Shown: positions 1 through 64,000, counted from the first letter of the stretch. The stretch is DNA of 64,000 nucleotides from Euglena gracilis (GCA_039621445.1 CP154954.1:20074642-20138641); one strand, 5' to 3'. The notes: generated from the sequence alone by a model not told the origin. Made by a program: numbers and translations.

Positions 1-2763
1 CCCTCAAACTCGACCGGTCAGGTTGAGTTCGCAACTTGACAGGGGGTCCCGCAGGACCCCCACCCCCTGTGCCTGGGCTCCATGGGGGGGGGTCGCTCTC
101 CCAACGCCCCGTTTTTGGCCTGAAACCCATGAACTTTGGGTTGTTTTAAGCCCATGTACCCCCTCCCTGGATTTGGAAAAAGCCCGTGGACCCCTACATA
201 GGAGGCTAGGCGCGCCGCTCGGGGGGTCCGGGACCCCCCCCTCCCCCCCCCCCGCGCGGCCCCTGCGCGGCCGCCCGCGCGGCGGCCCGCCCCCCCCCCC
301 CTGGACCCCCCCCCCTCCCCCCCTGTGCCTAGCATAGCCAAGAAAAAAAATGTTGGTGAAAAAATCGCGATTTTTTGAGGCCCAAAAATGACCAAAAATG
401 ACCATTTTCGGACACAAAATGGCAAATTTGGGGGCCGCGCGCTCTGCGCGGCCAAAAAAGCACTTTTTTGGTCAAAAATGGCCCAAAAATGGCAAAAAAT
501 GACCACTTTTTGGACCAGAAAATCACCGATTTACCGATGCGTTTCGCCCGCGCGCCCGCCGTCGACCCCCCCGCCCCCCGCCACCCCCCCGCGCGGCCGC
601 CCGCGCGGCCGCTCGCCCCCCCCCCAGCCCCCCCCCCCCCCCGCTGTGCCTAGCCTCCATAGGGCTCAGGACAAAGCCCGTGTTACCCCCCCCACCAATT
701 TTGATAGGGTCAAAAACAGCGAAAAAAACCGAAAACTTTTCTGTTGCCCAAAACGGATCTCTTAACATTTCAGGAATAACTGCAAGTTCCCGTAAATTGC
801 AGGTGCTTAATTTGTAAATCATAAATTATGCGAAATTTGCAATGCTCATCTTGGCCGTCCATTACATGCAACTCTCATAAAGAGCTCAGTACTTTTCAAA
901 ACCTGGTCAAATAGAGAGGGGGTGAGGGTAACAAAAATTTGATTAACCATGGTTAATTGTCCTCCACAAGCGAATAACCATTTTTCGATCAACCATCCTG
1001 CCTTTTTCTCCCCACTTCTTTTTCTGTGTTCCATCGAGCATGTCGGGACATTGCAGAAAAGCCTCCTCAAAAAAAAAAGGACACCAAGCCACTTGGTGGG
1101 GACGCGGGGGGGGGGGGCGGCGCGGGGGGGACGCGGGGGGGGGGGGCGGGGGGACGCGGGGGCTCAACCTCCCATGTCATGCGTGACTTGCATGATGTCA
1201 TTTTTTCCTACATTTTCAGACCCCAGTAAGAATTTGCCAGCCATTTTTTGGTCCAAAAACAGGTGCAGAACTTGCCACAAAATCTTTTGTGGTTTGCTTG
1301 ACTGCGACATTCCTATGATAGTGATTTTTTTATCATTTTTGGAAGCCCGAATTGGGTTCAGACTGGAGACGGGGGTCGTCTGAGGGGCGTCGCAGAAGGG
1401 GTGTCTATTTGGAGGTTCGGATGGGGCTTTTGATGAGGGGTGGGGGTGGGTTTGAAAAACTTGCCCCAATGACAAGGCCACACATGACCTTATTCTCGAA
1501 ATAATCGTCACCTCAGTGGTGTTGAGGTTGTGCTGGGACCACAACCACCCTGGCGACTGCGAAGTTTTGGATGTGAGACGAATGAATCGTCGATGTACTT
1601 TTGCTCCTCCGCCAAAGTTCCAGCCATGAATGAGCCGCATGCCATCATCATCCAATTCATCAAAAGGTGGCGATAGCGAAAGAGAAGCGGAATGCGAAGA
1701 ACTTGAAACAAGAATGAATGCAAAGGAAACCAAAAAGCACAAGCACATCACTGCTTCTGTGGGAAAAAAATTATGATGAACATGAGCGGATAGAACTGTT
1801 TTAACCAGACCGTGTCCAGGACAGGGATATGTCTGTATGAACATGAATGATGAATATGTGATGATGAAAAATTTGAACGGGCGTCGCGCAACACAAGTAA
1901 GCAACACCAAAATGCGGACCAGGTATTCCTAATTCATGGTTGTCACGTTGAACCCCACTGAGTCCGCAAGGGACGACGTGGAATGTATATTTCAAACTCG
2001 CCGGAGCACCATGTACATGAGCGTTGCACGCGGGTTATATATTTCGCACTTGGCCTTCTGCCACTTGGCGACTCAGAAGAAAGATTTTGGAATCAAAAAA
2101 GGTTGTCTGCCGACTCGAGCCGAGCCGTGCCGAACCGTGGTTTCAGGCGGCTTGCTGGACAGTGTGACCTTGACAAGGAGTGGGACGGCAATTGTTTTGT
2201 GAAACTGAATGAGGAATTTCGACTTTGCAGTCTCGACAACACACATCTGGGTCAGATTGCTCCTCAGATTGAGCCTCCCTCTGGGTTAAACAAACCTTAA
2301 CAGGCTTTTGATTGATACCCCTGACGATATGACTTGGTGAGGATGGTGGGCTTTTTTTTGGTGCCGACCCCGGGGCAGCAAAGCATAGCACCCCTGCCGA
2401 CCGCCCCCGGGGGGTGGGTTGGGCAGCCACCCCTGTCCAGCGACCTCTCCCATTTTCTTTACCCTTTTGGAAAGTGTAAAGAACCACCCGACCTTGGATA
2501 CCCTGGCCGGCACCCTTTAGCACCCCCTCCCCCTCACCCACCACCCGGCTGTTTGGCCGATTCCCGTTCTGCCCTGCTCCCCCCGGGGGGTGGCGCAGGA
2601 ATAACTTGCAAAAAATACGTGAAATCTGTGAAAATGCTGCGGTGGGTGGGTGGTGGGGTCGCCCCCCACCTCCCAGTGGGGGGGCAAGGAATCCCCTGGC
2701 GGGGCAATCATCCGGGTAATCCAGGAGGGGTGTGTCCCACTCTTACCGTGCTCACCCCCACAG

Positions 2764-2937
2764 GCCTCAACCCTGCTGCCCTCCCCACGATGATGCACCC
2801 CATCAGCCCCCTGCGCTTCATGCTGGGCGTGATGACCGTCGGCCCCCTCTCCTTCATGGGCCTCGTCTGCGGGCTGTACAACGCCGAGGAGGCGTACCAC
2901 ACCCCGGCCTGGCGCCAGAGCCGCCGCGTCGTGCACA
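2764..2937 (+). CDS. First coding exon of small unknown protein, paralogue 1 (MMHPISPLRFMLGVMTVGPLSFMGLVCGLYNAEEAYHTPAWRQSRRVVH; one hydrophobic segment)
   Basis: Very high GC3; preceded by ctcac...ccccacag acceptor; ATG at 2790; near-identical copy at 24089-24251; 3' boundary has no GT, GGGCAGG fits an N3-CAG donor. Confidence 0.7.
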
Positions 2938-2971
2938 GGGCAGGGTCCCCCTCTCGTGTGCTATCCCCAGT

Positions 2972-3323
2972 CAGGCAATTGCTTAAGCACTGTCCCCCCC
3001 CCCCGGGGGGGTGGGTGACTGGTTTTTTCAGAGTGACTGACTGGTTTTGGGCCCGGGCCCCCTCCCCCCCCCCCCCGGGGGGGTCGGCCAGGAGTGGGCA
3101 AAAGTGGCTTGAGTAACCCCGGCGCCGAAGGCGCCGGAAAATTTTTTTGGGCCTAAAATGGCCTAAAGTGACTGGAAAGTGGCCGTTTTTCTGAGTGGCC
3201 GACCTCCCCCCGGGGGGGGGGTAGTGACTGGCTGGTTTTTTGAAAATGAGTGGCTGACTTTTTTTAAAAAAGTGGAGTGACCCCCTCCCCCCCCCCCGGG
3301 GGTCGGTTGTAAGCAATTGTATG
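2972..3323. mobile_element. hAT-type MITE
   Basis: TIR caggcaattgctta / taagcaattgtatg; perfect 8-bp TSD tccccagt (2964-2971, 3324-3331); related pieces at about 15390-15680 and 28560-28980. Confidence 0.85.
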
Positions 3324-3332
3324 TCCCCAGTA

Positions 3333-3527
3333 CCACGCCCCCCCCATAATGTACCACCCCCCCCATATTGTCCCACCGACCTCTCCCCAGGAGGCCCGCC
3401 GGGACAATATGGGGGGGGGACAATATGGGGGTACCAAAGGAAATTTCATTGACCGAGCCAAAAAAACCCCTCGTCGGCCGGGCCGAGGGACAATATGGGG
3501 GGGGGACAATATGGGGGGGGGGGGTGG
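3333..3527. mobile_element. Tc1/pogo-type MITE with C-run/G-run ends
   Basis: Flanked by TA on both sides; subterminal ccccatattgtcc motifs; near-identical inverted copy at 15812-15985. Confidence 0.75.
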
Positions 3528-4005
3528 TACCCCATGACCCCCAAAAATTTTTGACCAAAAATCGGCAGCCAAAGGTGGCCAGAAGATTTTCGGACCAGGT
3601 AAAATTTGGCAGATCTTAGATTCTTGTTTGCCATCAGGCGGACACAGAAAAAATGGACAAAAAAAACGCCCGTACCCCCCCTCCTTTCGAGGTTCCAGGT
3701 TTTCTGTGGTGCTGAGCTCTTTACGTGTCTGATGGTGCCGTGCTCAGCAGAACTTTGAGGCTCGTGGCAGCCAGGGTTTATCTATATCTATATCTACATA
3801 CCCTCACCCCCCCCCCTCAAAGTGGCCACCCTCCAAACACCGTGGGACCCCAAAATTCTCTCTTTTTTCTTTCGTTGGACTTTGCCAAATTCCGACGATC
3901 GCGAGCGTATCTCTGGCTGTGTCGATCGTTGAATTGAATTGAAAGCTCTTATCATCAGACGACTGGTGATCACCACCAAATTCAGCCATGCTGCACAGTA
4001 CTCTA

Positions 4006-4171
4006 CCCCCCCCTTTATCCCCTTTATTGTTCCATCGACCTGCCCCCGGCGGACAATAAGGGGGGGCAATAAGGCCGTACCAAAGGAATTTCATTGGCGG
4101 GGCCAAAAAACCCCCCGTCATCCGGGGCCCAGGGACAATAAGGGGGGGGGGCAATAAGAGGGGGGGGGTGG
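4006..4171. mobile_element. Tc1/pogo-type MITE inserted in another repeat
   Basis: TA flanks; the host repeat copy at about 7420-7515 lacks the insertion (empty site). Confidence 0.75.
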
Positions 4172-4727
4172 TATTTCTTGTCACAGGCAAAAGCCTAATT
4201 TGACCCGGACCCGGAACGGAAGGTCGTCGATTTGAAGCGAAAACTTTCTGGGGGTGGTTCGGGACGCGGGGGGGGGGGGATTGTGGCCCAACCACCCCAC
4301 ACATTTTCTTGGGCATCACCCAAATTTGTATGGAGTATTCCTTTGGTCAACCAAAAAATGTGCCCGGCCAAAATCCGGGACGCGGGGGGGACGCGGGGGG
4401 AACACCCCCTCTGTATGGTTCATTCCAAGGTTGACGGCTTGTTTTTTTTTAATCTCTGGAGCATTCATTTTTTTTCTTTTTTTGGGTTAAAAACGTGTTC
4501 AGCCCGCCAAATGCCTGCCCTGAAATTTGTGGTCATGAACACGATTTCCATTAGGGCATCTGTGGCAATGACACTTAAGGCATCTGTGGCAATTAAAAAA
4601 ATCGCTGTCATGAAAATGGCGAGAGGTTGAGAGGCCGGGTGGTCCTCAAGGGGGGCACTCTACAACACAAGAAACGGCCAGAGGTTGCCTTTGAGCAATA
4701 CAACAGGGAGTGTTAGACGTAATGGAA

Positions 4728-4895
4728 GGCGACATACTTTACACAAAAAAAGAGCCATATTTTGGTGGCCACCGCAAATCTTGGCAATGAGAATGGTATG
4801 CCAAACTGCAGGCATCACACACCACTTTCCTCAGCTCCACACAATTTGGATTTTTGGGAATGGGAACCCCACAAAAACCACATTTGTCCTGTTTT
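4728..4895 (-). pseudogene. PHD-finger-like coding fragment (KCGFCG...VVCDACSLAYHSHC...GSF[fs]LCKVCR)
   Basis: C4HC3 spacing is completed if one base is removed from the A7 run at 4745-4751. Confidence 0.6.
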
Positions 4896-5115
4896 ATAGG
4901 CAGTCGGGACGCAGCAGAGGCAGAGGGGGTTGGTTGGGGGGGGGGATTGGCGCTCTGCAGAAGGCAACACAACTCCCTTTGTGGAATGCCCGAGCGATGG
5001 CATTCACGTATGTATGAAAACAGGTTGCCGAACGATTCCCTGAAACCAACATACTTGCCACACATTGTTCAATGCTCGCCTCATCGAACAACAGGCTGGG
5101 CTCCAGCTCCCATCC

Positions 5116-5410
5116 CATAGGCGGGGGGGCTCCGCCCCCCCTCCCCCCCCGCACCCCCCCCCTCAAATAACAAAATCCCTTCTGTGTTGGAACATACTCG
5201 GGGCCTAAGTCGTTTTTGTGGCTCACTTTGGCATAGGCGGGGGGGGGGGGGCTCCGCCCCCCCCGCACCCCCCCCCTCAATTAACAAAATCCCTTCTGTG
5301 TTGGCAACATACTCGGGGGCTAAGTCGTTTTTGTGGCTCACTTTGGCATAGGCGGGGGGGGGGGCTCCGCCCCCCCCCTCAAATAACAAAATCCCTTCTA
5401 TGTTGGCAAT
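5116..5410. repeat. Tandem repeat, about 116-bp unit x 2.5
   Basis: cataggcggggg...aaatcccttctgtgttgg...gctcactttgg restarts at 5116, 5232 and 5348. Confidence 0.9.
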
Positions 5411-6544
5411 AGTCTTGGAGGGATAAGACCCTTTTTTTGTGCAAATTTTGACTTACCATCCCCCCCCCATTATGTACCTCCCCCCGGGAGGCCGAAATTG
5501 GGGGGGAGGTACACAATGGGGGGGGTACCCAGGTCCCATTCCCAGACCCGACCGAACAGCCCAAAAGGGGTCATTTTTGGCAACTTTTTGGATGTTTGCA
5601 ATAAATGGTCAATTTTCAGCACATTTGCCAAATATCACTTTTTGAAAACGTCCCAAAAACGTCGATTTTTGAGCATTTTTTGGGAAATTCTTTAGAAAAA
5701 GTGTTATGACAGTGAGCTACCATCCCCCCCCCATTATGTACCTCCCCCCCAGGGGGTACATGATGGGGGGGTACATAATGGGGGGGGATGGTATATTGAA
5801 AATTCAATGGGGTGTCAAAAGTGGCCCAAAATGGACATTTTCCCCCAATTTTTTTTGCATATTCACCCCCGATTGGGGGGTTCTGGAGCCATTTGGGTGG
5901 GTTTTGACTGGTGTTGAGGTGATTTAGACAAAAAAATTCCCAGGGGGGGGTTAAAAGTCGGCGGTTTTGACCCGTTAGTACATTAGAGTGGGTAGTCGGC
6001 CGACTAGTCGGCCGACTACCCAATTGGTCCGCCGGCTAGTCGGCCGACTACCCACTACCCCCCCCCCAGTCTACCGTTTGGCACTAAGTCTCTCTCTCTC
6101 TCTCTATACATACATACACACATACCATGCCCCCCCCATATTGTACCCCCCCCATAATGTACCCCCATGGGGTACCCCCCCACCATGGACCATGACCTTG
6201 GCCTCCCCCCATATTGTACCCCCCCCCATAATGTACCTCCCCCCCAGAAAATGGCTCCCAGGGGGGGGTACAATATGGGGGGGGGCATGGTACATATATG
6301 TATGTATATGTGCATATATATAAACATATACTCTCACCCCCAAAGTGTCCCCCCTAAGGCTGCCTTGAATATTCTATTTCGGGCCTTCGAACGAATATAC
6401 AGAATATTCGGGGGGTCTTCAAATCGGCCGAGAAATTGGTGATGGACTTTTTGGTGGTTGGTCGCTAGGGTCGCCAGCGACCATTGGTGGTCGGAGCGAC
6501 TGGTCGCTCCGACCACCAATTTTAAGTCCACCCCCCACTAAAAA

Positions 6545-7060
6545 ATTTTTAAGCCCCCCCCTCCAAAATTTTTTTCATTCAAATTTGAAAGAAAATGACT
6601 CAAAACCCACCCAAATGCCTTCCAAAACCTCCATTCGGGGGTCAATTTGCAAAAAAAATTGGGTAATATCTTCTCTTTGGGCCTGTTCTGTGAAACCATA
6701 GCATTAACCATAGCCCGGGAGGAGGCCGAAGGCCGACTAAGTTCATTAGGGAGCGCGACTCGGCCATCCTTGCCTGCACACACAAGACTACATTCATTTA
6801 CGAAGCGCGACTCGGCCATCCTTGCCTTGCACACACAAGGGGATTTTGTTATTTTGGGCGGGGGGTCCGGGGGGGGGGCGGCAGTAGGCCGACTAAGTTC
6901 GCGTATCGGGGTGCATTAGGGATCGCGACTCGGCCATCCTTGCCTTGCACACACTGCAAATTAACCCCCAAATGGGGGTTTTGGAAGGCATTTGGGTGGG
7001 TTTTGAGTCATTTTCTTTCGTATTTGAATGAAAAAAAAATGGAGGGGGGGCTTAAAAAAA
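6545..7060. repeat. Inverted repeat, about 110-bp arms around a 300-bp spacer that has three gcgactcggccatccttgcc copies
   Basis: About 6545-6652 is the reverse complement of about 6955-7060. Confidence 0.75.
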
Positions 7061-8111
7061 AACCAAAAAAGCCAAAAAACCCCCCGTCGGCCGGGGCCGA
7101 GGGACAATATGGGGGGGGGGGGGTAAGGTGGGTATCCAATTTTGGTGAATGTTCTGGAAAAGATCTTTCGATCGAGGGTAACTTGGTGCCTCAACAATGC
7201 ACACCTCAGAGATACGCTCGCGATTGTCGGATCGGACAGAATCAGATTCGAAACTTGTGGTGATTTTCTGTTCTGTTTGGTTTAGGAAGCAGAATGAACC
7301 AGGGTTGGCGTTTTTTTTGTTTTTTTTTATTCAAAAAAACGCCCCAAAAAACATGTTTTTTTTGAAAAAGCAAAAATTGACAATTTTCCGTAATCGCTCA
7401 GGAACAAACTCACCCCTCAATTGAAAGCTCTTTTCCTCAGACGACTAGCGATGACAACCAAATTCAGCCATGCTGCACAGTATTTGTTTCCTGTCACTGG
7501 GAAATCCTAATTTCTAAAACAAACACCAGAAATCACCGCAAACTTGAGCTCTGATTTTGGCCGAGCGAGCGTATCTCTGGGTGCGCGCACCGTTGGGATA
7601 CACTGCGTCTCAAGGTTATTCACGTGGCACCGTTTCAAGGTTTTTCATGTGGGTTAAAAAATGAAAAATTATGTTTCTGTGAGATGACGTCCAAATGACA
7701 GGCAAAGCAGCACATAGGGTGACAAATATCGCTTGGCACACTCCCCTGGTGCCTCTTATGTTGGGCCCCGGGCGGAATATTGGCCATGCTACTTCTGGAG
7801 GTCGGGCCGACCTAGGTCGGCCCGACCTATGGTCGGCCCGACCATGGTCGGGCCGACCATGGTGTTATCGACCTCTGGAGGTCGGGCCGACCTAGGTCGG
7901 CCCGACCTCCACTGTGCCGCATTCCCCCCCCCCCTTTTTTGAAATTTAAGCCCCCCCCCCCTGGTCGGGCCGACCTAGGTCGGCCCGACCTCCAATAATC
8001 CGCATTACCCCCCCCCCCTTTTTTGAAATTTAAGCCCCCCCCCCCCCGCCAAATTCCTCTCAATTTGGTTTGCAAACTGCCAAAATGTCAAGGTTGGGGA
8101 TGGAAAAGGGA

Positions 8112-8382
8112 TGGTTAGGGGTTAGGGATAGGGTTAGGGTTCGGGATAGGTTAGGGTTCGGGATAGGGATCGGTAAGGTTGGGTTTGGATTAGGGTTAGG
8201 TTAGGTTAGGGTTAGGTTTAGGGATAGGGTTAGAGTTGGGGATGTTGACGACAGTGTCAGGGTTGGGGTTAGGGTTGGGGATAGGGTTAGGGTTCAGAAT
8301 GGGGACAGGGTCATTGATAGGGTTAGGGTTTGCATTAGGGTTAGGGTCAGGGACATGGTTCGGGATACGGTTAGGGATGGGG
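8112..8382 (+). repeat. Degenerate interstitial telomere-like repeat (TTAGGG/ATAGGG/TTCGGG)
   Basis: Hexamer-periodic GGG repeats with many exact TTAGGG. Confidence 0.8.
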
Positions 8383-10290
8383 TTGCACCCGAGAAGGGGT
8401 TGGCAGATAAAAGGGTTTATTTTGTTAATGAAAGGGGCAGGGTTAGGTCGACTTGCACCCGAGAAGGGGTTGGCGGATAAAAGGGGTTTATTTTGTTAAT
8501 GAAAGGGATAGGGTTAGGTCGACTTGCACCCGAGAAGGGGTTGCCAGATAAAAAGGGTTGGCAGATAAAAAGGGGTTTATTTTGTTAATGAAAGGGGCAG
8601 GGTTAGGTCGACTTGCACCCGAGAAGGGGTTGGCGGATAAAAGGGGTTTATTTTGTTAATGAAAGGGATAGGGTTAGGTCGACTTGCACCCGAGAAGGGG
8701 TTGGCGGATAAAAGGGGTTTATTTTGTTAATGAAAGGGATAGGGTTAGGTCGACTTGCACCCGAGAAGGGGTTGCCAGATAAAAAGGGTTGGCAGATAAA
8801 AGGGGTTTATTTTGTTAATGAAAGGGATAGGGTTAGGTCGACTTGCACCCGAGAAGGGGTTGGCGGATAAAAGGGGTTTATTTTGTTAATGAAAGGGATA
8901 GGGTTAGGTCGACTTGCACCCGAGAAGGGGTTGGCGGATAAAAGGGGTTTATTTTGTTAATGAAAGGGATAGGGTTAGGTCGACTTGCACCCGAGAAGGG
9001 GTTGCCAGATAAAAAGGGTTGCCAGATAAAAGGGGTTTATTTTGTTAATGAAAGGGATAGGGTTAGGTCGACTTGCACCCGAGAAGGGGTTGGCAGATAA
9101 AAGGGGTTTATTTTGTTAATGAAAGGGATAGGGTTAGGTCGACTTGCACCCGAGAAGGGGTTGCCAGATAAAAAGGGTTGGCAGATAAAAGGGGTTTATT
9201 TTGTTAATGAAAGGGATAGGGTTAGGTCGACTTGCACCCGAGAAGGGGTTGGCGGATAAAAGGGGTTTATTTTGTTAATGAAAGGGATAGGGTTAGGTCG
9301 ACTTGCACCCGAGAAGGGGTTGGCAGATAAAAGGGGTTTATTTTGTTAATGAAAGGGATAGGGTTAGGTCGACTTGCACCCGAGAAGGGGTTGGCGGATA
9401 AAAGGGGTTGGTTGTGTTAATGAAAGGGATAGGGTTAGGTCGACTTGCACCCGAGAAGGGGTTGGCAGATAAAAAGGGTTGGCAGATAAAAGGGGTTTAT
9501 TTTGTTAATGAAAGGGATAGGGTTAGGTCGACCTGCACCCGAGAAGGGGTTGGCGGATAAAAGGGGTTTATTTTGTTAATGAAAGGGATAGGGTTAGGTC
9601 GACTTGCACCCGAGAAGGGGTTGCCAGATAAAAAGGGTTGGCAGATAAAAGGGGTTTATTTTGTTAAAGGGGTTTATTTTGTTAATGAAAGGGATAGGGT
9701 TAGGTCGACTTGCACCCGAGAAGGGGTTGCCAGATAAAAAGGGTTGGCAGATAAAAGGGGTTTATTTTGTTAATGAAAGGGATAGGGTTAGGTCGACTTG
9801 CACCCGAGAAGGGGTTGGCGGATAAAAGGGGTTTATTTTGTTAATGAAAGGGATAGGGTTAGGTCGACTTGCACCCGAGAAGGGGTTGGCAAATAAAAAG
9901 GGTTGGCAGATAAAAGGGGTTTATTTTGTTAATGAAAGGGATAGGGTTAGGTCGACCTGCACCCGAGAAGGGGTTGGCGGATAAAAGGGGTTATTTTGTT
10001 AATGAAAGGGATAGGGTTAGGTCGACTTGCACCCGAGAAGGGGTTGGCGGATAAAAGGGGTTTATTTTGTTAATGAAAGGGATAGGGTTAGGTCGACTTG
10101 CACCCGAGAGGGGGTTGCCAGATAAAAAGGGTTGGCAGATAAAAGGGGTTTATTGTGTTAATGAAAGGGATAGGGTTAGGTCGACTTGCACCCGAGAAGG
10201 GGTTGGCAGATAAAAGGGGTTTATTTTGTTAATGAAAGGGATAGGGTTAGGTCGACTTGAAATGGGGTTGGCGGATAAAAGGGGTTTATT
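8383..10290 (+). repeat. Minisatellite with 71-bp and about 88-bp units, about 24 copies
   Basis: Unit aggtcgacttgcacccgagaaggggttggcggataaaaggggtttattttgttaatgaaagggatagggtt; long variant has an extra 17-bp internal duplication. Confidence 0.95.
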
Positions 10291-10637
10291 TAGGGTTGGA
10301 ATTATGGTTTGGGGTTGGCCATGGAACTGATTTGGCCTTTCACCCCCTTTTTTTTCAATATGGGACATTTTCTGACGTTTTTAGGGACATTTTGATGTGT
10401 TTCCTTGCATTTTACATTGAATTAAGAGAATTAAATTTTTGAGGGGGGGGGGCTTAAAAATTAAAAATGGGGGGGGGTAATGCGGATTATTGGAGGTCGG
10501 GCCGACCTGGTCGGCCCGACCTCCAGAGGTCGATAAGCCATGGCCAAAGGTCGGCCCGACCTAGGTCGGCCCGACCTAGGTCGGCCCGACCTCCAGAACT
10601 AGCATGGCCAGTAATCCGCACGGAGCCCTTATGTTGT

Positions 10638-11031
10638 TTAATAGCGGGTGTGCAGGCGCTTGGCCGCCTGCACAGCCGTCAAACGACGGACCATGCTGCC
10701 ATACAAATTTGGGATCAGGGTAGGAGGGGCCTGGGACCACTCCCGTTGGAGAGCTGTCCACAGCTCATCACAGGACGAAAAGCGCTTCCCAACAAGGCGG
10801 AAAGCTCCTTCGCCCTGGCACGGGTCCCCTCTTCGATTCGTTCACATCCCCACTCTGATCGTAACCCTTCAGAATATAACGGACCGTCGCCTCGTTCACG
10901 TTCCGGCCCAGCCTCTCCCCAACCGCCCTGGCTATTGCTGTGGCAAACGGTCGCGGGACAAGTGCGGCATACGCCAGCACCTCTGCCCGGACACGCCGCC
11001 TGAGCTCACCGGAAGCGTGAGATCTGGTCAT
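10638..11031 (-). pseudogene. Tc1/IS630-family transposase remnant: N-terminal HTH joined out of frame to the C-terminus, DDE core deleted
   Basis: MTRSHASGELRRRVRAEVLAY...AIARAVGERLGRNVNEATVRYILKGYDQSGDV, then from about 10800 in another frame RLVGKRFSSCDELWTALQREWSQAPPTLIPNLYGSMVRRLTAVQAAKRLHTRY*, a typical Tc1 C-terminus. Confidence 0.85.
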
Positions 11032-11569
11032 TGTGCGACTGGGGAAGGAACAGGAATCACAAGACACGAAATATAAGTATTTTGGGACTGCAGCTTCCTG
11101 CCAACGGAAAGTGACCGCCACAATTTTTTTCATTTTTTTTTTCATTTTTAACGCACGTGAAAAACCTCGAAACGGTGGTGAATAACCTTGAGACGTAGTG
11201 TACCAAGTTACCCCTCGATCGAAAGCTCTTTCCAACAGACGGCCAGCAGTGGTCATAAGATTTTCCCACAATGCACAGTACTCTTATTCCAAAACAGCAC
11301 CAAGTTTGACCAAAATTGGATACTCCCCCCAGTGGTCCCCAAATGCCAAAATTTCATTGCGGTTAAAACAGTCATATCAGGACCTCTACGACCAATTTGG
11401 GTCATTTTTGGGCACTTTTAACAACATTTTTAGTGATCACAGAACTGGCGTTAGGGATGCCGGGTTTTGGACAGAACTGGTGTTCCTAAAACACCGTGGG
11501 TGGGAACGCCAGTTCTGTCGTGAACCCGGTGTCTCAAACACCGGTTTAGTGCAGATTTGGAGTGAAACG

Positions 11570-12270
11570 GGCTGAAATGGCCATAACTCGGGCCATGCAG
11601 GGGGTTGCGAGGAAATCGAAATAGTGTTAGATAGGGTCTCCGGACATTTCCTTTGATTTTGCTTCATTTCTGAGCAGGGGTTTTTTTAGTCGTGGACCCC
11701 CGGAGGGGGGGGGGGTCGGTGGGTCCGGTTTCTGAGATATTTGGAAACATCGATTTTTTTTTACCCCGGAAACAGCACAAAATGGCCCCTGAAATGGGCC
11801 AAAATTGGCCGAAAATGGCCATAACTTGGGCTACACGAAGAGTTGGGGGAAAAGTAAAGCGTGCTTGGATAGGGCATTCCAACTGCTTCATTTGGCCTCC
11901 GGACATTTCCTTTTGATTTTGCCTCATTGTCGAGCGTGCCCACGGGCCAGGCATGTTGGCAGCCAAAACAGCGAAGGGGTGATACAGGGCCTCCAGGCAC
12001 ATTTTGGCCTGATCGACACTTCCGGAAATAATGTCCATTTTCTTGACATATATTTCAAAAAATCGATGTTTTGACCAAAAATCTCACCCCGGCAAACTGA
12101 CGGAGTCAAAACTGGGGGGGGGGGTGGCGAATCCATGAAAACCGTGGATTATCACCATGATCCTGGGCTTGTTCCCGGATTTTTTTTTCTTCAGTCGCAA
12201 GCGACTGGATCCCCAGTTTCTAATCACCTCCAGTTGACCCCCCAACTCCCCGCTGTTCACCCGTGAAGTC
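11570..12270. repeat. Unclassified dispersed repeat family (ggacatttcctttgattttgc / ggggagttgcggggaaatc)
   Basis: Related copies at about 16650-17290, 26930-27370, 43590-43860 (reverse) and 53215-53500 (reverse). Confidence 0.7.
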
Positions 12271-12734
12271 CAAACTGGGATTCAAGGGTGTCATGGCCAA
12301 GTGTGAGCTCCTTCAGCAAATTTTTTGAAGGGCGCTTTCGGGGTGCCCTTGGTCGACTGGCAGGGGGGGGGGGCTTTGTGGCAGGGGTCAAAATCCTTGT
12401 GTTTGCAAGGCAAGGATGGCCACGCGTCATATCCCAAATGCAAGATCAATCACCAACCTTCGCCGGGAGGGTGCATTAATTGCCTACCCCCCGCCTGCCC
12501 ATAGCGCCCACAGGGTGCTAATAAATTGTTAAAGCAAATTGAGGATTCCCACAAATGCCTGACAGTCAGTTGTGCAGCTTCTAAACATGCCAACCTCTCC
12601 CAACAATCCCCCTGGAGGGTCCCGGCCCAGAGGGTGGTTCCGGACACCCTCCCCCTGGGGTGGGTCCCCAGAAAAAAACCCTGGGGTGGGGTGGGTCCAA
12701 AAGAACCTCATATCACATGAGCTGGGAGGAGGGG

Positions 12735-13062
12735 CAGTGGGACTCTGGCGGCAAGCCATCGAGGAAGCGGAGACCACCGCCAGGATCCGCACCAATGAAA
12801 CCCACCTGGCAGCCGCCCCCATCGCCATGTGCAGGGTGTTAAGGGACCCCCCCCCCCCCCGGAACCCCCAAGAATTGTTCCGGCGCTTTGTGCCGGAAAA
12901 GATTTTAAAAAAACTTGGTGAATGTTGTGACCGATTCTTCAAAAAAAGCTCGCAAAAATGCCGTCGCAAAAAAATTCTGGCACTTTCTTCCACTTTCTTT
13001 TCTTTTTTTTTGCGCAGGGGGAGGGGGGCATAGACCCCTCATTTAATACCCTGGCCATGTGA
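12735..13062 (+). CDS. Terminal coding exon of paralogue 1 (..WRQAIEEAETTARIRTNETHLAAAPIAM*), interrupted at its stop codon by a hAT MITE / candidate intron 12829-13058
   Basis: GC3-rich; aligns to 26084-26170 with synonymous changes and a 12-nt in-frame indel; TGA at 13060-13062; 5' boundary approximate. Confidence 0.6.
12832..13053. mobile_element. hAT-type MITE
   Basis: TIR cagggtgttaa / ttaataccctg; perfect TSD gccatgtg (12824-12831, 13054-13061); empty site at 26162-26169. Confidence 0.9.
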
Positions 13063-13341
13063 GGCAGGCATGGCCCCCATCCAAGGTATCTCCACAGCTG
13101 TGCTGGGATTCTCTCAATCCAAGCTCCAAGCTTTTGTTTGTGCTTAAATTGTCCAGACATTGTCTTCTTTGATGGCTTTCAGTGATTTGGTACCAGCGTT
13201 TACCCTCTTCCTGTTATTTAAATGCATACAGGGGGCAGGTGGCAACCTCGAGCATTGTTTGCATGTTTTTTAAATGTCTACAGCAATTTTCCTGGCCCAG
13301 AACCCACGTCCACCCATTGCTTTCAAAAACAGTCCAGTTGC

Positions 13342-13402
13342 GTATGTATGTATGTATGTATGTATGTATGTATGTATGTATGTATGTATGTATGTATGTA
13401 TG
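13342..13402 (+). repeat. (TATG)n microsatellite
   Basis: About 15 perfect units, abutting a TA-flanked MITE at 13403-13462. Confidence 0.95.
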
Positions 13403-15811
13403 TACCCCCCCCCTTATTGTCCCACCGACCGGACAATATGGGTGGGGGACAATATGGGGGTACCCCAGCCTGGTTGCGGGCCCTGGCTGTTGTCTACATG
13501 TCCCCCCCATTGGCGCAGGCTGATGAAATGGGCGGGTACCAAAGCTTGAATGGCACTTTTCTCAGCAATCATGAAGGCAGCCGCTTCCCAAATTATAAAC
13601 CTTTCGGGGAATTTGGACCAAAAGATTGTTGGTCTGTGATCATCCATCATTTTACCGTGACCCCCCCCCAAGAGCCAGAGCCTCATTTCAAAAGGAAAAT
13701 GCTTATGACGGGGGTTTTTCGGGGGTTCGCGACTTTGAAGGCCGGTCCCAGGTGGCCAATTTGGCAATTTGACAACCCTGCCCCTAATTGGCCAGAAGGC
13801 GGCATCCAGGCCAGGGGGTTTCTCAAGCCGGAGGGGACCCAGCCAGCCAGCACCTTTTTTCCAGCAACTCCCAGCCGGGCTGCGGACCGACCCCGGGGGG
13901 GGGGTCCACTGAAATCAGGGATCCTCACACGTCCTGAAAGGGAAATTCACGGAGGATCATGGAAATGGACGGAAGGCCATTTTCACGGAAATCACGGAAA
14001 TTCACGGATGAGGCGGAGGGCATTCTTTGATCCTTTGCACTTTTTTTTGTGGGGAACAGGAATTTTTTTTTAACACTGCCATCCAGCCCCCCCCCCCCGA
14101 GGCAGATTGCTATCAGTACATTGAATGCATTTTGGGTTCCTGTTGTGTGCCAGCACCTGGAGCATTCCAAGGATCCCAGCCCTGCAGGACTGGCACCTTA
14201 GTTGCAGGTGCAGTCACTGACTCGTATCGTGTCGACTCGTATTTTTGTGGCGTTGTGGAAAATGCAATGCCACACCAGGGCGTAGACTGGTGGGGAGTGT
14301 CTTCTCTGCATTTTCTATGTTCTGGGGTGGTGTGCTATGTGATTTTTCTCTTGACAACATTTTTTTAATGCAGGAGAATGTTTCTGACGAGAAATTTCTT
14401 TAAGTTTCAGATGTGTTTTTCTTGCAATCACCAAACCGCCCTTTTTTTGCTTTTTTGGGTGGAAGTTGAGCAAAACGTTGCAGTAAATTCTTTCACGCTT
14501 TCTTTGGAAAAAATTATGGGGATTTGCTGTGGGGACATCTCGCATTTAAATGTTTTGGTCGGTGTGAGCAAACATGGATTATACTATCATTTAGTCACTG
14601 CCCCCCCCCCCCATTTACCATGTCCCCCCCCCTTACTGTTCCCGTCCCGTGGCCCCCTTTTGGGTCCATGGGAACAGTAAGGGGGGGGGGAACAGTAAGG
14701 GTGGGGACAAGCTCCCCCCCCTTACTGTTCCCATGGGCCATGAACCAACCAACCAATTTAGACCCAAAAGGCGACCTAAAATGCCAAAATGAAGCTTTTT
14801 TGGTTTACATGCTTGAAAATTGCACCTCCACAACATCCATTTTGGCATTAGGTTGGATTTTGGTGGGATGGAAAGCACATTCCCCCCCCCTTGTCCTTGA
14901 CACGCCTTGTCCATGACACACCCCCCGTGTCAACCGCATTTTTCCCGTACCTAAAAAGAGTAAAGTATTTTTGACACACTTCACGTCTCTGGAGCTAATT
15001 GGTCGCCATTTTCTGCAAAGAACCATGGCTTTGGACTCATCTTCTTTTGAGTGTGGTGATTTAATGAGATATGAGCGCTCCAAGGAAGTTATTGTTGATG
15101 CTATGGTGATTGGGATTACCCAGATTACCTGGCCATCGTTTTGCTGCATGTTTTGTGGTACGGTTCCCATGACACGGCGTGTCCATGACACACCCCCCGT
15201 GTCAACCGCACTTTCCCCGTACTTTGGCGTGTCAAGGACAAGGGGGGGGGAATGCACCTAAAACCGACCAAAAAAAATCCCCTTTTTAACCTTGTGTTCC
15301 AAGAATCTTTTACAAAAGTGCTATGACATTGTATTGTTCCCGTCCCCCCAATGGGAACAGTAAGGGGGGGGAACAGTAAAGGAGAGGGGCATGGTAGTCA
15401 CCCCCCCCCCCCGGGGGGTGACTGGTTTTTTCGGAGTGACTGGCTGGTTTTTGGCCCGGACCCCCAGCCGAAGGCCAGAAATTTTTTGGCCTTTTTTTCA
15501 TGTTTTTTTGGTCAAATCTCCTTTGGATTCCAGAGTGGCCGACCCCCCCCCCCCCAGCAGGGGCAGTGACTGGCTGGTTCCCCCCCCCCAAAGTGATTGA
15601 CTGGTTTTTCGAAGAGTGGGGTCAGGGGGGTGAGGACCCCCCCTCCCCCCCCGGGGGGTCGGTGAAAAATTGTATGATATGGACCTCTGCACAAATTTGT
15701 GTCATATTGGGTATACACATTCGGTCCATAAGCAGCAGTGTTCCAGAAAGGTTTGTTTTTATGTCGGGGGGGGATCTGGCACGGGGGTGCCGTTCTTGAC
15801 CAAAATGGCTA

Positions 15812-15985
15812 CCCCCCCCCCGTATTGTCCCCCCCCCCATATTGTCCCTCGGCCCGGCCGACGAGGGGTTTTTTTGGCTCGGTCAATGAAATTTCCTTTG
15901 GTACCCCCATATTGTCCCCCCCCCATATTGTCCCGGCGGGCCTCCTGGGGAGAGGTCGGTGGGACAATATGGGGGGGGGGGGTGG
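15812..15985. mobile_element. Tc1/pogo-type MITE, inverted copy of 3333-3527
   Basis: Near-identical reverse complement; TA flanks. Confidence 0.8.
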
Positions 15986-16137
15986 TAACTTGGGGGGGGG
16001 GTTCTAAACTTTTTCTCAGGGCTGGAAGGCCAATTTGAGGGGGGGGGGTAAATTTTTTCTTTACCATTTTTGTATGGTTATTTTCCGAATTTTTCTGAAT
16101 GCCCAATTTGGCCCGGGTATTTTACAAAACCCAAAAT

Positions 16138-17404
16138 CAGCCTTGTGCTTAGTCGGGTGCCTACCCCACGGGGGGGGAGGGGCTGCTAGGGGCAGGCACC
16201 CCATAGCACCCGATCCGACCCCCCAGGGTTTGGGAGGTGCCTGCCCGTGGCAGGTACCCCCCTCCGACCCCGGCGCAGAAGGCGCCAGGGGCCCGGAAAA
16301 GGCCATTTTCAATGAAAATTTTCTGGGTCCCCCCGGACCCCTACCCCCGGGGGGGGGTGTGCCTGCTCGGGGCAGGCACCCCACAGCACCAGGTTTTGAA
16401 TAGTGCTGAGCTCTTAATAAGCGCGCACCCACCCGTTCATTGAAAATTTTTTTCGATTTTTTTCGACTTTTTCGACCCGGTTCTGACCCAAAGTCAATGG
16501 GTCGGCGGCCCAAAACGGGGCGCTGGCGGGTCGAAAAACGCTCGTTTTCGGCTCAAAAACAGTTTTTCCGGGTCCGGGAGGCCAAAAAACATCGTTTCGG
16601 GCAAAAAAAATTTTTTTCGATTTTTTTCGACTTTTTGGGCCGAAAACGGACAAGTCGAACAGAGGGAAAAGTGTACAAAATGGCCTGAAACGGCCCAAAT
16701 TGGCCAAAAAACGCCCGTGTCTCGGGCTGGGCGGGGAGTTGTGGGGAAACCAAAGTCCCAGTAGATAGAGCGTTCCAAGGGCTTCAATTTAGGTCTCCGG
16801 ACATTTCCTTTGATTTTGCAACATTTTCGAGAAATTTTGAAAACATTCGTTTTTTGACCCCCCACCCCCCGAAAACGGCTAAGTCGAACAGTGGAAAAAG
16901 TGTACAAAACGGCCATCCGGGCCAAAAACGGCCGTATCTCGGGCCAGGCGGGGAGTTGCGGGGAAATCAAAATACTGGCATATGGGGCGTTCCAAGGGCT
17001 TCAACTTAGGTCTCCGGACATTTCCTTTGATTTTGCATCATTTTGGAGATATTTTGAAAATTGACATTTTTTGGCCGTCCAAAGGGGGGGGGGCTTATCC
17101 AGGGGGGTTGGCCAATCCTACCCAGTTTGGACCCCTTCGCACGTGAATAACTCGGGCCTGGCGGGGAGTTGGGGGTCAAACCCAGGTGATTCGGAAACTA
17201 GGAATCCAGTCGCTCGCGACTGAAAAAAAAAATTTCGGGAACGGGGCCGGGATCATGGTGATAATCCGCCGGTTCCCGAGGTGGCCCCGAGGGGGGGGGG
17301 TTCGGGGGGGGTTTTCCCCCAGTGGTAAGCTTCGCTCTTACCCATAAAGGGATAAGAGCTAAGCGACCCCCCCCTCCCCCCCCCGGTCGGTAAGCACAAG
17401 CATG
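16138..17404. mobile_element. hAT-type element (aggcaccc family) with nested repeat
   Basis: Ends cagccttgtgctta / taagcacaagcatg as in 22814-23100; flanks acccaaaat / acccaaat differ by one homopolymer base. Confidence 0.6.
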
Positions 17405-18179
17405 ACCCAAATGCCCAATCTTGGGGGGGAGGACAATCTGGAGGGGGGGTGGTCTGCAATGTTACTGCAGATCACATTGTCCAAATGATGGGATTTGTTG
17501 GTGTCAACCGGGGATGTAACCCCCCAAATAACTTGGCTTAATGTTTAATAATCCGATGATCTAGAACTTATCCAGTGATCGTACACATGGAATTTTTCAA
17601 TGTGCAATTGATTCCATCTCCTCTCAAATGAAAACATCATCCCAAGGGCTCTGATGACACTTTCAACGTTTTGGATCATTTATGGACCATGTCCTCCCGC
17701 TTCAAGCGCCCCAGAAATCTGGGGATGGGGCAAAGAAATTTTTTAAAGGTTTGTGACCCAGGGGGGGGGTTGGGCTGAGTGGGCACCCTGCCGGAGGCGG
17801 GGTTTTGTTCCATTTTTGGCGCAAAGTGCAAAAATAATTTTTGGACTCCAAAAATTGACCCCCCCCACAAAAGCGGGCCCCGAGCCCTCCCGGGGGGGGG
17901 GGGAGGGTTGACCCCCCCGGTATGTCTTGGATGGTGGTCCGCCTCTGAATGTGTTTGGATTTTTTCCCGGTGGGCAAGCAACGACAATGTCGTCGCCCTG
18001 AGCTGCACTGGTCTCCCTGGCTGCCATGGCCCATTGCCATGGCTGCCACCCCCGTACCGGACATCGTTCTTTCCCCTCCACACCCCCTCACGCACCCTTC
18101 CGGCGTAGCTCTTGCCGGGGGACGTTCCGTGCAGAGGTGCACTCTCCATCCAGCCCTGCTCTGTGGACTTCTTGACATA

Positions 18180-18181
<2 letters not shown>

Positions 18182-18211
<30 letters not shown>
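18182..18211 (+). repeat. (TG)n microsatellite
   Basis: Direct reading. Confidence 0.9.
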
Positions 18212-18213
<2 letters not shown>

Positions 18214-20095
18214 CTGTGCTTTGTTTTTAAGACGACATGCCCTCCCAGATCAATGAGCTGGGGGGGGGGATATTTGATGAAAATCCATCTCTTTTGCATT
18301 CTTGCAGTCAACTGCACAAGGGCACCGTACTGCACCAGGGGGAACCAGTCAGCCACAGCCTTCCCTTCCCAGCCACCCCCCTTCGGGCAACTGGACAGCG
18401 ACGGATTGCTTGCTTTCGGGGGTGCAGGGCCAAAAATGGGTCAAAAATGGACGAAAATGGGTCACAAAAGGGCTGGCTGGCCAGGCCAAATTTGGGGTCA
18501 AAAGAAATCGATTTTTTTTTTGCATAATTGGCAGTTTTTTTGGACATTTTTGCAGAGCACTTTTTCAATTTTTTGGCACCCGGTTCGACCCTGGGTTGGC
18601 CGGCTCCAGCCTGGGGCCCGGGGGGGGGGGGCAGCAGCCTTTTTCCAGCCAGCCCAAATTTTCCAGCCTCTGAGCTGGATTCCCCAGGGTCGTTAAAAAA
18701 ACGCCTTGTGCTTTACAAGACCACCTGGCCACCTGCCATGTGGCTGTTTGGGGCCATCAGGGACTGGGTTTGATATTTATCAACACGAGCATATCATTCT
18801 TCATCCATCACACCTTGCCGTTTTGGACATCTCAGGCCCAGATCTGAACATTTCCTCATTGATTTTGATGTGGGATCAGTGCAAAAGTTTAATTTGCTTA
18901 GCAGTCTGCCCTGCCAATCCCTTGTAATGCCTGAATTCGATAAAGAAAACCTGTGAAGCGTTTGTGCAGCTGTGTGTTTGTATGCACGTGCATGTGTGCT
19001 CACTGAATAGGTTTGCCACACCACACAAAAATGAAAGCGTGGCATTTTCTATGTGAGGGTGGATTTGACAGCAGCAGTCCAACGACAGCCCTGTGGGAGG
19101 CTGACAACCTCTCTTTCAGCATAAAGTGCCCAAGTGCATGCATGTGTCTGGGAGGCAGGGCTTGGTTCTGCCCCCCAATCACCTTGGGCATGGCCCACCC
19201 CACTGGTAGTTTCTCATTTCCATCCTTACCAGGCTGCCGCACATCGATGCTTCTCCATCCATCTGCCATGAGAAGGGAATGCATTGTAGTTCAGGCAAGG
19301 ATTTGTGGGCAAGGATTGCCACAAATTTGTGCCACAACTGCCGGGTGGGGGGGGAATTGGAGGCTGAAAAAATTGATTGGGAAAAAATTGGCCTTTTTTT
19401 GAAAATCCTGCCTCAAAATTTTCAAAATCACCTTCCAGTCATCTTGCAAACAAAACCTGCCAATTTTTTCCGGGCCGTTTTCAGGTTTGGCACCAATTTT
19501 TTCGGTTTCCAATTTTGTTAGTCTAATTTTATCTAGCTTCGATTTTTTCCCTCCCCGGTAATCACAAATAGTCACGAACCAGCACGAAGTTGGGGATTTT
19601 CAAAATCATGAATATTCACAAATAATCATGTATAACCTTGAATAATCACAAATGACCATGAACACTAAAATTAAGGAATTTCAGTTTTCATTGGTCAAAA
19701 ATCTGGGGGGGGGAATATTGCCAAAAACTCCCAAAATGGAACAAAACGTCACTCAGAAGAATGAAACGAAAAAAGGTTTCCAAGACATTGAAATCTGTTA
19801 GGTCAGTCAATTTCCAAGAGGGCGCCAGTTTAGGTCTGGCAATTTCCAAGAAGGCGCCCGTTTTTGGACCAGAAACCACTTTTTTTTGGCAATGTCTCCG
19901 TCCAGATGGTCGGTCGGTCGAGATGCCCACAAAATTTCTGTAGACAAAGGTGAGGTTTATTTTTCTTGCGGGGGTCTGGGGAGGGGGGGACTCGAACAGT
20001 TTCATACGTCGCGCAATTGGCCCACAAAATAAGTATGTAGACAAAGATGAGGGTTTGTTTTTCTTGCCGGGGGGGGGTCCAGGGGGAGGGGGGGG

Positions 20096-20621
20096 CAGGG
20101 ATGGATGGGAAGCCCTTCGGTATTGAGGTAGGTGGTAGGGGGGGGTCCCGACCACCCCCCCCCCCTGGGGGGGTAAGGTGGTAGGGGGGGGCCCGGACCA
20201 CCCCCCCCCCCCCTAGATGTTGGGGTCCGGACCCCCCACCCCCCCCTCCTTGACAGGTGCCAAAAATAGCAGAAAATTTTCTTCCGGCGCTGTGCGCCGG
20301 AAAATGAGCAAAAAACACCCCTTTTGCTGACTTTTGGCCATATTGCCCGTTTTTTGATGTGTTGGTGTTTTCCCCCAAAAACATGTTCAAAAAAATTCAA
20401 AAAATGAGCATTTTTGGATCGATTGTCAAAGAAAAATCAGGGGTTTTTGACCGATTTTGACCCAATTTCCGGCCCTTTGCCCGTCCATGAAATCGAAAAA
20501 TTTTCGGCCCCCCCTCAGTTTCGAGGTAGGAGGGGGGGGTCCGACCCACCCCCCCCCCCCTCCGTGTCGGGAGGGGGGGGTCCGACCCACCCCCCCCCTC
20601 AAGGCTTCCCATCCATCCCTG
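20096..20621. mobile_element. hAT-type MITE
   Basis: Perfect TIR cagggatggatgggaagcc / ggcttcccatccatccctg; G-rich flanks match 7/8. Confidence 0.75.
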
Positions 20622-21607
20622 GGGGAGGGGGCAGGAGCCCGCCCCCCACCCCCGGGCACTCAAACGGTTTCATGCGTCGCGCGATTTGCCCAGAAACCAA
20701 TGCTTCGGAAAAGGTATACGGTGGGTAACCAACTGTACATAGTATGGGTAAAGGAATGGGGTGGGTGGGATATATGGCCTCCTGCAGTTTGTGCAACAGT
20801 GGCCATGAGGATGTGTGTTTTTCAAATTTGCCAAAATTTGCCAAAATTCGCCAATTTTACCGAATTTTGGCAATCTCTTGGCCTTTTTGGGGGGGTTATT
20901 TTGCCAATTTCTGCTGGGAAGTAATCCCATCCCGACTTAGGAAAATTTCGCAGATTTGGACCAGATTTTTACCTGCAATCGCAAGTTAAGGCCAGGGGCC
21001 CGAGAAAAAAATTCGCAGTTTGAGTCATTTTGTGAAATGGTGTATATTTTGAGCTGTCATTCACACTTTTTCAACAAAAAGCCCACAAATATGGAATTTG
21101 TTGGCTGAAACCCCCGAAAATGAAAAAAAAATAACAAAAAGTTTTGCTCCGCCATTTTTTGGGTTTTTTCCCCTCAAGTGCAGATTTGTTCCCTGAGGTT
21201 CAGTCATGGCCAGGCACCTATAGCTAAAATGGCCTAAAATGGCCTCAAATGGCCTAAAATGGCTTTTTGACCCCCTAAAGGTGGGGGTCCCTAAAATGGC
21301 CCAAAATGGCCTAAAATGAGAAAATTTCTGAGGCACAACAATTTTTTGTGAACAACTGAAGCCATTCGAGTGATGATTTTCGGTATCTTGTTTACGTGGA
21401 CAGCAAACAGTGGATTTGATGGAGGAGCACAGCCCCTCAAGGTCCATTTTTTTTCTCCCAAGTGTTATTAGTATCGTCCCCCAAACCCACAGTCCCAAAC
21501 CTTTTTTTGGTAGCTGAATTTTGAAGGTTTGGACAGGTGCATTTCTTCTTATTCCCATCTTTTTTGCTGTGCACCGATGCTGCAAGTAATGAAGCAGTGC
21601 AAATCTA

Positions 21608-22013
21608 CCCCCCCCCCCTAGTCGTACGACCACCCCTCATTTATGACCACCCCCCGGTCACAGGTTGCAGGTCATGGGGGTGTTATGACCACCCCCCCCC
21701 GGTCACAGGTTGCAGGTTGCGAAAAATTTAACCCCCCAAAATAAGTCCGCCCCCTGGCCGGTCCGAGCAAAAATCCATGAAATTGACCCCCCCCAAATAA
21801 GGTCCCCCCTGCCGGCGCGAAGCGCCGGATTTTTGAAAAATGGGACATTTTGGGGGGGGTAAATTTGCCATTTTGGGACAGTTTTCACACACTTCTACGA
21901 CCGCCCCCTCATCTATGACCACCCCCCGGTCACAGGTTGCAGGTTATGGGGGTGTTATGACCACCCCCCCGGTCACAGGTTGCAGGAACCCGGTCATACG
22001 ACTAGGGGGGGGG
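21608..22013. mobile_element. pogo-type MITE (ggtcacaggttgcagg repeats)
   Basis: TA flanks, C-run/G-run TIR with ctagtcgta/tacgactag; family copies at 22448-22713, about 23960-24032 and 25765-25953. Confidence 0.8.
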
Positions 22014-22447
22014 TAGAAACATGGGTAAAAAGGCAGAAAAAAATTGAAGATATTGGAAAAATCTCAACTGAAATATGTGTGTGTTCATTCGTTGGGTACC
22101 AGGGATTCCTTCAAATCACGAACCAGCACAATTTTGGGGATTTTCAAAAACCACAAATAATCACGCCGAATGATCAAATGACCCAAACAAACAACCACAA
22201 GCAATTATGAATGAGATTCTCTCCGATTTATGAACGTGTTCAGAGGGTTTTCTTTTTAGTATTAAGTTCCCCCAAAGGGGAAAACAAACAGAGAGAAGAG
22301 GAATTGATCTCAGCTTTGCCCTTTGATCTCTGCCGTCCTCTCTCAATTTTGCCAAAAAAGGCCCAAATGGCTAAAACAATGCCAAAATCAAATTGAATTG
22401 CACCAGGCAACAGCATCATCTTTCAGAAAAAAAATGACATCTTCTTA

Positions 22448-22713
22448 CCCGCCCCCCCCCCCCTTTGTCGTACGACCACCCCTCATTTACGACCACCCCC
22501 CGGTCACAGGTTGCAGGTCATGAGGGTGTTATGACCACCCCCCCGGTCACAGGTTGCAGGTTGCGAAAAATTTAACGCCACTTTACCTACAACCAGCGCC
22601 TCATTTTACGACCACCCCCCGGTCACAGGTTGTAGGTTATGGGGGTGTTACGACCACCCCCCTGGTCACAGGTTGCAGGAACCCGGTCGTACGACAAGGG
22701 GGGCGGGGGCGGG
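22448..22713. mobile_element. pogo-type MITE (ggtcacaggttgcagg repeats)
   Basis: TA flanks; TIR cccgcccc..ttgtcgtacgac / gtcgtacgacaa..ggggcggg. Confidence 0.8.
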
Positions 22714-22813
22714 TAGGCGGCGCATCTCGCACTCAAGCTTTTTTTGGTCGATCTGAGCATCTTCGCAATCGACCAAAAACCACTTTGAGCATTGGCGTTG
22801 CAGGGGGTGAGAG

Positions 22814-23100
22814 CAGGCTTGCGCTTAGTCGGGTGCCTACCCCACGGGGGGGGGGTGCTAGGGGCAGGCACCCCATAGCACCCGATCCGACCCCCCCAGG
22901 GGGGGGGGGTAGGGTTTCGGGGGGTGCCTGCCCCTAGCAGGCACCCCCCTCCGACCCCGGAAACGGCCATTTTCAATGAAAATTTTCTGGGTCCGGCCCG
23001 GACCCCTATCCCCCCCCCCGGGGGGGGTGTGCCTGCTAGGGGCAGGCACCCTATGGCACCCACCCCCCCTCCCCCCCCCCGGTTGGTAAGCACAAGCATG
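22814..23100. mobile_element. hAT-type MITE (aggcaccc family)
   Basis: TIR caggcttgcgctta / taagcacaagcatg; perfect TSD ggtgagag. Confidence 0.85.
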
Positions 23101-24088
23101 GGTGAGAGCGAGAGGCAGCAGGATTGGACAAAATACAATGTATTTTTGGGATTTTGGGGTCATAACTTGTCATTTGTCAAAATTTCCACTGCCATAAATT
23201 CTTATTGTTCGGAATTCCTGTGTGATTATGAGGTAAGTTTTGTTGAGCTTCCCATGGTTATTATCCAGTGTTTGTGGAATTTTGCATGCTTTTTTGAATG
23301 TGCATTTCTTATCACTGAATAAGAGAAGGTTTGCACACGTTATGATACAATTTTCGGGACAAAAAATGACGCAAAATTATGATTTTCAGAACCCCACCTA
23401 TACCTTAAAATGACCTGAAATGGCCCAAAGTGGCCTTAAATGGCCTAAAATGGCCTTAAATGGCCTAAAATGGGGAAAATTTTGGGCTTGATTATAGGTG
23501 CCTGGTCATGGCCTGAGCCAATGATGGCCCTGAATATCTCTTTTTTGGGGGGCACGAACCGCCGGATTTTTTCCTTTGCAGTCAGGGTTTCCCCCCTTGT
23601 CGAAGCACCCACATTACAAACATATCACTCCCCTCCATCTTCACCCCGTCTCTTCCGGTGCTTTGACCTCCCCTGGGGGAGGGGGTCGGGCTGTGCCCCC
23701 CTCTTCTCTACCGCCAAGGTGCCGAAGGTTTTTCGAACCCAAAATTCACCCTCTCAAAGTGGGTCCCCCTGGACCCCGACCGGGGGGTGTGGTGGGGGGT
23801 CACCTTTTGGAGAACAAGAAGATGGGGTCGAAAGACCCTTCCCCTTGCAGTTGGCCACGGACCACTGCCACGAGACCCGAAATGAAAGTGAATCAGTCGG
23901 GTGAAGTCCGGATGCCATAAAGTGGCCTCCTTCGGCGAGGGGTGGGGGGCAATCCTCGCCCCCCCTCATTTACGACCCCCCCCCCCCGGTCACAGGTTGC
24001 AGGAACCCGGTCGTACGACAAGGGGGGGGGTAATCACTTGGATGGAAAAAGGGGGGTGGGCCTGCTCTTACTGTGCTCACCCCCACAG

Positions 24089-24251
24089 ACCGCCCTCCCC
24101 ACGATGATGCACCCCATCAGCCCCCTGCGCTTCATGCTGGGCGTGATGACCGTCGGCCCCCTCTCCTTCGTGGGCCTCGTCTGCGGGCTGTACAACGCCG
24201 AGGAGGCGTACCACACCCCGGCCTGGCGCCAGAGCCGCCGCGTCGTGCACA
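24089..24251 (+). CDS. First coding exon of paralogue 2
   Basis: One substitution (M to V) relative to 2790-2937; ATG at 24104; same acceptor context. Confidence 0.7.
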
Positions 24252-24399
24252 GGGCAGGGTCCCCCTCTCATGGCATGCTCCCTCTCGTTGTTGTTTTTTT
24301 TTGCAAGCAGCCAGACTTTTTTTCAGTCGGGTGCCTACCCCACATGGGGGGGGGGGTGGGTGCTAGGGGCAGGCAGGGGGGGGGGGGCAGGGTTTTGGG

Positions 24400-25357
24400 C
24401 AAGCACCTATGCCGACCGCAGCCGACCGCAACGGGCCGCGGGTTTCAGGACTGTCATAGGTGGGTTGCCGACCGCGCAACCTTTTTCTAATTGATGTCAA
24501 TTTTTCAGTGAGAATGAAGAATTAGGCTCATTTTTATCCCAGATTTGGAGATTTTTCTGGCTCATGTTGTCGCTTTTGGCCACTTTTGGCCATTTTAGGT
24601 CGCTTTTGTCCCCTTTTGGCTTATTTGCCACCATATTTCACCAATTTTGACCATTTTTTTTGGCCACTTTTTGCCCACTTGTTGTAATTTTGTGCCAGTT
24701 TGGGCCATTTTTGACCATTTAAAGCCATTTTCAACTTTTTTTTTGTTATTTTGCCCATTGCCCATTTTTTTGGTCTCTTTTGGTCCAATTTGACCATTTT
24801 TGAGCATTTTGCGCCAATTTGTTGCCAAAAGTGAACAAAAGCTGCTAAATTGATGGCCAAAAGCAGGGCCATTTCGGGCCATTTTTGGCTTTCTTTGGAC
24901 GACTTTGGGCATTTTTTTTTGTTATTTTTGCCTGCTTTTGGTAACTTTTTGGTCCATTTTGATCATTTTTGACCATTTTGCGCCAGATGCAGCTTCTGGA
25001 GTCGCAAAAACAGTGGCCAAAACAGCTTTTCTTTGGCCTCTTTTGCCCACTTTTGGCCATTTTAACCATTCTTGGCCACTTTTTGGCCATTTTAGGTCAC
25101 GTTTGGCTGCTCTTGATGTCAAAAGCAACAAAAAGACGTTTAAAGTGGCCTGAAAGTGGCCAGAAGTGGGTAAAAATGGCCAAAAGCAGAGAAAAGTGGT
25201 CAAAAGTGGGCAAAAGAGGCCAAAAGTGGTGAAAAGAGGTCAAATAAAATCAAATATATACTCATTTTTTGTTGGCCTGCCCCCCACCTACGGCCGACTA
25301 TTTTGCCGACCGCAGCCGACCATGGGGCTAAAATTTGGAATCTGTCATAGGTGCTTG
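24400..25357. mobile_element. Non-autonomous hAT element with low-complexity ttttggccac interior
   Basis: TIR caagcacctatg / cataggtgcttg; TSD gttttggg / gtttcggg (7/8); inserted inside an aggcaccc-family MITE. Confidence 0.75.
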
Positions 25358-26080
25358 GTTTCGGGGACGGGTTGGGCAGGCACCCCGATCCTGTTTTCTT
25401 TACCCTTTTGGCAAGAACCCACCCGGGTACCCCGGGCTGCCCCGCCCACCCCCGGGTGTGCCTGCTATGGGCAGGCACCATATAGCACCCACCCCCCCCT
25501 CCCCCAGTCGGTAAAAAAAAAAGCTGCACCAAGCCAATTTTTTTGTTTTTCTTGTCTTCCCCTCCCATTGACGTTTGGGTCAAGGGTGATGGACGTTTTA
25601 TTGTTGATTTACACCTGCGCCTTCCTTGCGGGACCTCTTCGGGCCTTGAAAGGGTTCAAAGTCTTGGCTTTGGGTCTCCCAATCATACATCTCTTTGAGG
25701 TTTTGCAGACCCCCTGGGGGGGCTGCTGTAGCCAGCCCCGATTCTGGTCCAGCCCAGCTGCAGCCCCCCCCCCCCCCGGTCACAGGTTGCAGGTCATGGG
25801 GGTGTTATGACCACCCCTCCCGGTCACAGGTTGCAGGTTGCGAAAAATTTAACGCCACTTTACCTACAACCGCCCCCTCATTTACGACCACCCCCCCCCC
25901 CCCGGTCACAGGTTGCAGGAACCCGGTCATACGACAAGGGGAGGGGGGCAGGTAAAAACAAATTCGCCCAGGCTTCTCTGCTCCTCTGTAAAGCAAAGGG
26001 AGAGGGAGGTTCGACCCTCCAACCCCCGAAAGCGTCATGTTTCTTTTTCCAAGCCTGCCCCTGACCCAGGGCAGCGTTGA

Positions 26081-26170
26081 GAGCAAGTGGGACCCTGGCG
26101 GCAAGCCATCGAGGAAGCGGAGACTACCCCCGGGATCCGCACGGATGCCGCCGCCCCCATCGCCATGTGA
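26081..26170 (+). CDS. Terminal coding exon of paralogue 2 (EQVGPWRQAIEEAETTPGIRTDAAAPIAM*)
   Basis: GC3-rich; homologous to 12735-13062; TGA at 26168-26170; 5' boundary approximate. Confidence 0.6.
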   Translation, partial: EQVGPWRQAIEEAETTPGIRTDAAAPIAM

Positions 26171-29100
26171 GGCAGGCACCGGACCCCATCCAAGTAAGGC
26201 AGCCCCAGAGCATCTTCACAGCTGTGCTGGGACCCTTTTGAGCTTGGCCGACAGTTCCAAAGTTGGCATGAGCAGCGGGTTTGCTTTTTTGAAATGGAAC
26301 CTTGCCCACCTTCAACCCCACCCCTCGAAGCGTGTGGCAGTGGCACTGGGGGGCAGCATTGGGGCGCTGTGTTGTAAGAAAAGGGCCTTTTTGCCAATCC
26401 CCTCCCCTTTCCTGCTCATATTTGCCCTCCCCCCCAAAGTTGGTTTATTTTCCCCCTCCTCTGTTTCTGCGGAGGTTCTCCAGAGAGTCTGGTTGCCTGA
26501 GGGCCCAAAGGTTCCCAGGCTTCAGGACTGGCGCCTGCGTGGCAGGTGCCGTCACCGACTCGCCCATCCCATCGTCTTTTCGTTGTGTGTTGTTGTTGTT
26601 GTCGTGGAAGAAACAACGTCGTGGCAGGGCGTGGGCCAGCACAAAAAAAGTGAAGAGCACAAGGGTCAAGCCATTTCAGATTCCGTCTTTTTTTGCATTT
26701 GTCGTCAAACTAGAAGCCACCGTTTATTTTTTGATATTTTTATTTTGCCGGAAAAATTTCCACTCTCTTCGAATGCGTAAGTTTGCTAAAATCTCTGACA
26801 TCAGCCACCAAGACCAAGGTTTGGTGGCCCTCGGCTGGGGGCCCGGCGTCCAAGCCAGCAGCCCCCAGCCACGGTGGGGGGCCTGTAGCCTGGTGTTCAG
26901 TAACAGGGGAATTAAAATACCTTTACATTAGGCATTTTAGAGCTTCAACTTTTAGGTTCCTAATGCTTTCTTTTGATTTTCCAGTTTTGATATTTTGAAT
27001 TTTTTTGACTTTTTGACCCCCCCCAAAATGGCCCCAAAATAGCCAAAAAAGGCTGCATTTGGGGCCAGGCATACAGCTGGCCCTGGCATCCCATACGGAG
27101 TGATGGATTGTCCCAGGGGCTTTTTTTCTAGGTCAAAAGATCGATTTTTGGAAATAAATTTGACCCAAAATCTCACCTCGGCGAAATGTGGTGAGGTGGC
27201 ATGGCCTGCCCAGTTTGGACCCTTTTCAGTTGAATTACTCACGGGTCTGGCAGGGAGTTGGGGGGGGGGGGTCAAACGGGGGTGCTTCAGAAAGCCGCGA
27301 TCCAGTCAGATGTGACTGAAAGATAATTCCAGGAATGGGGCCAGTGAATTCCGGGAATGGTGATGATCTGCAGTTTGCATTGCCGACAGGACTGGAGGGG
27401 CTGGACCAGGAGTTTTCTTATCTGCAGGGGGGGGGGGTCCAGCCAGCTTTTTTTCCAGCCGAGCTGTGGACCCCGGGGGTCCGCTGAAATAAAGTTTGGG
27501 CCAGCCGGGCAAACCCGGGCTGGACCAAAAGAATTCTATGCGCAAATTGCTGAATTTTTTTGAAAAAGGGGTCAAAAATGGCCACAAAAAAATGGCATTT
27601 ATGGGTGGTTTTTGGGTCTTCACCACCTAATTTTGGCAGAAAAATGCTAACCAGTTGGATTTGGGCTTTTTTGGCAATTTTTTTTGGTACCCGCTGGGTC
27701 CAGCTCCCAGCCAGCCGGACCCCCGCCCCCCCCCCCCCCCCCCCGGACTCCCCACCCCCCAGGGGGGGGTCCAGCCAGCACCTTTTTCCAGCCGGCCCGC
27801 AGGACCCCCTGTTGGTCCTTGAGAAATCCCTGGACACCCTTTCCCCTGTGGTAAAGACAAAAAAAAGACAGGGGGGAGGTGGAAACACAAACACGTTTTT
27901 TGAGGGTTTTTTATGTTTTTCGCTTTTGGAAAAATTGGCGGTTTTTTTTTGTGTTTTTTTCCCGGCGATTTTGGTATTTTTTTTGTAAATGTCCTTGACA
28001 AAAGACATTTTTTGTTTTGGCCCCGATTTTCCCCTGAGACCAGAAATTTGGTTTATTTTTTGTCATTTTTGCATTTTTTTGGTGTTTTCGGCCGATTTCG
28101 ACTGGATTTTGGGTGAGTGGGTGGGTGGTTGACCCCCCCCCCCCGGAGGGTCATGGGTGGGTGGGTTTGCCTTGGTCTGCCCCCCCCCCCCAATGTGATT
28201 TGGCATCGTACCAGGCTTCTTGTGAAGTCAGATACCCCCCCCCCCAGTCTGGCAGGGCAGAACGGGAATCGGCCAAACAGCCGGGGGGGGGGGGTAGACC
28301 CCCCACCACCCACTCTTCCCGTTTTTCTGGTGACACCAGTTTTTGGACCCCAAGAATTTTCCCCGGCGCCAAAGGCGCTGGGGGTGTTTTGGACCCATTT
28401 TGGGACCCATGTAGGAGGTCCCCCCAAACCCCCATTTTTTCACACTTTCCAAAATTTCAGTTTCTCAACATTTTGATTTTGAGAGGATTTTGAAGCAAAA
28501 ATGCCATTGAAAATCCAACAGAAACCCTGGACCTCTGGCCGGGACCCTGGCTTGGGGTCAGACAATTGTTTAAGCACTGACCAACCCTCCCCCCCCCCCC
28601 GGGGGGTGGGTGACTGGTTTTTTCAAAGTGACTGACTGGTTTTTTTGCCCGAACCCCTCCCCCCCCCCCCCCCGGGGGGGTCGGCCAGGAGTGGGCAAAA
28701 GTGGCTTGAGGGACCCCCCCGGGGGGGGGGGGGGGCTAGCCAGCCCAAATTTCTAGCCCTAGCCCAGCAGGACCCCCCACCCAGCCCAGCACGGGACACC
28801 CCAAAAATTGGGCTGTCCATTCCCCAAAATTTTTTCGCCGCTTTGTGCTGAAACCCACACCCGGGCCTCTGGCCGGGACCCCAAGCATACAATTGCTTAC
28901 CGGGGGGGGGGGGAGGGGTCACTCCACTTTTCCAAAAAACCAGTCAGTCACTCATTTTCAAAAAACCAGCCAGTCACTACCATACATCTCTTTAAGGACC
29001 CCAGCAGGACCCCTCGCCGCGGGGGGCTTCAAAAGAAGTCTGCATCGTAGTCAGTGACGTTGGAATCGGCAACCTTTTGCACAGCTGGCCCCACCTTTTC

Positions 29101-29385
29101 AGTGTGTCGCCGCCCTGGCTTGCACTGGCCATCCTCCCCTCAGTGGCGGCCGTCTGGCCCATCGCCGTGGCTGCCACCCCTGTATCGGATATCGTCCCTC
29201 CCCCTGCACCTTGCACCCCCTCGTGCACTCCCCCGGCGTAGCTCTTGCTGGGGGTGTCCTCTGCGGAGGTGTACTCCCCACCCAGCCCTGCTCAGTGGAC
29301 TGCACTCCCTCTGGTGGGTGTAATGTGCAAACGTGCTTTCAAAGGTGTTCTTTCTGTCCCCTCCCCCGCCCCCATGTCCAATGAG

Positions 29386-30923
29386 CAGGCACCTATAGCT
29401 AAAATGGCCTAAAATGGCCTAAAATGGCCTAAAATGGCCTAAAATGACTTTTTGACCCCCTATAGGTGGGGGTCCCTAAAATGGCCTAAAATGGCCTAAA
29501 ATGGCCTAAAATGGCCTAAAATGGGAAAAATTTTGTTGCACAACAATTTTTTTTGTGAACAACTGGGGCCATTCAGGTACTGAATTTTGGTGTCTTTTGT
29601 CAATGTGGAATGAGGCGTGGGGAAAAAGACAGAAAAAAATGAAAGATGTTGAAAAAAAACTCAATTGAAAGGGGTGTATCGTTAGGTACTGGGGATTTCT
29701 TCAAATCAGAACCAGCACAATTTTAGGGATTTTCCAAAACCACAAATAATCACGCCGAATGATCAAATGACCTAAACAACTACAAACAATTATGAATGAG
29801 ATTCTCTCTTATTTATGAACGTGTTCAGAGGGTTTTCTTTTTTAGTATTAATTTTCTCCAAGGGGGAAACCAAATATGGAGAAGAGGATTGTTTTCAGCT
29901 TTGCCCTTTGATCTCTGCAATCGCCAAAAAAGGCCCAAATGGCTAAAACAATGCCAAAATTAAATTGAATCTCACCAGGCAACAGCATCAAATTTGACGT
30001 TGGACCGAGAATCCCCAAATGACGTCTAAGGTTGGGGGTGTCTTATGGCGTGGGTGGGGTCTTATATTTGGGGGGAGGTTAAGGCTTGGGAGTCAATCTT
30101 CAGGTACCAACTTTGAATGCATAGACCCCCCCCCAGAGTTTGGCTCCCCTCCTCTTTCCATTCACACTTGGATCCTTAATTTGTGTATCTTGGCCCAATT
30201 TTTTTCCAAAAAAATTGGCTTTTTTTTGTGCTGAAAGTTTGACACTCGTGCAAACTTGCTCTCCCATCATCACGTCACAGTGGCCTGTGAAATACCCGAC
30301 AAAAAAAGTCTCCACTCATTACCCTCAATTCCCCCACCTTCTCGAGTTAAACTCCTCAAAATTGTTGCACACACAACACACAACCTAAAACTTTGGGAAA
30401 CATAGATTTTGGACCAGATGGGAAAAATATAAGCCACGTGCAGACAATGAAGATGAATTATTCCCCCAGAAAAGTCAGAAACTTCTTTTTGCGAAATCCC
30501 GCAAAATGGTATAGATTTCACAAAATACAAAAAACTGGGCGCTTTTTTGGTCGCACGAATGAAAATTTTTAATATTTGTCCAACGTTTTTTTCCTGAAAA
30601 TCTTTCACTGCCACAAATTCTTATTGTTCAGAAGTCCTCTATGGGGCATGAATTAAGATTTGTTGAGCTTCCCATTGTTTTGATCCAGTGTTCATGAATT
30701 TTGCATGCTTTTTTGGATGTACATTTCTCATTACTGAATAAGAGAAGGTTCGCACACGTTATTATGCAGTTTTCGGGACAAAAATGACGCAAAATTATGA
30801 TTTTCAGAACCCCCACCTATACCTTAAAATGGCCTAAAATGGCCTAAAATGGCCTTAAATGGCCTAAAATGGCCTAAAATGGCCTAAAATGGGGAAATTT
30901 TTGGGCTTGACTATAGGTGCTTG
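29386..30923. mobile_element. Non-autonomous hAT element (aaaatggcct family), copy 2
   Basis: TIR caggcacctatag / ctataggtgcttg; perfect TSD ccaatgag (29378-29385, 30924-30931); internal blocks homologous to copy 1. Confidence 0.9.
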
Positions 30924-31134
30924 CCAATGAGCACAACAGTCACCTCGCTGTTTGTTGGACACAAGGGGTATCAGATTCCTTTTTTTTTGCAGAACGCATT
31001 ATAAGTCAGCATTCCATAGTTCAAACGTAGATTTTTCCCCGAAACACATCACAAGTGAGATGTGAGAAGCAGTTGGCGGAAGAGGGTTTGAAGACAGTTT
31101 TGATGTAAATGCGTTGCCTTGACCTGTCCATTCA

Positions 31135-31250
31135 CTCCCCAACCCTCGGCCAAGTTGTAAGTGCCGAGAAGCTGTCCATCAGGGTCGAAAACCATTGATT
31201 TCCCCTGTGATTGCCGCACCTCAGCAACCACAAGGGTCCCAGCCAGTGCC
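31135..31250 (-). CDS. Possible exon (GTLVVAEVRQSQGKSMVFDPDGQLLGTYNLAEGWG)
   Basis: Unique protein-like sequence; boundaries not resolved. Confidence 0.3.
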
Positions 31251-31679
31251 CAAGAGGGGTGGGGGCACAGGGGAAGAAAGCTCAAAAACGGAAACAGCGT
31301 GAAGAGGGGTGAAGCCACAGAACACAGGGCGTAATGCGGGGTGGGGGGGGGCTTGCGAGTGTGTGAACGCACAGCAGTCCACAGCAACCGTATGGGAGGC
31401 GCACCATCGCCTCCTGTCTGAGGGTATTGTCAGAGTAGCACACCGACGCATTACTGGCTTTGGATGCCAACAAGCTGTCCCCAGTTTTTGCCCCACCATG
31501 GGATTGCCGCTTTGAGCCATCGTTATTCAAAAGCTGCAAAGCATTGTTGTGCAAAGCATCCATCGCCCAGGGGCTGATGGGATGAGCTTGTTCATTTGCT
31601 TCTTGTCATGGAACGGAATATGCCCATTTTTTGGGAAGGCAGGATGAGCCTTTTCCCTCTGTCTCTTCTTCAAACAGCA

Positions 31680-31875
31680 ACTGCCAGCGATGCCCGAAGC
31701 TTTGCTCTGTCCCGGGCGTGGCCCTGCCCCTCATCCTCCTGGGCATCGCCTGCTTTCCACGGTGGTCGTTGTCGCTTTGATCCTGACCAGGTGCAGTGCC
31801 GCACATCGTTCTCGGTCTCGTGCTTCGGCAACGTCAAAAAGGAGGGCAAAGTTTGCAGCTCCCCAACGCGCATTG
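31680..31875 (-). CDS. Possible exon(s) (MRVGELQTLPSFLTLPKHETENDVRH...DAQEDEGQGHARDRAKLRASL)
   Basis: GC3-biased unique sequence; boundaries not resolved. Confidence 0.35.
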
Positions 31876-34369
31876 CTCATTGCTGAACGAACACCTCCCC
31901 CCCCCCCCCTCGGGGGGAGGTGATTGACTGGTTTCTTCAGACTGACTGGTTTTCTGGCCAAGAACCCAGGGGGGGGGGGGATGAAAAAGTGGCTGGCCGG
32001 GGGCCGAAGGCGGAATTTTTTTTTGAAATCATTCCGCCACAAATGTTCATTCCTCACCCTCATAACTCCAGTGTAGCCGATCCCTCTGGGGGGTAAAGTG
32101 GCCGACTGGTTTCAGAATTTTCACTCGCCCCCCCCCCCCTGGGGGTCACTGAGCAGACACCTCGGGCTCCGCACTTTGCCCTTGCGAGGCCATGCCTTGC
32201 TCGCCGGCGGTGTTTGGATTGTTTTGGCGCGTTGGTTTAGGAGTCCCTGCTTAGTGCCGCCTCGCCGGAGTTGGCTGAACGACGCTGCTCCGACTTGGCG
32301 ACGTGACTTCTTACCCCTGGGGAGGGGTCCCCCCCTCTGCCCCCCTTGGCCCCCATTTTCTGCCCCAGGGCCCTTGAAGACAAATTTTCTTTTACAGGTG
32401 GGGGGGTCGGGCTCACAAGGTCTTTGTGCTTCGCCCTCGGTGTCCCTTCCTCCCTGGTCGGTTTTCCTCGAGGGAGTACGACTGGATGGTCAAAATCTTT
32501 GGAACATAAAGTTTTTCTTGCTCCAAGGCTCGGCACCTGCTGCCCCCCCGGCGGCAGCATTGTTTGTGCCAGGCGTATGCTCTTTTCCCTTCCGATGAGA
32601 GGAGGGGACACCGAGGGCGAAGCACAGACATTGCCTTGCTCGCCGGCGGTGCTGCGCGGCTGTTTGTTGCGTTTGGTGAGGGGGTCCCGCCTCGCCGGAT
32701 TAGGCTGATGATGCGGCTCAGTGGAAGTGCCTTGCTCAGGGAAAGTTCGTAGCCCGAGGCGCCCCGCACCCCCCCCCCCGCGGAGGAACTTGGGTGGAGG
32801 GAGGGGTGCCGAGGGTCAGGTCGAGCTCCCCCCCAAGACCCTGACGTGACCGCGTTTCTTTGCCGGCGCTGTGCTCGTGTGTTTTTCGCGGGGTTTTTGA
32901 ATGTGTTGAAGGATCGACGCCCGAGGGTGACAAGAGACTTCTAGAGTCCAAAGCGATTTGAGGTGGGCAAGTGGTGGCGGACTTGGGCATAGCTTTCCCC
33001 CTCTTTTTTTTCTGCCATGGGGGTGGGGAGGCTGGCCCACACCGCTGCCGTTTTTGTGTGTGTGTCGTTCATCGTGACACTTCCAAGGTGTCAAAGACCC
33101 TCAGAGTTCGAGCGAAGCGCAAACACCCGATTAGAGCACTCAGCGCTTCAGTTGGGGTGGCATTGGCATCCCCGGGGTATTTTTAAGGGGACGGAAGCAG
33201 CAACGGAGTTCAAATGTGTGAATTGGAAAATAAGGTTGGCAAAACTGCAGAAATCTCACAAACAAGCAGGATCCCACCCTGCCCTTGTGCTTCGCCCTCC
33301 TCGTCATTTCCTCCTGGCCCTAAAAGTCCCCGAGTGCATTAATGCTGCGACATTTTTTTTTGGTGATAAATTCTGGCGGGCCCCTATGGCAGCACAGGTG
33401 CGCTTCCATTTGGACCGCACCCGCGCATCTCATCAAAATGGGGAGCGTGCTTGTAGCAGAAAGCCACCTTGGCCTGCGGGTGGGGGGAGGTGCTTTTATT
33501 TGGACACTACGCTTGCACCGGCCCCATTGTTCCATCAGGGGGAGGGGTATGTCAGAAAGTGAAACTGGGGCGGTTCCCTCGCGTGTTGCATTGTTGAGCA
33601 ATAGAAAATCACAGAATGATTCGCTCATGGTTCGCGTTCGAGCTGTGGACGGAACGCTGTATCTACAAATCAGCACGTACTTCAAAACATAAACAAAAAA
33701 GCAGGATGGGGTTGGTCAAATCGGCAAACACGTTCAAAGACTTTCAGAAAAACCCCATCAACTGTCTGAGGGTGCAAATTAATGTACGACTTCCAAATGC
33801 CGGGTTCCATTGGTTGACCAGTGCGGCAGCTTCCCAAGGGGTGGATCAAATTTGGAAACTTATGGCTGATGTCAAACACTTGTGCTTTCATGTCATGGGG
33901 ATGTTGTGGGCGTATGGTGAAAAAAATGCATCCCCTGCATGGCTCGTTTCGGGTGCAGGAGCAAGGCGCATCAAAGCAAAGCTTGGTGCAGCACTTGCAT
34001 TGTGACAATGTTGATGCAGACCCAAAGCTGGGCCTCAACCATCCAATCAAAAAAATATTGTGAGGAATCCGTCTCAAAAATGACGCACATAGAAATGAGA
34101 ATGGACGTGGATGATAATGCTTTTGAATAATATTCAGACTCCTGGGTTTAAGCGAAAGCCAATTTTGGGACCAAAATTGGCCAAATATCTGCCAAGAAAA
34201 ATTGACCTTTTGGAGGGAGGGTCCGGGTGCATGGTCGGACTAGACCCCCTGCCATTATGGTCAAAGGGGACACCCACCTAAACCCTGGACACCTTCCTAG
34301 CCCTGGGGTCAAAAAAAAACAACCTTTAAATTGTTGGTTCAGCACTTCACAAAAATCTGTCCAAATAAA

Positions 34370-34416
34370 AAACACACACGATACATAACGCACACACATG
34401 CACACACTCACATACA

Positions 34417-34470
<54 letters not shown>

Positions 34471-34492
34471 GCACGCAACACAACACACACAA
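34370..34492 (+). repeat. (CA)n microsatellite
   Basis: Direct reading. Confidence 0.95.
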
Positions 34493-36296
34493 GTACATGC
34501 ATACACCTCGTCCTAGTGCCTCGACAACAGTGCCAATTGTTGTCAAAGTCAAAGCCCATGAAAGCGCAAGAAATCCCCCAAGAGGGGAGGAGCCAACAAC
34601 GTTCTGTGAAAAGGCAGAGATTTTTCTTAAACTACATGCTGCGCACTAGCAACAGAGCTTCAATAAGAGCTGATGCATTTAGGGGGTCCAGATACTCTCA
34701 TCGAGGATTCTTGCCACCGGCATACTGGGAATAAGACACACTTGGATTCATTCCTTCAAAATTCTGTGGTTCAAGGTGGGGAGAAGGCAAGCACTTCAAA
34801 TTCGTGCCACAAGCAGAATTTTGAAACAATCCCCAAACACAAAAAGAAGAATGCAAAAAAAATTTTGATGCAAGAAAACACAACCCCTTGGAGGGGAAAA
34901 AAAAGCGAAACCCCGAGAGGAACATGACTGGCTTTTTTTCAAAAAAAAATGCAAAATAAAGCAACTTAAAGAAGGGGAAAAAACTGTCTTCTTCCTGAAA
35001 CAGTTTGTTTTGTTGATTTTTGAATGCAAAAAAAATGTGCATTCCTAATTTCACGCCTTGCACAATTCTAGAAATTATTGTTCTTGGACAAGGAGAGCCG
35101 GGATATGATGCTGACCACATGCAGCTATTTCATACAACCTGCCCCCCCCCCCCCGGTTCATTGGCTTGGGCCACGTTGGCCCCAACGGGCCGAGGTCCAA
35201 CTTTGGGGGGGGGGCATGTTGGCCCCAATGGAAGGGGACTATGACATTCCATTGCTTAGCGACCCCCCCGGGGGGGAGGGGGGTCACTTTCCACTCTGAA
35301 AAAACCAGTCAGTCACTTTACCCCCCCGGGGGGGATCGGCCACTCTTGAATGCGCTCATGTTGGCAAGGCAATATTGCCAAAAAGTCTCAAAAAGTTCCA
35401 AAAAAAGTTCCTTTGGCGCCAGGCCAGCCACTTTTCATTTTCGGGCCTACCCCACCTGGGGGGGGGAGGGGGCTCTTGGCCAGAAAAACTTTTGCGCATA
35501 TTTCATGGGGAAAACACCAAAACATTTAAAAGAAAAAAGGGCAATATGCTCAAAAGTGAGGGTAGCTCATTTTCTGGCGCTGTGCGCCAAAAGAAATTTT
35601 TTGCTATTTTTGGAACTGAGGGGGGTGGTGGGGGGTGGTCCGGACCCCCCCCTGCCGCCTGCCTCAAAACCGAAGGGCTTCCCATCTATCCCTGGGGACC
35701 CCACCTCCCATAGCGGATCATGCCAACTGGCCGCCCTTTTTTTCCAGCTTGTAGCATTTTTTCCAGCCTTGGACCCTCCCCCCATCGACAAGTTTAAATT
35801 CATTTTGCAGCTACCAAAAAGACCGGACACAAAAATTGCGCAAATCTTCCGGTGGTGTGCCAATGAGCCACTGTGAACCTGCCTTGGAGGGAAATTACCT
35901 CAGGTCGGAAGGTTTCACACACATCCTCCTCCATCCAAATATCACAGATGGTTTTTCCTTGGCACCATTGATGGAAAAAAACATCACATTACCAGAATGT
36001 TCAGACTAATACTTCGCTAGGAGTGGCATACAATAGAGGTCACAGAATACAATGTTTTTTTTGCGGAAATTTCGACTGACTGATTATTTCAAAATGCGGT
36101 TGCATGATGAACAAAAATCGAGCAATCTGCCCATTTTCCTGATATAAATTTCACCTGATGACAACGAATGTTGGTATTCTCAGCTCAGTTTCAAAAAACA
36201 AACAGAATCTGTTGGAAGCAGAAAACAACGCGGACCCCCTCGTAAAGCAGAACACTGGCATCGGTGGTGGCAGCAGAAGCACGTTCACACAACTAC

Positions 36297-36876
36297 CCCC
36301 AGCTCCGCCAGCTCCTTCTTCAGGGTGGGGATCATTGCCGTCCACTTCTCCCTTTCTTCCAAAAACTTGGGTCAGAAGCAGTGCTTGTCCACTCAAGGAC
36401 TGCTTCCAGCCTCACGGAGGGATTGCTCGAAGAACAGGCCAGAATTGGCGTACCGGAACCTCTCCTCGGCGCGCTGCATGGTGACCAGGCAGTTCTTTTT
36501 ACCAACCATGGGGGGGAGGGGGTCCGGAGTGCCTGCCCAGGCAGGCACTACCCCCCCCCCCCGGGGGGGTCGGATTTCGGCCTGTGCCCAGGCACATTCC
36601 TTTGAAAATAGGCCATTTTTGGCTCCCTGGCACCTTGGGCGCCGGGGTCTGTGCAAGGGCACTTTTGGCCGTGTGCCCTACCCCCCCCCCCGGGGGGGGG
36701 TCGGATCGGGAGTGCCTCGTGCCTTGGAGCGCCTGCCCAGGCAGGCACCCCCCCTCCCCCCGGGGGTCAGCACCCGACTAAAATACATACAATACAACCT
36801 GATGGTGACTGGGATCGTTCCCCCATGGTTCCCTTCGGGCTTCTTTTTTGAGTCCACGTTGGGCCGATTTCCACAC
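36297..36876 (-). CDS. Coding segment of unknown protein in three pieces: 36876-36805, 36480-36406, 36372-36297 (..VDSKKKPEGNHGGTIPVTMQRAEERFRYANSGLFFEQSLREAGPKFLEEREKWTAMIPTLKKELAELG)
   Basis: ttttag acceptor and GT donor at the outer ends; continuous GC3-rich frame once the MITE plus one TSD and a 33-nt stem-loop are removed; other frames are also open. Confidence 0.5.
36486..36801. mobile_element. hAT-type MITE (tgcctgcccaggcaggca family)
   Basis: Ends cagg / cctg; perfect TSD atggtgac (36478-36485, 36802-36809); copies at 50682-50983 and 52510-52805. Confidence 0.9.
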
Positions 36877-39800
36877 CTAAAAGCTCTTGAACCTTCACTA
36901 TAAACACTGGTTCAGACCAAGAACAGCACCTTGGCCAAAATTTTAGGGGGGCAACCGCAGCGCCAAATCTCCGCCCCCGCCAGGCCTTTGCTTGAGGACC
37001 GGGGGTCCACTGGCAAGAAATTTGGACTAGCTGGAAAAAAAATGCTACAACCTCCCTCCCCCCCCCGGGGGGGGAGGGGGACAGAAATTTTTTAGTTTCT
37101 TCCTCCGGCGCTGGTGGAAATGAGGTTTTTAATGGGTTCTTGGCTGATTTTGCTCCAAAGAATCCCAAAAGGTGGTGTGTTGATTGCCCATGAAACAGGT
37201 TGAGTTGAAAGGTGATCAGCCACCGATTGACAGGAGATTGACCGGTCCAAACTGGATGATATTTTAAGGGTTTTGCCAATTGGAATAAATTGGGAGAAAT
37301 GTGTGGCAGTTTTCAAAATGTTGTTTGTGTGGGGTTTTCCATTTCGGAGTCTGGGTTTAAGAACGCCCCTAGACGATTTTTTGGTGGTCTCTTGGGGGAC
37401 CCCAAGGCTCTTTTTGTCAAACAACTGTGTCCACGCGAAGAGTGAGTCAGGGGGAGAGCGGGGGCCAGGCCTTTGCTTACCCCTCCCCTGGGGGGCTGGA
37501 CTGCAGCTAGACCAAATTTGGACAGTGGGAATTGGAGTGGACCCGCGGGGGGGGGGGGGCTATCAAGCCTAGCGGCGGAAAAAAGTTTTTTTCCAGTGAC
37601 TGGCATAAAGCGCCGAAAATTCTGGGACCCCCCAAAGCTGGCCAAAAATGCCCATTTTTTGGCCCCCCTAGTCGGAGGGGTGGGTTTCGAAAAGTTTTCG
37701 GATGGTTGGGTGGGTGGGTGGATTTGGGCTTGGGAAAAACACCCCCCCCCGGATCACCAAATGAATGGGATTGAGGTCAGACAAGCACCATTCTGTAGCG
37801 TGCGAAATACCAATCGAAAAAGTTCTCCGCTCATTTCCCTTGATTCCCCCTCCATTAAAACATGGATTTTGAACCGGGCAATAATTCACAACTAACCCCA
37901 GGGGTTGGGCAATCACCCACCCAAAAACACCCAAAATCAGCCAAAAAACACATGTAATTTTCCCAGCCAACTTCCACCCACCCACCCACTTTCGAAATCC
38001 AGCCAGCCATCCCCCCACCCCGGGGGTGGGGGGATGGCACCCGAATATCGGGAACCCCCGACGCAATATGCGTACCAGCCTATGACGCAACCGTCTGCTG
38101 GACCGGCAGAATTTCTGTGCCCAGTTCATCTAGAAACTAGAAGTAATCTGCCCATACAACGGGAACAATACATGGCACCCCCCAGGGCTCAACCGGAGCC
38201 CGCATCTTGGGCAGATGATCCAGATGATCTAGAGCAGGCTAAGCCGAAGGCCGAATAGAGGGGTGGGATTACACAATGCATAACCTCAATGCATCACACA
38301 GCTGAAATTACGGATGCCACAAAAACTAAAAATCGGCAGCACGTGAAAAAATATGCAAAAATAAATGCAATGAAGCGTATAGCATAATGCCCAGTTCCAA
38401 AATTATGCAATTTGTTACATTGAAAAAATCGCAAACATCTTTTCGTCTTTGTTTTTATTCTGGCTGGAGAGCATCGACGGGGGGGGAGTCTACCATTCAA
38501 TGACATCGGGGGGTTGTTTCCTCACTGGACGCAGGTGTGGTTACCGTCCTTGTGGTCCCATGTTTTCCATCAAACCGTCACCAACAGACTGCCTGTGTGC
38601 TAAGTCACTATTTGGGGCCCTGACTGCTAGCAGCGCCAGCGCGGTCCCCCTCTTTGCGTCATCAGCAGGGCCTCGCAAACATCTGCTAACGGTGTGCTCT
38701 GCCCTTAACAAGAATTGCCCTCTCCCCGTGGTAAACAGGACGTTATTTCATGCAGGGTGAGAATGGTCAGCAAACCCTGCTCCCTAATAGAAGCACAGGT
38801 GCGCTTACAGCGGACTGCCGCCTCCAGCGGAGGGGAGTGCGCTTCTATTTGGACCCTACCTGTGCGACTTTTGTTGATTTCCTTTCGAAATCCCATCAAA
38901 ATGGGGAGTGTGCTTGTAGTGGTCCGCCGCCTTTGGCGGCGGGGGGGGGGGTGCACCTTTATTTGTTCCCTGCGCTTGTAGCGGTCCCGTGCTTCTATTG
39001 GGGGGGGGGGTTCAACCATTTCGAAAGCGGTCAAACTGCTCAGGTGTGCATTTCCCCCACTCTGCTGGTGCTGCTGAGAAATGAAGAAAAGAAATGCCCC
39101 ATTCGTTTTTGCTTGCTTGCTTGCTTGCATGTTTCAGCTGGGGGGGTTCAAATTCGATTCAGCAATCCCATGTGGATGGGTGTGTTTGCAAGGACAGCGG
39201 CGGTGTCACAAGGCAGGTAGTCCTCCCATGTGATTTCCAGGACTCGGTGTGGCGGGCGTATCCATCTTTCTCCCTCTGGGTCCGGACGTTTGCTGGGGAG
39301 CAGAACCGTCTGCAGCGGCTCCTGTTTCACAGGTGCACCCCCTCAGCGTTGCTCAAGGCAGATTTTGTCCCTCAAAGTGACAGAAAGGAAACTGCTTCTT
39401 TTCCATTTTCCGGCACGGTGATGCTCAACTGCACAACCACGGAACTAGTGTATCTCAAAAGCCGCAGTGTGGTTTGGGAGCGGCTCAGTTCGCCTCCAGT
39501 CCCCCCAGCAGTGTGCTGCAGGCAACCCTTTGGTTGTGCTTTTCCCTCGTGTTGTGTTGCTCAACCATTCAACTTGGTTTGGGCCAGGGTCATTTATTTA
39601 TTATTATATCATTTATTAATTATTGTTGAATATTAATACTAATTAATATTGATCAATAATAATATTAATTAATTATTTGTTAAAGATTGGAAACCTGGGG
39701 GGTAGTTCGCCAGACCTCCTCCCATCCCCCTCCAGGGAGTACAAGGGCTTGTGGGTCCTCGAGGAATAATCGGTCCAAAATGAGGAAAATTTTCAACTCG

Positions 39801-39996
39801 GAGGAATTTCGAGCAAAAATAAAGAAAATTGCCAGGAAAAAAATACAAAAAAAACCCAAGAAAGAAATAATAAAAAAAAACGTTTGTGTTTAAGAAACCA
39901 AAAAACCAGGGCGTTACGTGATGTAATACAAAACCTTTCATTTGTTTCATCAACCAAAAAACATGCACATATGAACCATTTGGTTGGCCATGCACC

Positions 39997-40219
39997 GAAT
40001 GCACTCCCGCTTCACCTTCTCCTGTTCCTTTAGCAGCTGCTTCACCTCCTTCTCCGCGTCGATGGCAGCCTTCGTCACGTCGGACACCACCATGTCCAGC
40101 CAGAACTTCGCCTTCTCCTCCTCCGACTCCTTCGCCCACTTGTCGGCCGGCAGACCATGGCTGGCCTTCACCTGGTCCAGCAGGGCCCCCAATTCCTGGG
40201 GGCTCAACGGCAGGCACCA
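39997..40219 (-). CDS. Internal exon, helical/coiled-coil unknown protein (WCLPLSPQELGALLDQVKASHGLPADKWAKESEEEKAKFWLDMVVSDVTKAAIDAEKEVKQLLKEQEKVKRECIR)
   Basis: Strong GC3 bias; ttttacacag acceptor; gtgcat donor (approximate). Confidence 0.75.
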
Positions 40220-43200
40220 CTGTGTAAAATGCCTCAAAAACTTTGAAAAAAACTAACAACGTTTGACAACTGTTTCGCCAATGTTGTCTTAAACTGCCTT
40301 GAACTGTTAAAGTTGAACCATGAAAAATTCATTCTAGCCTAATTTTCTCTGACCGAGCAAAAAAAACCTTGGCAAAACCAAATCAACTCCAGGGAAAAAA
40401 TCCTTCTGGCATTATCTATCAATCAAATCTCAAAAAAATGTGCTTTTAATTTTGGACAAATCCAAAATCAAAAAAAGTTGGTTTGATGCTCGGCACCAAA
40501 AAAAACTTTTAAAAATAAAAAATGCCTCCAATAAATCCCTTTCAAATTAATGCCTGCTCAGCAGAGGGAAATTGGTCTGGCTGGGGTCCAGCTTTGTGTG
40601 CGTCAAGGGCTGCCCCCAGCAAGCGATGGCTGAACTTTGGGAAAGAGCAATTCAAAAAGCAGGCGAGTGCAATGTGTGCGTTATGCATGAGTACATGGGA
40701 GATTGGGGAAGTGAGGAGTGGGACCAAATGATGGAATGGGAGGATAAACCAATGGGGGGGGCATATCGGTGTGTGAAATACAAACAAAAAAAATTCTCCT
40801 CTCAACTTTGATTCCTTCTCCATTAAAACATGGATTTTGAACCGGGAGATAATTCACAACTCCAACCCTGGGGGGTTGGACAATCACCTGCCCGAAATCA
40901 CCCAACATCGAACAAAAAAAGCCTGCAATTCTTCCGGCCAACCTCCAATGGCCCCCAAACCCATCCACTCACTTCCGAAACCCCACCCACCCCAAAAGGG
41001 TGGGTCAGCGACGGCACAAAAGCTGCTTTTAGTGACACGAGTATGAGAACTCGTTCCTGTGGGCAGCCCTAAACTCAAGTCGTAGACAGCAGCGTCCTGG
41101 GAAGCAGCCATTCTCAAGAGAAACGGACTGGAGATAAAACAAATACAACAGAAAGCAACGGAGCGCCTTGATTTGAAAAGGTGGCCAATGCAGTGCATTA
41201 TGTTTCTGTTGGAAATTGAGAGATTGGGGGAATGCAAACACACACAAACAAACACACACACACACACTTTGTCAAAATCGAAACACACAAACAAACACAA
41301 AAACACACAAACAACACACACACAAACAAACACACACAAACACACTTTGTCAAAATCGAAAAACATAAATCACAAAAAAAAGTGTTTGCATCCATCCCCC
41401 CCCCCTGCTGACAATGTTTAACTGACATTGGTGTGCTTGTGAGTTTCACACATGGTTAGTTTGCGCAAATGCACCTGAGCAAACCAACCACTTGCGCAAC
41501 TTCACATGACTGCAGTTTTTTTTTTGAAATCTTAAAAATGAGATACTTTGAAGAATTCTGAATACAACACAAAAACACTTGCCTTCAGGGCCCAAATTGG
41601 GCATTAACAGTTGAGCCTCTGAAAAACCATGTTTGACTCTTTAAGCAATAAACCCTTAAACAATAAACAGCTACCCTAGATTTTATTCTTAAATTTCGAG
41701 TTTAAAGCTGTCCTGTACCCCCAGGATTTAGTCCGAAAATGGGGCACAATTCATTGGTACAAATGGTTTTGCTGGCTTCAAGTCACTTTAATGATTTTTT
41801 ATTTGAAAAAAAACTCCCCCCCCGGGTCCCAGCCACAGATTCACTCAATGACCCTGGGGGGGAGGCACTTTCTTGGGCCCAAACCCACCCACCCACTTTT
41901 TCAAAAACCCCAACCCACCACACGGGGGGGGGGGTCAACCACCCATCCACCTACCCGAAATCCATCCAAAATCGACCGAAAACGCTGAAAAAACAAAACC
42001 CTGCCCCACGATGCACTCTAACTCCCCCCAACCCCCCAGGGGCCCCCCAACCACCTGTGTGACCTCTCTCCGGGGGGGGAGGGGTCACACAGGTGTTAAA
42101 TGAATCTATGGTCCCGGCCCAAAACCAGCCAATCCCTCTGAAAAAACCAGTCACCCATCCGCACTCATCAACCACTTGTGGCGCCATTCTCTAACAGCCC
42201 ATTCCTACCTTCTTCGTTGCATTTAAATTCCACTCCTTTCATAACTTCAAAAAAAATATCCACACAAGCAAAACGGTGGACCGGAACCCCACCTCCAAAA
42301 CACCACCTAGCGCTGGCAGTTGTCACATAGAAATGGGGGATCAATACTGGGTTTTGTGTATTTTGGGGGATTTCTTCCTTCGGTGAGGTCAATTTTGGGG
42401 ATTTCGCAACTCAGTGACATGTGTTGGAGGGTCAAATCACCAAATTTGCACCATTCCCTCTGCTGCCAACACCAGAAAATTGTGAAAATCAACAAACGGA
42501 GGGCCCTCCCCCCTCCTCAAAGAAAAAACTAGAGACCTAATGCAGTTGTACCACATGACACAAAGCATCCAAAAGAGCGCAGTAAGGACATTCCATCCAG
42601 AATAAAGCAGACTGGAAATTTTGGATCAGAAAAATTAAAAATATCAGAGTTCTTTTGAGGCCGGGATTGGACATACCCCCCCTTGCCCCTCGACCAGGGG
42701 GGCGTGGGCGTACCCCGAGACCTGCAACCCCCTTATCGGGGTGTGCTCAGTACATGGGGTCGGTGAGCAAGGGGATGGGCGGGTAATACAGGTAACCAAA
42801 AATGCCCAAATAAAACCTTGGGCCTCTTTGGGAAAACGTGTATTTTCACAATGCATTGCCACTTGTTGCAGCATCTCGCTCAGTTGCCCAAACTCCATGG
42901 CTATCTTTAAACTGAGGGGTGGGGGAAATCTGACCGGGAACAATTGCCGACGGAAAAATTCTTGAGAAATATTGGGCGAATACTTAGAATGACGGGGAAA
43001 AATCTGGATGCCCGTTTAAAACGGCGGGGAAGAATTCTTGGACGGAAAAATATTGTGAACCCATTATCCGGGAAAACCATCAGAATTCACATCAGAATGC
43101 TGAGGATTTCCGACGCCCAACGCTCGAAAATTGGTGGAATCCTAACTCCAAATTGCAAGATAAAACAAAACAACACCATCTTTCATTTTGTACCATCAAA

Positions 43201-43574
43201 TATACCTTTCTAACAAATGATTTGGAACATGAATGCACTCCAAGAATCAACGCAAAGCGCTAAAAAAAATTCTGGGACGTTCACTGGAGGCAATTTGCCT
43301 TAAATTTGCCTGAAAAAAAATCCTTGACGGATCCTGAAAATGGCTGAAAAATCCTGGACAAAATTTCGCTTCCAGAATTGTTCCCATAACAATTCCCCAT
43401 TCAACCCCCCCCCCGGCTGTGAAATACCTGCTTTCTGACAACAGCTTGCATTATGGCCAGGAAGAGCTAGAGTGTGTGTGTGTTGGTGTGTGTGTAGTCG
43501 AATCTTTTTGAGACCTCAAAATTTTCTCAAAATTTTCATGCCAGGGAGCTACCTCCCCACTGGGCTCTTGGACC

Positions 43575-43978
43575 CAGGCTTGTATGGGAATCTCGCCAGT
43601 TTTCGGTCGCCGAACTTCTCACCATTGAGTGCAAAATTTCGGCCGTTTTTGGGGGGGGTCAAAAAATCAATTTTTCTGAATTTTGATTTTTAATGGTGGG
43701 GAATCAAAGGAAAATATCCGCAGCCCTAAATTGAAGCCCTTAAAATGCCCCATCTGACAGTTTTTTTGATTTCCCCGCAACTCCCCGCCTAGCCCGAGTT
43801 ATGACCATTTTGCCAAAATTTCATATTGAGGCGCGAAATGCCGGAAGATTCTTTTTGCCCCCGTGGAAGAGGAGGGGGGAGGTGGGGGGACCCCCCCCCA
43901 CCACCTTACCCACCTAGGGGGGGGGTGACCCCCCCCCTACCACCTACTTCATGTCGACGGAGCTTCCATACAACCCTG
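43575..43978. mobile_element. hAT-type MITE
   Basis: TIR caggcttgtatgg / ccatacaaccctg; TSD cttggacc / cttggccc (7/8). Confidence 0.7.
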
Positions 43979-45720
43979 CTTGGCCCGGGCCATGATTGAA
44001 GGTAAGGTCAGGGGGCCAACCTTTGGGGGGGCAAATTTGCATGTTAAGAATTTTGGCAGCTACGTGCAAAAGGCCGAAGACCAACTTTACCAACTTTAGG
44101 GGGGCCAAGTTTGCACCTAAGGAGGAGGGGGGCCGGGGGGGGGGGGGGTACTTCAGATCAACCTGCTCATTCTTCTATTGGTCATTCTGGATGTACTAAA
44201 AAGTTGCTGGCATCTGCAAAAACAGCATCAGAAAATTGTGGAGAAAAAAATCTCATCTAAAAATTCCTGCCAAAATTAAGCAAATATCAAAAAACACTAT
44301 AAAAAATTAGAATTGAAATAGATGTGGAGTTAAATTGAGTGTGGGAAAATGAGGTGCATAAGAAGACAGCAAAACAATTCTATTCAGATTTAAAAGAATG
44401 CGCAGTGCCGATTGCAGTGTGAAAACCTGGAGTGACCGGTCAGCAGGTTGACAACGTCGAAAACGGCAGAGGAGGAATGGATATATACAAGAGCCAATAA
44501 AAAAAAAAACTGAAACAAAATCTCAAATGCGGAGCAATTGTTGATAATTATTTCTTATTTACTGAATGAATCAAAGCTCAATCTTCAAAAAGGCAGACAA
44601 ACACCCATTTTCACATCAATTTTGTGCCGGTGACAAAAAAAGCCTCAGCAAAAAAAACACGCATTATCCTAATTGCGCACACACCCAATAAACGAGCCCA
44701 AAAAAAATGTCTGTTGATGAGAAACAAAACCAAAACCACATTTTCATAATTGTCTGTTGTTGTTGTTGTTGTTGTTGCTACTGCTGCTGTTGTTGCAATC
44801 CAAAAAAGACACAACAATCGCCTGGTATCACAAGAACTGACGGTCAGTTGAAATCAAAAGAAATAATGAAAAATGGGTGATAATATTCCTTATAAGCACC
44901 ACCGAGGGGTCCGAAAATTGATTCCCAAAAATGCGAGGGGTGACTAGGGGAGTGACATTTTTAAAAAATGTCGAATATTCATTCAAACCAACTGGCACTT
45001 TTCATGATTGAGAAAAATCCTACAAACAAAAATACGCCGTCGAAGTTCCATGAATGCCAAATGCCAAATGAAAGCATTTGATGAAAAGCTTTCCTTTGGG
45101 GGCAACATTCTAAAACACGCCAATCCATCATGGCGCAGTATGGCATCCAGACAAGGCACCTTATTATTCAGCACTTGAGTGGAGGCAGGGTACAAATTGT
45201 CGCATGGAATGTGGCCAGCTGATATGGTGCTGGGCAATAGGACAAAAAAAAGCAGGGATAATTCCAAGGGTCAGCCATAAACTGTGATAAAGCAGAGGCG
45301 GCTGAGGAGAGTCCGGAACCCCATCTGTCTATTCACTGAACCTTGGTTGAGGGTTGTGAGAGTCAAAATTGTGAAGCTTTGCTGCTCACAGAATTCCCCC
45401 CCACAGGTGAGAACAGAGCAAAGCACGCGGCTCATGACCAGTTGTTGTTATTCCAGGACCAGATTTTCATTTTTACCCCATTATCTCATTGTGCCCACTC
45501 TACCGGGGGTGGGGGGGTCAAAAATGACCGATTTTCAACCCAGCACAAAACACAAAAAAAACATTAATCTCGACCAAAAATTGCCGAAAATGGGATTCTT
45601 CCCACTTTGCCCTGGAGTGCCTAAGCTGGTAGGCACTCAGTGTCTACCTGGCCAAAAATGTCCGAAAATGGTTTTGTGGGGCTTCTGATGCCTTTAGCTG
45701 GAAGTGCCTTGGCCGAGCAC

Positions 45721-47353
45721 CAAGCACCTCTGGTCAGCCATGCCCTTGGGCCCAGCATCGCCCAGCATCGCCCAGCATCGCCCAGCATCGCCCAGCATCG
45801 CCTTTGGAGCCCTTGAAGGTGTACCTATAATGCCTGCTGCTTTTGCCGCTCTAGCCCACTTTTGGTTGCTTTTGGCCATCTTTGGTAGCTTTTTGACCAC
45901 TTTGACCACTTTTGACTGCTTTTTGCCCACATTGACCACTTTTGACTGCTTTTTGACCACCGTTGCCCACATTTGCTGCCCTTTGACCAATTTTGACTGC
46001 TTCTTGACCACTTTTGCTGCTTTTTGCCCACCTTTGCCCACCTTTGCCATGTCCAACCACCTTTGCGGCTTTTTGATCACTTTTGCTGCTTTTTGACCAC
46101 TTTTGGCCCCTTTTGCCTGCTTTTTGACCACTTTTGACAACTTCTGTTGCTTTTCGACCACTTTTGCCCACGTTTGCTACTTTTTGCCCACTTTTGGCCA
46201 TTGTTGCTGCTTTTTGATCACTTTCACTTTTTTTTTGCCCACTTTTGCTGCTTTTTGACCACTTTTGTCCACTTTTGCCCACTTTTTTTTTACCACTTTT
46301 GCTGCTTTCTGACCACCTTTACCCCACTTTTGCCTGCTTTTTGACCACTTTTTGACCACTTTTGCTGCTTTTTGCCGGAGGATGTGGTGCAGGCCTGTGA
46401 GATGGCAACATCGAGTGCAAGTTGCAAACCTCTTGCCGGTCAGACAAACAAAATCCAAAACAGTTGTTGTGCTGGAGGGTGGAGGGTGGCACCCCATCTT
46501 GTCCATCTGCATCTTGTCCAGTCTGCACCTTGTCAAACATCTGCATCTTGTCCAGCATCTGCTTCTTGTCCAGCAACTGCATCTTGTCCACCATCTACTT
46601 CTTGTCCAGAAACTGCATCTTGTCCACCATTTGCATGTTGTCCAGTGTCTGCATCCAATTCATCTTGTCCAACATCGGCATCTTGTCCAATATCTGCATC
46701 TTGTCTAGCATCTGCATCTTGTCCAGCATCGGCATCTTGTCCAGCAACTGCATCCAGTTCATCTTGTCCAGCATCGGCATCTTGTCCAGTGTCTTCATCT
46801 TGTCCAGCATCTGCATCTTCTCCAGCATCGGCATCTTGTAGCATCTGCATCTTGTCCACCATCTGTCCAGTATTCATCCGTTGGCTCCTGACCAAGCCAA
46901 AATAACCACAAAAGCCCAAAAAATGGCCACAAAAAGCCCAAAATTGACCACAAAAAGCCCCAAAAAGCAACCAAAATAACCAAAAATTGCCCAAAAAACG
47001 CCAACAATGTCTACAAAAGATTGTGAAAAATGACTCAAAATCACCAAAAAGGCGCAAAATGGCCAAAAAATGCCATAAAATCTGCTCAAAAAGGCCCCAA
47101 TTAGCCCAATATTTGCCAAATCAGTGATAAATAGCCCCCAAATTAGCAAAAATTGACCCATTATGGCCAAAATGGGTGTAAAACTGGAGATTTGTGGGAA
47201 AATTATCCCAAAAATAATTCAATTCTCCAAAATATACAAAAAAATGCCAGCATCGCCCAGCATCGCCCAGCATCGCCCAGCATCGGAACCCCACCTCTGG
47301 TCTCCAAAAATCCAGCATCGCCCAGCATCGCCCAGCATCATCAGAGGTGCTTG
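45721..47353. mobile_element. Non-autonomous hAT element with cccagcatcg subterminal repeats
   Basis: TIR caagcacctctg / cagaggtgcttg; perfect TSD ccgagcac (45713-45720, 47354-47361). Confidence 0.9.
46495..46870. repeat. Degenerate 18-bp tandem repeat (tctgcatcttgtccagca)
   Basis: About 20 units, inside the 45721-47353 element. Confidence 0.9.
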
Positions 47354-47988
47354 CCGAGCACCCAGGCACTTTGGTCATAAGGCCATTTCCCCTCCTGGAA
47401 GGGAGGGTCGGGTCTCGCATGCACCGCCTTGAAATTCAAGCTGATCACCATGACGCCACCAATGACAATGACGACTATGATCAAAATGATTAACACCATC
47501 ACCAACACACCATTAAACCCCCAAATAACCTGGCGGGGTGCCAGGCCACTGAAACCATCTTTGGGCTTCGCCCCTCCCAAGTTGTTTCAGCCGTTCCCAG
47601 CACCTTTTTCCTAGCCAGCTCAAATTTCCCAGACTCTTGGCCAAACACCTCCCTGGGGGGGGGGTCGCTAAGCAAAGGCTTGGACCCAACGGGTGGAAAG
47701 GGGGAAAAAGATGGTTCTAGCCACATTGCACCATTTTTTTGGCCGGAAATTCTCAACTGTGCTCACCGACTGGGGATCGAACCAAATACCGAAAAATCGA
47801 AACGGAAAAAAAATACCCCAAAAAGCTGCCAATTCTGCACAAAAAATTTTTGAGCCAAAATTTGTCCCGACCAGCCCCTTTCCAAGGCATTTTTTTGGCC
47901 CATTCTTGCAGAGTGTCTGAATAGAAAACTTAAGTTGGACAGTGCCAGCAGATCCCTGGCCGGGGCAAACTGTGCGGCTGGGGTATGC

Positions 47989-48130
47989 TCAGAGGTAGGA
48001 GTAGGCGGACCTCGCTGGGCTACAAGGTTGGCAGGCGTGGGCGGCCACCCGGTGCACCACGGGCGGTGGCGCGTATGGGACACGGGTGGGCACATAGGGG
48101 ACGGCCGCCGGGGAGTAGGCACGGGAAGAC
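47989..48130 (-). CDS. Terminal exon, Pro/Val/Tyr-rich (RSSRAYSPAAVPYVPTRVPYAPPPVVHRVAAHACQPCSPARSAYSYL*)
   Basis: ttccccag acceptor; phase 2 matches the upstream exon; TGA at 47991-47989. Confidence 0.55.
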
Positions 48131-49150
48131 CTGGGGAAAGGGGGTTTATCTGTATGCACGCCCCGAGGGCAGGGCGGAACGGGAAGGCCTGGTGGGGGGG
48201 TCAACCTCCCCCACCCACCACACAGCATTTTCACAGATTTTTTTTTAACAAATCCACCCGGCGCCAAAGGCGCTGGGAAGAATTTTTGGGGGTCGAAAAT
48301 TGGTGCTCCCAAAAATACGGGAGGGGGTGGGGGGTGGTCGACCCCCCCCACCCACCACCCTGCTGTTTGGCCGATTCCTATTTTGCCCTGCCCGAGGGTC
48401 TGGAATATCTCCCTCCCTGTACAGAAAAAATTTCGGGCTTGAAAAAAACCCAAAAATCTCGCACACTTCTTAGGAAAATTGGCTGGAACATACACCCAAA
48501 AACTCATCTTCTCTGGCGGTTCGGGCTGCGGGAAATCTTTTTTCTTTGGGGGTCCTGGACCTCCCCTCCCCCCCCTCGGGATGCAAGGGGGAGGGGATGG
48601 TTCTCTTCAGGCCGGGTTAAACATATTTTTTTTGGTTTGTTGATTCACCATGGAAGGATTGTATGCTGAGTCATCTAGGGGGTGGTCACTGCACTCATGT
48701 TGCTGAAGTCAGCGTCCGTTTTGCTCTGGCAGGAGGAGGAGGAGGGAGCCCTTCCCCTCCCACCTGCCAATCCCCCCTCCCGGAGACCACCCTGTTTGAA
48801 CGTCCAGAGTGGGCCCAAATTTTGGAAAATTTTTGCCCCTCAGACTTGAAAGATTTGAACTTTCTGGAGAATGGTGCAAGGGCTTAAAAACACCAAAATT
48901 GAACCCATCCCCTGGGTCTCAACATCACGCAGGTCGCAAAATAGAGGGTCGCAGCAAGGAAAAGACCAAAAAGAACAAGCGTGGGTTTCAAAACCGGCTT
49001 CCAGGACAGTAGAATATTGCACACATGCGCAACGGCGTATACAAAAGCTCAAATGAGAATTAGATTTGGTCTAACACACAAGCAAGAAACCCGACGATAA
49101 GCAAAAAATCAACAAAACTTAAATACCAAGGGCACAATGAGTACACATAC

Positions 49151-49231
49151 CGCAAGACGGAAGAATATCCCAACACAGAAGATGCCGGAATGCGCTCCTC
49201 TGTCACAGCAACCGTCTGATTCAGGCCTCTC
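49151..49231 (-). CDS. Internal exon (RGLNQTVAVTEERIPASSVLGYSSVL)
   Basis: AG / GTATG boundaries; 81 nt, phase 2 to 2. Confidence 0.5.
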
Positions 49232-49888
49232 CTGAATCTAACTGTGGAGAAATATTACCTTTTCAATTTGTTGACATCAATTTTCAACCCTTGAATAAAA
49301 CTAAACTGTTCTGGATGTTTCCTTTGTTTCCTGTCAGATTTAAAATATATCAAAAAATTAACCCCCCAAACAACACTCCTTTGCCAAAATATGACCTCCC
49401 TGTCAATTTTCAGCAAAAACAACAACAACAAAAAGCAGCCCCCAGGGTTCATTATATGAAGGCAGGTGGGCTGAAATTGAACTTCTTTTTGCATTCTTTA
49501 GGGAGAAGAAGTCTGCCCCGGTTGATGCTGGATTCATACTTCCTGTGGAATGGACGATGAGGGGATGAGGACACACACCCACACACCCACACCCACACCC
49601 ACACCCACCCACCCACCCACCACCCACACAAAGAGAGAGAGGGGGGAGTACGACAGATGAGGGTGGGCAACCCACTGCACCCACCAAGCCTGACCTGTCA
49701 TCCACAATTTTTGAGAAAAATCTCACATGAATGGGTTTTCGCTTGGTAATTGTTCTTCTGGCTTTTTCAATGAGAGCACAGTGTGTGATTCGTTTTCAAA
49801 GTGCTTCACCTCTGGACCCCTCTGGAGCCACAACCACACCACTCCAACGAGCAACAACACATTCCATTCGGGGAAGGAGCAGCGGCAC

Positions 49889-50009
49889 CTCAGCATGCGC
49901 TCCTTGACGTTCTCGATATCCACCCATGAGGCCGGAACGACCTCCCGCCGGCTGAAACTGCTGCCAGGGATGGCAGATGGAGTTGGGCCGCAGCACATAA
50001 GGCTTGAAC
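49889..50009 (-). CDS. Exon (SSLMCCGPTPSAIPGSSFSRREVVPASWVDIENVKERML)
   Basis: AG / GTGCC boundaries; GC3-rich; phase 1 to 2. Confidence 0.55.
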
Positions 50010-50681
50010 CTTCCGGGGCAATTCGAGAAAAGGTCAGCATGTGGTTTACCTCGGACGAGGTAAATTGGAAACGGGGAATTTCTCAGGACCCCGGTCAACC
50101 AGCCGGCTGGAAAATAAATGCTGGCTGCCCCCCCCCCCAGTGGGTGGGGCGGGGGGTCCTATCGGCTGCCGGGCGGACACAGGTGGCATGGCGAACAGGC
50201 CAAAAAAGCCCAACTCCAGCTGGTTTGGTTTTTAACCAAAAATTTGAGTTGAAAGCCCATGAAAGAAACTACCAAAATAAGCCATTTTGACCCTTTCTTC
50301 CCCAAAAAAGAATTCCGTTCAAGCTGGGTGAGCCAAACTTCATTTCCACTAAACCCGGGGGAGAGGGGGAGGGGTCTGCAGCCTGGCTGGAAGCTGCTGG
50401 CTGTGACCAAAAACTTTACATCTTGAATCAAACTGCAGCAAACTTGCGATTGAGCAACCAAATCCGCGACTTTCTTTTTAAGTACTTTTTCGCCGTTTAG
50501 CCCTTTTGAAGCCATTTAATCAGAATCAGGTTTCAATTTTGTAGATTTTTGGCCATTCTCAGGCGGCGCATCTCGCACTTAAGGAATTTTTCTTTGTCGA
50601 TGTGCGCAATTGCGCACATCGACATTTTTTTTACGAAACCCCCAAATCTGCCGGTTGCCTCTGTCGAAAAAAAAATGGAAC

Positions 50682-50983
50682 CAGGTTGTTTTTTTTACCA
50701 ACCCTGGAGGGGAGGGGGGTCCAGAGTGCTTTGGGGTGCCTGCCCAGGCAGGCACTGACCCGGGGGGGGGTCAGATATCGGCCTGCGCCCAGGCACATTC
50801 CTTTAAAAAAAAGGCCATTTTTGGCTCCCCGGTGCCTTCGGCGCCGGGGTCTGTGCTAGCGCACTTTTGGCCGTGTGCCCCCCCCCCCCCCGGGGGGTCG
50901 GATCGGGAGTGCCTTGGAGTTTCTGCCCAGGCAGCCCCCCCCCCCCCAGGTGGGGTCAGCACTCGACTGAAAAAAACAGCCTG
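50682..50983. mobile_element. hAT-type MITE (tgcctgcccaggcaggca family)
   Basis: TIR caggttgtttttt / aaaaaacagcctg; TSD aatggaac / attggaac (7/8). Confidence 0.8.
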
Positions 50984-51117
50984 ATTGGAACAAACACAAA
51001 TCTACAGGAAAGTTCCAATTCACGGACGGTTCGAATTCACAATCCTAACTGAAGTTGCGACTGGAACCTTCAACAACATGTCTGTTGTCACTTCTCCCAC
51101 AGGTTGTGTTTTTACAC

Positions 51118-51210
51118 CATTGCCAGCGGTGCGGGGTGTACCTAGGAGTGTGCGGGACGTACCCTTGGTGGTTGCGCTGGCCAGAATCGATGGGTGCGGG
51201 GTTTTTGACC
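51118..51210 (-). CDS. Possible exon (SKTPHPSILASATTKGTSRTLLGTPRTAGN; frame ambiguous)
   Basis: cacacag / GTGTA boundaries; phase 1 to 1 fits the next exon. Confidence 0.35.
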
Positions 51211-51561
51211 CTGTGTGACCCTTTGAAAGTGACCGGTTTGGATGTCTGCCCAAGTGGTGTGAGGAATTGCACACTGCCCATTTTATTTTAGAGGGTCTGG
51301 AAAATGGAAAAATGTGTCGCTTTCCAGAAAAATGGACACGCTTGGGGAGACCCTTATTATTTTGGGTTGTAGAAGGGGTTGGGCAAACACACCAGTTTGA
51401 ATTAGATCCAATCCAGCCTACTCCAACCCACCTGTGCCTGAAGCACCCACTGAGCCTTTGAAAAGAGAGTGAATTTGAAAGTAAAACAAAGAATGAATTT
51501 GAAGGTAAAGTTCTTGCCGGGCAAGATTGCAAGAAGCAAGAGAGCGAGATCGATCTTGGTG

Positions 51562-51730
51562 CTAAAGCTGTGGCCCAGACGTCATGATATGGGTCCCCCC
51601 AACCACCTGCGATGAGGCCACGTGGGAGACAGCTCTCACTGGCGTGCTGACCACCTCCACGGCAGGAGCTGCGTGTACAATGGTCTGCTCTGGTGCGCTG
51701 TATGCCACCGCCGATGCAGATGCGCCTGGG
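51562..51730 (-). CDS. Ala/Val/Ser-rich exon (..ASASAVAYSAPEQTIVHAAPAVEVVSTPVRAVSHVASSQVVGGTHIMTSGPQL*)
   Basis: Composition continues that of exon 57118-57004; boundaries unresolved; may be the terminal exon of the PDZ gene. Confidence 0.5.
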
Positions 51731-52509
51731 CTCCCTTTTTGAAAAAAATCCTGTGCATCGGAAGTCACCCAGAAAAAAAAGGGGGAAATCTGGCTGGGGC
51801 CAGCCCAGGAGTCAGTGGTGGTGCCTTGGTATAAACAGGATCCGCAGACGATTTGTTTAGAGATTAGATTACGGAAGGGAAAGAACCCCCAGGCACTTTG
51901 ACAAAAAAAGCGGCAGTGCAGGGTGGAGAATTCTGCCGCCGAACATTCACATGGTTTCTGGTGTTCCGATGCTGGTGCCTCCTTTGGGGGTGGCAATTTT
52001 GCAATTGATCACCCCCCTCCCCCAGCCGGGGACTTTATCACCCCCAATCAGGCGAAAACAATCCTAAATTGCGTGACTTGAAAGACTTTGCAGAACCCTC
52101 AATGCCATCCAGACCATATGGAAATACACCGACGAAGAAAATAAAAAACAGCCCGGATGAGATATATGGAGTGGTAAGGGGGACAGTGTACGGTTGGCCT
52201 TCCAGAGGGTAGACGGGGACAAGTGGCCACGCGAAGCACAACAAATCAACACCAATGTCCTGGCAAAAAAATTCAGCTGGGTCAGAATTTTTCAACCAAT
52301 TTTCTTGAGCCAAAACTGGAGAAAAACATCGAGGAAAAACATTTGTTCACCATTTGGCCGCTTTTCTTTGAGCCAAATTTTTCAGACAAAAAATAATAAG
52401 TCAATCTGAAAAAAAACCAGTGGGGAGGTTGGCCAGATACTTAGCGATTATATGGTCTACAGCCACTGTGACCACTGGGGGGGGGAGGTGCTGGCTGGCT
52501 GGACCAGAC

Positions 52510-52805
52510 CAGGCTGTTTTTTTACCAACCCCGGGAGGGGAGGGGGGGGTCCGGAGTGCCTGCCCAGGCAGGCACTACCCCCCCGGGGGGGTCGGATTTC
52601 GGCCTGTGCCCAGGCACATTCCTTTGAAAATAGGCCATTTTTGGCTCCCCGGCGCCTTCGGCGCCGGGGTTGTGCTAGGGCACTTTTGGCCGTGTGCCCT
52701 ACCCCTCCCGGGGGGGGGGGTCGGATTTGGAGTGCCTTGGGGTGCCTGCCCAGGCAGGCACCCCCCCTCCGGGGTGGGGTCGGCACCCGACTAAAATACA
52801 GCCTG
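52510..52805. mobile_element. hAT-type MITE (tgcctgcccaggcaggca family)
   Basis: TIR caggctgtttttt / aaaatacagcctg; perfect TSD gaccagac. Confidence 0.9.
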
Positions 52806-53689
52806 GACCAGACATCTCTTTCAGGACCCGGAGGGGGGGGGTCGCTGGGCAAGGGCTGGATATATGGGCTGGCCACCCCCCGGGGGGGGGGGGGTGGACC
52901 CCGGCTGAGCCTGAGCCGGGCCGGGCCGGGCCAAAATTGGAAAAACTGCCCCAAAAATGGCCTGCAAAACAAAGCGTTGAAAAAAAGAGCATCTGGCAAC
53001 CCTCAAAACAGTCCAAAAAGCCCACAAACACCATTTTTTTGGTCATTGTCGAGCACTTCTTTCAAAGATTTAGGCGCTTTGCGTCGAAAATTTTTAAGCT
53101 GGACCCAGAAAAAAAAAGGGCTGGCCAGGGGGCGGGCAGGCTTGTATGGGAATCTCGGAGGGGGGTGGCCCCCTTCCAAAACTAGGGGGGTGGGGGTGGG
53201 GAGACCCCCCTCCTGCCTCCAGATTTCGGTCGCCGAACTTCTCGCCGTTGAATGCAAAATTTCAGCCGTTTTGTTTTGGGTCAAAAAATCAATTTTTCTA
53301 AAAAATTTCAAAAATGGTGCGAATCAAAGGAAATGTCCAGAGACCAAAATTGAAGCCCTTAAAATGCACAATCTAACAATGTTTTGATTTCCCCGCAACT
53401 CCCCGCCAAGCCCGAGTTACAACCATTTTTTGACCAATTTTGGCCATTTTGCCAAAATTTCATATTGAGCCTCAAGATACACACCCGGCGCAAAGCGCCG
53501 GAAGATTTTTTTTCCCGCATGGGGTTGGGGTGGCCGAACACCCCACCCACCAGCCACAGACCCTCCCACCGAGACTTCAGCGGTGCCCAGCCTCCTCGCG
53601 GCGGGAGGGGGGCAACGTGTCGAAAGGCACGGCAAACCAGGCAAGAAATTTCTGGGATGAGGTGGACACCCCCACCTTCGCCTCTTTGC

Positions 53690-53905
53690 CCCCCCCCTTC
53701 AGTCCCTCGTACGATGTTCAACGCTGACCCCTCGTCCCCTCGACCCCCCCTTCAGTCCCTCGTACGATGTTCAACGCCGACCCCTCGTCCCCTCGACCCC
53801 CCCCCTTCAGTCCCTCGTATGACGTTCATAGCTGACCCCTCATCCCCTCGACCCCCCCTTCAGTCCCTCGTACGATGTTCAACGCCGACCCCTCGTCCCC
53901 CCCCT
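53690..53905. repeat. Tandem repeat, about 55-bp unit x 4
   Basis: cccccttcagtccctcgtacgatgttcaacgccgacccctcgtcccctcga repeated. Confidence 0.9.
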
Positions 53906-55684
53906 TGTCTTTTTCAGTTCCTGTGGTTGTTCTACCAGTGGCGCTGGCTCTTCGTGTGCCCGTGGGCGGCGTGGTGCTGGGCTTTGCCCACGCTGACCCA
54001 CGGCACTGCGCCTTGTATGAGAGCCATATCAAACCAAACCAAACCACCAGCCACAGAGTTGCGGGGGTTCCCGTGCAGCCGTGCCGGGGAGGTCTGCAAA
54101 GAGATGACTGGGCTGGGCCCTGGGCTGGTCACTGGTTACAAGGAGTCTGTGGGGGGTTGGATCCTCCACCCAGCACAGCACCATGCAATTTTTTTTTATC
54201 TGGCACCATAAGAAATTTTCGACCAAACAACCAGTGCCACAGGGAAGAAGGAAACTGGTAGGGGTTCGGACCCCACCCGCCAGGATGGGGGTGGAAAGCA
54301 GGGGGTTGTACCCCCACCCACCACCCATGGGGTCCGGGAGTTTCCTCGGCTGACATCCCACAGCCTGGCATTCAGGGTCATGTGGCTTCCTGTGCGGTGC
54401 GGGTCCCCGATGCGTAATCCACGCCGAGTGCGATGCGGGCTGGGGAGGACAACATCAAGCAGCCATCATGGGAAACTCGTTGTCGAGCCGTTTTGTTGCC
54501 ATGGTTTGAAAAAGAACTTTTGGGGGAAATCCGCTGCAAACACCACAACCAGACTCCTTCAGAACACCTGGGGGAGGATGCCATAGGAGGAGGCACAAAC
54601 CCCTGGGGGGGATGTAAGACCAGGTGGGAGGTACGAGGGTTGGATGCAGGGGGGAGGATTGATACTAAAAAAAAAATATAAAAATTTTGGACATGTAAAA
54701 ATTTGGCGGCCCAAACAAAAACGGGTTTAAAAAATTTGGATGGATTTGTTCCGCCAATTTTTATCAAAGAAAAACAGGGAAATTTTAGAAAATTTTCAAA
54801 AAATTGGCGGTCGCGGCCAAAATTGTACAAAAATATTTGGTGGGATTATTTCTGCAAATTGTTTCCATTCCATTTTTGGTCATTGCCAATCCCCCCCGGC
54901 AATTTTCTGCCAGTTTTGGATTATCCACCTAAGGCATTGTGTGCTTCCATTCCAGAATCACCATGCTCCCAAAATTCCAAAAATCATGTTTTTTGGACCT
55001 TTTTGTCGGAAAAAATGTGAAAACTCTCAAAACGCTCAAAACTTGCATCTATGTTGCAAAATGACCAAAATTGTGTAAATTCCCTCCAGAAATGTACTAA
55101 TTCCCAAAACCGCAATTTTCTTGCAACCCTTCCGTAATTTTCCGCAATTTCCCCCCAATTTCCCCGCAATTTTCCCGAAGACCTCTGATATCAACTTCCC
55201 CCCTGGATCATTTTTTTTTGGCTATCAGTCACTCAGACCGCGCTAGGGTGGAGGGACCCCACTCCTCTTCGACTGGGGCGGTCCACCCTCCTCGCCCTGA
55301 AAATTTTGGTCTCAGGTAAAAATCTGGTCCAGCAGGCGGAATTTTCCAAGCCGGAATTATTTCCCTGCAGAAATTGGGGGGAAACCGAAAACAGGCCCAG
55401 AAGTTGCCAAAATTTGTCAAAATGTGGGCATTTATGAAACAATTTTTGCCTGTTGCCAAAATTACCCTTTTGGACCTATCTCTGAACCCTCCCGCAGGTA
55501 GGCTGTTTTCAGTCAAAATTTTCAGCAAAAAAAAATTCAAAAGGCAGACTCCCAAAAATAACCCCCCTTCTTTTTAACCCCCCCAGGCTTTTGCTTAAAA
55601 ACCCTGGGGGGGGTACTGGCTAGCCAATCGGCTAGACACTGGAAAAAATGGACTAGCTAGACCCCCCTCCCCCCGGGGGGGGGG

Positions 55685-56082
55685 CAGGGTTTGATATGAG
55701 GACAGGTGGGGGGGGTGGTCCGCCCCCCCCCTGCGGGCCAGGAGGGGGGGGGGGTGGGGGGGGGGGGACACCCCCCCACCTAAACAGTGGCGCGGTCCGG
55801 GTGACCGAAAAATTTTGACCCCCCTCCAAAACGACCAAAGGTGCCATTTTGGGCACTTTTTGGGCAAACCTTTGCCAAAAATGCAAAAAATTTTCAGCGT
55901 AAAGCGCCGGAGGAAAAAAATTGACCCTTTTGGGGGGGGTCCCGGGTACCACCCCCAGGGTCGGTCCGGACCCCCCTGGCAGGTGGGGGGGGTGCCTACC
56001 CCCCCCTGCGGGCCAGGAGGGGGGGGGTGGGGGGAACACCCCCCCACCCAAACCATGTACGCCCTCCTTATATCAAACCCTG
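55685..56082. mobile_element. hAT-type MITE inserted in a G-run; related copy at 58812-59177
   Basis: TIR cagggtttgatat / atatcaaaccctg; G8 flanks. Confidence 0.75.
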
Positions 56083-57003
56083 GGGGGGGGGGGGTCCGGG
56101 GGTCCCCCGAACTGGGGGAAAAAAAATTTCCTCCGGCGCTGTGCGCCAGAGGAAAAATGAGGTTTTTAATCAGGTTTGGGCTGATTTTGTTCCAAAAATT
56201 CCCAAAAATGGCCAAAAACGAGCATTTTGGGCCATTTTTGGGGGGTTCCAAAAAATTTTCGGCGCTTCGCGCTGGTCACTGGAAAAAAAATTTCCATTAG
56301 CTAGCCCTGCTGGCAGACCTCCCGGGGGGGGAGGGTACTGCAATCCCGTAAGCAAATGCCTGCCCCCCCCCCAAATAACAGGGCGGGGTGCCCCATTATA
56401 CTGGCACCATCTTTTTGACCTTCCCCCCTGCCCCGTTATTCGGGCACTACCTGCCATCATCAAACGTTGGATCCCGCCCCGATTTTCACTACTAATGGAC
56501 CCCCCTGGGGGGATAACTGGTAAATCCGTGCCATGACACAGATATGCATGCATGTTTGTATACATACGTACATATATATACTCGCGGCAGGCAAGAATTG
56601 TGGAATATTCTCGTCCTAACCTCTTGGACCAAAAAAACTGAGGGTGCCCCGTTATTGGAACCATCTTTTTCGGCCTTCCCCCCACCCCGTTATTCGGGCA
56701 CTGCCCACTCAAAGGGCACTGCCCCGCTATTTGGGGGGGGTTAGGGTTTGAGGCCAATGGGAGGTCTGCTTGAGGGAGGACCCTAGAATTCCGTGCAGCA
56801 CTTTGCACTGAAAAATTTAATAAATTTGAAATAGCTCTGCCCCTACAGTGCCCTAAAACGCGCTTTGGCCAATTCTGGAGCAGCAAATGCCACTGTTCAG
56901 GTGGGAGGGGACACCCCCACCCCAGGGTTCAATCTTGGAGGGTGCAACTGCGCCCAATAAGACCCACCGCTCCATTTGGAAGGAATGTGTGGCATGGATG
57001 CTT

Positions 57004-57118
57004 GGACACAACCGCTGGGGCACTGACCGTATTGGAAACAACCACCGGGGCAGGGAGTGCTAAAGGAGCAGCCTGGGGCTGGTACAAAGTCAACCCGGCA
57101 GGTATCACACCAGTTCCC
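57004..57118 (-). CDS. PDZ-gene exon (GTGVIPAGLTLYQPQAAPLALPAPVVVSNTVSAPAVVS)
   Basis: gtccacag acceptor; phase 2 matches the previous exon; 3' end approximate. Confidence 0.6.
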
Positions 57119-57424
57119 CTGTGGACGAGAGGCAAGGGGTGAAAACAGACGATGTGACACAGTACGATGCGATGTGACACAATACGATGCGATGTGACGG
57201 GATGTTGTCCGTCATGGCACGATTCAGTCAAAACCCGAAGTGAAACAGCATGGCAAACTGAATCTTCAAATGCGAATTCTGTTTTTTATTTCAGTTTTTT
57301 TTGTTCTTTTACTCTGGGGTGTGGGACTATTTTTGTTTTCCCCGAACGACGACGCAATGGAGACTCAGCGAAACATGCTCATATCAAAACGCCCCCCTCC
57401 AGGATTGGAGGCAGGGAAACATAC

Positions 57425-57509
57425 TGAATGATGCGGGTAGTGCCTGCCAGCTGCGTCGGAACGTGGGATGGTGGCTGAATAAGTGTGCCAGGAACTTCAG
57501 CATACCGCC
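57425..57509 (-). CDS. PDZ-gene exon (RYAEVPGTLIQPPSHVPTQLAGTTRII)
   Basis: ctctcag / GTATG; phase 1 to 2. Confidence 0.65.
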
Positions 57510-57956
57510 CTGAGAGAATGAGCACAGGACAAAATGGCTCTCCTACCTTGCAATTTCACAATTCAGCGTAGCAAAACCACAAAAAGTCAGCCAGTGAATG
57601 TTTTTGCCTCTCAGTTCTGGCTCAACAGAGGCAAATTAAATCATGAATTGTTGCGAAAAAATGCACTAAAATGCTTTGTTTGTGGGCAGCAAAAAAAAAA
57701 GCCAGACATCTCCAAATCAGACATGAATTGAAAGCCTCAAATTGTTTTGATTGTTCTCGAGGAAAGAAGGAATGGAGTAAGGGGGGGCAATGAAAACCAT
57801 CGCGGGGCTGGGGGCTTCACAAGCTGCACCTGTTGATCCCATCTCGACCTCACTAAAAGAATACTTTTTGGACAAGATATCAAACACAATTCAGTGCTTT
57901 GCTTCAGAAAATGACACAGTTTGATTCATTGGTCTGGTGCATTACGAATAGCACAC

Positions 57957-58022
57957 TTTCAAACCCAGGATCATTTGGGAGCAATCCACTGTGGCTCTGG
58001 TACGGCTTGGGTGCTGGGAGAC
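57957..58022 (-). CDS. PDZ-gene exon (LPAPKPYQSHSGLLPNDPGFE)
   Basis: cattcag / GTGTG; phase 1 to 1. Confidence 0.6.
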
Positions 58023-58344
58023 CTGAATGAACAGATGCGAATGAACAGGACAGGGGCAATTCTGATGACCGGGGAGAGGGGGAGGGGATCAACCCGCTGC
58101 ATTTCCCGAACCAGCCCAAAAATACTCCAGCATCTGAACTGGAACTGGCCCCCTAGCATCTCAGTGGAGGCACACCGTCGCCCGGGGGGGGGGGGGCACT
58201 TTCGGGCCCCCAGCGCCTTTTATGTCAAGGGGCGTACTCTAATGCTACCCAACCAAAACCTGACCCCCCCCTGGGGGCAAAATTGCCCTTCCCCAGGTAA
58301 GTTGGAAGTCTGGACTATTGCCCTTGTGCCTGCGTGTGCATGCA

Positions 58345-58360
58345 TTGCGTGCGTGCGTGT

Positions 58361-58397
<37 letters not shown>

Positions 58398-58404
58398 GGT
58401 GTGG

Positions 58405-58440
<36 letters not shown>

Positions 58441-58470
58441 GGGTGGGTGTGTGTGTGTGTGTGGGTGTGT

Positions 58471-58510
<40 letters not shown>

Positions 58511-58527
58511 GGGTGGGTGTGTGTGTG

Positions 58528-58604
<77 letters not shown>

Positions 58605-58670
58605 TGTGGGTGTGTGTGTGTGTGTGTGTGTGTGGGTGCGGATGGGTGGGTTGGTGGGTGGGTGGGTGTT
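58345..58670 (+). repeat. Long imperfect (TG)n/(TGGG)n microsatellite, intronic
   Basis: Direct reading. Confidence 0.95.
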
Positions 58671-58712
58671 GTGTTCAGGAGGTAGGTGGGTGGGTGTGCG
58701 TGTTCAGGTCAC

Positions 58713-58793
58713 CTGCAAAGCGAGGTTCAATCGCTTTCTTTGGCCGGTCAGGGATGGTCAAGATGACGCACCCAGGCTTCTTTTCAAACAACC
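58713..58793 (-). CDS. PDZ-gene exon (LFEKKPGCVILTIPDRPKKAIEPRFA)
   Basis: tttcccccag / GTGAC; phase 1 to 1. Confidence 0.6.
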
Positions 58794-59871
58794 CTGGGGG
58801 AAAGGATGGTTCAGGGCTTGATATAAAAGCAGTTGGGGGGGGGGTCGGACCCCCCTGGTCCAGGGGGGGGGGGCACCTCACCTAAACAGTAGTGAGGTGG
58901 GTGATTTCCACCCGGTGCAAAACCCGGGTCGAAATTTCCCCCCAAATGGCCAAAAAAAAATCATTTTGGGCAGTTTTGGGGCAAACAATTGTCCAAAATG
59001 CAGGAAAAAAATCGGCGCAAAGCACCGAAAGGAAATTTCGACCTTTGGGGGGTCCCACCCGAGTTGGTCCGGACCCTCTTGACGGGAAGGGGGGGGGATC
59101 CAAACCGCCCCTCTGGTCTGGGAGGTGGGGGGACACTGCCACCTAAATCCTGTACACCCTCCTCATATCGAACCCTGGGGTGGCGCTTGTGCTGTGCACA
59201 GCAGTCAGTTTCTTTCCTGGCTTGGGCTGACCCAGGCAAATTTCTCTTGAAGACACTTCAGGGCAGGTGGGTGGTCCGGCCCCCTCTCCTTTGGTCAAAG
59301 GGGGACACCCAGGGCTGTACAGGAAGGTCTGGGGGTGGTCGACCCTACCCACCACAGCACCGCGCCGGGGAAATTTTGAAAAAAATCCGCAAATCGGGAA
59401 ATTGATCTGAAAATGGGAAATGAAGCGGAAAATGATGTGGGGTGGGGCATACTCTCCAACCTGCAAGGATGGTGGTGGGGGTGTTTGAACCCCCCCCATG
59501 CACCACATGGACTTTGGGGGGTTCCTGTACAGACCCTGGACAACCCCTTCCTAAACAAAATTTTGGTCAAAATGCAATCCTGGCACGTTTTGAGGGAATC
59601 CTGTGACGAATACTAAAAAGACAAAAGGAAAAAATGTTGTTAAATGAAAGGGAGGGGGAGGGTTGACTCCCCAGGGCCAAAAAAGTTTCAAAGCGATATC
59701 AAAAAGTGCTCCAAAAGCGCGTTTTCAGGCTATTTGATCGGGATGACAAAAATGCATGGTGAATCACTGGACATCATCAATTCTTGACCTCAGGCCCCAG
59801 TGGGATCATCAACCTTCCCTGAGGAGAAGCCTGGATGCACCACTCGGAGACATTGCCCGACACAGTCACAC

Positions 59872-59991
59872 GGCGTAACCTCCACGTGAACTTGGCGCCA
59901 ATGGCCACCCGGTTGAGCAGAGTGTACAGCTGAGAGACCTTGGTGACGGCCAAGTTGTCCATGGAAATGATGGCATCCCCAGGTTCTGCTC
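59872..59991 (-). CDS. PDZ-like domain, C-terminal half (GAEPGDAIISMDNLAVTKVSQLYTLLNRVAIGAKFTWRLR)
   Basis: Fits the PDZ GxxxGDxIxxxxxxxV pattern; caccacag acceptor; donor tentative (GTGTG). Confidence 0.75.
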
Positions 59992-60510
59992 CTGTGGTGA
60001 GAAGCATTTGGGAACATGTGTCCTTGGCTGCAAACTTTTCTTGTTTGTTTATTTCATATTCATATGGGCCAGATGCAAAGGAAACCCCAACCTTGGGGAA
60101 GACCCATGCCGGTGTCACGCTGTTCTACAATTCTACTTGCTACAATCTTTAAAAAAAAACAATCAATCAGTTGTTCTGCTGTTATATATCGGCAAAGCTT
60201 TAAAATGTCCACCAAACAGCACTCACAAGTGGTGGAAAACACTTTCAGTGGCTTCTGTGGCAAGCAAAATGGGGGAAAAAACAAGGAAGAAATGTGTGTT
60301 TGAAAAAAATTGAAAAACGAGTGGATCTTTTCGATTTCACTCAAATATAAAATCACAATACCTGGGATGCTTGCAACTCATGAGAAGGAGAATAAATGCC
60401 CATCCCATTCTGGAACATTGGCTTTGGCATATGACAAGACATGATTAAAGCAAATGATTACTTCTCCAACAGAATGTTCATTGAGAATGCCGTGGCGCCA
60501 CAGTCGATAC

Positions 60511-60643
60511 CTGACCGGTAAAGCGTGCCCTTTGAGCTGAGAGTCTTGATGCGGACCCCAGCACCAAAAGTGGGGCTGAAGAAGGCCTCCACCTCACAAT
60601 CCAAGCGTTCCAGCAGTTTGGCCAGCTCTGCTTCATAGACAGC
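60511..60643 (-). CDS. PDZ-gene exon with N-terminal half of the domain (AVYEAELAKLLERLDCEVEAFFSPTFGAGVRIKTLSSKGTLYRS)
   Basis: catcag / GTATC; splices in frame to 59991 giving ..TLYRSGAEPGD.. Confidence 0.75.
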
Positions 60644-60688
60644 CTGATGGAGGCAAACAGAAATGGCAGTGACGCAACCGTGTCGCAC

Positions 60689-60779
60689 CCAAACTTGAGC
60701 ATCCAAATGGTGGACCTCATCCTGGTTCGCCGCCCCAATGCTCACCCACGCCCACACATGTGGCGCCCCGCTCCTTGCC
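60689..60779 (-). CDS. PDZ-gene exon (ARSGAPHVWAWVSIGAANQDEVHHLDAQVW)
   Basis: ccccag / GTGCG; followed by a 45-nt GT-AG intron. Confidence 0.65.
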
Positions 60780-60861
60780 CTGGGGGTGGGACGCCAGAAA
60801 AACCCACAAAAACCCCTTTGAAATGAAATTGTGGCAACAGAAAATAATGCAGGAAGCATAC

Positions 60862-60905
60862 GTCGTGAGGATCTTGAACGACTTCTTGGCCCTTTCTTTC
60901 ATTGG
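60862..60905 (-). CDS. PDZ-gene exon (PMKERAKKSFKILT)
   Basis: ctccgcag / GTATG; phase 0 to 2 matches the next exon. Confidence 0.65.
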
Positions 60906-61365
60906 CTGCGGAGAAGTACAAAGCAGCAGCAGGATCTTTCAGGGCATCGTTCGCAGAAATCAAAATCATTGGGGGGAAAACATTACAATTGCCCCCGTAT
61001 TTTGTAAAAATAATCAGTTTTGTACTGAAAACGCAGTTGTCAAATGTTTTCTCTTTGCCCATGGCAAGCCCAACGTTGGGAATATGGTGCTGTCCCGGGA
61101 ATTATTATTCCCTTTGTTGTGCTGCTGCTGCTGCTGCTGTGCGTCGGAGGTCAAACCAGTAAATATGAGGGGGGGATGACCAACTTTTTTGATTTGCACC
61201 ATGCAGGACAAACATTTCTTGTTTCAGAGAAAAATGATGTCTAAAATTGCAAGCCGTGTCCTGTACTTTGTGAAACGTGCGAAGGATATAATTCAGACAA
61301 AGAGGGCAGATTGCAGAAGGCTACATGCTCAGGGAACATGGGAGGGAGAAAACAATAGATAATAC

Positions 61366-61422
61366 TTGGAGCACTTGAAGCAGCTTGAGAATGGTCCACC
61401 AGAACCACAGCACGGGAAGCAT
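61366..61422 (-). CDS. Upstream (possibly first) exon of the PDZ gene (MLPVLWFWWTILKLLQVLQ)
   Basis: ttttttgcag / GTATT; phase 0 to 0. Confidence 0.5.
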
Positions 61423-61611
61423 CTGCAAAAAAAAGTGGAACTTGAAAAAAAGCCAAAAACGAAAAAAAAGCAAAAAGACTAATGAATTAATTTTGATCAC
61501 TGGATAAAAACAGAACCAATAATAAAAAAAATAACAAAGCACTCAAGCAGCAGGGGAAACGGAGAAAATTGTCATTCTAATGGATAAAGAGTACAAACCT
61601 GAAACACCGGT

Positions 61612-64000
61612 GTACCTGGGCAATCACCCAGTTGGGCAGCCGTTGCTCATATGTGGCTGTCCGCACCATGTCAAAGGAGCTCGTCCAGTCTGCCCCACGG
61701 CTGCATCTGCTGCGCCGCTCTTTCCACCCGACACCCCCCCTATCTACCCCCTGGGCCCCCCAGCTCACCAGCTCACCAAAGTTTATTTAAAACGTGGGAA
61801 GGGGACAGTTTTTTTTTTCCTAGCCCAAAAGGGAGCACCAGTTGGCCAGGCATTTAGAGCAATTGGATTGGTCGTCGCATGATGCTGGTTTGATACTCAC
61901 GTGTGACTCAAACCAAATGATCACAGCTTTCTCAACTGACCGGATCCAGGGCCACTGTTTTTGAAGTGCCGGGCAAGCCACAGCTGCCCGTGATCCCCGT
62001 TGATGGGGTTGCCGCGGTATCGATTGAGTTTTGCCGGCAACTGTTCAAGTGGACAACTTGACCGTTGGAGGATGTGCTCAGCAGTGGACAACCAACAAGT
62101 TTTCCCCCCTGGGTTGCAAATTACCTCCTCCGCTGGAGGTGTTTTGTGCACCGGGGCACCAATCAGCTTTGCCGTTCTGCATTGGGTCACAGAACCGCAC
62201 CCTCCCACCGGCCCCAGCGGGTGGGCAGGAGGGTGATGGGAGGCGTTCGGGACGTTCCGGGATGGACAACGGAATCGCACCTGCCTCCTGCATTTCCGGG
62301 CATTGGCATTGAAGTGTTGGGTTGGCGGGGTGTTGGGGAAAGAGGAAGATGTTGACTGGTGGCTGAAGGTCTGCAGTGGCCGCGCCAGTTGGGGAGAAAG
62401 GGCCCGGTCAACCTGAGTGGTGTGTGAAAGCCCAGCTCTGGCAGTTTGCTGGGCTTCGTGATGACCAACCTTTGCTCCTTAGACTGCTGATTCCTGTGAT
62501 GCAGTTCCGTCGAGTCTGATTGGGCCGTCAGCATTGGGAGCCTGCCAAAAGGCACGAAAGGGGGCGAAGTTCAGATAAGGGATGGGTGTGCCTGGGCAAT
62601 CACCCAGTTGGGCAGCCGTTGGTCATATGTGGCTGTTCATACCACGTCAAAGGAGCTCGTCCAGTCTGCCCCACGGCTGCATCTGCTGCGCCGCTCTTTC
62701 CACCCGACACCCCCCAATCTACCCCCTGGGCCCCCCAGCTCGCCAGCTCACCAAAGTTTGTTTAAAACGTGGGAAGGGGACAGTTTTTTTTCCTAGCCCA
62801 AAAGGGAGCACCAATTGGCCAGGCATTTAGAGCAATTGGATTGGTCGTCGCATGATGCTGGTTTGATACTCACGTGTGACTCAAACCAAATGATCACCGC
62901 TTTCTCAACTGACCGGGTCCGGGGCCACCGTTTATAAAAATGCTGGGCAAATCTCAACCACGTTCTGCCTTCCTTCTGTATGAAAAATCTGTCCAGTATT
63001 AGCATTAGCGTCCCGTCTGCATTTTTAACTTCAGCACTTCAGAACTTAAACCCCTCCACCTATAAGAAAAACATTTCTTATAGGTGGATTTCCAAAAAAA
63101 ACGGCCCGGGGGTTTCTTATAGGTGGGTTGCAATGTCCCAAAAAAATGGTGGGAGGGTGCGGTTCTGTGACCCAATGCAGAACGGCAAAGCTGATTGGTG
63201 CCCCGGTGCACAAAACACCTCCAGCGGAGGAGGTAATTTGCAACCCAGGGGGGAAAACTTGTTGGTTGTCCACTGCTGAGCACATCCGCCAACGGTCAAG
63301 TTGTCCACTTGAACAGTTGCCGGCAAAACTCAACCGATACCGCGGAAACCCCATCAACGGGGATCACGGGCAGCTGTGGCTTGCCCAGCACTTCAAAAAC
63401 AGTGGCCCTGGATCCGGTCAGTTGAGAAAGCTGTGATCATTTGGTTTGAGTCACACGTGAGTATCAAACCAGCATCATGCGACGACCAATCCAATTGCTC
63501 TAAATGCCTGGCCAACTGGTGCTCCCTTTTGGGCTAGGGAAAAAAAAACTGTCCCCTTCCCACCTTTTCCCCAAACTTTGGTGAGCTGGCGAGCTGGGGG
63601 GCCTAGGGGGTAGATTGGGGGGTGTCGGGTGGAAAGAGCGGCGCAGCAGATGCAGCCGTGGGGCAGACTGGACGAGCTCCTTTGACATGGTATGGACAGC
63701 CACATATGACCAACGGCTGCCCAACTGGGTGATTGCCCAGGCACACCCATCCCTTATCTGAACTTCGCCCCCTTTCGTGCCTTTTGGCAGGCTCCCAATG
63801 CTGACGGCCCAGTCAGACTCGACGGAACTGCATCACAGGAATCAGCAGTCTAAGGAGCAAAGGTTGGTCATCACGAAGCCCAGCAAACTGCCAGAGCTGG
63901 GCTTTCACACACCACTCAGGTTGACCGGGCCCTTTCTCCCCAACTGGCGCGGCCACTGCAGACCTTCAGCCACCAGTCAACGTCTTCCTCTTTCCCCAAC
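61612..64000. repeat. About 975-bp unit in direct tandem (61612-62585, partial 62586-62930) plus an inverted copy (63150-64000); decayed tyrosine-recombinase-retroelement-like sequence
   Basis: Repeat structure is directly visible at high identity; element class inferred from frameshifted motifs only. Confidence 0.8.

Follow-up and report, generated by a model that had tools for sequence, protein, structure and literature searches.

Is the 222-bp element that sits on the stop codon of a small Euglena gracilis gene an intron, and did it arrive there as a transposon? The window analyzed here, a stretch of 64,000 nucleotides, holds the gene twice: paralogue 1 (P1) carries the element and paralogue 2 (P2) does not. 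The comparison of the two sites, the RNA made from them, and the other elements of the window each bear on the answer.

Results

A 222-bp element with a perfect target-site duplication

The stretch 12824-13062 consists of GCCATGTG, the 222-bp element, GCCATGTG again, and an A. The element (12832-13053) starts with CAGGGTGTTAAGGGA, ends with TCATTTAATACCCTG, and lies on the ATG-TGA of the 75-codon ORF of P1, between the two copies of a perfect 8-bp target-site duplication (TSD), GCCATGTG (12824-12831 and 13054-13061). At the corresponding place P2 reads CCCCCATC-GCCATGTG-AGGCAGGCA with no interruption, positions 26154-26180 being CCCCCATC-GCCATGTG-AGGCAGGCACC. P1 is the filled site and P2 the empty one, and the TSD is perfect over its 8 bp. 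A first-pass annotation, made before this analysis, had described a CAGGG...CCCTG element of 222 bp with a perfect TSD across ATG-TGA, and an uninterrupted GCC ATG TGA in the paralogue; both descriptions hold in the sequence. The features of the two sites are as follows.

12824-12831, plus strand: first TSD copy, GCCATGTG, comprising the final codons GCC and ATG plus the TG of the stop codon
12832-13053, plus strand: 222-bp non-coding, MITE-like element with terminal inverted repeats (TIRs), 5′ TIR 12832-12846 and 3′ TIR 13039-13053
13054-13061, plus strand: second TSD copy, GCCATGTG
13060-13062, plus strand: stop codon (TGA) that ends the 75-codon ORF once the mRNA is spliced
26162-26169, plus strand: empty site in P2, GCCATGTG once, with TGA at 26168-26170

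The inverted ends of the element are imperfect, with CAGGG at both ends and identity at 10 of the 13 outermost TIR positions. As RNA, 14 of 15 end positions are paired (12 Watson–Crick and 2 G.U), and a subterminal poly-C tract (12847-12860) pairs with a poly-G tract (13017-13028) in a second stem. The minimum free energy fold of 12809-13078 closes both junctions on each other at -95.3 kcal/mol, compared with -81.8 +/- 5.2 kcal/mol for shuffled sequences (z = -2.58; 1 of 200 shuffles as good). The arm mismatches 12838/13047 and 12843/13042 are both G against A, and the sense-strand RNA still pairs them as G.U. The same G.U pattern occurs in P1 intron 1 (CAGGG versus CTCTG); the cases are few, and the pattern may be chance. 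The 64-kb window contains no second copy of the element, so within it the element does not form a multi-copy family. In a metagenome scan for the 17-nt 5′ end, 14 loci matched, each over 17-19 nt only, which we attribute to chance.

The host gene and its tandem paralogue

Both paralogues lie on the plus strand, and their exons and introns were placed as follows.

2764-2937, plus strand: P1 exon 1, with spliced-leader acceptor AG at 2762-2763 and ATG at 2790
2938-12752, plus strand: P1 intron 1, 9,815 nt, nonconventional (GGG-CAG...CTG-GCGGC|A), containing a 71/88-nt satellite
12753-13099, plus strand: P1 exon 2, split by the element into 12753-12828 and 13059-13097/13099; the last coding exon, not the last exon
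13100-19222, plus strand: part of the P1 3′-UTR, with introns at about 13100-14183/14185, 14274-18004 and 18158-19089
about 14184-14273, 18005-18157 and 19090 to beyond 19222, plus strand: P1 3′-UTR exons
24089-26623, plus strand: P2, with exon 1 at 24089-24251 (ATG 24104), exon 2 at 26103-26223 and exon 3 at 26524-26623
24252-26102 (1,851 nt) and 26224-26523, plus strand: P2 introns; the next exon starts near 29123

When exon 1, to 2937, is joined to exon 2, from 12753, with the element left out, the frame ends ...GCC ATG TGA, which is the ATG-TGA reading frame that the first-pass annotation had claimed. Its further view that the exon bearing the element is terminal fails, because RNA joints continue into three more exons past it. 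The ORF has 75 codons in P1 and 71 in P2, an in-frame indel of 12 nt accounting for the difference; retention of the element would lengthen the P1 ORF by 67 codons, to 142 in total. No ORF common to both paralogues was found in the exons 3′ of the stop codon.

The gene encodes a small protein that contains a single hydrophobic stretch. The exon 1 portion of the protein (49 aa) matched no Pfam family and had no word-sharing homologue of 26-86 aa. An exhaustive protein search gave two weak matches, one to a 65-aa unnamed protein (72% identity over 29 residues, E 4e-5) and one to a repetitive 902-aa protein, which was taken as spurious. Exon 1 and the first 18 bases of the intron are 99.4% identical between the paralogues (P1 2778-2955 versus P2 24092-24269), whereas the first introns (9.8 kb versus 1.85 kb) have diverged beyond alignment. 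The contrast points to gene conversion, or to strong constraint acting on both exon 1 and the 5′ arm of the intron.

RNA lacks the element and one copy of the duplication

Transcript data were drawn from four studies: two raw RNA-seq runs (X21 and X24) and two contig sets (X15 and X16) that we guessed to be RNA. Approximately 5 in 100 of X21 and 6 in 100 of X24 were used. Reads were aligned to 10300-27800, which includes both paralogues and so left the reads free to choose between them. The figures below come from the 15 joints listed of 227.

12823 to 13054, 230 nt skipped, ambiguity 8: X21, 120 reads (68 start places); X24, 51 reads; X15 and X16, none
12826 to 13057, 230 nt skipped, the same gap: X21, 81 reads; X24, 12 reads; X15 and X16, one contig each
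P1 exon 1 to exon 2: X21, 313 reads; X24, 56 reads; X15 and X16, one contig each
P1 exon 2 to exon 3, two acceptors summed: X21, 131 reads; X24, 80 reads; X15 and X16, one contig each (13097 to 14182 only)

A P1-specific RNA junction had been set beforehand as the test of the intron, and it was found: the joint ...CAGCCGCCCCCATC-GCCATGTG-AGGCAGGCATGG omits exactly 230 nt, equal to the element and one TSD together, in all four runs. Altogether it is present in 201 reads and 29 loose ends of X21 and in 63 reads of X24, and is as frequent as the neighboring junctions. The loose ends are the P1 versions of the flanks, AGGCAGGCATGGCCCCC behind 12831 and CAGCCGCCCCCATC before 13054. By a rough estimate from the depth bin 12636-13219, the element would be retained at no more than a few percent of exon depth. 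Among the 15 joints listed of 227, none is a back-joint spanning the element. P1 exon 1 lies outside the aligned region, and its reads fell on the 99.4%-identical P2 exon 1, where they are visible as a joint that goes back from 24251 to 12753 and through G>A at 24170, carried by 315 of the 531 X21 reads.

The reads and the window also differ at single positions. X21 has an additional T at 14241 in 102 of 246 reads, and about half of the reads at 26143 (115 of 218) show G>C; these variants are expressed alleles or differences between strain and assembly. A loose end at 19222, consistent in 32 reads, was considered as a further exon and rejected; it marks an indel by which the reads differ from the window.

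An alternative to removal on RNA is that the joined reads come from DNA that never carried the insertion, be it a second haplotype, a different strain or a third P1-like copy that went unseen, so that the element in the window would be a private, recent insertion. Allelic variants are indeed present in the RNA runs (14241, 26143 and the indel-like end at 19222), and because rare variants are lost from contigs, nothing follows from the lack of an unspliced one. On the other hand, the 230-nt joint appears in four of four runs from four studies, and its counts equal those of the flanking junctions, which makes it unlikely that an unspliced insertion allele is expressed at a sizeable share. Furthermore, 62-73% of the sampled words of 10400-14400 are present in 14 DNA-type runs, and the element carries all the cis-requirements that, according to Nomura et al. 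(PMC12501133), suffice for splicing at a foreign site. We regard the alternative as unlikely; in cells that bear the insertion, the element would be removed on the RNA.

Elements with 8-bp duplications recur in the window

We scanned the 64-kb window for pairs of 13-nt inverted repeats (at least 10 matches, 40-4000 bp apart) with CA[AG]...[CT]TG ends, and recorded for each pair the longest perfect direct repeat touching both ends; low-complexity arms and repeats were dropped. Five of the 1,357 pairs are flanked by direct repeats of precisely 8 bp, and none by repeats of 5, 7 or 9-12 bp. A 6-bp repeat occurs once, as a palindrome within the large inverted repeat at 61.6-63.7 kb. Block shuffling (20 rounds, averaging 892 pairs) yielded no pair with a repeat of 7 bp or more. 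A scan free of the terminus condition, which also dropped pairs with complementary two outer bases, found 8-bp repeats at 4 of 7,049 pairs, all four CA-ended, and at none in 10 shuffles. The 8-bp TSD pattern of the CA...TG-ended elements is more than chance, and since lengths of 5, 7 and 9-12 bp are missing, it points to a fixed staggered cut. Beside the element in P1, the scan returned four others.

21211-23504, unstranded: TIR element (CAGGCACCTATAG...) of a family unrelated to the P1 element, perfect 8-bp TSD GTCATGGC, in poorly transcribed DNA
29386-30923, unstranded: another member of the CAGGCACCTATAG family, whose perfect 8-bp TSD differs from that of the first copy, CCAATGAG
45721-47353, unstranded: TIR element (CAAGCACCTCTG...), perfect 8-bp TSD CCGAGCAC
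52510-52805, unstranded: 296-bp MITE (CAGGCTGT...), perfect 8-bp TSD GACCAGAC

The last of these belongs to a 300-bp family with further copies at 50682-50983 (TSD matching at 7 of 8 positions) and 36483-36787 (3′ end decayed). The three copies have a mean identity of 85% and are rich in GGGGGGGTC and GCCTGCCCAGGCAGGC palindromes, fragments of which are scattered through the window. The two CAGGCACCTATAG elements contain internal tandem repeats of the TAAAATGGCC type, and the CAAGCACCTCTG end at 45721-47353 is related to the CAGGCACCTATAG ends.

What kind of transposon the P1 element represents can be judged from its structure. The first-pass annotation had called it a hAT MITE. The hAT-type part of that name is consistent with the 8-bp TSD, the short TIRs and the terminus CAGGG, which matches YARNG; a YARNG terminus and an 8-bp TSD are given as hAT hallmarks (PMC3014272). 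On the other side, no transposase domain turned up in the 20 ORFs scanned of 97 with at least 140 aa in the window, where the sole match was Lectin_leg-like and below cut-off, no autonomous partner was seen, and the window contains the element only once. The TSD GCCATGTG does not fit the weak target preference of hAT elements. On structural grounds, the transposase that moved the element would be of the hAT kind.

A transposon of another superfamily with 8-bp TSDs, Merlin or possibly P, would leave a similar duplication. Two Merlin families with 8-bp TSDs are described in E. gracilis (PMC8101967), our literature search returned no report of hAT in Euglena, and the 20 ORFs mentioned above contain no hAT transposase. 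The 5′ TIRs of the Merlin elements described in PMC8101967 all start with GG, whereas the P1 element starts with CA, has no GG-starting register with a flanking direct repeat, and has in CAGGG a terminus that fits YARNG. A superfamily other than hAT is improbable, in our estimate.

Repair of a double-strand break with filler DNA, instead of transposition, is a much weaker candidate. The precedent is a recently gained nonconventional intron with 8-nt direct repeats, for which break repair was proposed (PMC4770533), and the P1 element is single-copy in the window. Yet the element has inverted ends; four further CA...TG-ended elements with exactly 8-bp repeats lie in poorly transcribed (21211-23504) or unmapped DNA; the two CAGGCACCTATAG copies sit at different targets; and the other repeat lengths are missing from the scan. 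We consider filler DNA very improbable, and return to transposition as the source of the element.

One of nine cut registers fits the euglenid splicing code

The intron proposed by the first-pass annotation presupposed a euglenid host, and the transcripts show the host to be one. Unaligned read tails ATTTTTTTTC(G) occur in X21 at AG acceptors 15-26 nt before the ATG (30 and 40 reads; acceptors 2763|2764 in P1 and 24088|24089 in P2). They match the end of the E. gracilis spliced leader, whose conserved 12-nt 3′ end is TATTTTTTTTCG (PMC4778363). All eight introns mapped here are nonconventional, and none is GT-AG.

Owing to the TSD, nine equivalent cut registers give one and the same mRNA. Only one of them, 12829-13058, fits the code N3-CDG/CH′G-N5-6|R, as GTG-CAG...CTG-GCCAT|G: CAG occupies +4..+6, the complementary CTG occupies -8..-6, and the first base of the downstream exon is G (13059), a purine. 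This code was derived by Nomura et al. (2025) from non-slidable introns and tested by knock-in; altering the 5′ spacer by 1 nt abolished splicing, an additional nucleotide in the 3′ spacer was tolerated, a purine at the exon start was preferred, and CTG...CAG was functional as well (PMC12501133).

12829-13058, plus strand: 230-nt nonconventional intron in the register that fits the code (RNA joint placed at 12823 to 13054 or 12826 to 13057)

The first-pass annotation had placed the intron at exactly these coordinates. The code fit, the removal of 230 nt and the restored stop codon uphold it; the 3/5 register of the cuts is the likely one on the basis of the code. Cutting by the ordinary spliceosome can be dismissed as exceedingly improbable, for although one register starts with GT (12829-30), it ends in AT, no register of the nine is GT-AG or GC-AG, and none ends in AG.

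The remaining seven introns show how general the register is in this gene pair. An inverted repeat begins at CAG or CTG in all eight, with 7-12 Watson–Crick pairs of 15 in the other seven. The main joint has the 3+5 register in four: the insertion in P1, P1 intron 1, and P2 introns 1 and 2. The other four have N3+N4, N2+N4 (twice) and N3+N1, the 2+4 register belonging to P1 intron 4 and its P2 homologue and the 3+1 register to P1 intron 5. Thus, 3+5=8 is modal, not universal, among the eight. P1 intron 3 (13097-13100/14182-14186) uses two acceptors, N4|G and N6|A, which lie 4 and 6 nt after CAG and are near-equal in X21 (66 versus 65 reads), and skips N5|C; its choice of acceptors is a natural example of the purine rule. 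The older introns among the eight have no recognizable TSD.

Discussion

We conclude that the element in P1 is a genuine nonconventional intron, young and derived from a transposon, and an unusually clean case of its kind. The whole sequence of events is best explained, and we think probably so, by a transposon insertion that followed the gene duplication and is removed as a nonconventional intron together with one TSD copy. A non-autonomous TIR transposon (CAGGG...CCCTG) would have inserted into P1 after the tandem duplication of a small Euglena gene, creating an 8-bp TSD of the length typical of hAT-like elements. The ends of the element would themselves supply the CAG/CTG pair recognized by the euglenid nonconventional splicing system. 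One cut would then fall 3 nt upstream of the 5′ CAG and the other 5 nt downstream of the 3′ CTG, ahead of a purine, and the mRNA would return to its pre-insertion ...GCC ATG TGA with the stop codon restored. Because the spacers of 3 and 5 nt add up to 8, the length of the TSD, the RNA loses the element and exactly one TSD copy. The intact target duplication also argues against gain by reverse splicing, which would be expected to import old spacers without duplicating the target.

Several parts of this picture are already published, as the first-pass annotation had recognized for a transposon origin in general terms: separate reports exist of a MITE origin, of 8-nt repeats flanking a young intron and of the 3/5 spacers. 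A MITE origin of euglenid nonconventional introns was proposed by Milanowski et al. in 2014 (PMC3935182), and a 2024 review draws CAG/CTG as TIRs and the junction repeats as TSD-like (PMC11282704, Fig. 3D). The MITE idea has so far rested on inverted ends and "TSD-like" repeats. Those two papers agree with our reading on both features; the text of them available to us differs in giving no filled and empty pair, TSD length or superfamily, and the wording hAT, 8-bp, 8-nt or superfamily is absent from that text of the review. As late as 2025 the origin of nonconventional introns was called unclear and MITE-like elements were "suspected" (PMC12501133).

The introns of Nomura et al. (PMC12501133) resemble the present one in their 3-nt spacer, CAG, paired CTG, 5-nt spacer and exon-start purine, and in non-GT-AG ends that form a stem. 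Here, by contrast, the two spacers are the halves of an intact 8-bp TSD, and the empty site is available; "slidable" introns were excluded when the code was derived (PMC12501133). Intron 4 of gapC in E. agilis ACOI 323, which is absent from related genomes, is likewise young and has eight-nucleotide junction repeats (Milanowski et al. 2016, PMC4770533). It was read as break repair, and the available text draws no link to a superfamily or to 3/5 spacers (PMC4770533). In P1, the empty site is a paralogue instead, and similar elements with 8-bp TSDs lie away from mapped exons. We did not find a link of 3+5 to an 8-bp TSD, or to hAT, in the literature; the supplements of PMC12501133 and PMC4770533 may show an 8-nt peak.

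Transposons that act as introns have parallels outside the euglenids.

Huff, Zilberman and Roy reportedly found in 2016 that the spliceosomal introners of Micromonas and Aureococcus are DNA transposons removed with one TSD copy. The likeness lies in the loss of a transposon plus one TSD copy and the restoration of the mRNA. Those introners use GT-AG and the spliceosome, whereas no register of the P1 element ends in AG, and the element conforms to the nonconventional system of euglenids. The maize Ds element is said to have served as a de novo intron (Giroux et al., 1994). Non-autonomous hAT elements such as Ds share with the P1 element the 8-bp TSD, YARNG, short imperfect TIRs and removal from the transcript; the P1 element differs in that its removal is exact and non-spliceosomal, and its likeness to hAT is one of structure.

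It is a real possibility, if one somewhat short of an even chance, that the strict 3/5 spacers are an RNA-level mirror of the 8-bp staggered cut of a transposase, and that most nonconventional introns (which make up ~70% of all introns in these genomes) are hAT-like CAG...CTG insertions, the other registers being decayed or shifted descendants. If so, such insertions would be harmless from the moment of landing, since removing 3+5 nt along with the element amounts to removing one TSD copy with it. The relation 3+5=8 would also explain why mutagenesis found the spacers to have these lengths; it refines the published hypothesis and makes it testable genome-wide. The P1 locus unites a filled and an empty site, a perfect TSD, inverted ends, exact loss on the RNA, and sister elements with equal TSD length, and it provides a clean example of Euglena introns arising from mobile DNA.

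Other features of the window

Rfam and tRNA scans of the window gave no matches. The ORF 1167-1928 on the minus strand gave the borderline Lectin_leg-like match (E 3.5e-5, 23.7 bits against a cut-off of 24) and is probably an exon of an ERGIC-53-like gene. The satellite in P1 intron 1 is G-rich and spans 1.9 kb (8383-10291, GC skew +0.54), with 71/88-nt units and a higher-order period of approximately 230 nt. A large inverted duplication at 97% identity occupies the end of the window (61609-62209 versus 63148-63747, and 62332-62950 versus 63381-64000).
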